From: Candidatus Poseidoniales archaeon
Lineage (GTDB): Archaea > Thermoplasmatota > Poseidoniia > Poseidoniales > Poseidoniaceae
DNA: 64,000 nt
Reading direction: 5' to 3'
Assembly: GCA_038150305.1 (NCBI GenBank)
Contig: JAYOTG010000009.1
Span: 8,479 to 72,478 of the forward strand
Under the pieces are notes generated by a model. That model had not been told where the DNA came from. It saw only the letters and a program-made list of their open reading frames with translations, and did not search any database. Made by a program: the position numbers and the translations under genes. This document shows positions 1-64,000 of this stretch, piece by piece (the stretch's first letter is position 1; each line of letters begins with the position of its first letter).

Positions 1-2
1 GC

Positions 3-677
3 ACCACGCTGACCCATTCCCTGCTCTTTGTGACGGCCCATCCGCTCGTGGTGCTGGTCGGTAGCGCGGTGCTTCTGGCGCTTGGCCGAGATATCATTCC
101 ACCAGGGCGCCGTGGATGGGCCGGCGGCTTGCTCGGTTTGCTCGGTGCATCGCTGACCTTGCTCGACGTGGGCGAAGCCACCGGTGGGCAGGAAGTGACC
201 TTCTTCGGTGATCTGCTGGCGTTCCTCGGCGCCGTCTTCGTGGTGGGTTACCTCGCCGCAGGCCGCGTGCTCCGAGCACGCTGGCCGGTCTTCCTCTACG
301 CTGCGGCGGTCACCGGCCTTGCTTCAGTGCTGCTGGCGGCCGGTTCCGGTGCTGCGGAGCAGGGCGCCATCGCGGACCACGGCCTCGTGGGATGGACGGG
401 ACCGACGTGGCTGGTCGGCTTCTTGACGCTGGCCTTCTTTGCCGGCTTGGTCGGCCACACGGGCTTGAACCACTGCCTGAAGACCATGACGCCGCTCACC
501 ATCTCGATCACGTTGACCATGGAGCCGGTCGTCGGTTCCATCATCGGGCTCGTCGCGTTCAAGACCGGGATTCCCGGTCCGGCCACGCTTGTCGGTGGCC
601 TGGTGATGTTGGCCGGTCTTCTCCTGGTGGTGTCCAACCCAGAACCGGACGCGCCTGATGAACGAAGCCACGCATGA
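3..677 (+). CDS. EamA/DMT-family transporter, C-terminal portion (5' end runs off the window)
   Basis: The frame is open from the window edge. About 6 hydrophobic helices, Gly/Ala/Leu-rich, with an EamA-like second repeat (HTGLNHCLKTMTPLTISITLTMEPVVGSIIG). Confidence 0.5.
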   Translation, partial: TTLTHSLLFVTAHPLVVLVGSAVLLALGRDIIPPGRRGWAGGLLGLLGASLTLLDVGEATGGQEVTFFGDLLAFLGAVFVVGYLAAGRVLRARWPVFLYAAAVTGLASVLLAAGSGAAEQGAIADHGLVGWTGPTWLVGFLTLAFFAGLVGHTGLNHCLKTMTPLTISITLTMEPVVGSIIGLVAFKTGIPGPATLVGGLVMLAGLLLVVSNPEPDAPDERSHA

Positions 678-779
678 GGTCGCGGTCAAAGAAGCATGAG
701 CAGGTCACTGTTTCTTTCATCGTAGCCCGCCCATGCTTGCATGGCGAACCATCATGTAGCACGTGCAAGACCTTGCAGC

Positions 780-1766
780 ATGCCGAAGGATGAGGGCTGG
801 CTGGTCCTGACCAACGACGACGGCATCGAAGCACCAGGTTTCGAATTGCTCGTCAAGTCCCTTCATGCGGCAGGGCACCCCGTGGTCTCCTTCGCGCCCA
901 AGGGCAACCATTCGGCCGCGGGCATGCGCATCCAACTCGGCTCACCCATGCCGCTGCGGGAACGTGTGGATTTGGTGGAGGCATGGGGCCTGACCGGTGA
1001 TGCGCCCGTTCGCCTGTTCGAGTTGGACGGCACGCCGTGTGACACGATGATCGTCGCGCTGGACGGTGGTTTGGCGCACGTCGCCCCTGAGATTGTGCCA
1101 CGTTTGGTCGTCTCCGGCGTCAACCTTGGGCCAAACTTGAGCCAGGACGCCTACCACAGCGGCACGATGGGGGCTGCGCGTGAAGCCGGCCTGTACGGCA
1201 TGCCCGCCATCGCTTCCTCGTTCACCTCCTTCGAGCCCGAAGGCATGCAGAAGGCCGTGGACGCCACGGTGATGCTCGTCGAGCGCGTCCTTCCCTTGCT
1301 GCCCAAGGCCGCGATCAACCTGCGACGCCCGACGGTTGACCTGAGTGCTGCACACATCAGCCCGTGGCCACACGAAGCCCTCGAGCACGCCTGGGCCGAG
1401 GAACCGTTCGCGGCCGTCGTGACCGCCTTCCAGCACGGAGAACTGATGCTCAACCTCAACGTCGGGCCCGAATGGGACGGGACCTGGTCAAGCACGCGTC
1501 TTGGCACGCGATGGTACCGTGATGCGGTCAGTTTCGAGGACGCCGGAGAAGGCGAGGTGGCGACCTTTAGGATCGGTGCCGCGAGCATCGACCATTCGGT
1601 CGTCGAAGGCGGAGATTGCGACGCGGTCGATGCGGGCTCTGCAAGCCTGTCCTCGCTCCCAACGTGGCCCGCCACGCATCCTTTCGCGTTAGAAGAAGCC
1701 CTGCTGGCCCAAGCGCTCCGTGCCGGCGAGGACGGATGGCCGCTCTGGATGGGTCATCAGGCCTGA
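780..1766 (+). CDS. surE: 5'/3'-nucleotidase SurE
   Basis: N-terminal WLVLTNDDGIEAPG signature. GVNLGPN and Y-SGTMGAAREA motifs, and a C-terminal D-AVDAG-ASLSSL motif. ATG at 780 is preferred over 741 because it sits just before the LTNDDG motif. Confidence 0.8.
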   Translation: MPKDEGWLVLTNDDGIEAPGFELLVKSLHAAGHPVVSFAPKGNHSAAGMRIQLGSPMPLRERVDLVEAWGLTGDAPVRLFELDGTPCDTMIVALDGGLAHVAPEIVPRLVVSGVNLGPNLSQDAYHSGTMGAAREAGLYGMPAIASSFTSFEPEGMQKAVDATVMLVERVLPLLPKAAINLRRPTVDLSAAHISPWPHEALEHAWAEEPFAAVVTAFQHGELMLNLNVGPEWDGTWSSTRLGTRWYRDAVSFEDAGEGEVATFRIGAASIDHSVVEGGDCDAVDAGSASLSSLPTWPATHPFALEEALLAQALRAGEDGWPLWMGHQA

Positions 1767-2356
1767 CGGTCGAGCAACCAATGCACGATGTGCACGGCGG
1801 CGTGGCCTTGCAACCAGCGGTCGCCAAGGCTGCAGCGATCGACGGCATGCCCGCCGAGGTCGGCTTCGGAAAGGGGCTTGTCGTCACTCAAGACGAAGCC
1901 GAGGTCGCGTTCCGAGAGTTCGGGTTGCTCAACGAGCATGCCGTCGAAGGACGGGGCTTCAGCGTCGAGCACGAACACGGTGCTCTCGCTCCATTCGCGA
2001 AGGGTGTCCGCCAAGGCGCCGCCGCTTTCGTCCAGTCCGGGCGTAACTTCGCGCCACTGCCCTCGGGGCGGTTGAGGCTTCAGCAGCGCTTTGCCAAGCA
2101 TGCCCGCCGCGGAGCGTTCGTCGGCATGCAGGCCGCGAAGGGTGGCACCGTTGAGGCGCAGCCGTCGGGCGGGGCCGGGTCCTCCGCCCAAATGCAGGAT
2201 GACCTCCACGTCCTCACGCCGTCCGTGGCTGGTGAGGAGCGCCGCGGTGGTGGCCCTGACGAGCACGTCGAAGCGTCCACCGGCACCGGCCAAATCGTTG
2301 AGCGGCACTTTGCCACGGGCCATTGCGCGGTGCCCGATGACGGCGAAGCGTCGCAC
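1757..2356 (-). CDS. trmY: tRNA (pseudouridine54-N1)-methyltransferase TrmY (SPOUT)
   Basis: MRRF-V-GH start. L-DLAGAGGRFDVLVR, SHGRREDV, ADERS-AG-L-KAL and FVLSDD motifs are colinear with my memory of M. jannaschii TrmY. Confidence 0.7.
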   Translation of the reverse strand: MRRFAVIGHRAMARGKVPLNDLAGAGGRFDVLVRATTAALLTSHGRREDVEVILHLGGGPGPARRLRLNGATLRGLHADERSAAGMLGKALLKPQPPRGQWREVTPGLDESGGALADTLREWSESTVFVLDAEAPSFDGMLVEQPELSERDLGFVLSDDKPLSEADLGGHAVDRCSLGDRWLQGHAAVHIVHWLLDRQA

Positions 2357-2357
2357 C

Positions 2358-3605
2358 TCAGGACCCCCGCTCGATCAATCGGCGGATGGCCTCCACGAGG
2401 TCGCGTTCGGTGCGGAGGGCAAAATCAGCGCCCGTGGCGTCGACGAGGTGGCCTCGTGGTCGCGTGTCGTCGCCGAGGTCCTCGAGTCGGTTGGCGATGA
2501 CCGCGGTCATGCCGGCTCGCTCCACTTGTGCGACTGCCCGCCGAACGAGTTCCTTCTGTTTGATGCCGGTTTCCAGCTTGAATCCAATTCGAACCGCGCC
2601 TTCGCAGGCTTCGCGGAGCGCATCGATGTGCTTCGGGCCTGGGGCGAGGTCGATCTGCAAGCCGTCGGAGCCTGAGGCCACCTTGCCTTCGGCGGGATCG
2701 GTGATGAGGTAATCGAGCACGGCGGCCACGTGGACCCACGCGTCGAGCCGGTCACGCGCGACGGCTTGGCACTCGGCCAGCATGTCCGGCGCGGTTTCGG
2801 CTCGAATGACGAGGGGCAACCACGCCGGCTGTTCCACCGTGGTCAGCCCTGCGATGCAGGTCACGTCGTGTCCATGGCGGTAGAGGTCGTCCGCGACGGC
2901 CCAACCGGTGCGGCCGCTGCTGGTGTTGACCAAGCGCCGCACGTCGTCCATCGGCGTGGCGGTCGCGCCGAGGGTGACCGCCACGGAGCGGCGTTGCGGA
3001 GCGCGGGCGTTGAGGAGGTGAGCGAATCGGGCCACGACTTCTGTGTGGCCAGCCGTTTTTCGCTTCCCCTCTTGGAGCGGGCCCCACAACACGTGCATGC
3101 CCTGTTCACGCGCGGCTTCGACCAAGTCGTCGGTGACGGGGTCGCTCGCCAGATCTTCGTGCATGCTGGGCACGGCCATGATGGGCGTGCCGCGAGAACG
3201 CGCCACAGAGAGCGCCATCATCAGCGGCCCACCTTGGAGGCCGTGCACGTGGGCGGCCAGCGTGTTTCGCGTTGCGGGCGCCACAAGCACGCCGTCGACG
3301 TCGTCGAGTTGATCCATCCCGCTCGACCAATCGGTGAGCACCGCGCCGTCCGTGGCCCATTCCACAGCGAGGGGGGTGATGATGCGCTGTGCGGCCTCGG
3401 ACATCACGGTCAGCACGTCTGCGCCGTGGCGGCGAAGTTCACGCGCCAAACGCACGGTGTCCACGGCAGCGATGCCTCCGCTGACCCCCAACACCACCCG
3501 ACGCCCCTCGAGGGAATCGCCGAGGCGTTCGACGCCCGTGTCGCTGCTCACAGCCTGCGGGAAACGCCGCTCGCCATGACTCCTTCGCCGAGGGCGAGGC
3601 TTCAT
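2358..3605 (-). CDS. coaBC: Bifunctional phosphopantothenoylcysteine decarboxylase / phosphopantothenate-cysteine ligase CoaBC
   Basis: Flavoprotein N-domain (RRVVLGVSGGIAAVDTVRLAREL, APATRNTLA) followed by a DFP/CoaB ligase domain (VNTSSGRTGWAVADDL, IGFKLET, VIANRL). Start set at Met236 of the 650-aa ORF. The upstream 235 aa are low-complexity and overlap a better gene on the + strand. Confidence 0.8.
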   Translation of the reverse strand: MKPRPRRRSHGERRFPQAVSSDTGVERLGDSLEGRRVVLGVSGGIAAVDTVRLARELRRHGADVLTVMSEAAQRIITPLAVEWATDGAVLTDWSSGMDQLDDVDGVLVAPATRNTLAAHVHGLQGGPLMMALSVARSRGTPIMAVPSMHEDLASDPVTDDLVEAAREQGMHVLWGPLQEGKRKTAGHTEVVARFAHLLNARAPQRRSVAVTLGATATPMDDVRRLVNTSSGRTGWAVADDLYRHGHDVTCIAGLTTVEQPAWLPLVIRAETAPDMLAECQAVARDRLDAWVHVAAVLDYLITDPAEGKVASGSDGLQIDLAPGPKHIDALREACEGAVRIGFKLETGIKQKELVRRAVAQVERAGMTAVIANRLEDLGDDTRPRGHLVDATGADFALRTERDLVEAIRRLIERGS

Positions 3606-3707
3606 GGCATCCGCCCGAGAGCCTCGCGCATGGCGAACCGAGGCGACGACCTCGTGCTGGCGGGCGCGCCGCCGGCACGGAGCTCGACCCCTTCGTCGCC
3701 CTTCGCC

Positions 3708-4253
3708 ATGCATCACCGCAGCACGGTGTTCATCCTCGCCGTGGACCTCTTCGTCCTCGCGTACGCTTCGTTCGCGCTTGCGGCCTTGTTCAGCGTGGAC
3801 TTGGGCCTGACCGGATCGGTGGTCTTCGCGGTGGTCTTCGGCCGCTTGTGGACCGGGTACAGGGCTCGACGAACATGGGCGTATTGGCCCGCGGTCGTGG
3901 TCATGAGCTTGACCTTCCTGTTCTTCATGGCCTTGTCCTTGCTTTACCTGTGGAACGGGCTTCGCGGTGACCTCATGGGCGTCCTGCTTGCCTTCCTCAT
4001 GATTTGGGCCGCCTTTGGGACCGGTCGGCGCGTCCGTGTGCACCTGCTTCCGACCTACAAAGCGGCCTATGCTGAGAAACCCATGGACCTTGAAGCGGGC
4101 CTGGAACCCGGTGAAATGCTCGCCGCTTGCCCACACTGTTTGGCGGTACTCGCCATCCGACCTGAGGCGCTCTCGGGTGAGGACCGCTGCCCGCACTGCG
4201 AGGGGGCCTTGGTGAGTCCTGATATGGTCGCACGACACGACGAAGAAGCTTGA
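3708..4253 (+). CDS. Hypothetical membrane protein with C-terminal zinc ribbon
   Basis: About 4 hydrophobic helices, then CPHC-x21-CPHC. Divergent from coaBC. An alternative ATG exists at 3630. Confidence 0.5.
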   Translation: MHHRSTVFILAVDLFVLAYASFALAALFSVDLGLTGSVVFAVVFGRLWTGYRARRTWAYWPAVVVMSLTFLFFMALSLLYLWNGLRGDLMGVLLAFLMIWAAFGTGRRVRVHLLPTYKAAYAEKPMDLEAGLEPGEMLAACPHCLAVLAIRPEALSGEDRCPHCEGALVSPDMVARHDEEA

Positions 4254-4309
4254 GCCCGCATGTGTTGGGTTTATGATGGGGTCGCGGGTGGCCGGGTCAG
4301 GAGAGAACA

Positions 4310-5005
4310 ATGTCCCAAGGTCAGAACGGCGCCGAGCTGCGCCTGGTGACCCCGGGTTCGGCCATCGGGCCGGTGTCCGGGCGTCGAGTCGGAACTGGAG
4401 CCCTCATTCAGGGCGACGAAATCATCGCTACCCGAGTTGGCCACATCCGTGAGCGTCACGGCACCGTGTCGGTTGACCCCGTGGCCAGCTGTTACATGCC
4501 CCGCTCTGGCGACTTGGTGATCGGCACGGTCATCGAGGCACGCAGCAACCTCTGGTTCCTCGACATCAACGGACCCTTCCAAGCCCTCCTCCCCATGTCG
4601 CTCGCCCCGTGGAAGGTCGAGTTCGGGGGCACCCGCGACCACGCGGACATCAACGACAGCCTGCTCATGCGTGTGCAGGAAGTTGACGAGGTCCAGAACG
4701 TCGTGGCGACGATGAAGGGCATCGGCCTGCGCCGCCTTGCAGAAGGTGCAGTGCTCACCCTCGATGTCCAGCACATCGACACCCTCCGCGCTGAAGGTGC
4801 GGCTCTTCTCAAGCGGCTTCGCGACCTCAGCGACTGCCGCCTTGTCCTCGCCGACAACGGTCGGTTGTGGGCTGACGGCGACGCGGCCGGCATCGACTGG
4901 CTCCGCGCCCTCCTCCGAGCGGTCGCTGCCGCAGGACGCTCGGACAGCTTCGAGGCCATCCTCGACGCGCATGCGGCAAACGCTCCAAACCAAGGTGATG
5001 CATGA
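4310..5005 (+). CDS. rrp4: Exosome complex RNA-binding subunit Rrp4 (S1 + KH)
   Basis: An S1-like segment (GDLVIGTVIEARSNLWFLDI) followed by a KH-like C-terminal region. First gene of the Rrp4-Rrp41-Rrp42 order. Confidence 0.8.
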   Translation: MSQGQNGAELRLVTPGSAIGPVSGRRVGTGALIQGDEIIATRVGHIRERHGTVSVDPVASCYMPRSGDLVIGTVIEARSNLWFLDINGPFQALLPMSLAPWKVEFGGTRDHADINDSLLMRVQEVDEVQNVVATMKGIGLRRLAEGAVLTLDVQHIDTLRAEGAALLKRLRDLSDCRLVLADNGRLWADGDAAGIDWLRALLRAVAAAGRSDSFEAILDAHAANAPNQGDA

Positions 5006-5733
5006 TGGGTGGATACGGCGATGTCAAACTCCTGAACGACGATGGGACGCGCCTTGACGGCCGCACCGTCGATGAGATGCGCCCGGTCGAAATCAAGGCC
5101 GGCATCCTGCCCGCAGCCCAAGGCTCGGCATGGGTGAAGCACGGCCTCAACGTGGCCGTGGTCGCGGTCTACGGCCCGATGGAAGCGCACCCCCGCAAGA
5201 TCCAGCGCCAAGACCGCGCTGTCCTCGACGTGCGCTACAACATGGCGCCCTTCTCCACCTCGGACCGCATCCGCCCCGGCTTCAACCGCCGCTCGCGAGA
5301 GATTTCCAAGGTCACCGCAGAAGCCCTCGAATCCGTCGTGCTGCTCGAGCGCTACCCGCGCTCGAAGATTCGCGTCGAAATCGAGATCCTCGCGGCCGAA
5401 GCCGGCACCCGCTGCGTGGGCATCACGGCCGCCTCGGTGGCCCTCGCCGACGCCGGCATCCCAATGCGCGATATGGTCGTCGGCATCGCCTCCGGCAAGA
5501 TCCAGGACACCGTCGTGCTCGACCTCGACAAGGCCGAGGACAACTACGGTCAGGCTGACCTTCCGATGGGCATCTGCCCTAACACGGGTGAACTCGTCTT
5601 CCTCCAGATGGACGGCGACCTGTCCATTGAGGAGTACAACCTCGCGACCGAGTACAACTACAAGGCCGCGGCCGAAATCCATGAGATCATGGTCGCCGCT
5701 CTGAAGGCCCGATACGACGGAGGTGAGGCGTGA
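5002..5733 (+). CDS. rrp41: Exosome complex exonuclease Rrp41 (RNase PH domain)
   Basis: R-DGR-DEMRP, GSAWV-G-VVAVYGP and NM-PFST-DR motifs. ATGA overlap with the rrp4 stop. Confidence 0.9.
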   Translation: MMGGYGDVKLLNDDGTRLDGRTVDEMRPVEIKAGILPAAQGSAWVKHGLNVAVVAVYGPMEAHPRKIQRQDRAVLDVRYNMAPFSTSDRIRPGFNRRSREISKVTAEALESVVLLERYPRSKIRVEIEILAAEAGTRCVGITAASVALADAGIPMRDMVVGIASGKIQDTVVLDLDKAEDNYGQADLPMGICPNTGELVFLQMDGDLSIEEYNLATEYNYKAAAEIHEIMVAALKARYDGGEA

Positions 5734-6518
5734 TGGCTGCTCCCGTCCCCAGTTTGCTCCGTCAAGAACTCGAGCGCCTGGCCGAGTCCGACCAGCGCAT
5801 CGACGGCCGAGGTCGTTGGGACCGCCGCGACGTTCAGCTTGAGGTGGACATTCTCTACAACGCCGAAGGCTCCGCCAAGGTGACGTGGGGCGACACGGTG
5901 GTCTACGCCGGGGTCAAGTTCGAGCTGCGCACTCCGTGGCCGGACCGACCCACCCAAGGTTCCCTGATGTGCGGTGCTGAATTGCGCCCCGTGGCGCACC
6001 GCAAGTACGAGCCCGGCCCCCCCAGCCCACAATCCATCGAGCTTGGTCGTGTGGTGGACCGCGGCATCCGCGAGTCCGGCTGCATCGACATGGAAGCCCT
6101 GTGCATTGTGCCCGGCGAGAAGGTCTGGGGCGTGATGATCGACATCCACGTGCTTTCCGACGGTGGCAACATCTTCGACGCCTGCGGTCTTGCGGCCATT
6201 GCCGCACTGCGCACCGCCGTCGTGCCCGCAGAGCGCTTTGACGTCGGTGAAGACCACGTCCTCGCGGTCAAGGGCACGCCCGTCATGGCCTCCTTCCAGC
6301 GCGTCGGTGGACGCTTCGTCTACGACCCCTGCGAAGACGAGGAGACCGGCGGCGAGGAGCGGATCCACATTACCCTCGGTGACGAGGAGCACCTCCACTC
6401 CCTTCAGAAGGGCCTAAAAGGAGCCTTCACGCCCGCCGAGTTCGCCGAGATCCTTGAGGTCGCCCGAACGCACTGTGGTGAACTCCGAGAACTCGTCAGC
6501 AGCATGGAGGGGAACTGA
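5733..6518 (+). CDS. rrp42: Exosome complex subunit Rrp42 (RNase PH-like)
   Basis: RIDGRG-DRRDV, EGSAKV-GDT-VYAGVK and a second RNase PH-like fold. Overlaps the rrp41 stop. GTG at 5730 is an alternative start. Confidence 0.85.
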   Translation: MAAPVPSLLRQELERLAESDQRIDGRGRWDRRDVQLEVDILYNAEGSAKVTWGDTVVYAGVKFELRTPWPDRPTQGSLMCGAELRPVAHRKYEPGPPSPQSIELGRVVDRGIRESGCIDMEALCIVPGEKVWGVMIDIHVLSDGGNIFDACGLAAIAALRTAVVPAERFDVGEDHVLAVKGTPVMASFQRVGGRFVYDPCEDEETGGEERIHITLGDEEHLHSLQKGLKGAFTPAEFAEILEVARTHCGELRELVSSMEGN

Positions 6519-6878
6519 TTGGCCAAGCGCACCCAGAAAGCCGGACGAACCGGTCGCTTCGGCGCCCGCTACGGTGTGAGCGTTCGACGCAACGCAGGCG
6601 TTGCCCTGGCCAAGAAGTCGGCCAAGTACACCTGCCCCACCTGCCAGTACCGCAAGGTCCGCCGCAAGGCGGCTGGCATCTGGCACTGCAGCAAGTGCGA
6701 CTACACCTTCGCCGGTGGCGTTTGGGAACCCTTCACCCGTGCTTCCGACACCAACGCTCGCATCGTCCGTCGCAACGCCGACGGCGCGACCACGGCCGAC
6801 ATGGCCTACATCGCCCAGCAGGCCGCGCTTGACTACGAGCGCCGCCTCGCCGCTGGCGAGATCGACGAAGAGGAGTGA
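6519..6878 (+). CDS. rpl37ae: Ribosomal protein L37Ae (eL43)
   Basis: MAKRTQKAGRTGRFGARYG N-terminus and a C4 zinc finger (CPTC...CSKC). TTG start directly after the rrp42 stop. Carries an extra acidic C-terminal tail. Confidence 0.9.
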   Translation: MAKRTQKAGRTGRFGARYGVSVRRNAGVALAKKSAKYTCPTCQYRKVRRKAAGIWHCSKCDYTFAGGVWEPFTRASDTNARIVRRNADGATTADMAYIAQQAALDYERRLAAGEIDEEE

Positions 6879-7111
6879 TACGGCTGTTGGCGCCCTGCGC
6901 CGCCACGCTCACCGTTGACGTCACCGCGCCAGCCTTGCATCGCGCGCTTGTGGCGTGCTTGAGCACCGAGCACGAGGTGCACATCGACGGCACACACCTT
7001 TCGTGGACCTTCGGTGAAGCCCGCGTCAGCGATCTTCGCGCGGTGATGAACACCGCCCTTCGCTCCCTCATCGCCGCCGATGAGGTCGTTTCACAACCAC
7101 CGCGTTCTTGA
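6875..7111 (+). CDS. Possible KEOPS subunit Pcc1-like protein
   Basis: 78 aa. GTGA overlap with the L37ae stop. ATLTVDV-AP-L-RAL...ARVSDLRAVMNTALRSLIAADEV resembles the Pcc1 pattern as I remember it from Pyrococcus, and a position next to prefoldin beta is typical. By-eye match only. Confidence 0.45.
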   Translation: MIRLLAPCAATLTVDVTAPALHRALVACLSTEHEVHIDGTHLSWTFGEARVSDLRAVMNTALRSLIAADEVVSQPPRS

Positions 7112-7134
7112 GGGGCCTCCCCTCCGTATGGACC

Positions 7135-7449
7135 ATGAGCGAACTCGAGCGTCTGCAGGTTGTCGTCGGCGAAGTCCAAACGGCGCGCCAACAGGTGGCG
7201 ACCGTCCGCAACCAAGTCGCTGAACTCGAGGGCACCATTGCAGCGGTTGAGGCCCAGCCCGAAGGGCTTGCCCTGCACCGCCACCTTGGTGGTGTGCTGA
7301 TTGAAGTCGGCGATCGAGCGACGCTCATCGAGGACCTGAAGACCAGCCACGCCCGACTCCAAGAGCACCTGCAGCGCCTGACGGAGCACGAAGCACGTCT
7401 GATCGAAGCCTACGAAACCATGCGCAAGGACCTCGAGGGATCTGCGTGA
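7135..7449 (+). CDS. pfdB: Prefoldin beta subunit
   Basis: About 105-aa coiled-coil / beta-hairpin / coiled-coil layout (LERLQ...LEGTIAAVE...VLIEV...LQEHLQRL). Conserved exosome-operon position. Confidence 0.75.
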   Translation: MSELERLQVVVGEVQTARQQVATVRNQVAELEGTIAAVEAQPEGLALHRHLGGVLIEVGDRATLIEDLKTSHARLQEHLQRLTEHEARLIEAYETMRKDLEGSA

Positions 7450-8447
7450 CGGCTTTCGAAGCCGACCTAGATCGGCTTCATGTGTGGTTGAATGAGGCCG
7501 CTTCTCGCGGCGCCGTGCCCGTGGTCTGTGGCGCCAACGGCGACATGGACACCGTGGCTTCTGCCGTTGCCTTGGCGGCGGCTCTCCCGCAAGCCATGGC
7601 CTGTGGGCGCCATTTGGGCCGCTTGGCCAAGCGTCTGGTGGACGATGAGCAGGCCCCTTTCCGTCGTCTCGGGCGCCCAACGGCATGGCCAAGCGCGCTC
7701 GGGGGCCTTGTGGTGGTGGATGCCGCTGCGCCAAGCCAAGTTGATCTCGACCTTCCAGAGGGTGTTCCAGTGTGCGTGCTCGATCACCACGCGACCGACG
7801 GCTGGCCGCTCGGGGACCAAGATTTGAGCCTGAAATGGCCGGTGTCCGCCACCACGGAGATCGTCACGGCCTACTTGTCTCGTCATCATCCAGCCGCCTT
7901 GACCGCGCCGGTGAAGCGGCTTCTCATGGCAGGGCTCATCACGGATACGGGTCGGTTCAAGCACGCTCAAGCGTCGTCCTTCCGCTCCGCCCTCACCTTG
8001 CTTGAGGACGACGAACTCGATTACAGGACACTCGTCGACCGCATTGAAGCGGACGTTGACGTGACCTCAAGCGACCACGGCGCGCTGTTGAAGGGCCTGC
8101 AACGGGCAACGACCACGGACGCAGGCCCGTGGCGTCTGGTCACGACCCGGGCAGGAACCCTCGAAGGTCGCCTCGCCTCCATGCTTCTCGGAACCGGCGC
8201 CGACGTGTGTTTCGTCGTCCGTCATCGGGACGGAAAGACCCGCGTCACCGGACGAGCCCGAGCCACAGCGTGCCGGGAAGGCTTGCACCTGGGGCGTCTC
8301 CTCGAGGAGCTGGCCGCCGTTCACGGCGGCGAAGGTGGAGGTCATGACGGCGCAGCCGGCTGGACGTCCGGGCTCGATCGCGTCGCCGCAGAAACCGCAG
8401 CGCTGGCCGCTGTTGCCGCAACCCCAAGACACGAGGTGAACCCCTGA
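7446..8447 (+). CDS. DHH/DHHA1-family phosphoesterase (NrnA/RecJ-like)
   Basis: GDMDTVASAVAL, VVDAA, VLDHH (the DHH motif), GLITDTGRF and a C-terminal GGGHDGAAG (DHHA1 GGGH). GTGA overlap with the pfdB stop. Confidence 0.75.
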   Translation: MTAFEADLDRLHVWLNEAASRGAVPVVCGANGDMDTVASAVALAAALPQAMACGRHLGRLAKRLVDDEQAPFRRLGRPTAWPSALGGLVVVDAAAPSQVDLDLPEGVPVCVLDHHATDGWPLGDQDLSLKWPVSATTEIVTAYLSRHHPAALTAPVKRLLMAGLITDTGRFKHAQASSFRSALTLLEDDELDYRTLVDRIEADVDVTSSDHGALLKGLQRATTTDAGPWRLVTTRAGTLEGRLASMLLGTGADVCFVVRHRDGKTRVTGRARATACREGLHLGRLLEELAAVHGGEGGGHDGAAGWTSGLDRVAAETAALAAVAATPRHEVNP

Positions 8448-9505
8448 TGCGTGGACCGGAAGACGTCGTCAATCAAGCCCGCGATGGCGCGACCTTGGAG
8501 CAGGTCACCTCCTGGATGGAGGACGCCGGCGTCACCGATTGGCTCCACCTCTGCGAAGCGGCGGTGTTCATGGGCGCGCTCGACCGTGTGGACGAGTGGT
8601 CCAGCGAGCTGACGCCCGCACAGCTTGCGGTGCTGGAGATGGTCCGGATTCGAGCCGCACGTGGCACGCTGGATGAAACCATCATCGAAGCCGCACTCGC
8701 GGTGTGCTCCACGCAAGACACCCGCGACTTGGCGCTCGAAGGGCGCGTGCGGATGGAGCGTGGTCTCTTTCGCTTTGAGCAGGGCGACCACGAAGGAGCC
8801 CGTGACGATTTGACCTGGGCGGAAACTCGCCTGAAATCTGTGGCAAAAGCCTCCCGGGATCACGACCTGACCATCCTCAACAAAGCCGCCTTCCATCTTG
8901 CCCTGGGGGAGCAGGTGATGGCCCTGCAGGTCTACGGTGAGATGTCGAGAACGGCGGGACACGCCAACGAATCCATCGCCATCTCCCGCTTGTCGGCGGG
9001 GCGGATCTACGGTGACCTTGGGCAGATGTTCGAAGCCCTCCGCTTGCTGTGGATTTCGCACACGCACGCCATCCTCGCCGGTCAGCGCATGCTGGCCATC
9101 GAGGCCGGGACCACCTTTGTCGACATGGCCGAGGCGCACCTTTCAGAGGACGCAACGCCGATGGCTGCACAGGTTGAGGCCGCGGGTCCGAGGAACATCG
9201 GTGAGGAGATCCCCGATCCAGCCGTGCTTCGCTCGGAGGCCGAGCAAGTCCTCGCCTGGTGTGCCTCCGCCTGCGGCGAGCGCATCGACGGTGTCGAACG
9301 CCCGGACCTGCGGGCCGTCGCGCTCCTGGCCGCGCGTTACGAACGTCTCGACATCGTCGAGCACCTGCTTGGTGCCGTTGACGGCGTCGAGGACCCCATG
9401 CTCTGTGCGGTCATGCAACACGTCGATGCCGAGCACGCAGAGGCGTGGTCACAACGGATGGCCCAACTCACGATGCACGCGCTTGACCCATTGACCGAGG
9501 TCTGA
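8447..9505 (+). CDS. Hypothetical helical-repeat (TPR-like) protein
   Basis: One-nt overlap (TGATG) with the DHH gene. Alpha-helical repeat character. No family recognised. Confidence 0.5.
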   Translation: MRGPEDVVNQARDGATLEQVTSWMEDAGVTDWLHLCEAAVFMGALDRVDEWSSELTPAQLAVLEMVRIRAARGTLDETIIEAALAVCSTQDTRDLALEGRVRMERGLFRFEQGDHEGARDDLTWAETRLKSVAKASRDHDLTILNKAAFHLALGEQVMALQVYGEMSRTAGHANESIAISRLSAGRIYGDLGQMFEALRLLWISHTHAILAGQRMLAIEAGTTFVDMAEAHLSEDATPMAAQVEAAGPRNIGEEIPDPAVLRSEAEQVLAWCASACGERIDGVERPDLRAVALLAARYERLDIVEHLLGAVDGVEDPMLCAVMQHVDAEHAEAWSQRMAQLTMHALDPLTEV

Positions 9506-9841
9506 GAACTCCCCGGGGTTCCATTCGTCCATGGGGGGGACGGAATCCCACCATCGCGTTTCTGCGACGTGGGCGTCATCGACCGCTTCCTCGCTCTGGT
9601 CAAGGCGCATCAGGGCGACCCATCCTTCGTCGTAGTAGGTCGTGTTCCACGCAAGCACCGTTCCGCGACGGCCGGTCTCCTCGAGCAGTTCGCGGTGCAT
9701 CGCCTCTTCCGGGCTCTCACCCGCTTCGACCCGACCACCGGGAAACTCCCATCCTCGCTCAGGATGTCGGACGAGCAAGAGTCGGCCTCCCTCGCCAAGG
9801 GGCAACAAGGGGTCGCCCTCCTCGACGGCCCACGCCAGCAC
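9449..9841 (-). CDS. Nudix hydrolase
   Basis: Perfect Nudix box: GGRVEAGESPEEAMHRELLEETG (Gx5Ex7REUxEExGU). Confidence 0.8.
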   Translation of the reverse strand: MLAWAVEEGDPLLPLGEGGRLLLVRHPERGWEFPGGRVEAGESPEEAMHRELLEETGRRGTVLAWNTTYYDEGWVALMRLDQSEEAVDDAHVAETRWWDSVPPMDEWNPGEFSDLGQWVKRVHRELGHPL

Positions 9842-9849
9842 GAACCGTG

Positions 9850-10863
9850 TCAGAGTCCATCCCCCATACCGGTCCGGGCACGCTCAAGGAGGTCAGAGGC
9901 CCACGGCTCTCCGCTGGCCAGAGCTCGTCGTGCGAGGAAGAAGGCCTCGGCGTGTTCGCCCCTGTTCAAGAGGGACTCGATCTTGACCATTTGCGGGTCG
10001 CGCTCATCGATCTCCTCCTCGGTTTCCACGACAACAGGAGCCTCCACCGGCGGCGCAATTCGGGTGCGCAGGTCCACCATCGCCGAGAGGAAGCGCTGCC
10101 GCGTGTCCACGTCGGGCGGTGACCACGGTTGCTGCGATGCGCCGTCAAGGCCCGCGTTCAGGCGTGCTTGGAACCGGTCCCGCACGTCCATGTGCGGGCG
10201 CAAGGTTTGGACGTGGTCGTAGCACAGCCAAGCCTCGTCGTACCGCTCACGGCGCTCATGCAGGCGACCAAGATCCAGCCACAACTCGTGGTTTTGCGGA
10301 CGGTGCGCCAAAAGATGGGTCGAGAGGTCAACGAAGAGGTCCTCGTCTTTCGCGCGAAGACGGATGAGGCGTCGGGCGAAAATCACGGAAGCGCGGGCGT
10401 CCGTGAAGTCGAGCGTACGGCAGCGTGTCGCGAAGTCCGACAGGGCTGCATCGGCGTCCTCGCTTTCGTTCAAGCGAGACCACCATGCGTCGGCATCGAG
10501 CGGGTCCTGCAAGATGGCGGCTTCCAGCAATTCTGCCGCGATCGGCAGCAGGGCCACGCCACGAAGTTGAGCGGCACGTTCGGGGTCACGGCCCAACACC
10601 GTGAACAGGTCCTCGAGCACGGCGTGGACGCCGGCTTCGTCGTTCACGCGTTGCTTGAGGTCGACCAGCAGCCGCCATGCGTCGGCCTGCGTGAAATCAT
10701 AGAGCAGGGCCTGTCGAGCATGTTGCTCTGCCCAGTCCACGTTTCCTGAGGCGCGTTCCGGGTCTCGGTCTGCCAACTTCAGAAATTTCCGAGCTTGCGC
10801 AAGGTGGCGGTCGCCAAGGTGGCGGCGCGGATGTTGCAGGCGGTCCTCAAGATCGTCCGCCAT
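9850..10863 (-). CDS. Hypothetical TPR-like repeat protein
   Basis: Helical repeats with W/Y-L-G-A spacing (ADAWRLLVDL, HELWLDLGRLHERRERYDEAWLCYDHV). Sandwiched 8-9 nt from the UbiD-like and Nudix genes. Confidence 0.55.
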   Translation of the reverse strand: MADDLEDRLQHPRRHLGDRHLAQARKFLKLADRDPERASGNVDWAEQHARQALLYDFTQADAWRLLVDLKQRVNDEAGVHAVLEDLFTVLGRDPERAAQLRGVALLPIAAELLEAAILQDPLDADAWWSRLNESEDADAALSDFATRCRTLDFTDARASVIFARRLIRLRAKDEDLFVDLSTHLLAHRPQNHELWLDLGRLHERRERYDEAWLCYDHVQTLRPHMDVRDRFQARLNAGLDGASQQPWSPPDVDTRQRFLSAMVDLRTRIAPPVEAPVVVETEEEIDERDPQMVKIESLLNRGEHAEAFFLARRALASGEPWASDLLERARTGMGDGL

Positions 10864-10872
10864 GACGGCACC

Positions 10873-12150
10873 TCAGGGTCGTTGCACCGTCGAAAAGGCG
10901 TCACGGTCCGCACCCCAAGGGATGGTGGCGTCGAATCCGACCTTGGACGTCCGACCGTCGCTGTACCGCGACGGGTCGAGGGAGGAGCCGCGCTGATCCT
11001 TCAGGATGATGGTGTCGCGGTCCGGCTGCCATCGCGTCATCATCGCCCACTCGACGGAGGTCGGGTCGGTGATGTCGATGTCCTCGTCCACCACGGTCAC
11101 GGATTTCATCGAGGGATGGCCTCGGAAGGCCGCCTCAATCGTCTTGGCCGGGTCGTCCTCGTGTTCGCGTCGAATCTTCACCACGCTGGCCAGCCAGCCG
11201 CATCCTCCATCCGACATGTGGACGTCAAGGCAGGTGACCACTTGGCTCACGGCGGCCTTGATCGTGGGCGCGCGGGGCAGGCCCATCAGCGTCTTGTGTT
11301 CGGCCTCACCGGGGATGAGGGCGTGGAAAATGGGGTTGTGCCGATGGCTGACGCCCTCGACGTGGATGACCGGTTCTTGACGCACGTCGTCCACGGTTCC
11401 GGTGATGTCCACGTAGGGGCCCTCGTCGTCGTCGTCTTGGGTGATGCGTCCCCACATCACGTACTCCGCATCGGCAGGGACGACCACGCCGTTCGGCGCG
11501 GTCGTGGTGCGAAGCGGGGTTCCATAGAGGCGCTCGTGAAGCGCCGCAGCGACGGTCATTTCGTCGAGGAATTCTGCGAAGGTCGAGGCCGCGGCGAGCA
11601 GCACCACCGGGTCGGGGGCGTTGACGATGGCGATGTTCACGTCTCGCCCTTCGGCCCGGGCCTCGTCAACGATCGTGCGCAGGTGGCGAGGGACAAGGCG
11701 CACCACGAGGTGTTCGTCGTCCCTCAGCAACTGGCGGTGGAAGCTGATGTTGCGCCGCTTTCCGTCGTCGGCGACGATCACGGAGGCCGACATGTAGCGT
11801 CCAGCGTCCTCGGGCCAGTGGTGCGGGATGGGCAGGGTGCTGAGTTCCGGCGCTTCGCGGCGAACCTGGAACACTTCGGCTTCGTCCTCGGGGACCATGA
11901 CGGGATCCTGTGGGTTGGCCATGGCCCAGCCGAGGGTGTCGATGTACGCGCCCGGCTCGATGCCAATGGCTTCGCACAGACGGTCACGGGTCAGCATGTT
12001 GACCGCAGCCCGGTGGCCCGGAGCCTCTTCGAGGGACTCGAACACCGCCATGGCGCCAGCGTTGGCGTAGGACCAGCGCCAAAGGCCGTGGACGAGGCTG
12101 ACGGGTTCGGTTACCGTGGTGGCCGCACCGAGGTGGTCCCTGAACGCCAT
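10873..12150 (-). CDS. UbiD-family (prFMN-dependent) decarboxylase; candidate anhydromevalonate-phosphate decarboxylase
   Basis: UbiD-like sequence throughout (PIPHHWPEDAGRY, ISFHRQLL, RLVPRHL, GPYVDITG, NPIFHALIPG, EH-TLMGLPR, GGCGWL). Short archaeal-type length of 425 aa. The specific function is inferred from neighbouring isoprenoid genes. Confidence 0.75.
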   Translation of the reverse strand: MAFRDHLGAATTVTEPVSLVHGLWRWSYANAGAMAVFESLEEAPGHRAAVNMLTRDRLCEAIGIEPGAYIDTLGWAMANPQDPVMVPEDEAEVFQVRREAPELSTLPIPHHWPEDAGRYMSASVIVADDGKRRNISFHRQLLRDDEHLVVRLVPRHLRTIVDEARAEGRDVNIAIVNAPDPVVLLAAASTFAEFLDEMTVAAALHERLYGTPLRTTTAPNGVVVPADAEYVMWGRITQDDDDEGPYVDITGTVDDVRQEPVIHVEGVSHRHNPIFHALIPGEAEHKTLMGLPRAPTIKAAVSQVVTCLDVHMSDGGCGWLASVVKIRREHEDDPAKTIEAAFRGHPSMKSVTVVDEDIDITDPTSVEWAMMTRWQPDRDTIILKDQRGSSLDPSRYSDGRTSKVGFDATIPWGADRDAFSTVQRP

Positions 12151-12218
12151 GTGACCCCCTTAAGGCGGCAAGGCTTCAACGTCACGGATGAATGAGGGCT
12201 CAACACGCCCATCGTGGC

Positions 12219-12228
12219 TTTCATATAG
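12219..12228 (+). promoter_or_regulatory. TATA-like box upstream of the S12-S7 operon
   Basis: TTTCATATAG lies about 40-50 nt upstream of the S12 GTG start. A GAGGTGA Shine-Dalgarno at 12257-12263 sits 4 nt before the start. Confidence 0.4.
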
Positions 12229-12267
12229 GGGGCGACGGTGGGCGACGTGCTTCGATGAGGTGATGAT

Positions 12268-12696
12268 GTGGGTCGGGGACTCTTTGCAGGCTCAAAGATG
12301 GCCAAGGATCGCCAGAAGTTTCGGTGGTCTGACCGCCGCTACAAGAAGCGCATGCTGAAGACGCGCGAGCGTCACGACCCGCTCGGTGGGTCGACCCAGG
12401 CCAAGGGCATCGTGGTCGAGAAGGTCGGCATCGAAGCCAAGCAGCCCAACAGTGGCATCCGCAAGGCCGTGAAGATCTCCCTCATCAAGAACGGCAACAA
12501 GCTCACCGCCTTCGCTCCCGGCGACGGCGCCATCAACTTCATCGACGAGCACGATGAGGTCATGGTCGAAGGTATCGGTGGACGCATGGGTCGTTCGTAC
12601 GGTGACATTCCCGGTGTCCGCTACAAGGTCATCCAAGTCAACGGCGTCTCGCTTGACGAGATGGTCCGGGGTCGAAAGGAGAAGCCAGTTCGCTGA
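12268..12696 (+). CDS. rps12: Ribosomal protein S12 (uS12)
   Basis: [28 protein letters not shown] and [10 protein letters not shown] motifs. The GTG start is supported by the conserved G-FAG-K N-terminus. Confidence 0.95.
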
Positions 12697-12705
12697 GGTG
12701 ATTCC

Positions 12706-13314
12706 ATGAGCGAAGAAGTCGTTGAGGAAGAAGTCCGCCCCATCGCCGGCATCGGCACGAAAGTGTTCGGCAAGTGGGATGCAAGCGAAGTGACGTGCCG
12801 AGACCCCGGTCTCGCGCCCTACGTCAACCTCACCACCGTGGGCGTTCCCCACACCGGTGGTCGCCACGCCAACGCGTGGTTCGGCAAGTCCAAACTCAGC
12901 GTGGTCGAGCGCTACGTGAATAAGCTCATGCGCACCGGAAAGTACACCGGGAAGAAGCAAGGCGCCATGAAGGCCTTTGAGGAAGCCCTCGACACCATGG
13001 CCGAGCGCTCGGGCGACAACCCGCTCCAACTCTTCGTTGACGCCATCTGCTACGCGGCGCCAATGGAGGAAATCACCCGGATCAAGTTCGGTGCCGTCTC
13101 CCAGCCCAAGGCCGTGGACGCATCGCCCTCCCGTCGCCTCGACATCGCTTTGCGCAACCTCGCTGCAGGCGCCGCCTCTGGCACCCGCAAGTCCAAGCGC
13201 ACCCTCAAGCAGTGCATCGTCAACGAATTGACGAAGGCGAGCACGGGTGACGTGACGGCCTTCGCCGTCGCCAAGAAGGAAGAAGTCGAGCGCATCGCTG
13301 CCTCGGCTCGGTGA
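12706..13314 (+). CDS. rps7: Ribosomal protein S7 (uS7)
   Basis: Follows S12. A GAGGTGAT Shine-Dalgarno precedes the ATG. The KVFGKWD start and C-terminal KKEEVERIA-SAR are typical of archaeal S7. Confidence 0.95.
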   Translation: MSEEVVEEEVRPIAGIGTKVFGKWDASEVTCRDPGLAPYVNLTTVGVPHTGGRHANAWFGKSKLSVVERYVNKLMRTGKYTGKKQGAMKAFEEALDTMAERSGDNPLQLFVDAICYAAPMEEITRIKFGAVSQPKAVDASPSRRLDIALRNLAAGAASGTRKSKRTLKQCIVNELTKASTGDVTAFAVAKKEEVERIAASAR

Positions 13315-13318
13315 GCCT

Positions 13319-13660
13319 TTGGATGCATTGCAGCGCTCCTTTGTGGGCGTGCTGTTCATTCAAGCGGTGGACGTGTCCATTCACCTCGCTTCTGGCCAGG
13401 TCGAATCCCTTCGCATCTCGGCCAGCGTCATGCTGTTGATCGGCTCCTGGATGATCCTCGCTTCACCCGGAGGTGCCAAGGGCGTCGGCATCGCCAATGG
13501 CTTTGCTTTTCTGGTGTTGAACGGTGTGTTCCTGTCCGTTTCTGGCGTGTCGAATCCGGAGACGGGGACCCTCCGCACCCCACTTTTCGTGCTCGTCACC
13601 TTCTCGATCATGGCGTTCGCGTATCACGTCAGGTTGGCTCACACCTCCGACCGGGATTGA
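13319..13660 (+). CDS. Hypothetical small membrane protein (about 4 TM) inserted between S7 and EF-2
   Basis: TTG start 4 nt after the S7 stop. Third-position G/C bias matches its neighbours. Strongly hydrophobic helices. No family recognised. Confidence 0.4.
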   Translation: MDALQRSFVGVLFIQAVDVSIHLASGQVESLRISASVMLLIGSWMILASPGGAKGVGIANGFAFLVLNGVFLSVSGVSNPETGTLRTPLFVLVTFSIMAFAYHVRLAHTSDRD

Positions 13661-13771
13661 GGCCCTTTTGAGACGCCATCTTTCGCTTCCAGCGATGCCT
13701 TTCCGGCAGGTCCGCAGCGCGGCACTTAAGAACCCGGTTCAGGTGGCCCGAATCACCGCAAGGTGGTCGCT

Positions 13772-15979
13772 ATGGGACGTAAAGAAGACAACATCAAGAA
13801 GGCCACAGAGGTCATGCACGATCTCCCTCAGATCCGCAACCTCTGCATCGCCGCTCACATCGACCACGGAAAGACCACGCTCTCGGACAACCTCATCGCC
13901 GGTGCCGGCATGATGTCCTCCGACCTTGCCGGTGCGGCTCGCGTGCTCGATTTTGACGAGCAGGAGTCCGCTCGTGGCATCACCATCAACGCCGCAAGCG
14001 CATCGATGGTGCACACCTACGAGAGCACGGATTTCCTGATCAACCTCATCGACACCCCCGGCCACGTCGACTTCGGTGGCGACGTGACCCGTGCCATGCG
14101 TGCGGTTGACGGCTGTTTCATCCTCGCCTGTGCGGTCGAGGGCCCCATGCCTCAGACCGAGACCGTGGTGCGCCAGGCCCTCAAGGAGAAGGTCAAGCCG
14201 GTGCTGTTCATCAACAAGGTCGACCGCCTGATCAACGAACTTCAGGTGACCCCTGAGGACATGATGGCGCGCTTCCAAGAGACCATCAAGAAGGTCAACA
14301 AGCTCATCCGCCAGTTCGCTCCCGAGGAGTTCAGGAAGTCCTGGCAGGTGGACGTCGGGGCAGGTACCGTGGCCTTTGGCTCCGCATACCACAACTGGGG
14401 CATCACCGTCCCCTACATGCAGAAGTCCGGCATCTCGTTCAAGGAGATCTTCGAATATTGCAACAACGAGGACCAAAAGACCCTGGCTCAGAAGGCTCCC
14501 GTCCACGAGGTTCTGCTCGACATGGCCGTCGCTGAATTGCCCAGCCCCGTTCAGGCTCAGCCCTACCGTATCCCCAACATCTGGAACGGTGACGCGGATT
14601 CCGCCATCGGCAAGGCCATGGTCGCGTGCGATCCTGAAGCCGAACTCGCCATGATGATCACCAAGATTTGGATGGACCCTCACGCGGGTGAGGTGGCCGT
14701 GGGCCGCATCTACTCCGGTGCCATCAACCAAGGTGAATCCGTGTACGCCATCGGCGCCGCCAAGCCAGAGCGTGTCCAGCAGGTCGCCATGATGGTCGGT
14801 GCAGACCGCATCACGGTCCCCAAGGTCGTGGCCGGCAACATCGCCGCCATCACGGGCATCAAGTCCGCCGCGGCCGGTGTGACCCTGTCCCGTGACAAGG
14901 ATTTCACGCCCTTCGAAGCCATCCGTCACTACTCCGACCCTGTGGTCACCGTGGCCGTTGAGCCGAAGTCCATGAAGGACCTCCCCAAGTTCATCGACGC
15001 GCTGCGCTCCTTGGCCAAGGCCGACGCCTCGCTCCAGGTGACCACCAACCAGGAGACCGGTGAAGCGCTGCTCGCCGGCATGGGTGAACTTCACCTTGAG
15101 ATTACGGTGTACCGCATTGAGGAAGAACAGAACATCAAGGTCCAGGTCAGCCCACCTATCGTGGTCTACCGAGAAGGCCTCGAGTCCAACAACAAGGGTC
15201 AGGCCTTCGAAGGCAAGTCCCCCAACCGCCACAACCGCTTCTTCATCGAGGTTGAGCCGCTTTCCCCGGAGGTCGTTGACGCGCTCCGCGACGGTCATTT
15301 CGGTGACGGCACCGTGCGTGACAAGGACTCCAAGGCCACGGGCGACAAATTCGCTGAGTTTGGCATGAACAAGGACCTGATGCGCAAGATCTACGCCATC
15401 AACGGCACCAACGTGTTGGTCAACGACACCAAGGGTATCCAGGGCCTCCACGAGACCCGTGAACTCATCATCGAGGCCTTCAACGAAGTGTGCAAGAAGG
15501 GACCCGTTGCGGAAGAGCCCGTGACCGGCATGATGGTTCGTGTCGTGGACGCCAAGCTCCACGAGGACGCCATCCACCGCGGTCCTGCGCAGACCATCCC
15601 CGCCGTCCGAAACGGCATCAAGGGTGCCATGCTCCGCGGCCGTACCGTCATCATGGAGCCCATGCAGAAGGCCTTCGTTTCGGTCCCCAACGACTGGCTC
15701 GGTCAGGTTACCCGTGAGGTCACCAACCGCCGTGGAATCATCGAAGACATGCCAAGCGAGGGTGAAGTGACCACCGTGGTCGGTGTCCTTCCCATCGCCG
15801 AAACCTTCGGTTTCTCCAACGACATCCGCGCCGCTTCCCAAGGTCGCGCGGTCTGGAACACCGAGAACCTCGGATTCGAGAAGCTCCCCGAGCACCTCTT
15901 CGACAAGGTCGTCGGCGACATCCGCACGCGCAAGGGCCTCAAGCCCGAGCCCTACGGTGAAGCCTACTACGCCGAGTGA
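13772..15979 (+). CDS. fusA: Translation elongation factor aEF-2
   Basis: AHIDHGKTTLSD, DTPGHVDF and NKVDR GTPase motifs. Diphthamide-site context HEDAIHRGPAQ. An AGGTGG Shine-Dalgarno lies 5 nt before the ATG. Confidence 0.95.
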   Translation: MGRKEDNIKKATEVMHDLPQIRNLCIAAHIDHGKTTLSDNLIAGAGMMSSDLAGAARVLDFDEQESARGITINAASASMVHTYESTDFLINLIDTPGHVDFGGDVTRAMRAVDGCFILACAVEGPMPQTETVVRQALKEKVKPVLFINKVDRLINELQVTPEDMMARFQETIKKVNKLIRQFAPEEFRKSWQVDVGAGTVAFGSAYHNWGITVPYMQKSGISFKEIFEYCNNEDQKTLAQKAPVHEVLLDMAVAELPSPVQAQPYRIPNIWNGDADSAIGKAMVACDPEAELAMMITKIWMDPHAGEVAVGRIYSGAINQGESVYAIGAAKPERVQQVAMMVGADRITVPKVVAGNIAAITGIKSAAAGVTLSRDKDFTPFEAIRHYSDPVVTVAVEPKSMKDLPKFIDALRSLAKADASLQVTTNQETGEALLAGMGELHLEITVYRIEEEQNIKVQVSPPIVVYREGLESNNKGQAFEGKSPNRHNRFFIEVEPLSPEVVDALRDGHFGDGTVRDKDSKATGDKFAEFGMNKDLMRKIYAINGTNVLVNDTKGIQGLHETRELIIEAFNEVCKKGPVAEEPVTGMMVRVVDAKLHEDAIHRGPAQTIPAVRNGIKGAMLRGRTVIMEPMQKAFVSVPNDWLGQVTREVTNRRGIIEDMPSEGEVTTVVGVLPIAETFGFSNDIRAASQGRAVWNTENLGFEKLPEHLFDKVVGDIRTRKGLKPEPYGEAYYAE

Positions 15980-16476
15980 TCGCCATGGTGGCAGAAGCGA
16001 GCATCGTCTCGCTTCATGCGGCCCCCGAGGGCGGCGTGCCAAAGCCCGCAGTGCCGAGCCTCCACGTGACGCAGAACGGGTGCGTGGGCGACCGTCAGCG
16101 CGACCTCAAGCATCACGGCGGTCCCACGCGCGCGCTCTGCATTTGGAGCCGCGAGGTCCTTCATGCGCTTCGTGACGAAGGCCACCCGGTACGACCGGGT
16201 GACGTGGGAGAGAACGTGCTTGTGCAGGGCTTGCCCTTTTCCGAACTCGCTGCAGGGGACGTGCTCGAACTGGGTGCCGTCCACGCTCGCTTGACTGGAC
16301 CTGCTCCACCGTGCCGCACCATCGCCGCAGCCTTCACGTCAGGCACCTTCCGCAGCATTGACGCAAAACGGCACCCCGATCGGACGCGATGGTACGCAGA
16401 AATCGTGGTCGAGGGTGAGCTTCACCCAGGCGACGCCGTGGTGCTCACGAAAGCCGAGCCAGCTGGAGATCCGTGA
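15976..16476 (+). CDS. MOSC domain-containing protein
   Basis: GD-QRDLKHHGG, GENVLVQG, GDVLELG and PPCRTI (conserved Cys) motifs. GTGA overlap with the EF-2 stop. Confidence 0.7.
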   Translation: MIAMVAEASIVSLHAAPEGGVPKPAVPSLHVTQNGCVGDRQRDLKHHGGPTRALCIWSREVLHALRDEGHPVRPGDVGENVLVQGLPFSELAAGDVLELGAVHARLTGPAPPCRTIAAAFTSGTFRSIDAKRHPDRTRWYAEIVVEGELHPGDAVVLTKAEPAGDP

Positions 16477-18172
16477 ACTCACGGAGGGCCCGAAGGGCCG
16501 GGCTCGACGGTAGTCGATCGAGGCAGGCGTGTGCCGCAGCGTGATAGGACGTGGCCCGTTCCCGACCGTACGCGATGGAACCGGAGGCTTCCAGGCCCTT
16601 GTGCGCGGCTTCGATGTCTGCGGACGTGGCCTCCTCCCCCTTGCCAAGGGCCTGCAACAGGGCGTCTTTGGCAGGTCCGTCAGGCTGGTCCAGCGCGTGA
16701 ATCACCATCAGCGTCCGCTTGCCTTGGGCAACGTCTGAACCGGCTGGCTTCCCGAGCGTCGCGGTGTCGGACACCACGTCGATGAGGTCGTCCATCAACT
16801 GGAAGCACAAGCCCACGTTGAGGCCCCACTCGCGCATGCAATCGACGGTGTCCTCGTCGGCGCCCGAGAGCAAGGCGCCAAGTTCGGAACATACCTGAAA
16901 CATGACAGCAGTTTTTCCCTCGATCATTTCGATGTACCTTGGTTCCGTGACGTTGCTCTCGTGTTCGAATTCAATGTCGAGCTGCTGACCTTCCGAGACG
17001 CGACGAACCATCCAAGCGATGCGCTCGACGATGTCGGGAAGCAGGGCCATGTCGAAACCAGGTGCGTCGCACAGGTGCTCGAAGGCGATGGCCAGCATCG
17101 CGTCGCCGGCGTTGATCGCCGTGGGCATGTCATAGGCCACGTGGACCGCTGGACGCCCGCGCCGGACGGGGTCATCGTCCATGATGTCGTCATGGACGAG
17201 CGTGAAGTTGTGGATGATCTCGATGGCCGAGCCCACATCGAGCAAGCCGCTGTGGGTGTCTCCGATCGCCTTGGCCACGAGCCACGGCAAGGACGCGCGC
17301 ATGCGCTTGCCGCCTCCCTCGATTAGGTGCATCATGGCTTGACCCAAGCGCGGATGGCGGGAGGCGGTCAGACGGGATGCAATACGGGATTCGATCAGGG
17401 GCAGCACTTCCAGCACCGAGGTGCGGAGGTCCGCTCCGACTGCGCCGGGGAGCATGTGGCTGACGTCCCCGAGGTCGTGGATGTGCTCGTCGAAGAGGGC
17501 TTGGTGCTCTTCCTTGGAGGCTGCGTTCCACCATGCATCGTCCATCAGACGTGCTGCGATGCAACGGAACCACGGCGCAACGGGGTGCTCAGGGTCCTCT
17601 TCGATCAACATGGCTTCCATGTCGTCTTGACTGACCCATCGGATTTCGGCCACTTCATTGGGATTCGGTTTCACCTCGAGGTCTTTGACCCGGCCCACCA
17701 GGAGGTGGTCGACCTCGCGCTCGATCCAGGTCTCGTCTTGGCGCGCCTGGTACCGGAAACGACCGACGTAGGTCAAATCGTCCACCGACACCGATTCAAT
17801 CCCCAATTCTTGCTTCAGTTTCCGAACGGCGGCCGTTCGGACCCCCAATCCGTCTGCCTCTTCGCGTTCTTCAGGGACATCCAGGGGGTGGGAACAACAG
17901 GTGTTGGCCCAGATCCCGGGGAAGGTGATTTTGTCGTCGGCACGGCGTTGCAAAAGGAGCCTGCTGTTCTGGTCGAACAGCATCACGGAAAACGCCCGGT
18001 GATAGGCACCCGCGCCACGGTGCGCGTTGACCTTGGAGGCCCGCCCAAGCGGGCGGTCCATCTCGTCCACAAGGATGACGGCTTCAGCCATCATGTCGAC
18101 CTGCTCCGGGTCAAAACCGTCGAGTGCCTCGGCGTCGGCTTCAGCGACATCGGTCCTCATGGCGGAAGCCAT
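16445..18172 (-). CDS. Fusion protein: type-1 isopentenyl-diphosphate isomerase (N) + geranylgeranyl/polyprenyl diphosphate synthase (C)
   Basis: N-terminal half carries HRAFSVMLF, LLLQRRADDKITFPGIWANTCCSHPL, LGVRTAAVRKLKQELGI and PWFRCIA (type-1 IDI). C-terminal half carries GGKRMRA, FTLVHDDIMDDD (FARM), QLMDDLID (SARM) and GKPAGSD-GKRT. Start set at Met31 (18172) to avoid a 65-nt overlap with the IPK gene. Confidence 0.8.
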   Translation of the reverse strand: MASAMRTDVAEADAEALDGFDPEQVDMMAEAVILVDEMDRPLGRASKVNAHRGAGAYHRAFSVMLFDQNSRLLLQRRADDKITFPGIWANTCCSHPLDVPEEREEADGLGVRTAAVRKLKQELGIESVSVDDLTYVGRFRYQARQDETWIEREVDHLLVGRVKDLEVKPNPNEVAEIRWVSQDDMEAMLIEEDPEHPVAPWFRCIAARLMDDAWWNAASKEEHQALFDEHIHDLGDVSHMLPGAVGADLRTSVLEVLPLIESRIASRLTASRHPRLGQAMMHLIEGGGKRMRASLPWLVAKAIGDTHSGLLDVGSAIEIIHNFTLVHDDIMDDDPVRRGRPAVHVAYDMPTAINAGDAMLAIAFEHLCDAPGFDMALLPDIVERIAWMVRRVSEGQQLDIEFEHESNVTEPRYIEMIEGKTAVMFQVCSELGALLSGADEDTVDCMREWGLNVGLCFQLMDDLIDVVSDTATLGKPAGSDVAQGKRTLMVIHALDQPDGPAKDALLQALGKGEEATSADIEAAHKGLEASGSIAYGRERATSYHAAAHACLDRLPSSPALRALREFTDLQLARLS

Positions 18173-18197
18173 GTCGGTCGGTGTGGCCTGCGACACT

Positions 18198-19013
18198 TCA
18201 TCCCTTCTGCGCCGCAGGGAAGCGTGTTCCTCGCACAGGGCGCCCCAGCATGGCCGCCTCAAGGCGGCCTTCGACTTCGCCGTTCACGAACCACGTCTCG
18301 ATGCCGTGCCGTGCGATGCTTTTGGCGCGCTGGACCTTGAGGCCAATGCCCCCGGTCACGTCCATGTCCTCGGCGTGAACGCCCACAAATTCTGCGTCGT
18401 CGTGCCAGACCTCGATCAAATCCTCTTCCGTGGCCTCATGCGGAGGCTTCCTGAGAACCCCATCGGCCCCGCCCATGGCAAACACCACGCGCGAGACGTC
18501 GGGCAATTCAACCGCACAACGGTGCACCAGATCGTCTCCGGACAGGATGCCAAATGCTGCGGGCCCTTCGACGGGGACCACATCACCCCACGTGACAGGG
18601 ACCACGTCGCTCGGTTGAAGCGGGTGAAGGTCACCGATGAAGTTCGTTCCCAAACCGACGGCCCAACGGTGTGGAGGGTGCGTGCTGGTCGCAAGGCCAG
18701 CGTCATGCAGGGCTTGCGTCACGTGCTCGGCAAGCCGCATCATGTCCTCGCGCACCCGTTCGACGGCCTCGTCTTGGTCTGTGCAGCCGTCGTTCCCTCG
18801 TGCATCCGATCGTCCATCCTCAAGGCGCCATGCTTTGGCGCGGAGGTGGCCAAATGAGCCAGCGCCATGCACGACCAGCACCCGGACGCCCTGATGCGCT
18901 GCGGCTGCAATCTCCTTCGCCAAGCGGTTCAATCGGTCCGCATGAACGGTGGTCATACGCGACTTTTCCGTGATCAGGCCACCCCCGAGTTTCACCACAA
19001 CGGCGGGGGGCAT
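18198..19013 (-). CDS. ipk: Isopentenyl phosphate kinase (amino-acid-kinase fold)
   Basis: VVKLGGGLIT, VLVVHGAGSFGH, GDVV, ILSGDDL, DVTGGI motifs. Start at the internal ATG just before KLGGG. Confidence 0.75.
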   Translation of the reverse strand: MPPAVVVKLGGGLITEKSRMTTVHADRLNRLAKEIAAAAHQGVRVLVVHGAGSFGHLRAKAWRLEDGRSDARGNDGCTDQDEAVERVREDMMRLAEHVTQALHDAGLATSTHPPHRWAVGLGTNFIGDLHPLQPSDVVPVTWGDVVPVEGPAAFGILSGDDLVHRCAVELPDVSRVVFAMGGADGVLRKPPHEATEEDLIEVWHDDAEFVGVHAEDMDVTGGIGLKVQRAKSIARHGIETWFVNGEVEGRLEAAMLGRPVRGTRFPAAQKG

Positions 19014-19087
19014 GGTGGGTCCACGGCCCGCCGCTTCATGAGGGTGCCTCGCGAGGATTGAAGACGGACCGCACTCACAGAGCACCC

Positions 19088-19414
19088 ATGGGCGACGAAG
19101 CAACGGTGGACGTGTTCATGCGTCATCTGCAGGCTGAACTCGAAGCCACGGCGTCCATCGCTGACGCCGTTGAGCGTGAACAGCGCCGCCGGCAACTGGA
19201 AGCCGCGCTCCAAGAGGCGATGCGCTTTCTGGCCGCGTACGGCGAGCGCGTTCGTTTGGGCTTGGACCCAACCCAGGTCGTGCGCCCTCAACAGCGCACC
19301 GTCGAATCCGAGGTCCGCGAAACGATGTCGACCTTGGCGGCTGGCGTCTGCGAGACGTGCGGTGCCATGCTCGATCCTGAGCTGGACTTCTGCCCAGCCT
19401 GTGGCGCGCGGTAA
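19088..19414 (+). CDS. Hypothetical coiled-coil protein with C-terminal zinc ribbon
   Basis: CETCG-x10-CPACG at the C-terminus. Its stop codon directly abuts the convergent kptA stop. Confidence 0.45.
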   Translation: MGDEATVDVFMRHLQAELEATASIADAVEREQRRRQLEAALQEAMRFLAAYGERVRLGLDPTQVVRPQQRTVESEVRETMSTLAAGVCETCGAMLDPELDFCPACGAR

Positions 19415-20125
19415 TCACTCTTCTTCGTCCCAGCGGGCGAAGGTTTCCTGGACGATGGGGTCGTCTTCGCCAACGGGGTACAGGGCCGCAGGTGGGACCT
19501 CGTCGGTGAGGAACACGGTGGTTCCAGCACGGTAGATGGTGTGCCCGTCAGCGATGGCGCGGATGGTGTCCACTTCGATGATCGAGGGACGTCCGATGCG
19601 CACGTGCCCGGCCTCCAGGGCGTTGGCGATGGTGCGCGAGAGGTGGATGTGCTTGCGGTCGCCCGACAGGATGCCGAACTTGAGCAGGGATTCGACCTCA
19701 CTGGCTTCGCAGGGCCAATACAGCGCCTCGGGAATGTCGTCCGTGGGCAGGTCGAGTTCGATTTCGATGGAGTGGCCGTAGGTGGCGCGGATCATCTCGT
19801 TCTCCACTTGCCAGCGTCCCTTCTCGTCCGCGTTGGCGATGGCCTCGAAGTGCCATGCGCGCACCCAGTGCAGGTGGCGGCGGCTGTCGGCGATGGCCTT
19901 GGACAGTTCGCGGGTCTCGACCCAGCCATTGATGTCCATGTCGACGTTGAACTTTTCCGGAGCGTGGCGCAGCACGAGGGCCAAAATTCGGCCAACGGCG
20001 TTGGCTTCGCGGTCCGACATGATGAATTTCCCTTCCTCGTTGCAGACCGGGCAGTTCGTTCCAGAGAAATGACCGTGCTCTCGACACTGGCGCAGCATGA
20101 TTTCCCGCCCCCGCGCGTGGTTCAT
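19415..20125 (-). CDS. kptA: RNA 2'-phosphotransferase KptA/Tpt1 with N-terminal zinc knuckle
   Basis: LALVLRHAPEKF, D-NGWV, RATYGHS, HIHLS and the remaining Tpt1 pattern. N-terminal C-x2-H...CPVC. An alternative ATG exists at 20098. Confidence 0.8.
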   Translation of the reverse strand: MNHARGREIMLRQCREHGHFSGTNCPVCNEEGKFIMSDREANAVGRILALVLRHAPEKFNVDMDINGWVETRELSKAIADSRRHLHWVRAWHFEAIANADEKGRWQVENEMIRATYGHSIEIELDLPTDDIPEALYWPCEASEVESLLKFGILSGDRKHIHLSRTIANALEAGHVRIGRPSIIEVDTIRAIADGHTIYRAGTTVFLTDEVPPAALYPVGEDDPIVQETFARWDEEE

Positions 20126-20181
20126 AGCATCATCGGCCTCGGCCACCGTGATGGTCAAGTGCCGGGGGTGGATGGAGACAC

Positions 20182-21351
20182 ATGGTCGACGTCGCGATGG
20201 TCGGCGCAGGACAAACGCCCTACGGCACGCATCCAGCCGCGATGAAGGACATGTGGGCCGATGCGGTGCGCGCCTGTTTCGACACGATCGACGGTGACCT
20301 TGCCCCCGCTTCGGTGGACGAGGTCTTCCTCGGTTCGACCGCTTTTGGCGGGGGCCAGCTCGGCAACACGGCGGCCTACCTCGCCGAGCATGCAGGCATG
20401 GCCGGCGTCCCCGCCCGGCGCATTGAGAACGCCTGTGCATCCTCCGGATTTGCGCTGCGCGACGGTTGGGCGGCGATCGCCAGCGGTCGCGCAGACGTGG
20501 TCGTGGTTGGCGGCGTGGAGAAAATGAACGACCTCACGCCGGAACGGAAGCGGTACTGGCTCGGCGTGTCCGGCGACACCGAATGGGAACGTTTGGCCGG
20601 CTTGACCTTTCCTGGTACTTACGCGCTGATGGCGCGGAGGCACATGCACGAACACGGTTCAACCCACGACGATTTGGTCCACATCAGCGTCAAGAATCAC
20701 GCGCATGCCTTGGAGAACCCTGTTGCGCATCTGCGTAAGGACGTCTCCTTTGAGAAAGCCGCCGGCGGGATGGTCATCGCGGATCCCTTGACCCTGTACG
20801 ACTGCTGCCCGACCTCGGACGGTGCGGCTTGTGTGGTGCTGGCTTCTGCCGATGTGGCTCGCACATTGACGGACACACCGGTGTGGATGCGGGGCAGTGG
20901 AGCGGCCTCCGACCATCTCGCCCTGCACGACAGGCCCAGCCTCACGACCCTTGCTGCAACCCGTTCGGCTGCCTCCCAGGCCTATGCGCAGTCCGGAATC
21001 ACTGCGTCGGATCTCGACCTGGTCGAGGTGCACGATTGCTTTACCGTCGCGGAATTGTTGGCCACCGAAGACCTCGGACTGACCGAACGCGGTCAAGGCG
21101 GCGTTTTCGCTCGCGACGGTGAAGGCCGACGCAACGAAGGCCGGACCACGGTGAATGGCTCTGGCGGATTGAAGGCCAAGGGGCACCCGCTGGGTGCAAC
21201 CGGAGCCGGACAAGCGGTCGAGGTGTTCAAGCAATTGCGTGGCGACGCCGGTCCGCGTCAAGTCCGTGATGCCGAGGTCGGTCTCACGCACAACGTCGGT
21301 GGCTCAGGTGCCACCTGTGCAGTTCACGTGTTCGGGAGGTCGCTTGAATGA
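20182..21351 (+). CDS. Archaeal-type thiolase (acetyl-CoA C-acetyltransferase)
   Basis: RIENACASSG active-site Cys context, VVVGGVEKM, EVHDCFT, and C-terminal GH-LGATG and NVGGSG. Confidence 0.85.
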   Translation: MVDVAMVGAGQTPYGTHPAAMKDMWADAVRACFDTIDGDLAPASVDEVFLGSTAFGGGQLGNTAAYLAEHAGMAGVPARRIENACASSGFALRDGWAAIASGRADVVVVGGVEKMNDLTPERKRYWLGVSGDTEWERLAGLTFPGTYALMARRHMHEHGSTHDDLVHISVKNHAHALENPVAHLRKDVSFEKAAGGMVIADPLTLYDCCPTSDGAACVVLASADVARTLTDTPVWMRGSGAASDHLALHDRPSLTTLAATRSAASQAYAQSGITASDLDLVEVHDCFTVAELLATEDLGLTERGQGGVFARDGEGRRNEGRTTVNGSGGLKAKGHPLGATGAGQAVEVFKQLRGDAGPRQVRDAEVGLTHNVGGSGATCAVHVFGRSLE

Positions 21352-22166
21352 TCCTTGACGCGCGCGTGGCGGGAAACGCTACAGGCAGCGTCGATGATGG
21401 GGTCGTCGTCGCCTCCGTGTTCCATGTCGGAGACCGTCGCGTGCATGGCCCAGATGCCGATGACCTCACGATCCTCATCGATGCCCTCGAAGCTTGGCGG
21501 TACCGCGGGCATGATGGTCCTGTGGAGCTTGACCTCAACGAAGAAGAGCGACCGATCGTGGCTGCAAGCCTGCCGTGGCTGATCGTGGATGAGGGTGCAC
21601 AGTACGTGGCGCTCCGATTCCAGTGTGGTGCAGCCGTGTTGGGTCGCGATGCGAGCATCGACATTGCTGCGATCTCCGTTGCTGCCGAACTTCGCATCGC
21701 GGTCGAGGCCGACGCCCATGAAGCCATCACCGCCGCATGGTCCACGGAGCTGGCAGCATCCAACGTCTCTCAAGGCGCCTACGTTTCCGGTCAGGTGCAC
21801 GACTTGGGCCTCAATGCCCGGTTGGGCATGCAAGCCCAAGCCGGGCCGGTTTGGCCTCCGCGTGGGTCCCTCGGCGATGGCGGGTTGCCGGAGCAGGGTG
21901 CTTGCCTGTCCATGACCGCACGTGTGGTCTCATGGACGCGCCTCATCGCGGCGGGATGCCCCTCCGAGTTTGCCATTCGGGCTCCGGCCCTTGGCGGCCT
22001 CACGTCGATGATCCTCTCGTTCGAGGAGGGGCCCTCTGGCGTGTTCCTCCATGTGGACGGTCATGCAAACGACGTGAGCATCGACGATGTCGCGCAGCTT
22101 GTGGTGCGGCGCGTCTACGCACAGGATGGCGTGCTCCGTTATGGGCGCAAGGCGATTCGCGCCTGA
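21348..22166 (+). CDS. DUF35/OB-fold-like thiolase-associated protein, atypical (long N-terminal extension, no zinc-ribbon cysteines)
   Basis: ATGA overlap with the thiolase stop. The C-terminal ~95 aa (ARVVSWTRL...FAIRAPALGGLTSMILSFEEGPSGVFLHVDG...VVRRVY) look like the DUF35 OB-fold. The N-terminal ~170 aa are not recognised. Confidence 0.45.
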   Translation: MILDARVAGNATGSVDDGVVVASVFHVGDRRVHGPDADDLTILIDALEAWRYRGHDGPVELDLNEEERPIVAASLPWLIVDEGAQYVALRFQCGAAVLGRDASIDIAAISVAAELRIAVEADAHEAITAAWSTELAASNVSQGAYVSGQVHDLGLNARLGMQAQAGPVWPPRGSLGDGGLPEQGACLSMTARVVSWTRLIAAGCPSEFAIRAPALGGLTSMILSFEEGPSGVFLHVDGHANDVSIDDVAQLVVRRVYAQDGVLRYGRKAIRA

Positions 22167-22207
22167 CCATGGACACCTTGAAGTCCGGTCTCGGTTCATC
22201 GTGAAGC

Positions 22208-23221
22208 ATGGCTGGATACAATCCCCGCCGTGGTCGACGCGAAGCAGCAGACAATCTCGCCGTCGACGAGGAGGGGGATTGCCCACGCTGCGGTGGGGAC
22301 GCGCAGCCTTCGACGATGTCTGGTTACCTCGCTTGCTCAAAGTGCAGTTACGAATGGGCGGATCCAAACCACGTGGAACAAAGGGCGGGTCCAACACGTG
22401 ACGACCACCATTACAACGCCGGCTTGGTCGACCAATTCAAGCAAGACCTCCAATCGGGGGAACTGCGCGGCATGCTTGGGATCGACAAGGGCCTCTCGGG
22501 TGAGCAGGAAGCCAGCCTCAAGCGGTTGGAAGACAAGTGGATGAGCGGCATGCAGGGTCACTTCAACGCCGCTGCCGAGGAGCGAAAGCCGTTGATGATC
22601 AGTTTCGATGACGACGACAACATCGTGTCCACTCACGTCGCCGCCTTCCATATCCTGACCAACGATTTCGACGGAGGGGAAGAACTCCGCTTGGAGTATC
22701 CCGGCTACGGCACGGAATTCTACGCCTACAACGAATCCAGCCCAACAGGATGGAAGCGTGGCCGCACCAAAGAGGACACCGCTCGCTCGATCACGAACAC
22801 CATCAACCGCCATTCACGCTTGGTGTATGCGAACCTCGAAGGCAGCAGCATTCAGCTGGAGTTGAGGGAAGAGAGCCTCAAGGCGAGCGCCCTCGTGGTG
22901 TTTGCTGACGATCCCGGTGGCCAGGACATCGTCGCCGAAAAGGGCGGCATTCGGCTCGACCACCGGGAAATTCAGGTCATTGACGACTACAAGAGCGTGG
23001 TTGAACTCGTGCTTGAAGACGGCATCATCTCTCCCTCCGAAGACCAACTGCTCTGGGCGATGCGCCAGCAACTTGGCATCGACGATCACCACCACGTGTC
23101 CATCGTCATGCAGATGTTTGGCGATCAAGCTCAGAAAGAATGCACGGGCTGCTCGGGCATGGCCGAGCTTTACCCCGAGCATGCGGCATGGTATTGCCAC
23201 ACCTGTGAAGCGTGGTGCTGA
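22208..23221 (+). CDS. Hypothetical protein with N- and C-terminal zinc ribbons
   Basis: CPRCG-x15-CSKC near the N-terminus and CTGC-x13-CHTC at the C-terminus. Acidic central region. Lies immediately upstream of the actin-like gene. Confidence 0.55.
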   Translation: MAGYNPRRGRREAADNLAVDEEGDCPRCGGDAQPSTMSGYLACSKCSYEWADPNHVEQRAGPTRDDHHYNAGLVDQFKQDLQSGELRGMLGIDKGLSGEQEASLKRLEDKWMSGMQGHFNAAAEERKPLMISFDDDDNIVSTHVAAFHILTNDFDGGEELRLEYPGYGTEFYAYNESSPTGWKRGRTKEDTARSITNTINRHSRLVYANLEGSSIQLELREESLKASALVVFADDPGGQDIVAEKGGIRLDHREIQVIDDYKSVVELVLEDGIISPSEDQLLWAMRQQLGIDDHHHVSIVMQMFGDQAQKECTGCSGMAELYPEHAAWYCHTCEAWC

Positions 23222-23272
23222 CCTCAAATCAGCCAAGGGATGGTTCATAAGCGAAACCACGCTCGTGGGCCC

Positions 23273-24298
23273 ATGGCCAAAGAGACGCTTTACATTGGAA
23301 TCGACCTCGGAACCTTCCGTTCCGTCATGGTGTCCTCCGCTTCCCACGAAGTGGAAGAGTTGACCGTCATTGGAACCCCCAAGGACCCCGTCGCCCGCAA
23401 CTTCCTGAAGCGCGACGTGCTCTTCGGTGAGGAGGCGCTCAAGAACCGTTTGGCGCTGAACCTCTACCGTCCTCTCGAACTTGGTGTCATCAAGGACACC
23501 CCCGAGGACCGGCAGTACATCGCCCACTTCATCACCCACCTCATCGGCCTGTCCGACCCCGAGGACTACGACCGCGTGGTCGCCGTCATCGGTGCCCCGG
23601 CCGAAGCGAGCCACGTCGACAAGACGGCCATCTTCGACGCTGCTGCAGGCTCCGTGAACGCCGCCATGATCATCTCCGAACCCTTTGCTGTGGCCTACGC
23701 CCTCGACATGTTGGAGCACACCCTGGTCATCGACATCGGTGCGGGTACGACCGACCTGTGCCGCGTCTACGGAACCATTCCTGGCCCCGGAGACCAGATG
23801 CACACGGGCTACGCTGGCGACTACGTCGACAGCCAGATCATCAAGGAAGTCCAAGCCAAGTACAACGGCGCCCAGGTCACCAAGGACATGGCACGCCGCT
23901 GGAAGGAACAGCACTCCTTCGTGTCCACCTCGCCGCCTGAGGACCCCATCATGGTGGACTTCTCCATCGAAGGCAAGGCCATGACCCTCGACATCACCGA
24001 CTGCGTTCAGCGCGCGTGCGAGTCCATCGTCGACCCCATCGTCGAGAACGTCAAGAGGCTCATTTCCGAGTCCAACCCGGAGTTCCACGACCAATTCCGT
24101 CGCAACATGGTGCTCGCCGGTGGCGGTTCTGGCATCCGTGGCCTCGGCGCCATGATTGAGCGTCGTCTCTCCGACATGGGTGACGTCAACGTCCACGTCG
24201 TCGACGACCCTGTTCGCTTGGGTGCCATGGGCGGTCTGCGCTTGTCCATGGAAGTCCCCGAGGACATGTGGAAGAACCTCACCCTCGCGTCCCGCTGA
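23273..24298 (+). CDS. Actin-fold ATPase, MamK-like (MreB/ParM superfamily)
   Basis: IGIDLGT (phosphate 1), VIGAPAEAS, SEPFAVAYALD, VIDIGAGTTDLC (phosphate 2), GTIPGPGDQ, KEQHSFV and LAGGGSGIRGL (adenosine). Colinear with my memory of Magnetospirillum MamK. Confidence 0.75.
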   Translation: MAKETLYIGIDLGTFRSVMVSSASHEVEELTVIGTPKDPVARNFLKRDVLFGEEALKNRLALNLYRPLELGVIKDTPEDRQYIAHFITHLIGLSDPEDYDRVVAVIGAPAEASHVDKTAIFDAAAGSVNAAMIISEPFAVAYALDMLEHTLVIDIGAGTTDLCRVYGTIPGPGDQMHTGYAGDYVDSQIIKEVQAKYNGAQVTKDMARRWKEQHSFVSTSPPEDPIMVDFSIEGKAMTLDITDCVQRACESIVDPIVENVKRLISESNPEFHDQFRRNMVLAGGGSGIRGLGAMIERRLSDMGDVNVHVVDDPVRLGAMGGLRLSMEVPEDMWKNLTLASR

Positions 24299-24359
24299 GC
24301 GGATTTTGGGACGTCCAGTGCGACTAGGCCCCCGTCCAGGAGCCTCGGCAACAGGCCGT

Positions 24360-25052
24360 TTACGACGGTAGTTCTCGGACCTCGGCGTCCTTGTCCAGCC
24401 GCATGACCTCGCCAATAAGGTCGGCTTTTCGTGCCGTGGGCACCTCGACGACCGCGACCCAAGCCCCGTCGCTCAACCATTCCTCCCGCTTGAGGTCTGA
24501 ACGCAGCATCTGGTGCGCGCGTCCGTAGGCGCCGCCGTTGACCTTGAAGGCCAACTTGATTCGCTCAAACGAAAGGGGAAGAAGCGGCTTCAGCACGTTG
24601 ATGGCGTCCTTGACTTGGGCCTCAAGGCGCTTGAAGGGATCCACGGAGAAGCGGCTTTCCTCCAACGCAAGTTCCAGACGTGCCCTCGGATGGGGCGACT
24701 TCGTGCGCGGGTCCACGGCTTCGCTGTGAATGTGGTGGAGGATGCGCTGGCGCATCGCTTCGACGCGAGCCTTCCGTTGTGCCGTGGTCAACTGGATGCT
24801 GCCACGTTCGAGGATGGTTCGTGTCGCTTCGGCGACGTCCTCGCTGCCGAAGGTGGACACGAGGTCTTCCACCGCGGGCCGCTCGCCCTGTCGGGCGTCG
24901 TGAAAGACGTCTTCGACGGCCATGAAATCGTCGAGGTTGACCGACGTGGGGTCTTCTCGAAAAGCCTCGACCATGTCCGGGTCAAGCAGCACCTCGTATC
25001 GCTTGCCGCCGTACTCCCAGCGCGCGACCACCGCGTCGTCGAGGGAGACCAT
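24360..25052 (-). CDS. sdo1: Ribosome maturation protein Sdo1/SBDS
   Basis: The MVSLDDAVVARWEYGGKRYEVLLDPD start is typical of archaeal SBDS. Located downstream of psmA, as in the exosome superoperon. Confidence 0.85.
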   Translation of the reverse strand: MVSLDDAVVARWEYGGKRYEVLLDPDMVEAFREDPTSVNLDDFMAVEDVFHDARQGERPAVEDLVSTFGSEDVAEATRTILERGSIQLTTAQRKARVEAMRQRILHHIHSEAVDPRTKSPHPRARLELALEESRFSVDPFKRLEAQVKDAINVLKPLLPLSFERIKLAFKVNGGAYGRAHQMLRSDLKREEWLSDGAWVAVVEVPTARKADLIGEVMRLDKDAEVRELPS

Positions 25053-25066
25053 GCACGGTCACCGCT

Positions 25067-25789
25067 TCACTCGTCGATGGGCTTGAGCCGGTCGATCTGC
25101 TTGTTGACCGCGGCACGGTCCAGCACGTTGTAGCCGTCGGCCGTGATGGTCGCGACCTCGACGGCTTCCCGGTTGAGGTTGCTGTCGTTGGCGTGCTGCA
25201 AGGCTTCGAGGCCCAGCTTCATCGCGGCGTTCAGGGTCAGCCCCTCCTTCCACTTCTGCTCAAAGAATTCAATCACGCTGTTGCGGCCGCTGCCGATCGC
25301 ACCAGCGTGATAGCTCTGATAGGCGCCCGAGGGGTCGGTCTCGTAGAGGTGGATGCCTTCGTCGTCAACACCGCCGATGAGCAGGGCGGTGCCGAAGGGG
25401 CGGGAGCCGCCGTATTGGGTGAAGGACTGCTTGAAGTCGCAGATTTTCTTCACCAAGACGTCCACGGGGATCGTGTCCGCGTACGTGATGCGGTTGATTT
25501 GGGCTTCCACGCGAGCACGACCCACGAGTTGGCGGGCGTCGGCCACGAGACCGGAGGTCGCGACACCAACGTGCTCGTCGACCTTGAACACCTTCTCGAT
25601 GGACTCGGGGATGATCAGGCGTGAGATGATGCGCTTGTCGCAGACCAGCACCACACCGTCGCGGAACTTCAGTCCAGCCGTGGTGGTGCCGCGCTTGACG
25701 GACTCCCGGGCGTACTCGACTTGGAACAGTCGGCCGTCTGGGCTGAAGGTGGTAATGCCGTGGTCGTAACCTCGTCCGCTGGGTTGCAT
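25067..25789 (-). CDS. psmA: Proteasome subunit alpha
   Basis: GYDHGITTFSPDGRLFQVEYA signature. A GGAGG Shine-Dalgarno lies 9 nt upstream of ATG 25789. Confidence 0.9.
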   Translation of the reverse strand: MQPSGRGYDHGITTFSPDGRLFQVEYARESVKRGTTTAGLKFRDGVVLVCDKRIISRLIIPESIEKVFKVDEHVGVATSGLVADARQLVGRARVEAQINRITYADTIPVDVLVKKICDFKQSFTQYGGSRPFGTALLIGGVDDEGIHLYETDPSGAYQSYHAGAIGSGRNSVIEFFEQKWKEGLTLNAAMKLGLEALQHANDSNLNREAVEVATITADGYNVLDRAAVNKQIDRLKPIDE

Positions 25790-25899
25790 GCTGTTGCCTC
25801 CAAGACGGTCGCGCCGCCTACGGTTGAAGCGCGGGTCCACCCCATTTGAACCCTCTTTCCCAAGGTCAGGCTGATGAAGGCCTTCCACCCCGCAGAAAC

Positions 25900-26544
25900 A
25901 TGCGCGTCGCGGTCCTCTCCTCCGGCGGGAAGGACTCCTCTGCGGCGTGGTGGTGGGCCACGTGCCGGGGGTGGGACGTGTGCGTCATCATCACCCTCGT
26001 GGTGGAGGGAGACTCCCCAATGTTCCAGGTGCCGAACACGCGGCTGACGGAACAGCAAGCGTCCGCCGCCGGCGTGCCGTGGGACCACCGCGTGATTGAC
26101 GGCACCGAAGGACCTGACTTCGAGGCCCTCGAAACCATGCTTTCCTCGTACCATCTGGACGGATTCATCAGCGGGGCCCTCCGTTCCGACTACCAGCGCA
26201 ACAGGCTGGAACGTCTCGGTGAAGCCTTGGGGCTGCGCACGTGGACGCCCCTTTGGCATCAGCGACCGGAAGACCATCTCCGAGGTTTGGCTGCGCACGG
26301 ATTTGAGGTCATGATCACCTCGGTTTCAGCGGAGGGCCTTGACGCGTCTTGGTTGGGGCGGGTGCTGGACGACGACGCCCTCGACGAATTGGAAGCCTTG
26401 TCCAAGGTGCACCGCTTCAACGTCGACGGCGAAGGCGGAGAGTACGAGACCTTGGTGGTGCGGGCACCAATGTTTCCCGAGGGGTTGGACGTGACATGGA
26501 CCCCCGTGTGGGACGGCCGTCGAGGGCACCTCGAGATGACGTGA
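25900..26544 (+). CDS. PP-loop ATPase of the MJ0570/Dph6 family (candidate diphthine-ammonia ligase)
   Basis: MRVAVLSSGGKDS PP-loop. ISGALRSDYQRNR, WTPLW and GEGGEYETLV motifs. Confidence 0.7.
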   Translation: MRVAVLSSGGKDSSAAWWWATCRGWDVCVIITLVVEGDSPMFQVPNTRLTEQQASAAGVPWDHRVIDGTEGPDFEALETMLSSYHLDGFISGALRSDYQRNRLERLGEALGLRTWTPLWHQRPEDHLRGLAAHGFEVMITSVSAEGLDASWLGRVLDDDALDELEALSKVHRFNVDGEGGEYETLVVRAPMFPEGLDVTWTPVWDGRRGHLEMT

Positions 26545-27894
26545 TCACGCGATGGCTTGGCGCGCCAGTGCGACGGCTTCGTCGACGAGTTCACCTGAGA
26601 CGCCGATGTGGTTGGCGGGATTGAACATCGCTTCGAGGTCCTCGACGCTGAACACCGCGGTGATCTCGGGCGTCCGCATGCAGATGTCCATCAGGTGTTC
26701 GCCGGTTTCGACCGCGGTGAAGGAGGCGGTACGCAGGATCTCGTGAGCTTCATCACGGCCGATGCCGTGCGCGGTCAATTCGATCATCACCTTCTCGGCC
26801 ATGACTAAACCGCGCTGATCCTCGATGTTCTTCAGGCAACGCGCAGCGTCAACCCACATCCCTCGCAGGACCTTGGCGGTCTTGGCCAGCACGTCCTCGC
26901 ACAAGGCCGAGGCGTGCGAGAGCGTGAAGCGCTCCGCGCTGGAGTTGGCCAGGTCGCGCTCGTGCCAGAGGATGGCGTTCTCGTGGCTCGGTGCGATGAA
27001 CGAGCGCACAATGCGCGCAAGCCCGCTGGCGTTTTCGCTGGTGATGGGGTTCTTCTTGTGGGCCATCGTCGAGGAACCCACCTGCTTCTTGACGTCAAAG
27101 CCCTCACCTGCTTCAGCGATTTCAGAGCGTTGCAGGTTTCGGATTTCGGTCAAGACCTTCTGACAGGTCGTCGCCGTGTTGCCCATCCAGTGGACGTACT
27201 CGATGTACCGGTCACGGCCAACGACTTGGGTCGTGGCGAGGGGAACGCCCAGGCCAAGGTGCTCCAAGATCAAGCGTTGGAGTTCACGGGCACCCTCGCC
27301 TTGCGCAGCGCCCGTGCCCACGGCACCGAGGAATTTCCCAACGGCGATGCGTGGGCTGGCTTCGTCGAGTCGGACGAGGTGCCGGCGGAGTTCGTCCAGC
27401 CACACGGCGGCTTTCAGTCCGAAGGTGATGGGAACGGCGGCTTGACCGTGCGTTCGGCCGAGCATCACGGTGTCGCGTTCGCGTTCGGCGACGTCCGCGC
27501 ACACCGCGATGAGGTCGCACAGCGCCTTTCGCAGGAGGACGATGCTGTCGCGAAGCTGCAGCCCGACGGCGGTGTCAACGATGTCGTTGGAGGTCGCACC
27601 CAAGTGCACGCACCAGCCTGCGTCGCCCGCGGCTTCGGCCATGGCCTTGGTCAGGGCCATGATGTCGTGCCGCGTCTCAGCCTCGATTTCGCTGACCCTT
27701 TGCTTGGTGACCACGTCCGGCACCGCGATCTTCTCGATGACGGCATAGTCCTCAGCCGTGACACGGCCCATCTGGTGGTGAGCCCAGACCAAGGCGCGCT
27801 CAACTTCGAGTTGGCGCTCATGGCGGCCGTCTTCGGACCAAATCTGCTTGAAGTCTTGGCAGCCGTAGCGGTAATCCAACGGACAGAAGGCCAT
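26545..27894 (-). CDS. purB: Adenylosuccinate lyase
   Basis: CPLDYRYG start region. GATSNDIVDTA, GRTHGQAA-P and SSTMAHKKNP signature loop. Confidence 0.9.
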   Translation of the reverse strand: MAFCPLDYRYGCQDFKQIWSEDGRHERQLEVERALVWAHHQMGRVTAEDYAVIEKIAVPDVVTKQRVSEIEAETRHDIMALTKAMAEAAGDAGWCVHLGATSNDIVDTAVGLQLRDSIVLLRKALCDLIAVCADVAERERDTVMLGRTHGQAAVPITFGLKAAVWLDELRRHLVRLDEASPRIAVGKFLGAVGTGAAQGEGARELQRLILEHLGLGVPLATTQVVGRDRYIEYVHWMGNTATTCQKVLTEIRNLQRSEIAEAGEGFDVKKQVGSSTMAHKKNPITSENASGLARIVRSFIAPSHENAILWHERDLANSSAERFTLSHASALCEDVLAKTAKVLRGMWVDAARCLKNIEDQRGLVMAEKVMIELTAHGIGRDEAHEILRTASFTAVETGEHLMDICMRTPEITAVFSVEDLEAMFNPANHIGVSGELVDEAVALARQAIA

Positions 27895-27940
27895 GACGTT
27901 CGGCGTTGTGGCCGCCCCATCAACCTTCGCAGCCGGACGT

Positions 27941-28381
27941 TCACGAGGAACGTGCCGCTTCCGTGGAGGAACGCGCTTCACGCATGGCCATGCGGACCAT
28001 CAGGAGGGCGCAAAAGGAGGCGACCAGGAAGCCGCCGCCCACGAAGGGAGAGACGTTGCTCCACAGGATGGCCAAGCCGAGGAGGGAGGCATAGGCGATG
28101 ATTTGGCACACGGTGGACAAGCGCTCCAGCGTGCGCCGTTCGGCCGGAGCCAGATTCTGCGCGAAGGAGTCCGCGTAGGTGTGGATCATGAAGTACACCG
28201 CCTGAAACGGCAACGTCACCGCGATGAGTGTCAAGGCAAATTCCCGCGTCACGCTCGGGTTCATCTCCTGCTGAAGCCCATGCACCAGCATCACGGCCGT
28301 GTTGGACCCCAAGAGGGCGGCCATGATGGTCCAGCGTCGGTCGGTAAAGGCCATCGTCGCAGGAGGATGGCTCTGTTCCAT
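27941..28381 (-). CDS. Hypothetical 4-TM membrane protein
   Basis: Hydrophobic helices. The overlapping + strand ORF (27893-28663) has an Arg/Gly/His-rich shadow-ORF composition. Confidence 0.45.
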   Translation of the reverse strand: MEQSHPPATMAFTDRRWTIMAALLGSNTAVMLVHGLQQEMNPSVTREFALTLIAVTLPFQAVYFMIHTYADSFAQNLAPAERRTLERLSTVCQIIAYASLLGLAILWSNVSPFVGGGFLVASFCALLMVRMAMREARSSTEAARSS

Positions 28382-28419
28382 GACACAACTTGGGTCGAGA
28401 GGAGAATAGCCCTTGCGCT

Positions 28420-28635
28420 TCAGGACGAGCGAATCAGCAGAAGTCCGAGGGAGGTGATGGCGGCCACGATGAAGAGCAACACCATCATGCCCACGGGCCC
28501 GTACTGGTTCTTGTCGTTGACCGCAGTGCCGATGAGGCCGTGCGTTTTGATGGCCTCACCGAAGGAGCCGACTTCCGTGAATTCCGGAGCGGGGCGACGG
28601 GGGATGCGTTCTGCCTTCTTCGTCGCCTCGGCCAT
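28420..28635 (-). CDS. Small (71 aa) tail-anchored membrane protein
   Basis: Start at the internal ATG. Basic N-terminus and a single TM helix in the last ~25 aa (GPVGMMVLLFIVAAITSLGLLLIRSS). Confidence 0.4.
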   Translation of the reverse strand: MAEATKKAERIPRRPAPEFTEVGSFGEAIKTHGLIGTAVNDKNQYGPVGMMVLLFIVAAITSLGLLLIRSS

Positions 28636-28712
28636 GCTTTGGTCTACCGCTGCCACATCATGAGCGTTCCGACACCGGAAGCGTCTTTCTCCTTCGTCAA
28701 TCAACGCTGCGC

Positions 28713-29294
28713 ATGGCAGCATGGCGCCCCGCGTTCCAGGCGACGAAGGTTCACCTCGCGGGTGCCGCAGGGGCAGGGGCCACGAGCCTGGCGTTGCACA
28801 TGGCCAAGCAGGTGCTTGAGGACGGGGAGCGGGTGCTCTGGGCGGCGCCAGAGATGCCCGACCCCACGCGCTTTTCCCAAGTGCTCGGTGGGCTTCCGCC
28901 CACGGTGGCCACACGCTTTCACGCGATGAATTTGGTCGGGAGGATGGATTTGGTGACGAAATCGCTCCACCAAGCCGCAACGTCGCTGCCGGGTGTGGGC
29001 TTGGTGGTCATGGACGACTGGGCTCCCGCGACCGGCCGAATTCCGAAGGCCTCCTTTGACGCCCTGAGGGGACTCGCGTCGGGTCTGGGCGAGATCACGT
29101 TGCTCGCGACCACGAAACTTGGGACCGACATGGACGCTGAGGACGGGTTTCGGGTACGCTCCGAGGATCAGCTCATCGAGGCAGGATTTGCCTCGTGGCG
29201 GTTGACTCTGGAGCCAAACGGGGTTCGCTTGTTGGCGGGCCCGCACGAGACGCAGCGCGTGCGCGTCGTGGACGAAGGCTTGGATTTCGCCTAA
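28713..29294 (+). CDS. RecA/KaiC-superfamily mini-protein with degenerate Walker A
   Basis: VHLAGAAGAGATSLAL sits where GxxGxGKT/S is expected, with Ala replacing the lysine. LVVMDDW is Walker-B-like. The C-terminal VRVVDEGLDF resembles the KaiC/RadA ending. Confidence 0.5.
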   Translation: MAAWRPAFQATKVHLAGAAGAGATSLALHMAKQVLEDGERVLWAAPEMPDPTRFSQVLGGLPPTVATRFHAMNLVGRMDLVTKSLHQAATSLPGVGLVVMDDWAPATGRIPKASFDALRGLASGLGEITLLATTKLGTDMDAEDGFRVRSEDQLIEAGFASWRLTLEPNGVRLLAGPHETQRVRVVDEGLDFA

Positions 29295-29533
29295 TCCTCG
29301 TCTTCGTTGAGCAAATCGCCCATCATTTCGAGGTCCTCTTCTGTGGGCTCATCGAAGGCTTCCGGTCGTCGAGCGCCGCCTTCCAAGGGGTCCTCACCGG
29401 CCACCTTCGGGCCGGTCTTGGCCAGTGCAGCGGCTCGGTTCTGGCGGGCCTTCCACACCACAAAGGCGAGCAGTCCAAGGAACACAAGTCCCGCAAGCAC
29501 GGTCACGACGTCAACGCCGGTTTCTTCGGTCAT
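29291..29533 (-). CDS. Small single-pass membrane protein with acidic C-terminal tail
   Basis: N-terminal TM helix (VVTVLAGLVFLGLLAFVVW), then a tail ending EEDLEMMGDLLNEDED. Confidence 0.4.
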   Translation of the reverse strand: MTEETGVDVVTVLAGLVFLGLLAFVVWKARQNRAAALAKTGPKVAGEDPLEGGARRPEAFDEPTEEDLEMMGDLLNEDED

Positions 29534-29599
29534 GTGAGGAGGTGTGCATGGTCTGTTAGGAAGATGCCGGTGAATTGGAATCAGCGCACGACCGTTTGG

Positions 29600-30787
29600 T
29601 CACCTCACGCCGAGCTCAGGGGCAAGATGGCGCCGTCGATCCAGCGGAGGTTGCACCCATCCGCTCGGCGTCACCGGCGTACCGATCCAGCGGTCCGGCT
29701 CACGGTGTGGGCAGGAGGGGCAACGCAGCCCTTGGTGTCGGCCAGCGGATTTCATGCGAATGCCGCAGGTTGGGCACAGCGGGCGCGATGTGTCTCGAAG
29801 AGGTCCGGCGACGTGATTCAACGCTTCGAGGTGGAGCCCCTCGCGGCCTTCCTCATCGCTGACCAGGCCAAGGCCCTGCACCACGTCACCGGTGACCAGT
29901 TGCGCGGCAAGGTGGCGCAGTTCATCAGACGGCGCGAAGGCGAGCCAGGTGCCCTCAGAGGTGTCGAGGGCCACATGGCCTCCACGCAAGATGTGGACCT
30001 TGTCCACGGTCGCTTCGAGGGCAGGCGGCAAGTGATCCCCGCTTCCCTGGTTGGTTTGGAAAATGCGCATGCCGGCCACGTCTTCCGTCCCTTTCGCCTC
30101 GACAAGATCCCGGACGCCCTGCTCAACGGCGCTTCGATTCGTGCCTCGCAGGCCGAACAGCACGGGCGACGTACCGCGTGGTGCCAGCAGACTGCGTCCT
30201 TTTCGAGGGTCTCGGCACGCGACCAAACCAGGGTCATGGTCGAGACGTTCCATGACTCCCTCGTCCAATTGGCGCGCTCGGTCGTGACGCTGCCGCCATG
30301 CAATGCCTTCCCAGGTTGACACGCTCAGAGGCCAGGCAACGGCCGCCGTGGCGCCGATGATACCCTGTCCTCCTGCCGACCACGTTGCTTCAGGTGCAGC
30401 GTCAACGGCCACTTCTTCGGCAACTGCCATTCTATAGAATGAAGGAGGGGGCTTTGATTCAAACCACACCAGGCCAGGATCGCTTGGGACCTGCGTTCGC
30501 GCAGCATGCGTGGACGGCGTCCACAACCCCGCCAAGGTGGCAAGATGCGCCTCCCAATACTGCTCGAGCCAGAGGTGCCACGTCGTGGCGTCAAGTCGCA
30601 CGTCAAGTTCAACGGCCAAGGCCGCGTTTCCACGGGTTCTGGCTTTTGCCATGGGATACAAACGGACGAGGCACGGGTCCCCAACGACGGAGACCTCCGG
30701 GGGCAAGGACGAGAGCAGCTGGTGCATCGTCCACGTGGTGCATCCTCCTCCGAGGTGGTCAGTGTCGTCCAGGCCAAGCCAACCCAC
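29600..30787 (-). CDS. tiaS: tRNA(Ile2) 2-agmatinylcytidine synthetase TiaS
   Basis: GLDDTDHLGGGCTTW start, RTRGNAA, and a C-terminal zinc ribbon CPTCGIRMKSAGRHQGLRCPSC. Colinear with my memory of A. fulgidus TiaS. GTG start abuts the upstream stop. Confidence 0.85.
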   Translation of the reverse strand: MGWLGLDDTDHLGGGCTTWTMHQLLSSLPPEVSVVGDPCLVRLYPMAKARTRGNAALAVELDVRLDATTWHLWLEQYWEAHLATLAGLWTPSTHAARTQVPSDPGLVWFESKPPPSFYRMAVAEEVAVDAAPEATWSAGGQGIIGATAAVAWPLSVSTWEGIAWRQRHDRARQLDEGVMERLDHDPGLVACRDPRKGRSLLAPRGTSPVLFGLRGTNRSAVEQGVRDLVEAKGTEDVAGMRIFQTNQGSGDHLPPALEATVDKVHILRGGHVALDTSEGTWLAFAPSDELRHLAAQLVTGDVVQGLGLVSDEEGREGLHLEALNHVAGPLRDTSRPLCPTCGIRMKSAGRHQGLRCPSCPHREPDRWIGTPVTPSGWVQPPLDRRRHLAPELGVR

Positions 30788-31399
30788 TCACCTCACCTTG
30801 TCCCCGGGGTCGTCACGATCCAACAAACGCGCGAGCAACGGTTCCAGCCCAAGGTCCCGCATGGCTCGGAAGGTGCGTGCTCCGAAGCCCAATCCTGCTC
30901 TGACGTCGCTTCCGCGATCGCCGACCATGACGTCTGCATCGTCCGCTGAGGCCTCAGCGTTCTCCAGGCGTTGCCGAAGCACGCCGAAGCCGTGTTCTGA
31001 GCGGAGCAGGGATGCGCCAAGGCTCAGCATGCCGGTCTTCGGCTTGCGGCATCCGCACCCAGCCCAAGGCACGTGCGGGCAGGCCAGAATGAGGTCGGGT
31101 TGCGCCCCTGCGGCGGCAAGCATTGCATCGAACCGGTCATGGATCTGGTGCAACCGTTCGTCGTCCCACACCCCTCGGCCGACCGCGGACTGGTTGGTGA
31201 CCACGCACAGGAGGAAGCCTTCGTCCCTGAGCATCCGCATCGCTCGTTCAGTCCCTTGAAGGAGCTCCAATTCGTGTGGGTGGTTCACGTACCCATCGAG
31301 GCTCTTGTTCAGCACGCCATCGCGGTCGAGAAAGGCGATTGGAGCTTGTTCGCGCCCACCAGCAAACGGGCGCAGCGCGTGCGCAATGGGCCCGTCCAT
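30788..31399 (-). CDS. HAD-IIIA phosphatase (GmhB / histidinol-phosphatase-like)
   Basis: FLDRDGVLN, VVTNQSAVGRG, CPH...C-CRKPK-GML and GDRGSD motifs. Confidence 0.75.
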   Translation of the reverse strand: MDGPIAHALRPFAGGREQAPIAFLDRDGVLNKSLDGYVNHPHELELLQGTERAMRMLRDEGFLLCVVTNQSAVGRGVWDDERLHQIHDRFDAMLAAAGAQPDLILACPHVPWAGCGCRKPKTGMLSLGASLLRSEHGFGVLRQRLENAEASADDADVMVGDRGSDVRAGLGFGARTFRAMRDLGLEPLLARLLDRDDPGDKVR

Positions 31400-31469
31400 G
31401 CTTGACCTTCTCCACACCGGCCCTTGAGGTTGGCCACTGCCCCTCACCGAAGGGGTTCAACGAGGAGGG

Positions 31470-32414
31470 TTGAAGACGGACGCGAACGGGGTTCAGGTCA
31501 TGGCGGGCGCCTCGGTGGAATCCATCGGCCTGCTCGCCATGGGCATGGTTCTCCTTGGGGTTTCCTTGTCGAAACGGAGCAACCTCTACCGCGTCAGCCT
31601 CCTTGCATGGCCGCTGGTTGGTCTCGGTTTTTTCCTGATGGCCGACGGCTACTGGCAGGAACGCGACCCCGTGCTGACCGTCATGCTGAGTGCAGCCCTC
31701 CCGGCCTCGATCGGCCTTGCGTGGTGGGAATGGAAGGTGGAGGATGCGCGTGATGCGTCGGCACTTCGCTGGTTGAAAGGCGCGGTGGCGCTCGCAGGCT
31801 TGCCTTACCTGGCCACCTACCACGTGCCCTGGCTCAGTCGGCTGGCCATTGTCGCGGTCGCTTCGCAATCCGCCCTGATGCTGCGCTTCACCGGAGCGGG
31901 TGACGTGCATGTCGGAGAAACCTACGTCAGCACACCCGAGGGGCAGGTGTTGTGGCAAGAGTGGGAGGGCAACGTCTGGTTTTGGAGCCAGCCCTTCGGT
32001 GAATATCCCATCCAAACGGATCTCATCTGGGCGGACGGTTCCTCTGTGGGCGTCAACATCGTTCTGGCCTGCACCGCGCTCCAGTCGATGATCGTCTTTG
32101 TCGGCGCCATCGCCGTGCTGGACATGCCGTGGAAGCGCCGCGTGCGCGCGCTCCTGCTGACACTGCCGCTAATTCACGTGCTCAACATTTTCCGCAACGC
32201 AGGCATCGTCTGGCTGCACGCCATCCATGGTTCAGTCGACGTTTTCGGCCTCCGCATGTTTGAATTCGCACACACCTATGCCGCTCGCGTCGTCGCGCTG
32301 TTGGCCATGTATGGACTGGCCCTCGTGATGTTCCGACTGCTACCTGAGCTTCACGCACACGTGTTGCGGTTGATGCGGCCCATTCAACTCGCGTTGAAAC
32401 CGAAGTCGTCCTGA
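31470..32414 (+). CDS. Archaeosortase/exosortase-family integral membrane protein
   Basis: Polytopic. Candidate Cys/Arg/His catalytic positions in the usual order (IVLACTALQSM; NIFRNAGI; EFAHTY). TTG at 31470 or ATG at 31500 as start. Confidence 0.6.
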   Translation: MKTDANGVQVMAGASVESIGLLAMGMVLLGVSLSKRSNLYRVSLLAWPLVGLGFFLMADGYWQERDPVLTVMLSAALPASIGLAWWEWKVEDARDASALRWLKGAVALAGLPYLATYHVPWLSRLAIVAVASQSALMLRFTGAGDVHVGETYVSTPEGQVLWQEWEGNVWFWSQPFGEYPIQTDLIWADGSSVGVNIVLACTALQSMIVFVGAIAVLDMPWKRRVRALLLTLPLIHVLNIFRNAGIVWLHAIHGSVDVFGLRMFEFAHTYAARVVALLAMYGLALVMFRLLPELHAHVLRLMRPIQLALKPKSS

Positions 32415-32417
32415 CGT

Positions 32418-32432
32418 CGCACGCGGCGTGCG
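32418..32432. terminator. 15-nt palindrome between convergent stops (possible bidirectional terminator hairpin)
   Basis: CGCACGC-G-GCGTGCG fills most of the 19-nt spacer between the archaeosortase stop (32414) and the adhesin stop (32434). Confidence 0.3.
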
Positions 32433-32433
32433 C

Positions 32434-35400
32434 TCATCGCCACTCGAGTGGTTCGCTTGGCAACGCATTGTTCAACGGCGGTGGCAGGTCGGTCATGCCA
32501 GGAACTTCGTGTCCCTGTGCCGCGGGGGTATTGCTGACTGCATCCGGGGTCGGGTCGTACGCCATGGACGGTTCCTGAGCCATGGTTGCGGGCTCGAAGA
32601 GGTCTGGCATGCGCTTCTCGTCCCCGAGTTCCCCCCACGGGTCAACGGACTGTGCACCACCGGGGCCTCGGCGGAGCATGGTCAAGAGCAGGACGATGAC
32701 CAAGCCGAGGACGGCGACGGCCGCTCCGTAGGTCACCATGCTGTCGTTGACGCCCGCGACGAGGTCTGCATTGTCGCCCACGCCATCACCGTCTGAGTCT
32801 TCGCTCTCGTCGGGGTCTTCCGGGAACGCGTCGTCTTCGTTGGGGACCCCGTCGCCGTCCATGTCAAGTGGGTCATAGGTCGTTGAACAAGCCAGCGTGT
32901 GACGCTCAGCCTCACGGTCGTCGATGTCGCCGTCGCCGTCTCGGTCGATGGCCTCCAGATCAATCTCGTTCAGGTAGTCCACCGTTTCCAAATCCTCGAG
33001 CGCGATGGCATCGGCCTCGTCGGCTTGTTCCCAAATGAAGAGGAATTCTTGTGCGCAGGAGCACAAATCGGCTTCCAGTTCGGCCATTTGGAGGCGCTCG
33101 TCTTGGTTGCGATCGAGGTCTTCACCCGGCGTTCCCGTGTCGGGATGCGGACGGTGCTCGTCGAGGCTGACCATGCCGTCTCCGTTCATGTCGAGGTCAC
33201 TGAACCACTCGATGGTCCGCTCTTCGCAGCCTTGAGGTTCGAATGGTTCGTCGTTGTTCACTTCATCGTCGTCGTCCACGGGCGGAAAATCGGCCTCAAC
33301 CCACGTCGCCATGATGCCGAATGCACTCAGGTCTTCTACCACCTCAACGGTGACGTCAAAGCGGCCGTTGGCGGCGATGTCCATGTACCAGAACCAATTG
33401 GCGCCGTCGCCCTCGATCCACGTGGCTTCGCCCCACTGGCGTCCACGAGGCCCTTCCTCGAAGACCAGGTCCCAGTCGTAGGGCTCCGCTTCGCCGTCGA
33501 GTTCGATGGCCCCACCTTCGCCCCATGTCGTGACCTCAAGCGGAGAGGCGGGTTCCTCGAGGATGCCGAAGAATTCCAACACCGTGCCTTCCTCTGCTTC
33601 GATGCCCACGATGGCCTCTCCGTTGAACAACTGGATGGGTTCACCGTCCCAATCCCAGACGTAACGGTCTGCAAACTCCGCAAGGATGGAGGTGCCGCTG
33701 AACACCCGGTCGGTGTGCACGAGGATCATCCACGTTCCCGGGGTGGGGTCGTTGAACGCGACCATGTCGTTCGAGCCAGGCGACGTGCTTCGGTGGTCGT
33801 AGACCGTTTGGGTCGGCGTGGATGCGTACGCGAGGTGAAGGTCGGCTTCGCCGACACCGTCATCCAAGCTGACTTCCAGCCGTTCGGTGCCCTCAGGCAC
33901 CTCGATGGAGAAGTATTGGCTGAGGCCGTCGTAGCCGGAAAAGGGGCCATACGGAACGCCTGCGGTCAGGGCAATGGCGTCGGAGGCCTCGCCGTTGGTC
34001 GGCATTGGTGTCAGGTCGGCGACGATGCTGAAATCGAAGGCCCGCCCCCATGTGTACGCCGTCACGTAGTAGGTTCCGGGTTCAACGTTGTAGAGGTGAA
34101 CCTCCTCGTCGTTTCCAGGACCCATCGACCAATCTTCGTACGCTTCGACGTTCACGTCTTCCTCACCGAGGAAACCGGGGGCTCCGATGATGTCCCAGTC
34201 GTCCCACTCGCTCCATTGCCCGAAGGGGTCCGGTGGGCCCCCGTAGGAGATGGCGAGTTCGACGTTGCCGTCGCCGCCGTACGTTTCCACGGCGAGGTCG
34301 GCCAGCGGCTCTGTGACGTTGACGTAATACTGGATCGTGTCGCCGAACTCATTCCCGCGTTGGCTTTGCAGGTCTTGATTGGCGACCGGAATGCCGTGCT
34401 TGAGCTCAATCATGTCCTCCAAGGTGGGCGGTGCTTCAGCAACGTCCCACTCCGCCCACAGGCTGAATTCTTGGAGATCGGCGTTGGCGTTCAGGGCGAA
34501 CCAGTGCACGCCCGCATCAGGCCAGCTGTACGAGGTGAAGACGCCGCCCCAACCCCAGTTCTGGACCTCATCCATGTGCGACCAAGCCGAAGGCACGCGG
34601 TTGATGTCGTGGTAGAGGTTGAACTCTGCATCGCCTTCTTCCTTCCCTTCACCGGTTGACCATGCGAAGGCTTGGACCGTCATCGAGCGGGTGTATTCAG
34701 GGAGTTCGGCAAAGAAGAGCAGCGTGTCGCCGGCGCTCACGTCGTCAATGGCGAGTTCATCGCCGTTCTCAAGTTCGATGGCCTGAGCCACAATTGAGCC
34801 GTCGGGCATCACCCACGCCGCGCCATGGATGGTGCCGTTCCTGTTGGCGTTGTCCATGGTCAGGTCTCCCTCGCCTTCGCCGAAGGTCCACGCAGAGAGT
34901 GGGCTCTCGGCTTGGGTGAGGCTGTGGTTACCGCTCGTGGACGTGACGCGGAGATCCTCAGAACTGATGCTGACGTGGTCGATCATGCCTTCGAAGTGGT
35001 AGCGGTCTGCGCCTGCGCCGTGGCGTCCAATCACCAGGTTTTCACAGGCAAGACCTGCATCGTAACAGTCGTTGGAGCCGAAGTCACCGGCGGGGATCTC
35101 GGCTTGTGTGGCGTCAAACGAGCCGATAGGCGCACCGTTGAGGAAGAAGGTGCCACCCGTGGATGCGTTCACGGCGACGGCCACGGTCGACCACGTGTCC
35201 GGACTCAGCGTCATGTTGGCTTCGCTCAGGGCGTTCTTGGACAGGCTGTATTCTGAGGAATACCCAAGCCGTCCGTCGTCCAGGTACAGGCCATAACCGT
35301 GGTCGCCGTACATCACCACAGTGTGAATGCCGTCGAGATCTGTGGGATAGACCCGCGCTTCGATGGTCAATTCACCCTCTGTGGAGGGGGCGCGCAGGGA

Positions 35401-35985
35401 CGTGTCATCGGCCGTGATGACGTGGTCGTCCTCACCGTCGAAGCGCAAGGCGAAATCCGCGCCCGGGCCAAGCTCCACAACGCCGTAGACCGGGAAGTAT
35501 TGCGGGTCGTTCTCCAAGTCGTTCCAATCCCCGGGTTGGATGGAACCCATGTTGGGTCCTGTGATGTGAACGTAGTCCTCTTCATCGGTCATGCTCGGTT
35601 GATCCGTGCCCCACTGGCGGTGGATGTACGGCGTCCCGTCGTGCCAGCGAAAGACGCCTTCTTCGGCCGCATCGTTGAGGCCGGTCCACAGATGGCGCGT
35701 GACGTTTCCGTCGTTGCCCCACGTTTCGTGGAGCCACGTATTCTCGGCTTCATCGTCCACCGTGACGAGGAAGCCTTCGAGGCCGCGAGCAGCCTGCGCC
35801 GCTTCCGTCCACGAGGAGGCAGAAAGCAAGTGATAGGTGTGGTTGTTCGCGGGATTGACCTTGGTGTCCAGCACCTCGATGTCCAAGGATGACTCCGCGC
35901 CAGCAGTCGGGCTCAAGGTGGCGAGGGTGGTGGAGAGCACCAAGAGGGTCACGAGGGCGAGCGCACGGGGGCGTCCGTTCTGCAT
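32434..35985 (-). CDS. Large secreted type-I membrane protein: signal peptide, cysteine-less C-type-lectin-like domain, LamG/ConA-like domain, EF-hand/TSP3-type Ca-binding repeats, TM helix, ~95-aa Pro-rich cytoplasmic tail
   Basis: Signal peptide MQNGRPRALALVTLLVLSTTLATLSPTAGA. The CTLD pattern is SWTEAAQAARG...LWTGLNDAAEEGVFRWHDGTP...GDWNDL. LamG-like LRFDGEDDHV...TIEARVYP. DMNGDGMVSLDE, DRDGDGDIDD and DMDGDGVPNEDD...DSDGDGVGDNAD repeats. TM helix AAVAVLGLVIVLLLTML. Start at Met49 of the ORF, consistent with the Lhr stop at 36039. Confidence 0.8.
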   Translation of the reverse strand: MQNGRPRALALVTLLVLSTTLATLSPTAGAESSLDIEVLDTKVNPANNHTYHLLSASSWTEAAQAARGLEGFLVTVDDEAENTWLHETWGNDGNVTRHLWTGLNDAAEEGVFRWHDGTPYIHRQWGTDQPSMTDEEDYVHITGPNMGSIQPGDWNDLENDPQYFPVYGVVELGPGADFALRFDGEDDHVITADDTSLRAPSTEGELTIEARVYPTDLDGIHTVVMYGDHGYGLYLDDGRLGYSSEYSLSKNALSEANMTLSPDTWSTVAVAVNASTGGTFFLNGAPIGSFDATQAEIPAGDFGSNDCYDAGLACENLVIGRHGAGADRYHFEGMIDHVSISSEDLRVTSTSGNHSLTQAESPLSAWTFGEGEGDLTMDNANRNGTIHGAAWVMPDGSIVAQAIELENGDELAIDDVSAGDTLLFFAELPEYTRSMTVQAFAWSTGEGKEEGDAEFNLYHDINRVPSAWSHMDEVQNWGWGGVFTSYSWPDAGVHWFALNANADLQEFSLWAEWDVAEAPPTLEDMIELKHGIPVANQDLQSQRGNEFGDTIQYYVNVTEPLADLAVETYGGDGNVELAISYGGPPDPFGQWSEWDDWDIIGAPGFLGEEDVNVEAYEDWSMGPGNDEEVHLYNVEPGTYYVTAYTWGRAFDFSIVADLTPMPTNGEASDAIALTAGVPYGPFSGYDGLSQYFSIEVPEGTERLEVSLDDGVGEADLHLAYASTPTQTVYDHRSTSPGSNDMVAFNDPTPGTWMILVHTDRVFSGTSILAEFADRYVWDWDGEPIQLFNGEAIVGIEAEEGTVLEFFGILEEPASPLEVTTWGEGGAIELDGEAEPYDWDLVFEEGPRGRQWGEATWIEGDGANWFWYMDIAANGRFDVTVEVVEDLSAFGIMATWVEADFPPVDDDDEVNNDEPFEPQGCEERTIEWFSDLDMNGDGMVSLDEHRPHPDTGTPGEDLDRNQDERLQMAELEADLCSCAQEFLFIWEQADEADAIALEDLETVDYLNEIDLEAIDRDGDGDIDDREAERHTLACSTTYDPLDMDGDGVPNEDDAFPEDPDESEDSDGDGVGDNADLVAGVNDSMVTYGAAVAVLGLVIVLLLTMLRRGPGGAQSVDPWGELGDEKRMPDLFEPATMAQEPSMAYDPTPDAVSNTPAAQGHEVPGMTDLPPPLNNALPSEPLEWR

Positions 35986-36038
35986 GGTAGGAAGACGGCC
36001 CCGCGTCTTCAAAACCTGTTGGTGCGTTGATTTGACCT

Positions 36039-39000
36039 TCAGGAACTGCTCAACCGTCGACCGCCAATCCTGACCTCGGACGTGAGCGGCATCTGGTGCT
36101 CCCACGCGAATTCCTTGACGATGCGCCACGCGTCTTCCTTTCCTTCGTAGTCCGTGACTTCGATGACGCGGTTCCTGGTGTTCGCCTTGAAGGCGGCTGC
36201 TGGTTCGCCGTTCTTGAAGACCAGATAGGCGCTCCCGAAGCCGAACCTTTCCTTGAGCGTGCCAGCGAAATACGGCGCGATGGGGTCAGAGGGCGGAAGC
36301 ACGAAATCGCGCATCGGTTGGAGTTCCTTGGCTTCGGCGAGGAGGTCTTTTCGCCCCCAACAGACTTCGTGCAGGTCATCGATCAGGAAGCCCTTGATGA
36401 GGGTCTCATCTTCCTCAAACTCCGTCAGGATGGCCTTGACTTCTTCTGGCTTGAAGTGGCTGCCGGCCAAGGACAAGAGTTGCTTGATCGTCATCACGGG
36501 GAAATCGGCCACAAGAGAGCGCAGATACTCCTTGCGCAAGACGGACCGTTCAAGCGAGGCATCCACGGTGACCGTTCTGAATCCACCTCGGAAATCTTGG
36601 ACGATGTGACCGGACCTGATGAGGGGCTGGACCAATTTTCTGAACTCTGATTGGCTCAGCGCATAGCGTTCTTTGAACAACTCATGGTCCGAATGGGTTG
36701 AGAAGAATTCCAACACGTCAGCGAGGTCTTCGTCAGGTTCGATGCCTCGAATGGCCAAGAGGGTCTGGAAGTGTTCGTAGGAAGCCCAGGATTGGTGGCC
36801 TCGGAGGTTCACGCCCTGGTGCAGCCGGTTCGCACTCGCCATGCTCTTCAGGTCCACGCGGTAGACTTCGGCACGGCCGCGGAGGGCGAAGTCGTCACGG
36901 ACTTCTCGTATTCTCTTGAGGGCAAGGAACTCGTTCTCCAGCCGTGCCGATTGGTGCAGGTGGTGCTTGTGGAAGAGGGCACGGTCAGCGAGGTTTCGTG
37001 GCTGGGTTTCGACGATGCCTCCACGGATCATGCGTTCCCCGGCGAGTTTGAACCCAATGTTCGCCAACGCATCACGCCAGACCTGCTCCACTTCGTTGAT
37101 CGGTTGACCGTTGATGCCGCTCAGGACGGCGACGTCCACGAGTTGTTCGGCGTGGTTTTGCAACAACACATCGAAGGCTTCGCAGAACTCCTCGAGGTAA
37201 GCGGCGGGAATCTGGATGTCCTTGACTTCGAGGTAGTCGTTCACCTTGAACATCAGGACCTTCCCCACCGGGTCGATGCCCTTGAACACGGGCAGGTACC
37301 AGCCGCGGTCCAGCATGGCGCGGACCTCCCAGATGAAACGGGAGACGTAAGGATCGGACTGCGTCAAAATGCGCATGGATCGGTCTTCTCGCCGTGCACG
37401 GCGGAAGGTCCCGACTTCTTCTGGAGCGCAATAGAAATCCTCGGGTTCTGGCACCAGCGTGGTGACGCGGCTGATGCGTCCAGCCTGTTCCAGCGCCTTG
37501 AGCGCGATGACCAATTCTTCGTAGGCACGGCTGACGTAGAAGCGAAGCGTGTTGGCCTTGATGGGCCCAATGCGATGGATGACCTCGCACAAAGCGTCCT
37601 CGAAGGAGAGCCCGTCATAGACCTCGTGAACGCGGTGGTAGAAGGACAAGCGTCGACGGCGTCCAGGGACTTCTTCGAACTGTTTGGCCACGAGGAGTTG
37701 ACGTTCGAGGTTGGCCAAGCCGTTCTTGACGTCACGCTGGAGTTGCTTGTGCTCGTCGCCCTTTGGATACATGGCCACGATTTCGGAGCGCTGCGGTTCT
37801 TCGCCGGGCAAAATCCGGTCAAGCAAGTCAGCCTCCATGGCGCCGATGTACGGCTCGGGTTTGAGTCCGAGCAGCATGGGGAGGTTCCTGCGTGTCGTGT
37901 ACCCCTGACGGTTGTGCAGCAGCCGCCCGTTGACGATGTCACGGTCCAGCTGGAGGTCTTTCCAATCGCTGAACCTGAAATCGTTGATTCGGTAGAGCAA
38001 TTCCTGCTGCTTCTGGAAAAGCAAGTGCTTGTCGAAGGCCTGGTCCACGTCGTCGTACATGGTGAACGACTTGTCAAGGATCATGTTCTGGATGGAGCGG
38101 TACTCGACGACCTCTTCCTCGCCGCCCGTGATGCGGTGCTCGTCGACCTTGAGGATGAACTCAGCCTCTTCAGTTTGCGTGAAGAAGCCGATGCTGATGA
38201 CGTTTCGAGTCTCCAATTGGTGGATGGTGCGCTCGACCATCGACCGGGGGAAGGGCAAACGTGCTTCGAGGTGGTCAGCGGTTTGCGGGCCTTCTGAGCC
38301 GAGCATCTCGATGAGTTTCACGCGCAGGGCTTCCTGCGGATCGCCCAATTCCATGTCCGTCCATGACGTGACTTTGGTTCCGCTGAAGGCCGTGGCCATG
38401 CGGTAGGTCACCCCTGCGGTGTGCAACGTGAGGAGGTCCTCCACGTCCCGTCCACCGTTGGCGGCAAGGCACCCGAGGGTACCGTGGATTTCGCCCATGT
38501 AGGTGCTGAACCACTTTCCGTCGAGTTCCTCCATGCCGGTGCCTTCGATCTTCGTGATGAGCCCGGCGGTGCACAAGTCCTCGACCCAACCGCGGATCAC
38601 TTCGTGGTCAATGCCGCCGAGTTTGTCTCGATAGAGCGGGTTGCCAAACGACCGGTCCAGCCCTCCGCCGTGCTCCATGAGCGCCAACAGTGAGTCCGCG
38701 TCTTTCGGGACAGGGACTTTGTCGGCGTAGTAGTCGCTGATTTGCTCGTTGGTCATCTCTGTGGCCAGGGAGCGGCGCCCAAGCAGGCGCTCGAGGATGG
38801 CCGGGTCAATGTCCTTGACGAGGAAGGCCCTCGTGCGCATGGACATCAGGTCCTCGAACGCGGACATGTACAGCGACATGCCGATGCGGCTGGGCAAGGT
38901 CGTCCTGATGTGCACGATCCGTGCTTGTCCCTCGCGGCATGAGGTCAGGAATTGCTCCAAGCCTCCGAGATCGATGTCGCCGTAGAGGATCTCGTTCTTT

Positions 39001-41327
39001 GCTTCACGGATGAGGATGGACCCGTCCATGGTTCTGTGCCGGTTGAGGAGAGCATCTGCGCGTTGTTGGAATTGTTGCGGGCTGATTTCCTCCGCACCAA
39101 TCCGCTTGGGGATGATGAGGCTGCGTCCGGCAACTTCCCTGAACCGCTTGGCGAAAATCTGGGTGCCGATGATGTACCGCTCGATGACGTCCATGTGGTT
39201 GTCCGCCGAGAAGGCCTCGTACATCGCGCCGGGGTCGACGTCTTGGGCTGTTTTGAGGAGGAGTCCGTTTTCATCGAAGGACATCTCGATGACCGGGATG
39301 CTGGCTTGCTCAGCCAGTCCGGCCATGAAGTAGCCAAGCGCGGTGTTGAACCCGCGTCCTCTGCAGGTCGTGATGAGGTAGGTCGGATGCGGACCGCCGA
39401 TGATTTGCTCGACAAGGATCCGATCCTTGTCGGGGACTTGGAAGGTCGTGAGGACGTGTTCTTCCAAGTGGCGCGCGATGATTTCCGCGGAATCACGACC
39501 GAGGGAGTAGGCCTCGGTGAGCACCGTGCGCGGGTCGACCTCGCGTCGTAGCGCGACCGCACACCGGCCGATCAAATCCAGCAAGGAAGAGGACAATTCG
39601 GCCGAGCGGGAACGTGCTTCACCGGACCAAGAGGGCACTGTCGGACGGTATCCTGTGACGTTGCTGACGTTGACACGGGTGCCTTGGATGGTGTTGACGC
39701 GGTAGGTCGAGCCACCGAGGAGAATGACGTCGCTGGTTCGCAGGCTGGCCACGAACGACGAAGACAACTTCCCGAGGATTGAACCTTCAGCGTTGAACAC
39801 GAGGTAGGAGTTGTCCGGTGCGATGGTCCCGATGTTGGTGTAGTAGATCATCCGGGAGTAACCGCGCTTTCCGAAGGTGTTCTCTTCCCAGTCCACCCAA
39901 ATCCTTCGTTCGTCCTCCAACAGGTCGAGCACTTCGATGAAATCGTCGTACGCGAAATTCCTGTAGCTCCAGGCGTTGACGACGATTTCGTAGGCCTCGT
40001 CGATGTCAAGTTCCTCGTTGATGACCAGGCCAATGAGGAATTGGGCGACGACGTCCAGGCAGTTCTGTGGGAAGGACAAGCGATCCATGTCGCCCGTTTG
40101 AATCGCTGCTTGGAGGGCGGCAAGTTCGAGCAAGTCGTCCACCGAGGACGGCAGGAAACGTGCACGAGGAATGCCACCAACATGGTGGCCTGCGCGGCCA
40201 ATGCGTTGCAGGGCGGTCGCGATGTCGCCGGGGGAGCCGACCTGGACGACGAGGTCAACCGAACCGATGTCAATGCCCATTTCAAGGGAGGACGAGGTCA
40301 CCACGGCCCGCAGGTGGCCGAGTTTCAATTTCCGCTCGACCTCCAACCTGATGTTCTTGTCCATCGAGCCGTGGTGCCCTGCCACGAGTTCACCCAAGAA
40401 GGGGCGGAGCCGTTGCACGAGCGTCTCGGTCATTTTCCTCGTGTTGGCGAAGACCAGCGTGGTGGTGTGGGCGGAGATCAGGTCCGCGATGGCTTCCACG
40501 TTGGCCTCCAAGGTCTGAGCCACCGAGCGGTCGGCAAAACGTGGGTGCGTGATGAGGATGTCCAGGTCGAGTTCCCTCGAGCCAGATATTTTGGCGACCA
40601 TGATGCGCTGGTCTTCTCCGCGGGATTCGCGGTCATCGCTGGCCACCAAATATTCGGCCACGGTGTCCAAGGGTTCCATGGTCGCGGAGATGCCGATGCG
40701 CTGAACCGGGTCTTTCAGCAGCGTGTCGAGGAAGGACAAGGTGAGGCTGAGGTGCACTCCACGCTTGGTGGGGACCAGGCTGTGCAGTTCGTCGATGATC
40801 ATCCACTTGACGCGCGAGACGATGGGTTGGAACCTCGAGGAGCCGACGGCGATGGCCATGCTTTCGGGGGTGGTGATGAGGATGTGCGGAGGTTTCCTCA
40901 GCATCTTCTGGCGGTCCGATTGTGAGGTGTCGCCGGTCCGCAGCCCCACGCGGATTTCTTTGGCCCGGTCCGGCAAATAGCGTGCCTTGATTTCCTCCAG
41001 CGGACCAAGCAGGTTCCGTTCGATGTCGTTTGCAAGGGCCTTGATGGGCGAGATGTAAATGCAGTACACCTGATCCTTAAGCGACCCGTCCAGCGCTTTT
41101 CGCACCAGGTCATCGATGACCGTCAAGAAGGCCGTCAGCGTCTTTCCGGACCCCGTTGGGCTGCACAGGAGCAGGTGTTCACCGTTCATGATGGCGGGAA
41201 TGGCCATCTTCTGAGGGGCAGTGAAGTCGGGGAACTTGTCGAGGAACCACCGTCGCACGGGCTCGCTCAAGCGGGCCGCTAAAGCCTCCGTATCATCGGA
41301 GGAATCGAGGTAGGTGATTTCTGGCAT
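36039..41327 (-). CDS. lhr: Lhr-family ATP-dependent helicase, unusually long (1762 aa)
   Basis: FT-PQ, SPTGSGKT, DELH and the remaining SF2 motifs, with Lhr-type WH/domain-4 region. About 900 further aa carry repeated winged-helix-like modules. Confidence 0.9.
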   Translation of the reverse strand: MPEITYLDSSDDTEALAARLSEPVRRWFLDKFPDFTAPQKMAIPAIMNGEHLLLCSPTGSGKTLTAFLTVIDDLVRKALDGSLKDQVYCIYISPIKALANDIERNLLGPLEEIKARYLPDRAKEIRVGLRTGDTSQSDRQKMLRKPPHILITTPESMAIAVGSSRFQPIVSRVKWMIIDELHSLVPTKRGVHLSLTLSFLDTLLKDPVQRIGISATMEPLDTVAEYLVASDDRESRGEDQRIMVAKISGSRELDLDILITHPRFADRSVAQTLEANVEAIADLISAHTTTLVFANTRKMTETLVQRLRPFLGELVAGHHGSMDKNIRLEVERKLKLGHLRAVVTSSSLEMGIDIGSVDLVVQVGSPGDIATALQRIGRAGHHVGGIPRARFLPSSVDDLLELAALQAAIQTGDMDRLSFPQNCLDVVAQFLIGLVINEELDIDEAYEIVVNAWSYRNFAYDDFIEVLDLLEDERRIWVDWEENTFGKRGYSRMIYYTNIGTIAPDNSYLVFNAEGSILGKLSSSFVASLRTSDVILLGGSTYRVNTIQGTRVNVSNVTGYRPTVPSWSGEARSRSAELSSSLLDLIGRCAVALRREVDPRTVLTEAYSLGRDSAEIIARHLEEHVLTTFQVPDKDRILVEQIIGGPHPTYLITTCRGRGFNTALGYFMAGLAEQASIPVIEMSFDENGLLLKTAQDVDPGAMYEAFSADNHMDVIERYIIGTQIFAKRFREVAGRSLIIPKRIGAEEISPQQFQQRADALLNRHRTMDGSILIREAKNEILYGDIDLGGLEQFLTSCREGQARIVHIRTTLPSRIGMSLYMSAFEDLMSMRTRAFLVKDIDPAILERLLGRRSLATEMTNEQISDYYADKVPVPKDADSLLALMEHGGGLDRSFGNPLYRDKLGGIDHEVIRGWVEDLCTAGLITKIEGTGMEELDGKWFSTYMGEIHGTLGCLAANGGRDVEDLLTLHTAGVTYRMATAFSGTKVTSWTDMELGDPQEALRVKLIEMLGSEGPQTADHLEARLPFPRSMVERTIHQLETRNVISIGFFTQTEEAEFILKVDEHRITGGEEEVVEYRSIQNMILDKSFTMYDDVDQAFDKHLLFQKQQELLYRINDFRFSDWKDLQLDRDIVNGRLLHNRQGYTTRRNLPMLLGLKPEPYIGAMEADLLDRILPGEEPQRSEIVAMYPKGDEHKQLQRDVKNGLANLERQLLVAKQFEEVPGRRRRLSFYHRVHEVYDGLSFEDALCEVIHRIGPIKANTLRFYVSRAYEELVIALKALEQAGRISRVTTLVPEPEDFYCAPEEVGTFRRARREDRSMRILTQSDPYVSRFIWEVRAMLDRGWYLPVFKGIDPVGKVLMFKVNDYLEVKDIQIPAAYLEEFCEAFDVLLQNHAEQLVDVAVLSGINGQPINEVEQVWRDALANIGFKLAGERMIRGGIVETQPRNLADRALFHKHHLHQSARLENEFLALKRIREVRDDFALRGRAEVYRVDLKSMASANRLHQGVNLRGHQSWASYEHFQTLLAIRGIEPDEDLADVLEFFSTHSDHELFKERYALSQSEFRKLVQPLIRSGHIVQDFRGGFRTVTVDASLERSVLRKEYLRSLVADFPVMTIKQLLSLAGSHFKPEEVKAILTEFEEDETLIKGFLIDDLHEVCWGRKDLLAEAKELQPMRDFVLPPSDPIAPYFAGTLKERFGFGSAYLVFKNGEPAAAFKANTRNRVIEVTDYEGKEDAWRIVKEFAWEHQMPLTSEVRIGGRRLSSS

Positions 41328-41370
41328 GTTTTTCTCACGACGCCCGTGGCGTGGCCTCCGCCATCTTCAG

Positions 41371-41378
41371 TATATAAA
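41371..41378 (-). promoter_or_regulatory. Consensus TATA box (TTTATATA on the - strand) upstream of lhr
   Basis: The + strand reads TATATAAA, 44-51 nt upstream of the lhr ATG at 41327. It is the only AT-rich octamer in this spacer. Confidence 0.45.
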
Positions 41379-41398
41379 CGCGGCGTCGGTGTGCACGC

Positions 41399-41752
41399 TC
41401 AAGGCCAGCCGATGCCACGGCGTCCCCAACGGAGGACGGGGGCCGTGGCAGGGGCCTTCGGGGGGTCGAGCAACGGGGATGCTTCGTTGCTGGGAGGAAG
41501 CGTAACTTCGTGCAGTGCACCGGTTGGACAGGAGCCGATGCAGGACAAGCAGCCCACGCATGCTGCTTCCACCACGACCACCGGCCGCTTTGGATGGCTT
41601 CGTTCAGCCTGATTCTCCGCCAAGGGCAGCAGGGCCTCGAAGGGGCAGAACGGGATGCACAAGTCACAACCTGTGCAGGCCGAATCGGTGATGCCCACCA
41701 TGGCCTGTCCCATGCTCGGAGGGCCCGCTCCGACCTTTTGAGTCCTGCCCAC
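41399..41752 (-). CDS. 2x[4Fe-4S] ferredoxin with Pro-rich C-terminal tail
   Basis: CTGCDLCIPFCP and CVGCLSCIGSCP. The start is uncertain: Met1 at 41752, Met14 at 41713 or Met18 at 41701. Confidence 0.7.
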   Translation of the reverse strand: MGRTQKVGAGPPSMGQAMVGITDSACTGCDLCIPFCPFEALLPLAENQAERSHPKRPVVVVEAACVGCLSCIGSCPTGALHEVTLPPSNEASPLLDPPKAPATAPVLRWGRRGIGWP

Positions 41753-41802
41753 GCGCCAATTTTGGCCGAGGGGTTGAAGGGCTCACCAAGGAGCCAAGCA
41801 TC

Positions 41803-43503
41803 ATGGTGGAGCCTCAGGCCTCCGTGGAACGGTTGGAACGTCTGACCGGTATGCTGCGACGCCGTGGCGTCATCCTCCCTGCCTTCGAGATCCATGGGGG
41901 TGCCAAAGGGCTCTACGATTTCGGACCGGTCGGCGGCCGGCTCCGCTCCAAGGTGCAGTCCGTGTGGCGGGACCACTGGCTCAGCCAAGGCGATGTGGTG
42001 GAAATTTCGTGCCCGACGGTCACGCCATTTGCCGTTTTGGAGGCGAGTGGACACGTGGCTGAGTTCAGTGATTTCATGACCGTGTGCACCGCGTGTGATG
42101 AAGCGAGCAGGGCGGACACCCTGCTCGAAGCCCACCACCCCAATCCCGATGCCCTGTCGATGAGCGACCTGCAAAACTTGCTCGACGAGGTTCAACCTCC
42201 CTGCCCGGCGTGCAGCGAAGCATCGTGGTCCCAGGTGGCGGCTGAGAACCTGATGTTCGACACCGTCATCGGCGCAGGCTCGTCTGGCCGTGCTGCCTTC
42301 TTGCGCCCGGAAACGGCACAAGGCATGTTCACGACCTACCCGGCCATGTACCGTCACTTCCGTGAGCGCTTGCCCTTTGGCGCCATGCAACTCGGTCGTG
42401 GTTACCGGAATGAAATTTCACCACGGCAAGGGATGATTCGCCTCCGCGAGTTCAACATGGCCGAGCTGGAATACTTCATCGATCCCAAATCGGAGGCGCC
42501 ACATGACCTGAGCCCGTGGGCCTCCACCAAGGTCCATCTGGTTCCGGCCGAGGGCGACGCCTTTGCGGCCCCAATCCCAGAAGCGCTCGCGCAGGGCATC
42601 ATCCTCCACCCGACCGTGGCATGGTTCATGGCGCGCACCCACGACCTGATGCTGGCGCTTGGCGTTGATGCCGAGAAGCTTCGATTCAGGCAGCATGCGC
42701 GCGATGAGATGGCGCATTACGCGCTGGACTGCTGGGACGTGGAACTCCACGGTTCCTACGGGTGGATCGAGTGCGTTGGCATCGCTCATCGTGGCTGCTA
42801 TGACCTCGAAGCCCATGAGAAGGCGACAGGTCAACGCCTGCGCGCTTGGAGGAATTACCCTGAGCCCAAGGTGGTGGAGATCAACGGGTGGACCATCGAC
42901 GGCGCGAAGGCCGGTCCAGCCTTCCGAGCCCTTGCGGGTCAAGTCAAATCCAAGGTTGAAGCGCTTGGGCCTGAGGCGAGTTTCCCGCTGACCGTCGTGC
43001 TCGACGGCGGCGAGGAGGTCCTCGTTGAGGACGAGCACGTCAAGCGGGTCCAGCGCACCGAAACGGTGGCCGGGGAGTGGTTCATTCCACACGTCGTCGA
43101 ACCCGCTTTCGGCATCGATCGCATCATCTGGCACCTGCTGGACCACGCCTACGAAGAGTCTGGTTCGGACGATGAGATGTACGTCCGTATGCGCCTTCAC
43201 CCCGATGTTGCTCCCGTCGATGCCGCCGTCTTGCCCCTGTTCGAAAAGGAGGGCATGGATGCCTTGGCCTCAGAGCTTCACCGCCGCCTGTGCGCAACGC
43301 GCGGGGTACTGGCCAGTTACGACGGGAGCGGTTCCATCGGGCGCAGGTACGCAAGGGCGGATGAAATCGGGGTGCCGTGTTGCCTGACCGTGGACCATAC
43401 GTCGCTCGAAGACGGCACTGTCACCTGGCGCGATCGGGACACTGGAGAACAAACGCGGATGTCCGTCGACGACGCGGTTCTGCGTCTCGCTGCTCGCTCA
43501 TGA
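41803..43503 (+). CDS. glyS: Glycyl-tRNA synthetase (archaeal/eukaryotic class II type)
   Basis: RRGVILPAFEIHGGAKGLYDFGPVG, FRNEISPR, and REF-MAE-E..F motifs. Confidence 0.9.
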   Translation: MVEPQASVERLERLTGMLRRRGVILPAFEIHGGAKGLYDFGPVGGRLRSKVQSVWRDHWLSQGDVVEISCPTVTPFAVLEASGHVAEFSDFMTVCTACDEASRADTLLEAHHPNPDALSMSDLQNLLDEVQPPCPACSEASWSQVAAENLMFDTVIGAGSSGRAAFLRPETAQGMFTTYPAMYRHFRERLPFGAMQLGRGYRNEISPRQGMIRLREFNMAELEYFIDPKSEAPHDLSPWASTKVHLVPAEGDAFAAPIPEALAQGIILHPTVAWFMARTHDLMLALGVDAEKLRFRQHARDEMAHYALDCWDVELHGSYGWIECVGIAHRGCYDLEAHEKATGQRLRAWRNYPEPKVVEINGWTIDGAKAGPAFRALAGQVKSKVEALGPEASFPLTVVLDGGEEVLVEDEHVKRVQRTETVAGEWFIPHVVEPAFGIDRIIWHLLDHAYEESGSDDEMYVRMRLHPDVAPVDAAVLPLFEKEGMDALASELHRRLCATRGVLASYDGSGSIGRRYARADEIGVPCCLTVDHTSLEDGTVTWRDRDTGEQTRMSVDDAVLRLAARS

Positions 43504-43540
43504 CGGCGGGTTGATACACCGTCGTAACCGAGAGAGCGTT

Positions 43541-45070
43541 ATGCCCGTGAGCGATTGGACGGAGCGGCATCGTCCGTCGTCCGAACGCCAACTCGAGGGC
43601 AACGATGCGCAGCGAAGCAAGCTCCGCGAATGGCTTGAGGAATGGCGAACGGGTCGGCCCAAGCGGCCCGGTGTGTTGCTCGTCGGCCCGCCTGGCGTGG
43701 GCAAGACCTCGGTCGTCCGTGCGGTTGCAGCGGACATGGGGTGGAGCGTCATCGAACTCAACGCTTCCGACGATCGCAACGCAGCGGCGATTCGGAGAGC
43801 GGCCACGCACGGTGCAACCCACCGCTCGCTCTTTCACGACCCCAACGAACCCGCTCAGCGCACCCTCATTCTTCTGGATGAGGTGGACCACCTCTCTGGC
43901 GGTTTGCGCGCTGTCAGTGACGCGCGTGTCCGAGGGCAGTTGATGGACGACGACGACAAAGAGGCGTTGAAAGGGGATTCGGGTGGAAAAGCAGAGCTGC
44001 TGCGCCTGTTGGAGAAAACCAGCCAACCCGTTGTGCTGGCTTGCAATGACGTGATGCGTTTGTGGGGCTCAGGATCCAATTGGCGCTCCACCCGTGATCG
44101 TTTCTCTCGACACGTGCTGACGCTGAACTTCGACCGGGTGTCCAACGATGCCATCCGTCGAATTGCGCGTCGTGTGCTGCGCGAAGAAGGCGTGACCTTC
44201 GACGGCGATGCCCTGGACCTGCTCGTCAAACACAATCCGGGTGACCTGAGGGCCTTGGTGCGTGACCTCCAAGTCCTGTGTGAAGGATTTGACCGCGTGC
44301 TCACGGCCGAGGTCGTCATGGGCCGCATTCAGACCGGTGGTCGTGATTTGACCATGGGGGTCTTCCCAGGACTCGGCGCCGTGTACCAATCACGATCGGC
44401 GGAGGAGGCCGTCCGTCATGCATCGAGCCTCGACAAGGATCCCGCTGAGTTGGTGGACTGGGTCCACTGGAACAACGGGTCCGTCTTCACGCAAGCAACC
44501 TCGCGTGACCGTGCTGCGACAAGCCTGACCTTCGCAGATCGAGCAGCAGCCTCACGCTACCTCAGCACCGCGCATCGTTCGTCCTACTGGTCCCTGCACC
44601 TCAGCAGCTTGGCGGCTTCGGTGGCCAATTCGGAACCCGTTCAGAAGAAGGTCTACACGAATTATCCGGCTCACCTCCGCCGCACGGCGAGCAGGACGGC
44701 CTCGGTGGCGGAAGCTCTGGGCGATGCTTGCGGTGCGAGTGTGGTGGGCATGAGGGCCGAACTCCTCCCGATCCTCTCCGCCGGTCTCAGCGCAGAGGGG
44801 GGCATGGGCGACCATGAGCACCTCGACATGTCCATCGGGCTCGGCCTGACCTCCAACGAGCACGTTGCGCTGACGGGGCTCGCCACCAGCCGTCGTTCGG
44901 CCAAGGATCTCATGCTTCGTTATGATGAGGTGCTCAGCGAGCGGCTTCAACGTGAATCCGAACAGGATGCTCCTGCTGCACCTGCTGCGGTGGTTGAAGC
45001 GCCCGTGGTTGACGATTCAGAGGACGATTCAGCGGCCTCGCCTGCGGCCGGTCAGACCACGCTGTTCTGA
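43541..45070 (+). CDS. rfcL: Replication factor C large subunit
   Basis: WTERHRP, LLVGPPGVGKTS, ELNASD and LILLDEVD motifs. Acidic C-terminal tail. Confidence 0.8.
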   Translation: MPVSDWTERHRPSSERQLEGNDAQRSKLREWLEEWRTGRPKRPGVLLVGPPGVGKTSVVRAVAADMGWSVIELNASDDRNAAAIRRAATHGATHRSLFHDPNEPAQRTLILLDEVDHLSGGLRAVSDARVRGQLMDDDDKEALKGDSGGKAELLRLLEKTSQPVVLACNDVMRLWGSGSNWRSTRDRFSRHVLTLNFDRVSNDAIRRIARRVLREEGVTFDGDALDLLVKHNPGDLRALVRDLQVLCEGFDRVLTAEVVMGRIQTGGRDLTMGVFPGLGAVYQSRSAEEAVRHASSLDKDPAELVDWVHWNNGSVFTQATSRDRAATSLTFADRAAASRYLSTAHRSSYWSLHLSSLAASVANSEPVQKKVYTNYPAHLRRTASRTASVAEALGDACGASVVGMRAELLPILSAGLSAEGGMGDHEHLDMSIGLGLTSNEHVALTGLATSRRSAKDLMLRYDEVLSERLQRESEQDAPAAPAAVVEAPVVDDSEDDSAASPAAGQTTLF

Positions 45071-46662
45071 TCTTCTTCGTCGACGTCCTTCTTTCTCGCG
45101 CCCGGCTCTCGCCACGTGGATGGCGAAAAGAGGATCACAGCCGTCAGTAGTTCAAGACGGCCGAACCACATCAAAATCCCCGTCAAAATCAGCCCGCCGT
45201 TTGGCATGGCGGCCCAAGTGACCGCTGGCCCGAATTGACCCATCGCGGGACCCGTGTTGCCCAACGCGCTTGCGGTCACGCCAATGACGGTCAGGACGTC
45301 AAGGTCCTCGCCCATCGGGGCCATGATCAGGGCCAGGAGCAACGATGCTCCGGCGAAGAGGAGGATCCAAACCAGCAGCATGCCAACGATCAATTCGACT
45401 TGCTCCTGTTCAACCTGCTCGCCGTTCATTCGAACGGTGTGGATGCGCCTCGGGTGGGTGAGTCGGTTCAATTGGCGTCGCGCCACCTTGACGGCGAGGC
45501 TGATGCGTAGCAGTTTGAGACCGCCTGCGGTCGAACCTGCGGAAGCGCCCACCACCATCAACATCAGAATGACGATTTGAGCAATGACGGGCCACAGCAT
45601 GTAATCGGCCGTGCCGTATCCTGTTGATGTCGCGATGGCGACCACTTGAAACAGGGATTTCCGCAAGGGTTCGCTCCCCACGTCACCGCCCTTGACGTAC
45701 AGCGCTGCCGTGATGATGGCCGTGGCTCCGACCAAGTAGGCGATGTAGGTCTTGAATTCCTCATCGGCCCACATCTTTCCGGGTTGCCGCTGGACGATGA
45801 AGTAGAGCAGCGTGAAGTTGACACCTGCCAGGAACATGAACACCAAGATGATCGATTCCAGAGCAGCGGAGTCCCAGTGACCGATGCTGTCGTCGGTGGT
45901 CGAGAAACCGCCGCTTGGCATCGTGGTCAGGCCGTGATTGACGGCCTCGAAGGTGTTCATGGGCGTCAGGCCGATGAGCAACGCAATTTCGAGGAGGGTC
46001 AGCACGAGGTACATGATCCACAACGCCTGGGCAGTTTGCGCAAGCTTGGGGCGCAGGCGGGAAAGGGAAGGACCGGTCAGTTCGGCTCGTGCGAGGGCCA
46101 TCCCACCGCCCAAAACGCGTGACAGGACCACCATGCTCAGCATGATGACACCCATGCCCCCCAACCACTGCATGGTTGAGCGCCACAACAGAAGCCCACG
46201 CGACTGGGCGCCGATGCAATCTTCCGTGTTCGCGAAACAATTCGGTGAGGTGGACACGTCGATGATGGTCGTCCCTGTGGTGGTGAATCCGGACATCGCT
46301 TCAAACCCAGAATGGATGAGGCCTTCCATGGCGGCAAGGAGAGTGACGTCTGGGGTAAATGGGCCATGAAACATGCCGCCTAACCAGAAGGGCATGGCGC
46401 CAAAGGCCACAACGACCGGATAGGCCAACGCCACGGTGGCGAAGGCTTCCCTGTCCCGTAAGCGGTCCGGGGTTTCTGGGGTGGTGCCGTAGCGCAGCAT
46501 CAGCCAACTGGAGCCCATCGCCAGCAGCGTGGATGGGAGGAACGCGATGAGGGCCATCTGCACGTCATCGAGGAAGGCCGTGGCGATGCCAACGAGGGCC
46601 AAGGGGACCGTGAGGGCCCCGACGGTCCAACCCAGAATGAGGTACAGCACGTCCCAACGCAT
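45052..46662 (-). CDS. trkH: TrkH/KtrB-family potassium transporter
   Basis: Polytopic, with repeated selectivity-filter-like MSGFTTTG and ATSTGYG segments. Confidence 0.85.
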   Translation of the reverse strand: MRWDVLYLILGWTVGALTVPLALVGIATAFLDDVQMALIAFLPSTLLAMGSSWLMLRYGTTPETPDRLRDREAFATVALAYPVVVAFGAMPFWLGGMFHGPFTPDVTLLAAMEGLIHSGFEAMSGFTTTGTTIIDVSTSPNCFANTEDCIGAQSRGLLLWRSTMQWLGGMGVIMLSMVVLSRVLGGGMALARAELTGPSLSRLRPKLAQTAQALWIMYLVLTLLEIALLIGLTPMNTFEAVNHGLTTMPSGGFSTTDDSIGHWDSAALESIILVFMFLAGVNFTLLYFIVQRQPGKMWADEEFKTYIAYLVGATAIITAALYVKGGDVGSEPLRKSLFQVVAIATSTGYGTADYMLWPVIAQIVILMLMVVGASAGSTAGGLKLLRISLAVKVARRQLNRLTHPRRIHTVRMNGEQVEQEQVELIVGMLLVWILLFAGASLLLALIMAPMGEDLDVLTVIGVTASALGNTGPAMGQFGPAVTWAAMPNGGLILTGILMWFGRLELLTAVILFSPSTWREPGARKKDVDEEDQNSVV

Positions 46663-46665
46663 GCA

Positions 46666-48084
46666 TCACACCCGGAATTTTTTCTCCACGTCTGCGACGT
46701 GGTCGGGGGACGTGAAGATGATCAAGCGATCGTGTTCGATCAGGGTTTCATCGGGGTGAGGATCATGCGACGACCAGCGCCCATGCGAATCGCTGCGTTG
46801 GATGAAGGCGATCCGCATCCAGTCGGGGAAACCACCCTCTCGAATGCGTCGTCCACAAAACTTGGCCGCCTTGGTGACCTCGTGGGTGACGCCAACGACG
46901 TTGGGAATCGTGGAGAGAACCGCATAATGCCCGGCGAGTTTCCTGTGCACGAGCGTCAACAACTCGTCGACGGCCACGCGGGTGATGTCGACGGAGAAGC
47001 TGATGCCCATGCGCTGCACGACGTGAACAAGATCGTTGTCGTTGAGAATCAGTCCTGTGTTGGGTACGCCGAGGTCCATGGCGAACAACATCGCGGCGAT
47101 GTTGGCGTGGTCATCGTCCAAGGCGCCGACCGCGACGTCCATGCCGCCCATGCCAACTTCTTCCATGGTTTCCCGAGAAACATGGTCGCCGTGAATGACC
47201 TCAAGCTCAGGGTGTCCGCCAATGCGGTGACCTGAGATGGCGTTGGCCGTTTGCAGGTCACCTTCAACGATCATCACGTGTGCGCCTTCAGTCAACCAAT
47301 GCTCGGCGATGCGCAGACCAAGCCTCGAGCCACCGACCACGACCACCTTCGGCTGGGCGGGGAAGGCGCGCACGTCATGCCCGAAGGTATGGACAAGATC
47401 GTCGAATGAGCCGAGGCCTGTGGTGGCCACTGCGATACGGTCTCCCGGTCGGAGCACGGTGGTTCCTGAGGGCACGATGCTCCGCGTTCCCTTGCGCTTG
47501 AGTCCAATGAGCAGCGGTACTGGAGAACCGGCTTCCACCTCGACGTCGGCCAAAGGCACGTCCAAAGGAAGGCGACAATCTTCCGTGATTTCGAGTTCCA
47601 CGAGGTAGGCTTCGTGGTCGAAGGGAATCACTTCGGCGAAGGAGGATGCCCGAATGCCGGATGAGAGCCGGCTGATGGCGCCGTCAATTGGGTCGATGGC
47701 ACGGTCCACTTCGGCCCATGCCGCAAGACCGCCGTGCGCCTGTTCGTCGAGGATGGTCTCATCGCGGATCCTAGAGATGGTCAAGAGGTCCTCACGCGTT
47801 CCACCGCGGTGTTCGTGCAGGTGCTTGGCCAACCCACACGCAAGCACGTTGCGGTCGTCCTTGTCGGTCGCCGCGATGAACACGTCAGCACGCTCAATGC
47901 CTGCCTCAATCAGGGCCTGTCGGTCGAGCATGTCACCGTGCAGGACCAGCATGTCGAAGGCTTGCGCGTTTTTCACGGCCCTCGAATTCATGTCGAGAAG
48001 CACGACGTCGTTCTTCTGCTCCTTGATGAGGGCCTCGGCCAAGCCGAGGCCAACGCGACCTGCACCTGCAATCACCACCAGCAT
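46666..48084 (-). CDS. trkA: TrkA (tandem RCK: two NAD-binding plus two TrkA-C domains)
   Basis: VVIAGAGRVGLGLA and a second VVVGGSRLGLRIA Rossmann motif. Sits 3 nt from trkH. Confidence 0.85.
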   Translation of the reverse strand: MLVVIAGAGRVGLGLAEALIKEQKNDVVLLDMNSRAVKNAQAFDMLVLHGDMLDRQALIEAGIERADVFIAATDKDDRNVLACGLAKHLHEHRGGTREDLLTISRIRDETILDEQAHGGLAAWAEVDRAIDPIDGAISRLSSGIRASSFAEVIPFDHEAYLVELEITEDCRLPLDVPLADVEVEAGSPVPLLIGLKRKGTRSIVPSGTTVLRPGDRIAVATTGLGSFDDLVHTFGHDVRAFPAQPKVVVVGGSRLGLRIAEHWLTEGAHVMIVEGDLQTANAISGHRIGGHPELEVIHGDHVSRETMEEVGMGGMDVAVGALDDDHANIAAMLFAMDLGVPNTGLILNDNDLVHVVQRMGISFSVDITRVAVDELLTLVHRKLAGHYAVLSTIPNVVGVTHEVTKAAKFCGRRIREGGFPDWMRIAFIQRSDSHGRWSSHDPHPDETLIEHDRLIIFTSPDHVADVEKKFRV

Positions 48085-48088
48085 GTCA

Positions 48089-49624
48089 TCACCTCAGGTC
48101 TTCGGAGAGCTTGTTCACGCTGTAGGAGCCGCCGTCCAATTGGACGCCTTCTGCCGTGCTGATGAGCATGTTTCGTTCGATTGGCGTCTCGCCGATGTTG
48201 GCTGCGGTGAAGATGGTGCTCTGGTAGGCGGAGGCGATGGCATCCCCTGAAGGGTCGGGCTCCTCCATCCAATCCACGTAGGCGTTGGTGGTGTGCAAGA
48301 GCCACTTGTTGTTGACGACGTCAACGCTGGCCTCCACAAAGCAGTCGTTGGCGTCGATCAGGTTGGCCGTGCACCATCCTTCATCGAGCGGGAGCATGAT
48401 GTAGCCCCACGCATGCAACTCCCACGTGGTGAAACTGAGGGGGTCGACAAGTGCGCCGAACACAAACCAACCGGGGATGCCTTTGGTCCTCAAAATCGAC
48501 AGGAAAGCGTTGGTTTGTTCATCGCAGTCACCGGTGCCGTCGGCCAAGCACGTTGGACCTGAACGAGGCGTGTTCAAGGCGTACTCATCGTAGGGCACGT
48601 TCTCATGCATCCAGTCGAAGGTGGCACGGGCGAAGGCGTAGACGTTGTCCTGACGTCCTTCAGGAAGGCGCATCGAGATGAGGTCCGCCGTCTCTTGCAC
48701 GATTTGGGCGGTGGAATCGATGGCATAACCGCGGTCAGAACCGTTCTCGTAGACGCCGAGGTCGTACCAGCGTCCGTCTGTGAATTCAGCGACGCGAAGA
48801 CCGTCTCGTCGGTCGCTCAAATCGTCAAAGGTTCCAGAGCGATCGACGTTGATGCCGGTTGCACCACCTGGAATCCGTGCATCGACGCGGTCGTGGTCCC
48901 ACCAGGTGTAACTCTTCACCGCCACGTTCGCAACGGTGGTGAAGCGGACGACGTCCCCGGCCTCCATGTTGAGTCGAACTTTCACGCATGCCGTGATGGA
49001 GCACTGTTCGTGGTCGTTGACCGCTTGACTTGGCCACCAAACTTCATGGCCTTGGCTTGAGATCCATGCGTTGTCACGTTCAACCGTGGTGCCGTCCAAG
49101 GGGACATTCACGCTCTCGCCTTCGACGGTCACGACGAAGCTTTCAGGGACTTGCAACGTGAACGGCGTGCTGCTGTCAATGGCCGTTTCCATACCGTGTG
49201 CGCTGGTGAGGTTGAGCGGCAGTCGAATGGTTTCCAGGAGGTATGCCGGCCGGTCAAGATGGTTTTCAACCTCATAATCGCGTTGCACGCCGAACGAAGC
49301 CTCTTGCGGATAAATCAGCGGACCCTCGAGCAGTTGCGCGAGGTATTCGTCGAGGTTGTCCACGGTGCCAAAGGCCGCCTCTCTGGCTTGCGGAGAGAGA
49401 AACGCGAAAATCACGAAGGCCAGCATGAACACCGATCGCTGCCTGTTTCGTCGGCGTTTCATGATGTTCCGCGTGCGTCCCTTTTGGTCGACCACGACAC
49501 CGCGCTGTTTTGGGGCGCTGGGCATGGAGTACCCCTTACCTTCACCCTTGAGAAATCGGCCGCACGTGTAGCATACGGCATCGCCGGGGAGCGTGACCGC
49601 ACGGCAGTGTGGGCAGGTGCCCAT
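48089..49624 (-). CDS. Transglutaminase-like cysteine protease-fold protein with N-terminal zinc ribbon and one TM helix
   Basis: CPHC-x12-CYTC, then a TM helix (VFMLAFVIFAFL). TGase core GDCDEQTNAFLSILRTKGIPGW...HAWGY. Sits 4 nt upstream of trkA. Confidence 0.7.
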   Translation of the reverse strand: MGTCPHCRAVTLPGDAVCYTCGRFLKGEGKGYSMPSAPKQRGVVVDQKGRTRNIMKRRRNRQRSVFMLAFVIFAFLSPQAREAAFGTVDNLDEYLAQLLEGPLIYPQEASFGVQRDYEVENHLDRPAYLLETIRLPLNLTSAHGMETAIDSSTPFTLQVPESFVVTVEGESVNVPLDGTTVERDNAWISSQGHEVWWPSQAVNDHEQCSITACVKVRLNMEAGDVVRFTTVANVAVKSYTWWDHDRVDARIPGGATGINVDRSGTFDDLSDRRDGLRVAEFTDGRWYDLGVYENGSDRGYAIDSTAQIVQETADLISMRLPEGRQDNVYAFARATFDWMHENVPYDEYALNTPRSGPTCLADGTGDCDEQTNAFLSILRTKGIPGWFVFGALVDPLSFTTWELHAWGYIMLPLDEGWCTANLIDANDCFVEASVDVVNNKWLLHTTNAYVDWMEEPDPSGDAIASAYQSTIFTAANIGETPIERNMLISTAEGVQLDGGSYSVNKLSEDLR

Positions 49625-49669
49625 GCTTCCTTCTGCCGACCGACGCCGTTTAACGCTTCCTTGGAGGAT

Positions 49670-50428
49670 TTACTCCTCCTCTCGTTCCCGCGTGCGCTGT
49701 TCACGTGCACGTTCTGCTCGAACGCGGCGCAGGGCGCGTTTTGCTTGGGGGCTCAGCCCGTCCCACACCCATGCGCTGACACGGGGTTCCATGGACAACA
49801 AAAGCACGGCGGCAGCCAGCCAGATGAGCGGTTGGAAAAAGGCGTAGTAAGCAAGGCTGAGGAGGACCATGCGCCACACTGCGGCCCGAACAACGGCTCC
49901 GACCCGTCGCCCTTGGAGCATCAAATGGCCTTGCCAGGCGGTCAACGTCCCCTCCAATCGTGGGAACAAGAGGCCGAAGGCGGCGGCTCCAAGCCATCGA
50001 TGGGCGCCGTCGAAGGTTCCCTCGGCGTTGAGCAATTGCGCGCTCAGGAACAACCCCTGCATGCCGCCCATCGCTGCACCGAGGGCCCAGCCCGAGGTCG
50101 TTTGTGCGCTTGCCTCGCGGACCTTGGCCCGTCGCAGGATGAGGTGTGCGGCGGCGGAGTGCATCGAGACAAACCACAGCAAAACAAGCAGGTTTGGGCC
50201 TTGCGAAGCCGGTGCACCTCCGACGACGACGTCGAAATAAGGGATGAACAGCGTTTGAAACTCGAGTGCAGCCACCACGGCGCCGAGGACGAAACCCCAC
50301 AAGACGTGGCTCCAGGCGAGGCTCAGGTCGTAGAAACCCGCATATTGCGTCATCACGCCGCGCCATGCCAAGCCCATGCCAAGCAGGGCGAGCAAGGCCG
50401 CGATCTGGAAGACCACGGCCTCTTGCAT
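49670..50428 (-). CDS. Hypothetical multi-pass membrane protein with basic/acidic C-terminal tail
   Basis: About 7 hydrophobic helices. Ends in RRVRAERAREQRTREREEE. No family recognised. Confidence 0.45.
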   Translation of the reverse strand: MQEAVVFQIAALLALLGMGLAWRGVMTQYAGFYDLSLAWSHVLWGFVLGAVVAALEFQTLFIPYFDVVVGGAPASQGPNLLVLLWFVSMHSAAAHLILRRAKVREASAQTTSGWALGAAMGGMQGLFLSAQLLNAEGTFDGAHRWLGAAAFGLLFPRLEGTLTAWQGHLMLQGRRVGAVVRAAVWRMVLLSLAYYAFFQPLIWLAAAVLLLSMEPRVSAWVWDGLSPQAKRALRRVRAERAREQRTREREEE

Positions 50429-50504
50429 GCCTCAAGGCAGGCCCTCATGTTGATGAAGCATCCCACGTCGAGAAGTTCAAACGGCCCCGTTCCTCAGCCG
50501 AACC

Positions 50505-51749
50505 ATGGCCCGACTGCTGTTGTTTGGCGGAAAAGGCGGTGTCGGAAAGACGACCTGTTCGGCAGCGAGCGCCATTCGCCTTGCCGACGCGGGACTTCGG
50601 GTTTTGCTGGTGTCCAGCGATCCGGCCCACTCCACGTCGGACTCGTTGGGTCTTGAGCTTGGTCCGGAACCCACTCCAGTCGAGGGCGTTCCGGGCCTCT
50701 TCGGTTTGGAGATGGACCCTGAAGCCCGCGTGGCTCAGGCCATGCCAAAATTGAGCGAAGCCATGCAGGGTCTCGGAAACGGGGGTCCATTTGCCGGCTT
50801 GGCGGGCATGGCCGGTGGCGACCTCGGCGGAGCCGCGGCCGATGTGGGCAGCGAGGTCGAAGCGTCTGACCTCCTCCTGCCTGGTCTCGACGAAGCGCTG
50901 GCGTTCGATGAGTTGCTGAAGCACATCGAGGACCTTCGCTGGGACGTGGTCGTGTTTGACACGGCGCCGACGGGTCATACGTTGCGCTTTTTGGCGCTGC
51001 CGGAACTCATCGATGCATGGTCGGACCGGCTGCTTCGCCTGATGCGAGCTTCCGGTGGCATCCGCTCGATGCTCTTCGGACGAAAGGAAAGCGACGCGAT
51101 GAAGGAGGAGCTCGAGCGGTTCCGACGCCGCGTGTTGCACATTCGAAGGATCCTTTCAGATCCGTCCACGACCAGGTTCACCTTGGTGACCATTCCTGAG
51201 CGCATGGGCGTGAACGAGACCGTTCGTGCCAATAAAGCCCTGCAACATCATGGGTTGCCGGTCACGGGTTGCGTGGTCAACCGCGTGACGCCTGAATTCG
51301 ATCACCCCTTCTTGGCACGTCGTCGCTCAGAGGAGCAGGGCAGGATCCGCGAACTTGAGGAGGCGCTCGGCGATTTCACGCCAGTCTGTGTGCCGTTGAT
51401 GGACACGGAAGTTCACGGCCTGGACGGGCTCCGTGACCTCGCTCAGGTCCTCTACGGTGACCTTCAAGCCATGCCAGAAGGCATTGGCCCACATCCGATG
51501 GGCGATCCACTGCATCATGAACTCCACCGCTCGCTCGTGGTGGAACAGGCGGAAGACGAGGAGACCATCCAACTTCACCTGCCGGGACTCGCACGCGAAG
51601 ACCTCAGCCTCCGCAGCGAGGAAGGACGGCTGCTCGTTGGCGTGAACGGTCATGAACGTCATGTGCCGACGTCCTGTGCGGTCAAGGCCAGCACAGTGGT
51701 CGCCCGGTTCCGAGGCGAGGTGCTGCACCTGACGGTCCCGATTTCCTGA
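50505..51749 (+). CDS. ArsA/Get3-family ATPase with C-terminal HSP20/alpha-crystallin-like domain
   Basis: GGKGGVGKTT P-loop, SSDPAHS and DTAPTGHTLRFL switch motifs. C-terminal beta-rich ~80 aa (IQLHLPGLAREDLSLRSEEGRLLV...VLHLTVP). Confidence 0.85.
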   Translation: MARLLLFGGKGGVGKTTCSAASAIRLADAGLRVLLVSSDPAHSTSDSLGLELGPEPTPVEGVPGLFGLEMDPEARVAQAMPKLSEAMQGLGNGGPFAGLAGMAGGDLGGAAADVGSEVEASDLLLPGLDEALAFDELLKHIEDLRWDVVVFDTAPTGHTLRFLALPELIDAWSDRLLRLMRASGGIRSMLFGRKESDAMKEELERFRRRVLHIRRILSDPSTTRFTLVTIPERMGVNETVRANKALQHHGLPVTGCVVNRVTPEFDHPFLARRRSEEQGRIRELEEALGDFTPVCVPLMDTEVHGLDGLRDLAQVLYGDLQAMPEGIGPHPMGDPLHHELHRSLVVEQAEDEETIQLHLPGLAREDLSLRSEEGRLLVGVNGHERHVPTSCAVKASTVVARFRGEVLHLTVPIS

Positions 51750-51789
51750 CCGTCAACAGGTTGAAACCCACCCCTTGTGAGGCGAAGAC

Positions 51790-53160
51790 ATGGCGCTGGA
51801 AGGCCTCTCCAAGGGGATTTTCCGGTCCCTCGGCTTTCTCAAGTCCAAGCGTCGCCTGGACGAGGAAGAACTCCGCGACATGACGAAGAGCCTGCGCAGG
51901 GCTTTGCAGGAAGCGGATTTCAACGTCCGACAAACCAAGGAGATCGTCGAACGGCTCGAAGCGAGAATGCGGGAGGAAGAACCTCGTCCTGGCATCACGC
52001 TCCAAACCCATGCGATGAACATCCTCTACACCGAATTGGTCCGCCTGCTCGGTCCCTCCTCTGAATTCCGACCTCACGGAAACACCCTCCTTCTCGTTGG
52101 TCTCTACGGTCAAGGAAAGACCACCACGACGGCCAAGCTGGCCGAGTGGTACCGCAAGAAGCACGGTGTTCGCGTGGCCGTGATCGAAGCGGACGTTCAC
52201 CGGCCCGGTGCCTACGCCCAATTGAGCCAACTCCTCGAGGGAACCTCCGTCCAGGTCTACGGCGAACCCGACACCAAAGACGCCGCAACCATCGTGCGGA
52301 ACGGGCTCGAAGCCACGTCCTCGGCCGACTTTGTCATCATCGACACCGCCGGCCGTCACGAACTTGACGAGGAATTGGTGGTCGAACTCGATGAGATCGC
52401 CGCTCTTGCTCAGGCCGAAGAACGCTGGCTCGTGATCGACGCACAAGTCGGACAAGCGGCCGGGCCCGTCGCTGCCTCATTCCACGATTTGGCCGGCGTC
52501 ACGGGCATCGTCATCACCAAACTCGACGGTACGGCACGTGGTGGTGGCGCGCTCTCGGCCGTTGCGGCCACGGGGGCTCCAATCGTCCATATCGGTGTGG
52601 GCGAGCAGGTCAAGGACCTCGAGCGATTCGAATCCGACCGATTCATTTCGCGGTTGCTCGGCATGGGTGACATTCAGGGCCTGATCGATTTGGCTCCGGA
52701 GGACCTCGATGAGGAGGAAGCCTTGCGACTGACACAGCGCCTGATGTCCGGTCGGTTCACCCTCAACGACATGTACAAGCAAATGGAAATGATGTCCAAA
52801 GTTGGCACCATTGACAAATTGATGTCCTTTTTGCCGGGTGGCATGCTTGGCGGCATGGCCCAAGCCTCAAAGTCCCAAAAGGAAGCCATGCAAGCCAATC
52901 TTGACCGCTATCGTGTGATCATGGACAGCATGACCACGTGGGAAAAGAACGAACCTGCGAAGATCAAGGTCGAGCGTGTTCGTCGTATCGCAAAAGGCTC
53001 TGGCGTGAAGGAAAAGGACGTCCGCGAACTCATCGGGCAATGGAACCGCTCGCGGAAGATGATGAAGGGGATGGGTGGAAACCGACGCCTCAACAAGCAG
53101 ATGCGGAAGATGATGAAAGACGGCGAGATGGAACTCGACGGCGACTCCCTTCCGTTTTGA
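51790..53160 (+). CDS. srp54: Signal recognition particle protein Srp54
   Basis: [16 protein letters not shown] and [10 protein letters not shown] motifs. Met-rich M domain. Confidence 0.95.
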
Positions 53161-53214
53161 TTAGCCCTCACGGCGTGTGAAAGGTCTCCCCATTGCTGAG
53201 GATGGTGTGTTGCG

Positions 53215-55440
53215 TCAGCGTCGCCGTAAACGCCACGCGCCCACGGCCAACAAACCAAGCATCAACACGACGCTCATGTCGAAGGCCAAGGTCGGCACCA
53301 GAACAAGTTCCGTGGATTGCCCCCCTTGTCCTTGACCGCCACACCCTGCCGGAGGCGGCCCGATGCCAGGGCCCCAGGTCTCACCATGGCCAGCACATGG
53401 ATCGTCGCCGTTGCCGTTGCCCCCGCCACCCAGCAAGGCTTCGTCAACCACGCCTCGGTAGCAGATGAGGAAGTATGGGAAGCCCATATCACCCTCACCG
53501 TTCACCATGGTGGAGTGGTAATGGTAGATGCCGTTTGGGAAGTCCGGTGTCGGCCCAAAGTGACCGTTGCAGACGTCCAAGTCACCCAATCCTTCGACAT
53601 ACTCGTAATCGTCGATGCCGTTGTAACCGGTCTCGCCTGGCTTAAGGCGATAGGAGGAGGTCATTTCCGCCACGGTGCCGTTTCCAACGTCGCCGAATGC
53701 GCCGTAGATCGGATAACCGTCGAATGCAATGCCGATGACGTCCGACGAGGTGTTCGAGGTGTCGTTCCCCGGCCACTCGTAATCCAACCACGTTTCATTT
53801 TCCTCCGGATGCCAATGCATGCAATTTCCGTCTGCGTGGTAATGGTACGTCCCTCCAGGGCCGCTGTGGGCGTGGCAGAGACCCAACCAGATTTCTTGCC
53901 GGTCTTCTTCGTAGACGCCATGGTGATGCGCGACCGCATCTCCACCAGGGCCGTCCTCAGGTCCGTAAATGGGGACGCCATTCAGCGCAAACGCCACTTC
54001 GCCACGGTCTGGCGCACACGCGAACGCCCCGTTCGCCTCTGGACAGTTGGTGGCATCATGGCCACCTGTCGTGTCGTTCACCGGTGTTCTTGGAATCAGG
54101 ATGGTGTAGTCCTGTGCGGTGGCACAACAACCGGGACCTGATTCCAGGTCGTGGTTGGGCAGCCCGTTCATCGACAAGCTCACGTTGTCGCCGACAACGG
54201 TGACGGTCACTTCACAGACGTGGCCGTCATTTTCTGTGGTGTTGAGGTCGTCAATCCCCGTACCAGAACCGTGCTGGCAGAGGAAGACGTCCATCCAAAA
54301 TTCAGCGAGGTCGCTTGCGTCATATTGTTGACGGATTTCATCATCACAGCCGTCTGGAATCCCGTCTTCGTCCTCATCCACGGCGTCATCATGACCTTCG
54401 CACATGTCGAGATCATCGGAAACGCCGTCTCCGTCCGTGTCAGCGTGAATGTCATCATCGCAGCCGTCTGGAATCCTGTCTTCGTCTTCGTCAACGCCGT
54501 CATCATGGCCTTCGCACGTATCGAGATCGTCTGGAACGCCGTCACCGTCCGTGTCTGGGCGGGTCGCGTCGTGGACGATTCTGGTGGTTTCACCGTCCAG
54601 CAGGTCCAGACCTGACCACGGACCAACATAGACCGTCCCGTCGACGGTGATGGTGACGTTTTGTGCGTCAAGGAAGAGAGGGTCGAGCGTGGTGGAGTCA
54701 GGATACGAAATGTTCCAGACGGCAAAGAAGAGTACAGCCGTTGGCGTGAAGGATTCGTACCCTTCCACGTGCAATTTGCCGCTGGTGTCGTGGGTGTGGA
54801 GCAGGTGCATCGCACCCGGGCATGCCGTGGTGTCGATGCCGAGGTCGGATGGAATGGGAACCGCTGTGTTGTTGACGGTCAATTCCATGAACGGGTGTGT
54901 GTGCATGGCAAGGTTGGCATGGCTGTCCAAACATTGTTCCGAGCGAGGTGTTGGATCAGCCTCGTCTTCATCGCTGTCATCGCTTGTTGTTCGTGTCAGA
55001 ACGAGCGGTTCAGACGTGGTGTTTGCACCGACATCTGTTGCAACGATATGCAGGCTTTCCCAAGGTGTGCCGTCGGTCAAGTTGGGGCTGACCTCCACGC
55101 GCCACGCACCACCATCCTCGATGTCCGTACTTTCGAGCACGGCCACGCTCTCCGAAGCATCTTCCGCCATTGCGGTGACCGTAACTCGAACCAAGTCTGG
55201 GTAGGCGTGGGCGACGCCGCCAAGCACACTCCAGGACCCGTTCTCTTGCTCCTCAAGCAATGCGACCACGATTGGTGCTCCGTGGTCATGGCTGCTGTGG
55301 TCATGGGCCTCGTCGTTTACGTCGTCAACAGGTTCATGCACCTCGTTTTCATCGGTGTTCATGGTGATGATACCAAGGCTTGCGACGAGCAGTGCAATAA
55401 GAATGGCCGCCGTGATTTTTGGTCGAGGATCGGAGGGCAT
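53215..55440 (-). CDS. Secreted YHYH-domain protein with His-rich N-region, tandem acidic Cys-containing TSP3-like repeats and a C-terminal TM + RRR sorting-type signal
   Basis: Signal anchor ITAAILIALLVASLGII. HDHSSHDH stretch. HTHPF...LLHTHDTSGKLHVE module. Two copies of DTDGDGV-DDLD-CEGHDD-VDEDED-IPDGCDD. GGTYHYHADG and GIYHYHS motifs. C-terminus LVPTLAFDMSVVLMLGLLAVGAWRLRRR. Confidence 0.75.
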   Translation of the reverse strand: MPSDPRPKITAAILIALLVASLGIITMNTDENEVHEPVDDVNDEAHDHSSHDHGAPIVVALLEEQENGSWSVLGGVAHAYPDLVRVTVTAMAEDASESVAVLESTDIEDGGAWRVEVSPNLTDGTPWESLHIVATDVGANTTSEPLVLTRTTSDDSDEDEADPTPRSEQCLDSHANLAMHTHPFMELTVNNTAVPIPSDLGIDTTACPGAMHLLHTHDTSGKLHVEGYESFTPTAVLFFAVWNISYPDSTTLDPLFLDAQNVTITVDGTVYVGPWSGLDLLDGETTRIVHDATRPDTDGDGVPDDLDTCEGHDDGVDEDEDRIPDGCDDDIHADTDGDGVSDDLDMCEGHDDAVDEDEDGIPDGCDDEIRQQYDASDLAEFWMDVFLCQHGSGTGIDDLNTTENDGHVCEVTVTVVGDNVSLSMNGLPNHDLESGPGCCATAQDYTILIPRTPVNDTTGGHDATNCPEANGAFACAPDRGEVAFALNGVPIYGPEDGPGGDAVAHHHGVYEEDRQEIWLGLCHAHSGPGGTYHYHADGNCMHWHPEENETWLDYEWPGNDTSNTSSDVIGIAFDGYPIYGAFGDVGNGTVAEMTSSYRLKPGETGYNGIDDYEYVEGLGDLDVCNGHFGPTPDFPNGIYHYHSTMVNGEGDMGFPYFLICYRGVVDEALLGGGGNGNGDDPCAGHGETWGPGIGPPPAGCGGQGQGGQSTELVLVPTLAFDMSVVLMLGLLAVGAWRLRRR
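54328..54555 (-). repeat. Intragenic tandem duplication, 2 x 114 bp (2 x 38 aa)
   Basis: Units 54328-54441 and 54442-54555 are near-identical at the DNA level and encode DTDGDGV(P/S)DDLD(T/M)CEGHDD(G/A)VDEDED(R/G)IPDGCDD(D/E)I. Confidence 0.85.
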
Positions 55441-55466
55441 ATGTGCTTCGATGCATTGAGTTCATC

Positions 55467-55476
55467 TAAATTTAAT
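55467..55476 (-). promoter_or_regulatory. TATA-like box for the YHYH-protein gene (probably leaderless mRNA)
   Basis: The - strand reads ATTAAATTTA, 27-36 nt upstream of ATG 55440. No Shine-Dalgarno lies in between. It sits in the only clearly AT-enriched spacer I noticed in the window. Confidence 0.45.
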
Positions 55477-55551
55477 CGGATGTGGTGTACGTTCAAGGCT
55501 TCAGTCTTTACAGCATTCACTGAACCACGTTCACTGGATGCAGACGGGCAT

Positions 55552-55569
55552 CAGCATCCTGGGATGCTG
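55552..55569 (-). terminator. Hairpin immediately downstream of the proS stop
   Basis: CAGCATCC-tg-GGATGCTG is a perfect 8-bp inverted repeat ending 2 nt from the proS stop codon (55571-55573). Confidence 0.3.
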
Positions 55570-55570
55570 C

Positions 55571-57088
55571 TCAGTACGATCGAGACATCAGGACGCGGCG
55601 CGTCGTTGGCTCACCCGTGGCATGGCACGGGCGCGGTTCGGGGTACGGCTCCGTGGCATCGCCAAGGAAGCCCATGCCCGTGGCGCGTTCAAGTCGCTCA
55701 GCATCGGCGTCGCTGCCGTCGAAGGCCAACTCGTAGATGCGTCCTTCCTCAACAGGCGATTCAAGACCGGATTCACCCCACGCAGGGAGGGGCTTCACGA
55801 CGTCGTCCACGTGGGCGTGAGCGCGCGTTCGCAGTTCTTGAGCGATCTCGTCTAGGGTGGTTCGGACGCCGCTTTCCAGTTCGTCCATTGAGATCGGTGC
55901 TTTGCCGCCCGTGCGTCGTGCAGCGAAGACGCTGCCTTGTTCCACATCGCGTGGCCCAACCTCAAGCCGGAGCGGGACGCCCTTGATCTCCCAATCGTAG
56001 TACTTCTGACCGGGGTGGAGGTCACGGTCGTCAACCTTGACGCGGAATCCGGCGTTTCGCAAGCGGTCGGCCACCTCGTGAGCCACCGCCACCGTGTCCA
56101 CGGTGGCGTTCTTGCGCACCAAGGGGCAGATGACCACCTGAATCGGTGCGATCGCGGGTGGCATGATCAACCCAGAATCGTCGCCGTGCATACCGACCAC
56201 GGCGCCCAGAAGCCGCTCGGACATACCGTAGGTGGTCTGGTGCACGTGGGCTTGTGTGGCGTCTTTCGTCTCGTACGTGATGTCGAAGGCTTTGGCCCAC
56301 TGGTCACGGTAGTGATGGCACGAAGCAACTTGGAGCGTTCGGCCGTTGGGCATGATGGCGTCGATGCCAATGGTGTACCACGCGCCAGGGAAGGTGTCCC
56401 ACACCGGGCGCTTTGCTTTGAGGACCGGCAGGCAGAGGTGATGCATGAGCCGATCGACGATGTCCAAATCTTGCTCGATTTGCCGCGAGGCGTCGTCCTC
56501 GTCAATGTGGGCCGTGTGCGCTTCGAAGAAGTGGATTTCGCGCACCCGAATGAAGGAGCGTGTTTGCTTGGTCTCGTAGCGGAATGTGTTGACCATCTGA
56601 TAGACCTTCAACGGCAGGTCAGCGTGCGAGCGGATCCACAAGGGGAACATGGTGTACATGGCCGTTTCAGAGGTCGGGCGCAGGAACATGGGCACGTCGA
56701 GTTCGTTTTCTCCGGCGTGCTTGACCCAGTAGACCTCTTTCTTGAATCCGGCTTCCTCTTCCTCATCCCGCAGTTCATCAGGGTCCACGCCTTCTTCGCG
56801 AGCACGCTTCAGGCGCGCCACGAGCGCGTTTTCCTTTTCGAGCAGGACTTCTGGAATCAAGAGCGGGAAGTTCACCTCGTCGTGGTCCGTGCGCTCCATT
56901 TCTGTGTGGGTCAGCTGGTCGATGAGACGCATGGTCTTCCAGCCGTACGGGCGCCAGACGTCCATGCCCTTGATTGGGTAGCGCTTGTCGACCAACTCGG
57001 CCGCTTCGACGATGAAGGGGTACCATTCCGTGAAGGCCTCAGCTTTGGAAGGAATCCCTCGATTGGCCTTGGCGACCTTCTTGCCCAT
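55571..57088 (-). CDS. proS: Prolyl-tRNA synthetase (archaeal/eukaryotic type)
   Basis: F-EWYPFIVEAAELVD, RPTSET, FRYE and the remaining class II motifs. Archaeal-type C-terminal domain. Confidence 0.9.
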   Translation of the reverse strand: MGKKVAKANRGIPSKAEAFTEWYPFIVEAAELVDKRYPIKGMDVWRPYGWKTMRLIDQLTHTEMERTDHDEVNFPLLIPEVLLEKENALVARLKRAREEGVDPDELRDEEEEAGFKKEVYWVKHAGENELDVPMFLRPTSETAMYTMFPLWIRSHADLPLKVYQMVNTFRYETKQTRSFIRVREIHFFEAHTAHIDEDDASRQIEQDLDIVDRLMHHLCLPVLKAKRPVWDTFPGAWYTIGIDAIMPNGRTLQVASCHHYRDQWAKAFDITYETKDATQAHVHQTTYGMSERLLGAVVGMHGDDSGLIMPPAIAPIQVVICPLVRKNATVDTVAVAHEVADRLRNAGFRVKVDDRDLHPGQKYYDWEIKGVPLRLEVGPRDVEQGSVFAARRTGGKAPISMDELESGVRTTLDEIAQELRTRAHAHVDDVVKPLPAWGESGLESPVEEGRIYELAFDGSDADAERLERATGMGFLGDATEPYPEPRPCHATGEPTTRRVLMSRSY

Positions 57089-57127
57089 GTTGCATGGCCA
57101 GCGGTGGCAGACATCAAGATGACGGCT

Positions 57128-57697
57128 TCAGCGCTTCCGGAATCCGAAGAGCATGAGCAAAGCACTCGCGCCGGTCGCCACCATGTCAGGAATGCCCCAG
57201 ACACCAACGGGCCCCCATGCGATGTGTTCAGCGGTGCGGTAGGCGTCAAACCAGTTGAGTTTGAGGGATTGCCCACACGTGACGTGGACCGATGGATCGC
57301 AGGTTGGAATGAATGCTCCCAGTCCGAGGAAGACGTTCACAAGGGCAGCAGCCACTCCGAGCGTTCCGATGAGGATCAAACCCTTTCGAGGGCGCTTGAC
57401 TGCAACGGGTGTCTCCAACGGCGGGATGACGGCTGCAGGTGGCGCATCCAAGGAAGGCAGGGGCGCGCCACCACCGGGAATGATTTCGACCAACATCTCG
57501 GGTTGGGCGGGTGTTGGTGCTCCAGGTTCTTGCCCCATGGCGGCGGCGTCGCGAGGCTTGACGGGGCGGACGGCAGGGTCGACCTTGACGCCGAACACGC
57601 GGTCGGCGATGCTGGCCATGACGCGGTCGCCCGCCAACTCACCGGCGTCAATCTCGCCGTCGAGCAGACGGCGGAGTTGGTCGTCCGGCAGGGTCAT
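57128..57697 (-). CDS. Hypothetical protein with Pro-rich linker and C-terminal membrane helices
   Basis: Lies between tal and proS on the same strand. GTG at 57754 (GTGA overlap with the tal stop) is an alternative start. Confidence 0.45.
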   Translation of the reverse strand: MTLPDDQLRRLLDGEIDAGELAGDRVMASIADRVFGVKVDPAVRPVKPRDAAAMGQEPGAPTPAQPEMLVEIIPGGGAPLPSLDAPPAAVIPPLETPVAVKRPRKGLILIGTLGVAAALVNVFLGLGAFIPTCDPSVHVTCGQSLKLNWFDAYRTAEHIAWGPVGVWGIPDMVATGASALLMLFGFRKR

Positions 57698-57750
57698 GCG
57701 GTCACCGGTCCGGCGTCGAATGCCTCCTTGATGAAGGCTCCCACGTTCAA

Positions 57751-58410
57751 TCACGCGTTGCCTTTGGCTTCGACTTCAGCCCAGTCGCGCATGAAGCCTT
57801 CCAATCCACGGTCCGTGAGGGGGTGGCTCATCAGTTGACGGAAGGTCTTGGCCGGCATGGTGGCCGTGTGCGCGCCCAGCTGGATGCATTGCAGCACGTG
57901 CGTGGGGTGACGCACGGAGGCAGCGAGGACCTTGGTGTCCAGGTCGTAGTTCGCCCAGGTGTTCATGATCTCAGCGATGAGTTCCATCCCGTCGTGGCCC
58001 GTGTCATCGATTCGACCAATGAAAGGAGACACATAGGTCGCGCCTGCCTTTGCGGCCATCAGCGCTTGTGATGCCGAGAAGATGAGCGTCACATTGGTCT
58101 TGATGCCGTCCTCGGTCAGGATTTTGGTGGCCGCCAGACCTTCCGGCGTGCACGGAATTTTGATGATGACGTTCTCGGGGAGTTCCGCCTTCAGCGCCCT
58201 GCCTTGCTCGACCATTCCGGCGGTGTCCATCGCGGTGACTTCCGCTGAAATCGGTCCGGAGCAAATGCCCGCGATTTCGCGGACGACCTCTCGGAAGTCC
58301 CGACCGCTCTTCTTGATGAGCGAAGGGTTGGTGGTCACGCCGTCAAGGATGCCCCATGCGGCAATCTCTCGAATCTCGTCAACGTCGGCCGTGTCCAGAA
58401 AGAACTCCAT
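57751..58410 (-). CDS. tal: Transaldolase / fructose-6-phosphate aldolase family (short TalC/Fsa type)
   Basis: [27 protein letters not shown] and [20 protein letters not shown] (Schiff-base Lys context). Confidence 0.85.
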
Positions 58411-58452
58411 GCGCGTAAGGCGCTGAGGACGTTCCTTGAATCTTGGGGGGTC

Positions 58453-59388
58453 TCACTTTCGGCCAATGGCGCGGTGAGCTGCCGCAGCAACGTCAGGTGC
58501 GGTCAGGCCCATCATCTCCAACATCTCCTCGGCCTGAGCCGATTCACCGAAGCGGTCCTGAACACCAACCCGCTCGAGAGGAACCGGTCGCGTTGAGATG
58601 AGGTGCTCTGCCACCGCACCGCCGAGGCCGCCGATGATCGAATGATCCTCAGCGGTCACCATGCATCCGGTGCTCGCTGCGAGACGGTCGAGGAGATCGG
58701 TGTCCAGCGGCTTCAGCGTGTGCATGTCCACCACGGTCGCTTCGATCCCGTCCGCGCGAAGAAGTTCGGCTGCCTCGAGGGATCGCGAGACCATCACGCC
58801 GCAGGCCACGATGGTGACGTCCGTCCCGTCGCCGTGAACGATGCCACGGCCGATCTGGACCTCGGCCTCTCGGCCGTCGTACAGCACAGGCGTCTTGTTG
58901 CGCGCCGTGCGGGTGTAGGACGGCTTCCCGTGTTCGACCAGTTGCTTGGTCAGGAGTTTTGTCGACACGTCGTCCGCGGGATGCATGACGGTCACGTTGG
59001 GCAGCGTTCGGTAGATGGCCAGGTCTTCAATGGATTGAGCAGACGAACCGTCCGTTCCCGTGTGGGTTCCACCGTGCGAACCGCAGAGGTGCACCGCAAG
59101 GTTTGGTCGAGCCACGCCGTTTCGCATCTGTTCAAAGGCGCGCTCCGTGAAGATGGCAAAGGTGCTGGCGAAGGGCACGAACCCAGACGACGCCATTCCT
59201 GCTGCGGTCAGCAGCATGTTTTGCTCGCCAATCCCACAGGAGATGGTTCGCTTGGGGTGGGCCTTGCGGAAGAGTTGAGATTTGGTGGACTTGCCCAAGT
59301 CGGCTTCGAGGACGACCACCTTGTCGTTGCCTGCAAGCTCCATCAGAGCGGCACCGTAGCCGTCCCGCGTCGCGGCCATTCGCGTCAA
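58453..59388 (-). CDS. Transketolase, C-terminal (pyrimidine-binding) subunit
   Basis: TRDGYG-AL, GIGEQNM, STFA-F and CGSHGG-HTG-DG-SAQS motifs. Confidence 0.9.
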   Translation of the reverse strand: MTRMAATRDGYGAALMELAGNDKVVVLEADLGKSTKSQLFRKAHPKRTISCGIGEQNMLLTAAGMASSGFVPFASTFAIFTERAFEQMRNGVARPNLAVHLCGSHGGTHTGTDGSSAQSIEDLAIYRTLPNVTVMHPADDVSTKLLTKQLVEHGKPSYTRTARNKTPVLYDGREAEVQIGRGIVHGDGTDVTIVACGVMVSRSLEAAELLRADGIEATVVDMHTLKPLDTDLLDRLAASTGCMVTAEDHSIIGGLGGAVAEHLISTRPVPLERVGVQDRFGESAQAEEMLEMMGLTAPDVAAAAHRAIGRK

Positions 59389-60212
59389 GCGGTCACCTCC
59401 CCGAGTTCAACCATGGCTTGAGCAAATTGCTCGTCGTTCGGGGCCGCACCATGGAAGGACGGGTTGTCCTCCATGTAGGAAACGCCCTTGCCCTTGACGG
59501 TGTGCGCGAGGAGCACGGCTGGGCCTTTGTCGTACGATGCAACCGCCATCAAGGCACCAACGACGGCGCTCATGTCGTGCCCGTCCACGATGAAGACCTC
59601 CCAACCGAAGGAAGCCCACATCGCTTCGAGGTCGTGCACCTCCATTTGCTCGACGCAGAAGTCGTCGTTCTGAATGCGGTTCACGTCCACGATCGCCTTG
59701 AGGTTGCCAACGTTGTGGTGCTTTGCCGCCATTGCGGCTTCCCAGACGCTGCCTTCCTGCACTTCACCATCACCGAGCATCACCCATGCCTGACGGTTGG
59801 AGCCGTCCAAGCGAGCGGCCAGTGCGCAACCAAGGCCAAATGAGAGTCCCATGCCGAGGGAACCTGCAGAAAAGTCGACGCCAGGGCACCACTTCATGTC
59901 CACGTGACCTTGGCAGACGCCGCCTTTGACGCGGTAGGTCTCAAGATCGGCGTGCGAAATGAAACCGTGCTCGGCCAAGATGGCGTACATTCCCGGGGAC
60001 GCATGGCCTTTGGAGAGGATGAAACGATCTCGGTCTGACCAATCAGGGTCATCGGGTCGCACGTTGAGGATGCCACCGTAGAGGGCGACGAGCAGGTCAA
60101 TTTCTGAGAGGGACCCACCGGGGTGGCCCGCTTGAGCGCGGTGCACCATCTTCACGATTTCGACGCGGCAGCGACGGGCTTGCTCTTCGAGATGTTCAAT
60201 GTCCGCGGCCAT
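59385..60212 (-). CDS. Transketolase, N-terminal (TPP-binding) subunit
   Basis: GHPGGSLS, D-FILSKGHA and LGDGE-QEGS-WEA motifs. A 4-nt overlap with the C-terminal subunit gene. Confidence 0.9.
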   Translation of the reverse strand: MAADIEHLEEQARRCRVEIVKMVHRAQAGHPGGSLSEIDLLVALYGGILNVRPDDPDWSDRDRFILSKGHASPGMYAILAEHGFISHADLETYRVKGGVCQGHVDMKWCPGVDFSAGSLGMGLSFGLGCALAARLDGSNRQAWVMLGDGEVQEGSVWEAAMAAKHHNVGNLKAIVDVNRIQNDDFCVEQMEVHDLEAMWASFGWEVFIVDGHDMSAVVGALMAVASYDKGPAVLLAHTVKGKGVSYMEDNPSFHGAAPNDEQFAQAMVELGEVTA

Positions 60213-60259
60213 GAAGGTCAATGCTCTGAAGTGGGCCTTTCATCCTTTCACATTCGACC

Positions 60260-62314
60260 TCAGGGCTCTGCTGCCTGCAGTGCCTTTGGAATCAAGCGTC
60301 CAACGGCCCGCCGTGCGGCGTTCGTCATGACACCAATCACCATCACTGGCGTGATGCCTTTGGGCATGGTTTGCGCCACCAAGGCCACGAACACCGCAAC
60401 GAACCAGAAGAAGAACAGGAGCGAGGGGAGGTCGCTTAGGGCCGTGATGCCAAACATGGCCGACAAATCCACATCGAGGACGATGAGCACGGCCAGAAGC
60501 ACCCCGAGGAGCGATTCCCCAGCGATGTAACCCGCGCCAATCAAAACACCCCGTGCTTGCATCGCGTCCACGGTTTTTGTCGCTTCTTTGGACGGTGCTT
60601 CCGAAATTTCTCCGTCGATGCGCTTGACGATGACCGCTCCCATCGTGGCCGCAATGATGCCGCCGAGCATGATGGGTACGGACAGCTTCAACGGGAGGTA
60701 GAGCCCGATGGCCACGGACATCACGGGCATCTTGAGTCGAATCAGAGCGATCGCGAACAACACACCGAGCATGACCATCTGGATGTTGATCGATCCACCG
60801 AAGGCGCCTTCGGCGATGGCGCCTATGAGTTCTGCCTGTGGTGCGAACAAGGCCCTTGAGCAGGTGGGGTCACTGGGCAAGGGATTGTCGAGGCAGGCCG
60901 TGGCGGAAATTCGGAAGGCGTTATGGAGGAGGCTCAGCACAGGGCCAATGACAAGCGCACCGACGGTCACGCCAACCACTTCGGCCGTTTGCTGGCGCCA
61001 AGGTGTTGCTCCAACCATGTTTCCTGTCTTCAGGTCCTGCATGACGTCGCCTGCAATGGCGCTTGAGGACGCGACCACCGCAGCGATGAGCAACGTGGCG
61101 AGGATGAGTTCCTCCGTGGCCAGGTTGAGGATGAGGTCACCCACCACCCAGACGAGCAGGACGGTGAACAGCATGGTGGCGATGGTCATGCCCGACACCG
61201 GTGAGTTCGATGAACCAACCACGCCGGCAATGTAGCCAGCAACCGCGCTGAAAAAGAAGGCAACGAGGGCGAGGAAGAGTGCTCCGGCGAGCGCGAGCAC
61301 GAGGGATCCCGTCGTGCTCCAGTAGAACAGGAAGGTCAGCACCACCAAACCCGCAACCACCATGGCAACATAGCGCAGAGGGATGTCCTGCTCCGTTCGG
61401 AGCAGACGTTCTGCTTCTCCATCGGTGGCCTTGAACGCACCAGACAATCCGTCCATGATGGTCTTCCGCATCGTCCAGAGGGTGTGGACGCCACCGACCA
61501 CCATGGCACCAACGCCGATGTAACGGATCTGACTCAGGAAAATCGACGTGAAACCCGCGGCCAAATCGCCTTCTGGCCACCCGTGAACAAAGCCGTAGAT
61601 TGGCGTGAGGATTCCGAATCCAATGACACCCCCGAGGAAAATGAACGACGCGATGCGAAGGCCGACGATGAAACCGACTGAAAAGAGCGCGACGGAGAGG
61701 TCAACACCCGCATACAGTCGAGTGCCGAGGAATTCGACCGCTCCTTCGACGGCGTGGTGCACAGCGGCCATGACTTTGACCACAAAGCCGTACAGGGCGC
61801 CAATGCCAAGGGCATACAGGATGGCGACCATGCCGTCGCCGCCTTCTTCACCCGCGACCAACACTTCCCTGCACGCCACGCCTTCTGGATACGGCAGGGC
61901 TTCTTCGACGATGAACAATCGACGCAAAGCGATGGTGAACATGGTGCCAAGCCATCCTCCCAACAAGGCAATGGCGAGGGTGATGCCCCAATTGATGTCG
62001 GTCCAAAGCCCGACGACGAGGAAGGCTGGAACGGTGAAAATCACCCCAGCGGCGAGGCTTTCACCCGCGCTGGCCATGGTCTGCACGCTGTTGTTTTCGA
62101 GAATGGTGACGTCGTTGAACATCAGGCGGAGGATGATCATCGACATAACAGCCGCAGGAATGCTGGCTGAGACCGTCATCCCTGCATACAAGCCAAGGTA
62201 CGCGTTTGCGGCGGTCATCAGAACGCCGAGCACAATCCCAACACCGAGCACACGCACGGTAAGTTCTGGGACGGTCACGTCAGGAGAGATGAAGGGGTCC
62301 TCCGTGGCGCTCAC
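60260..62314 (-). CDS. OPT-family oligopeptide transporter
   Basis: 684 aa with at least 14 hydrophobic helices. The N-terminal ELTVR-LGVGIVLGVLMTAANAYLGLYAGMTVSASIPAAV is typical of the bacterial/archaeal OPT clade. Confidence 0.8.
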   Translation of the reverse strand: MSATEDPFISPDVTVPELTVRVLGVGIVLGVLMTAANAYLGLYAGMTVSASIPAAVMSMIILRLMFNDVTILENNSVQTMASAGESLAAGVIFTVPAFLVVGLWTDINWGITLAIALLGGWLGTMFTIALRRLFIVEEALPYPEGVACREVLVAGEEGGDGMVAILYALGIGALYGFVVKVMAAVHHAVEGAVEFLGTRLYAGVDLSVALFSVGFIVGLRIASFIFLGGVIGFGILTPIYGFVHGWPEGDLAAGFTSIFLSQIRYIGVGAMVVGGVHTLWTMRKTIMDGLSGAFKATDGEAERLLRTEQDIPLRYVAMVVAGLVVLTFLFYWSTTGSLVLALAGALFLALVAFFFSAVAGYIAGVVGSSNSPVSGMTIATMLFTVLLVWVVGDLILNLATEELILATLLIAAVVASSSAIAGDVMQDLKTGNMVGATPWRQQTAEVVGVTVGALVIGPVLSLLHNAFRISATACLDNPLPSDPTCSRALFAPQAELIGAIAEGAFGGSINIQMVMLGVLFAIALIRLKMPVMSVAIGLYLPLKLSVPIMLGGIIAATMGAVIVKRIDGEISEAPSKEATKTVDAMQARGVLIGAGYIAGESLLGVLLAVLIVLDVDLSAMFGITALSDLPSLLFFFWFVAVFVALVAQTMPKGITPVMVIGVMTNAARRAVGRLIPKALQAAEP

Positions 62315-62421
62315 GCCACTCCGAACCCGCCTTTCTTCGTGAAAGCATCGGCGTGGAATCGAACCACCATCTTCATTGGATGGACGTTTCGTGGCTTGTT
62401 AACATGGGTCTTCCTGACCAG

Positions 62422-64000
62422 ATGGAACGGGGGGACGGCATCCCTTGGCATACCATCGAAACGGACGATGTTGTGAACCAGCTGGAATCCAGCCCAGACG
62501 GTCTCACCGACGCGCAAGTCTTCGACTTGCGCGAACGCCACGGCTTCAACCGATTGACATCTCAATCGCGCGACCCTGCATGGCTCCGCTTTCTGAACCA
62601 GTACAACGACCCGCTGAATTTTCTCCTGATTGGTGCGGCGTTGCTCGCCCTCGCACTTCACCCGGACAAACCAGGTGACGCGATTTTCATCTTCATCGTC
62701 CTCACCGCCAACGCCGCGTTTGGCTTCTGGCAGGAAGGGAAAGCCGAGGAGGCGGTTGAGCGGCTCAAATCCAGCGCGGTCAGCCAATGTGTTGTGGTTC
62801 GAGGCGGCAAGGACATCGAAATTCCTGCGGACATGCTGCTGCCTGGTGACCTTGTTCGACTCGAGGAAGGTCAGAAAATTCCGGCAGACGTTCGCCTCAT
62901 GTCGATCATGCAGTTCACGGTGGATGAATCTGCGCTCACGGGCGAATCCATTCCAAGAAAGAAGACCGCAGATGCCCTCCCAGAAGATCTGCTGCTCGCC
63001 GAGCGTGACAACATGGCCTACATGGGCACCACGGTGTCCACCGGGCGCGGTCATGGGATGGTGGTGGCCATTGGCATGGACACCCAATTGGGTCACATCG
63101 CATCAGACATTCAGGAGGCAGAGCCTCCCAAGACGCCGCTTGAATTAAAACTGGAATCCCTTGGTCGATTCCTTGGTTTCATCGCGCTGCTGGTGGCTGT
63201 CGTCATCGTCGGTGTCGAACTCGGTAAGGCGATCATCGATGGACAAAGCGATCTGTTCTCGGTCGTGGTCGACCAGTTCATCGTGGCGATTGCCATCTTC
63301 GTGGCCATTGTTCCTGAAGGGCTGCCCATCATTCTCATCATCACGCTCTCTCTAGGCATGCGAAACATGGCCCGTCACCGCGCCATCATCCGCCAGATGA
63401 AAGCCGTCGAAACCCTTGGTTCAACCACGGTCATTTGTTCGGACAAAACAGGAACGTTGACCACGAATCAGATGACCGTGAAGGCCTTGGCCACCTACGA
63501 CGCAACGTATGACGTCGGCGGTGAGGGGTACAAACCCACGGGCTCGCTCAAGTCAAACGGCGAAACCCTCGGAGAGGAATCGATGGCTTCCCTCCAACGT
63601 GAGAAGCCGTTCAGGTTGCTCGCCGCGGGCCTCTCGCTGTCACACAACGCTGTCGTGCAGGAATCAGATGGCGTGTGGTCAGCCATCGGTGACCCCACCG
63701 ACGCGGCCTGTGCTGTTGCAGGTTGGAAGTTAAACGGCGACGTGACCAAGTTCGCCTCGCTTCACCCACGCCTGCATGAACAGGTCTTCGACAGCGTCCG
63801 CAAGCGCATGTCCACCGTTCATGAATACGAAGGTGAGCGCTGGCTTTTCGTCAAGGGTGCGACCTCCTCCGTGCTCCCGCTGTGCAGTCATCGCTTCGAC
63901 GGCAACGATTCGGTCGCTTTTGGTGAAGAGGAAGCCCTTGGTTACCGTAACCGCGTTGGCGCCCTGGCGGACCGAGCCATGCGCGTCATCACCTTCGCCG
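62422..64000 (+). CDS. P-type ATPase, type IIA/Ca2+-like (3' end runs off the window)
   Basis: This ORF is not in the supplied track because it is open-ended. My translation gives DESALTGES, PEGLP and ICSDKTGTLTTNQM (phosphorylation site). In-frame alternative ATGs exist at 62380 and 62404. Confidence 0.9.
   Translation, partial: MERGDGIPWHTIETDDVVNQLESSPDGLTDAQVFDLRERHGFNRLTSQSRDPAWLRFLNQYNDPLNFLLIGAALLALALHPDKPGDAIFIFIVLTANAAFGFWQEGKAEEAVERLKSSAVSQCVVVRGGKDIEIPADMLLPGDLVRLEEGQKIPADVRLMSIMQFTVDESALTGESIPRKKTADALPEDLLLAERDNMAYMGTTVSTGRGHGMVVAIGMDTQLGHIASDIQEAEPPKTPLELKLESLGRFLGFIALLVAVVIVGVELGKAIIDGQSDLFSVVVDQFIVAIAIFVAIVPEGLPIILIITLSLGMRNMARHRAIIRQMKAVETLGSTTVICSDKTGTLTTNQMTVKALATYDATYDVGGEGYKPTGSLKSNGETLGEESMASLQREKPFRLLAAGLSLSHNAVVQESDGVWSAIGDPTDAACAVAGWKLNGDVTKFASLHPRLHEQVFDSVRKRMSTVHEYEGERWLFVKGATSSVLPLCSHRFDGNDSVAFGEEEALGYRNRVGALADRAMRVITFA

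Follow-up and report, generated by a model that had tools for sequence, protein, structure and literature searches.

A MamK-family actin adjacent to a double zinc-ribbon protein in Poseidoniales archaea: an apparent cytoskeletal module

The window analyzed here, a stretch of 64,000 nucleotides from a Poseidoniaceae (Marine Group II, MGII) archaeon, contains a gene for an actin-like protein directly downstream of a gene for a protein that carries zinc ribbons at both of its ends. Which kind of actin is encoded at this locus, and does its neighbor work with it? The two genes and a short element between them are as follows.

22208..23221, plus strand: ZnR gene, encoding a double zinc-ribbon protein of 337 amino acids (list of open reading frames)
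23244..23250, plus strand: TTCATAA box, 29 nt ahead of the ATG of actin-1, a candidate TATA element of the archaeal type
23273..24298, plus strand: actin-1 gene, encoding a MamK-family actin-like ATPase of 341 amino acids (NCBIfam, PDB, and AF2/Foldseek matches)

An earlier note on this DNA had placed both reading frames in an archaeal genome with a gap of 51 nt, and this description holds with the start of actin-1 at 23273. A longer actin-1 reading frame opens at 23240 on the plus strand and has the same end at 24298. The position 23273 is taken as the real start because the N-terminus is MA(K/E)E in all of the actin-1 relatives and because the TATA-like box lies within the longer frame. The spacers around the pair are 41, 51, and 61 nt in length, and the neighbors in the window include genes for thiolase, SBDS, proteasome alpha, and Tpt1. 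No RNA families or tRNAs were found around the pair. The earlier note had also placed the pair just downstream of lipid-precursor genes. The thiolase gene upstream of ZnR was identified using Pfam; the gene described as DUF35-like (ORF 21348-22166) has no Pfam match even at E ≤ 1.

Actin-1 was assigned to a family using profile, sequence, and structure searches. The top NCBIfam model by a wide margin is MamK (NF040964), with a score of 358.2 bits and an E value of 4e-107, which misses the curated cut-off of 400 bits. The same model gives 368 bits for the actin-1 of MGIIb, 330 bits for actin-2 (a Poseidoniales paralog described below), and 508 bits for a representative of the MamK clade. A score just under the cut-off points to a peripheral member of the MamK family and not to MreB. 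In a phmmer search of the PDB, E values of 2e-74, 2e-44, and 2e-15 were obtained for MamK, BeeR, and MreB, respectively. Actin-1 is 38% identical to Magnetospirillum MamK over the full length, and the HMMER alignment is colinear for residues 2-336 of 341, as the earlier note had proposed. The AF2 model of actin-1 has a pTM of 0.79 with low confidence in subdomain IB (residues 32-75), and ranks 1-3 in a Foldseek search with this model are MamK (5LJW/5LJV; TM 0.81-0.84).

The name given by NCBI and JGI to such proteins is "rod shape-determining protein MreB", and the broad Pfam model MreB_Mbl is the top Pfam match of actin-1, passed with 95 bits. A role in the maintenance of cell shape at the membrane is conceivable for any prokaryotic actin. 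However, the MreB-specific NCBIfam models TIGR00904, NF010539, and NF010540 give 85, 95, and 60 bits against curated cut-offs of 366, 293, and 515 bits, and actin-1 passes none of these. The strings DIGAGTTDxC..GTxPGPxDQ, SEPFxVxYxLD, KEQxSFV, and GGGSxIRGL, which had been cited as features of MamK and not of MreB, are common to actin-1 and MamK in the HMMER alignments to 5JYG/5LJW, and all four are absent in MreB of T. maritima (1JCE). MreB forms a distant outgroup in a neighbor-joining (NJ) tree. A position inside MreB or Hsp70-like clades, which the earlier note had named as a refutation, was not the outcome, and no mreC, mreD, rodZ-like, or cell-wall synthesis genes are adjacent to actin-1. 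An archaeal MreB is thus a very improbable identity for this protein. Actin-1 is an actin-fold ATPase of the MamK type and is neither MreB nor Hsp70.

The residues expected at the nucleotide-binding site were located by alignment.

23297..23314, plus strand: phosphate-1 motif GIDLGT, residues 9-14 (alignment to MamK)
23678..23734, plus strand: E136 (in SEPF) and D154 (in VIDIGAGTTD) (alignment to 5JYG/5LJW)

The four motifs listed in the earlier note are all present, with IGIDLGT at residues 8-14, VIGAPAEAS from residue 105, VIDIGAGTTD from residue 152, and LAGGGSGIRGL from residue 281. Residues G9, D11, L12, G13, and T14 are invariant in both Poseidoniales paralogs. E136 and D154 pair with MamK positions 143 and 161, as counted from the alignment, which we take to be the ATPase residues of MamK. 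Both are invariant across actin-1 and actin-2, as are GIDLGT and GGGSGIRGL. These results establish the family placement and the fold of actin-1 and that its nucleotide-binding and catalytic residues are intact.

When known systems were compared, MamK (5JYG, 5LJV, and 5LJW) was the best match in sequence, profile, and fold (TM 0.82-0.84); it is of equal length, carries no extra domains, and has the nucleotide-binding and catalytic motifs in common with actin-1. The differences are the score below the MamK cut-off, a position outside the magnetosomal clade, and an archaeal host with no magnetosome context. The assignment to the MamK type made in the earlier note is therefore upheld by profile, PDB, and fold comparisons and does not extend to membership under the model cut-off or in the magnetosomal clade. 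The partners of MamK are MamJ, MamY, or McaAB, whereas the neighbor of actin-1 is a zinc-ribbon protein. Since MamK is the closest characterized relative, positioning of a magnetosome-like organelle was considered as a function. No mamAB or other mam-type genes were found among the scanned neighbors, as the earlier note had reported for the surroundings, and MamK-like actins are widespread in organisms that are not magnetotactic. With actin-1 itself outside the magnetosomal MamK clade, such a function is hardly credible.

The second-best PDB and NCBIfam match is BeeR, a MamK relative in nonmagnetotactic organisms (TM 0.74). BeeR forms a three-stranded tubular actin in Verrucomicrobiota (PDB 8R2N) and has a disordered N-terminal extension of 30-50 amino acids as its hallmark (PMC11929497). 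Actin-1 differs in being 31% identical to BeeR, in reaching 210.6 bits with the BeeR model NF053558 (cut-off 530 bits), and in having no such extension, with 4 residues before the first strand. BeeR also forms a separate clade in the NJ tree. Salactin and volactin resemble actin-1 in being archaeal (haloarchaeal) actin homologues, and salactin is reportedly linked to DNA partitioning. Actin-1 is much nearer to MamK than to either of these proteins. The salactin equivalog model NF053533 gives 64.1 bits (cut-off 400 bits) and Volactin (PF25216) gives 30.3 bits (cut-off 35 bits), neither of which is reached; Pfam Salactin (PF25229) is passed with 55.7 bits against 27.1 bits, a score far under those for MreB_Mbl and MamK. 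This archaeon is not alone in having a MamK-type actin. Such actins are also carried by ANME-2/Methanosarcinales, where the ANME-2 actin is paired with a protein of 1940 amino acids, and MamK is the closest subfamily to salactin according to the salactin paper (PMC10746226).

The Poseidoniales contain a second MamK-type paralog, actin-2 (P0247 family), which is 45% identical to actin-1 and is placed as its sister clade in the NJ tree with 88% bootstrap. MAG names are the basis for assigning both paralogs to one genome, as the retrieved contig lists do not overlap. Actin-2 is extremely conserved and has a fixed, unannotated neighbor, a coiled-coil protein of 426 amino acids with an acidic tail that is unrelated to ZnR. 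The actin-2 locus contains Peptidase_S8, PcrB, and rhodopsin genes and lies outside this window. It resembles the actin-1 locus in having a fixed neighbor and differs in that the neighbor is a coiled-coil protein encoded downstream, at another locus. In the NJ tree, whose deep nodes are unsupported, actin-1 groups with actin-2 and a bacterial-looking fusion clade, apart from the clade of MamK_5JYG. The nearest relatives from outside the Poseidoniales are proteins of 520-1230 amino acids with a C-terminal actin, among them bacterial coiled-coil fusions, and the nearest outgroup of the Poseidoniales actins looks bacterial. The N-termini of the fusion clade were compared with ZnR using hhalign as a Rosetta-stone test; the probability was 0.1 and the likeness was rejected. 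A probability of 0.4 was obtained for the same N-termini against the actin-2 partner. No Rosetta-stone fusion of ZnR and actin was found. Actin-1 is a vertically inherited core gene of the Poseidoniales and most likely arose by one acquisition from bacteria followed by duplication in the ancestor of the order.

The neighboring protein was divided into the following segments.

22280..22345, plus strand: N-terminal Cys4 zinc ribbon of ZnR (C25, C28, C43, and C46), Cys invariant or nearly so
22505..22624, plus strand: ZnR residues 100-139, the best-conserved stretch, mean identity 0.85
22625..23128, plus strand: ZnR residues 140-307, an alpha/beta domain, pLDDT about 85-94
23141..23206, plus strand: C-terminal Cys4 zinc ribbon of ZnR (C312, C315, C330, and C333), Cys invariant

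ZnR is an acidic protein (pI 4.76) that is cytoplasmic and without a transmembrane (TM) segment. No family in Pfam or NCBIfam matches it significantly, and the earlier note was correct in describing a CxxC ribbon at each end of a 337-residue protein that it could assign to no family. The eight cysteines (25/28/43/46 and 312/315/330/333) are conserved and constitute two Cys4 ribbons. The N-terminal ribbon is preceded by a basic tail, RRGRREA, and is predicted to have three strands with a pLDDT of about 80; in the C-terminal ribbon, strands are found at residues 309-329 of the predicted model. Zn_ribbon_IS1595 (18-22 bits, threshold 25.4), A2L_zn_ribbon (16.6 bits, threshold 22.9), and the TFIIB zinc ribbon (13.8 bits, threshold 29) all fall short in Pfam, although both the spacing of the Cys4 sets and the fold of a ribbon are clear. 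When sub-fragments of ZnR were searched against Pfam at E ≤ 1, the matches were generic zinc ribbons, all of them sub-threshold; a TerB-like hint at residues 264-295 (E 0.14) was discarded. The confidently predicted domain at residues 140-307 resembles no recognizable protein. In a Foldseek search against the PDB no match was obtained at E < 1e-3 (TM ≤ 0.23). Partial matches to phage tail proteins in BFVD, which cover about 110 columns at TM ≤ 0.26, were judged to be meaningless. No recognizable actin-binding domain was found in ZnR using Pfam, PDB profile, Foldseek, and BFVD searches.

The segment of residues 100-139 is set apart from the other segments of ZnR, for which the mean identity is 0.44-0.75. 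The residues R126-P128-L129-F133-D134-D137-N138 are invariant (RKPLMISFDDDDN). This best-conserved segment is the one that AF2 leaves unfolded when ZnR is modeled alone, with a pLDDT of 36-63 and a prediction of low confidence or disorder. It is a candidate partner-binding segment.

The linkage of the two genes was assessed across the order. ZnR is directly upstream of actin-1 and in the same orientation in all 79 assessable species-level loci of MGIIa, with a gap of 51-158 nt. The same adjacency was found in 3 MGIIb (Thalassarchaeaceae-type) loci, where ZnR is 52-55% identical. The co-occurrence that the earlier note had regarded as decisive for the pair is thus borne out. The search for ZnR homologues gave 303. 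Identity is 62-83% for the best 120 of them, and all of the named organisms among these 120 are Poseidoniales, Euryarchaeota, or Thermoplasmatota MAGs; among the matches listed, ZnR is restricted to the Poseidoniales. Actin-1 is 88-99% identical in 80 species genomes. At the same loci the actin has a median identity of 91%, and the corresponding values of ZnR, thiolase, and Tpt1 are 67%, 72%, and 73%. Actin-1 is under strong purifying selection, and its adjacency to ZnR is invariant order-wide. High constraint is typical of polymers with several binding surfaces. An identity of about 90%, against about 70% for the neighbors, makes a central cellular role for actin-1 very probable.

The remainder of the neighborhood is less stable. 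About 20 loci lack the thiolase block and one has it in inverted orientation, and the pair is retained in each case. The lipid-gene setting described in the earlier note therefore does not amount to a specific link. The gene that follows actin-1 varies with the clade and encodes SBDS, transaldolase, a TM/zinc-ribbon protein, or, on the plus strand, a protein of 240 amino acids. The TM/zinc-ribbon protein, which in many loci is convergent to actin-1, was weighed as a further member of the module and was rejected because its gene travels with the DFP gene and not with the actin; in the window this gene is found at 3630-4214, adjoining DFP.

The junction between ZnR and actin-1 is the only one of this neighborhood that is never broken in the 79 MGIIa and 3 MGIIb loci, with both flanks changing, the orientation constant, and the gap always short. 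This argues against synteny as the sole bond between the two genes, in which case actin-1 would be a cytoskeletal filament and ZnR would act elsewhere, for example as a nucleic-acid-binding or regulatory protein that does not touch the actin. All of the loci belong to a single order in which synteny is widely conserved, so that the adjacency counts for less than it would if it held between phyla, and Tpt1, which is nearly always near the pair, and isoprenoid genes likewise remain nearby. A TTCATAA or TTGATAA box is found at -29 to -44 of actin-1 in 79 of 79 loci, with divergence in the rest of the spacer, and may give actin-1 its own promoter. ZnR and actin-1 each seem to have a TATA-like box. 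An operon or co-transcription of the pair is thus not established, and ZnR is probably transcribed separately from actin-1. When PDB sequences were searched by profile, the N-terminal ribbon of ZnR faintly resembled that of eL43/L37Ae (E 2.5e-3), in a match that covers residues 8-58 only, and L37AE/L43A is the JGI name of some homologues. That name was rejected for ZnR: Ribosomal_L37ae gives 12.4 bits over residues 24-52 only, membership of this family of about 90-residue proteins is set at 21.9 bits or above, and the ribbon hint was judged to be as meaningless as the phage tail matches. With neither a fusion nor domain evidence tying ZnR to the actin, an independent role for ZnR is to be taken seriously, and we consider it somewhat unlikely.

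The layout of an actin gene beside an adaptor gene is also that of a ParMRC-like (type II) DNA segregation system, here on the chromosome, in which ZnR would be the DNA-binding adaptor and actin-1 the pushing filament. The zinc ribbons and the basic N-terminal tail of ZnR are compatible with this proposal, as is the published proximity of archaeal salactin to the MamK subfamily (PMC10746226). Such a system is improbable. No iterated centromere-like repeats were detected at positions 21800-24700, where no repeat family exceeds two copies (chance level), and the spacers are too short to contain them. No ParM-type model is found among the NCBIfam matches of actin-1 listed at E ≤ 0.01. The order of the genes is reversed relative to parMR, and the binding of DNA by ZnR is pure conjecture.

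The best reading overall is that of a filament-forming MamK-family actin with a lineage-specific adaptor or regulator, and we give it an even chance of being correct. Actin-1 would be an ATP-dependent actin, and its polymerization is highly likely. ZnR has four modules, with a segment that is flexible yet conserved and then a novel alpha/beta domain lying between the two zinc ribbons. It may bind the filament or the monomer through the invariant unstructured residues 100-139, and the arguments for and against a direct interaction of ZnR with actin-1 are about evenly balanced. The ribbons and the folded domain could tether the filament to nucleic acid or to another protein, or could control nucleation or capping. 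The role of ZnR would, by analogy, parallel those of ParR with ParM, AlfB with AlfA, arcadin-2 with crenactin, and MamJ/McaAB with MamK. The pairs ParM/ParR, AlfA/AlfB, crenactin/arcadin-2, and MamK/MamJ resemble the present one in placing an actin-like ATPase beside a small, lineage-specific, nonenzymatic partner; they differ in that ZnR is not homologous to these adaptors in all of the searches run, in that its gene is upstream, and in that centromere repeats were not found. Precedents within the clade also favor a dedicated partner, adjacent or fused; these are actin-2 with its coiled-coil neighbor, the bacterial fusions, and the ANME-2 actin with its large partner.

A more specific proposal is offered tentatively. 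The Poseidoniales would have a lineage-specific actin cytoskeleton made of two MamK-type paralogs that came from bacteria and have one dedicated partner apiece. ZnR, with a new fold, and actin-1 would be an unknown cytomotive or positioning machine in which the adaptor grips the filament by an invariant, disordered acidic motif and grips a cargo, such as the nucleoid, the ribosome, or an envelope component, by its ribbons.

Few archaea of the surface ocean are as abundant as the Poseidoniales/MGII, which can dominate the archaeal plankton. To our knowledge, there is no cultured member of MGII, and nothing is known of the cell biology. The archaeal cytoskeletons known are few, namely crenactin with the arcadins, Ta0583, MreB in some methanogens, salactin, volactin, and the Asgard actins. 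No mention of MamK, MreB, an actin, or a cytoskeleton in MGII came up in a literature search that took in the main genomics papers on the group, and the pair of ZnR and actin-1 seems to be a cytoskeletal module of archaea that is still undescribed. The label "rod shape-determining protein MreB" is corrected in hundreds of MAGs. ZnR, without a known fold or family, provides a concrete handle that can be cloned. The pair offers a way to learn the role of MamK-type filaments outside of magnetosomes, and it bears on whether an archaeal cytoskeleton was built by recruiting an actin from bacteria and duplicating it.

The gene pair and the Tpt1 gene upstream of it are located in the window as follows.

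19415–20440, minus strand: Tpt1, beyond the gene for a 118-aa zinc-ribbon protein
22208–23221, plus strand: ZnR, the double zinc-ribbon protein, an ORF of 337 aa
23273–24298, plus strand: actin-1, an actin-fold protein of 341 aa

Relatives of actin-1 were sought in one genome per GTDB species; 170 genomes encode a close relative, and 80 loci (L001–L080) were kept. Nearly all are labeled Poseidoniaceae, Poseidonia, Poseidoniales or "Methanobacteriota/Euryarchaeota archaeon" and come from marine MAGs. Identity to the window reaches 99% in two of them (L001 and L065), and the window is therefore assigned to a Marine Group IIa (MGIIa) archaeon of the Thermoplasmatota. The longest form of the actin-1 ORF begins at 23240. 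Because all 80 relatives begin to align at the MAKE start at 23273, and a conserved TTCATAA box (23244–23250) falls within the longer ORF, the start was placed at 23273 with a gap of 51 nt to ZnR. The two co-oriented ORFs and their spacing are therefore as the earlier note had described. An antisense ORF (22814–24415, 533 aa) was dismissed as the usual artefact of a genome of 60–65% G+C.

Actin-1 was compared with the NCBIfam models of the actin families. The MamK model NF040964 gives 358 bits (E 4e-107; cut-off 400), followed by BeeR at 211 bits (cut-off 530), the MreB models at 60–95 bits (cut-offs 293–515) and Salactin at 64 bits (cut-off 400). In Pfam just the broad MreB_Mbl model is matched, with 95 bits. 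The ranking of PDB sequences is the same, with MamK (5LJW/5JYG/5LJV, E 2e-74) ahead of BeeR (8R2N, 2e-44) and MreB (1JCE, 2e-15), and BLASTP identities of 38, 31, and 29%, respectively. The MamK alignment spans residues 2–336 with two gaps, of 1 and 2 residues, and contains each of the MamK-specific strings that the earlier note had listed. The AF2 model of actin-1 (pTM 0.79; low confidence in subdomain IB, aa 32–75) retrieves MamK first in a structure search (TM 0.81–0.84), then BeeR (0.74) and MreB (about 0.7). The phosphate-binding motifs are intact, and E136 and D154 align with MamK positions 143 and 161, which we take to be the ATPase residues of MamK; motifs and residues are invariant among the relatives. 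Actin-1 thus belongs with MamK, as a peripheral family member just below the NCBI cut-off, and with that qualification the earlier assignment is upheld. Ordinary MreB is refuted as its family; its annotation in public records is "rod shape-determining protein MreB" or "hypothetical". Apart from the homology to MamK, nothing speaks for a magnetosome role.

Seven window proteins were used as tblastn queries against the 80 loci. In 79 of 79 assessable loci (L037, which begins at the actin, was left out), ZnR lies immediately 5′ of actin-1 in the same orientation, with gaps of 51–158 nt, in a sample from one order in which the Tpt1 and isoprenoid genes also tend to remain close. Roughly 20 loci lack the thiolase and the ORF that follows it, L078 has them inverted, and the ZnR–actin junction is kept. 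SBDS and proteasome alpha are found downstream of the actin only in the subclade of the window; in other clades this place is taken by a TM/zinc-ribbon protein and DFP, by transaldolase, or by a plus-strand gene of ~240 aa. The junction withstands rearrangement at either side. The conserved linkage on which the earlier note had made the pairing depend is present in these 79 loci and also in three loci with more divergent actins (76–79% identity), one of them named Thalassarchaeaceae (MGIIb), where a gene of 336–342 aa is retained immediately upstream. Two of these upstream proteins are 52–55% identical to ZnR with 8 of 8 cysteines conserved. Synteny without any interaction between ZnR and actin-1 is the main rival explanation, and is considered somewhat unlikely.

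Other genes of the window were also considered. The gene at 3630–4214 (plus strand), divergently paired with a DFP/CoaBC gene (about 2358–3500, minus strand), encodes a protein of ~200 aa that has a multi-TM region and, at its C-terminus, a CxxC..CxxC ribbon. About 29 MGIIa loci and the MGIIb loci have this block directly downstream of the actin, and in the lineage of the window it has been relocated about 19 kb away. The ORF at 21348–22166 (plus strand), called DUF35-like in the earlier note, overlaps the thiolase stop codon and has no Pfam match, even at E ≤ 1. Since conservation is limited to the C-terminal ~150 aa (34–50% identity in relatives), the actual gene may be smaller than this reading frame. 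Isoprenoid genes occupy 16445–19103 (minus strand) and 19058–19414 (plus strand), a little upstream of the pair. The positional counterpart of the 605-aa ORF at 16445–18262 in two further loci (L081/L082, 566–572 aa) has NUDIX and polyprenyl-synthase domains, and the next gene, of amino-acid-kinase fold, is likely an isopentenyl phosphate kinase as assigned from the same loci. The 118-aa protein that follows has a small zinc ribbon at its end (DUF7575/DZR hints). The isoprenoid–Tpt1 block is syntenic across MGIIa and MGIIb.

With the spacers anchored at the actin ATG, TTCATAA or TTGATAA appears 29–44 nt upstream in 79/79 loci within an otherwise divergent spacer, often with a GGCGAG-like stretch after it, near the ATG. 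The ZnR ATG is preceded at ~30 nt by TTCATAGAAAG in most of the loci L001–L080 (window site 22176–22186), and the box is degenerate, CCTTGAAGTCC, in the GC-rich subclade of the window. Both boxes look like archaeal TATA boxes, and TTCATAA/TTCATAGAAAG is probably the Poseidoniales TATA-box consensus. ZnR and actin-1 are probably separate transcription units maintained adjacent to one another; an operon is not proven. Across the same loci the median identity is 91% for the actin (range 88–99), 67% for ZnR, 72% for the thiolase and 73% for Tpt1. No other gene of the neighborhood comes near the actin in constraint, and a polymer that has several interfaces would be expected to show this. In the favored reading, actin-1 very likely polymerizes with ATP.

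A search of 5.8 billion proteins returned 303 homologues of ZnR, the best 120 of which are 62–83% identical and about 336 aa long; the named ones among the matches listed are all from Poseidoniales-type MAGs. Some are wrongly labeled ribosomal L37AE/L43A by JGI. No family in Pfam or NCBIfam is matched at threshold, and eL43 is the only match of the ZnR profile to PDB sequences (aa 8–58, E 2.5e-3). ZnR is acidic throughout (pI 4.76), and no hydrophobic segment was found. The AF2 model, from 56 sequences (mean pLDDT 75), contains the following elements.

C25/C28/C43/C46: N-terminal zinc ribbon, three-stranded, preceded by a basic tail
aa 67–115: helices, modest confidence
aa 116–139: disordered stretch
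aa 140–307: alpha/beta domain, confident (pLDDT about 88)
C312/C315/C330/C333: C-terminal zinc ribbon

Foldseek with this model found nothing convincing in the PDB (TM ≤ 0.23) or in BFVD (partial phage tail protein matches, TM ≤ 0.26). The best-conserved part of ZnR, aa 100–139 (mean identity 0.85), contains the invariant RKPLMISFDDDDN and is the very part left unordered by AF2. Because it is invariant yet unfolded alone, as a motif folding on a partner would be, it is proposed as a candidate actin-binding element. The chances are about even that ZnR is a dedicated adaptor or regulator of actin-1 that binds through this segment; its ribbons and novel domain would then engage a second component. 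ParMRC-like DNA segregation by actin-1 and ZnR is considered unlikely: centromere-like repeats were not found around the pair, and its spacers are not long enough.

Searched exhaustively with HMMER, 1.84 billion cluster representatives yielded 483 matches at E ≤ 1e-10. The nearest non-self relatives of actin-1 (44–50% identity, nearer than Magnetospirillum MamK) form two groups. The first is actin-2 (P0247 family), a second Poseidoniales paralog 45% identical to actin-1. The second (P0244–P0259; L089, 8001–10364) consists of proteins of 520–1230 aa in which a conserved coiled coil at the N-terminus (motif EKxKFxEWxKxxG) is connected by a long, low-complexity, P/K/S/E-rich linker to a MamK-like actin at the C-terminus. 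One such fusion gene lies between UvrC and an M23 peptidase on a contig of 41% G+C, and the protein is therefore probably bacterial. To our knowledge, fused actins of this kind have not been described. A neighbor-joining tree (89 sequences, 332 columns, 100 bootstraps) recovers actin-1 as a monophyletic group (100%) with actin-2 as its sister (88%), and joins the two weakly to the fusion clade (57%). Magnetosomal MamK and BeeR are separate clades, MreB is a distant outgroup, and the deeper nodes lack resolution. The MamK model gives 330–425 bits in the peripheral groups versus 508 in a MamK-clade member. A single transfer between bacteria and the ancestor of Poseidoniales, in either direction, and a subsequent duplication would be the most economical history. 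MamK is also the subfamily reported to be nearest to salactin (PMC10746226).

Actin-2 (94–100% conserved in most of its matches listed) always has as its next gene one for an acidic-tailed coiled-coil protein of 426 aa (L084–L088: actin-2 at 8001–9008, partner at 9101–10381), which has no Pfam match and is unrelated to ZnR. A 950-aa S8 peptidase lies on the other side, with PcrB and a rhodopsin gene close by. ANME-2/Methanosarcinales too have a MamK-like actin (L112, 5001–6077; MamK model 371 bits), and such actins are thus not unique to Poseidoniales among archaea; the gene that follows after 26 nt on the same strand (6103–11077) encodes at least 1940 aa, in which Pfam recognizes no domain. 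Another MamK-like actin, 46% identical to actin-1 (L113, 1890–2936), is inside a che operon in the order CheA/CheW, CheC, CheD, actin, a 291-aa unknown protein, CheC. No homology was found among ZnR, the actin-2 partner and the fusion coiled coils. By analogy across these loci, the clade as a whole could reasonably be read as a filament plus a lineage-specific adaptor, and the partner pattern makes ZnR the obvious candidate partner of actin-1.

Elsewhere in the window, a 1762-aa Lhr-type helicase (36039–41327, minus strand; DEAD, Helicase_C, WH_Lhr, DEAD_assoc) has about 900 extra C-terminal residues. The adjoining gene (32434–36129, minus strand) encodes 1231 aa that include two PPC domains and one C-type lectin domain. 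No tRNA genes and no Rfam families at gathering threshold were found in the 64 kb (1–64000).

No description of a MamK-type actin or of another cytoskeletal gene in MGII was found in the full-text literature searched, which lies largely outside subscription journals, nor in the main papers on MGII genomics or those on BeeR, salactin and MamK diversity. A survey of protein families restricted to single archaeal lineages lists 199 Poseidoniales-specific families and does not discuss this one. The finding of a MamK-family actin and, beside it, a novel candidate partner in a new host lineage is solidly real; it corrects the annotation and is experimentally tractable.
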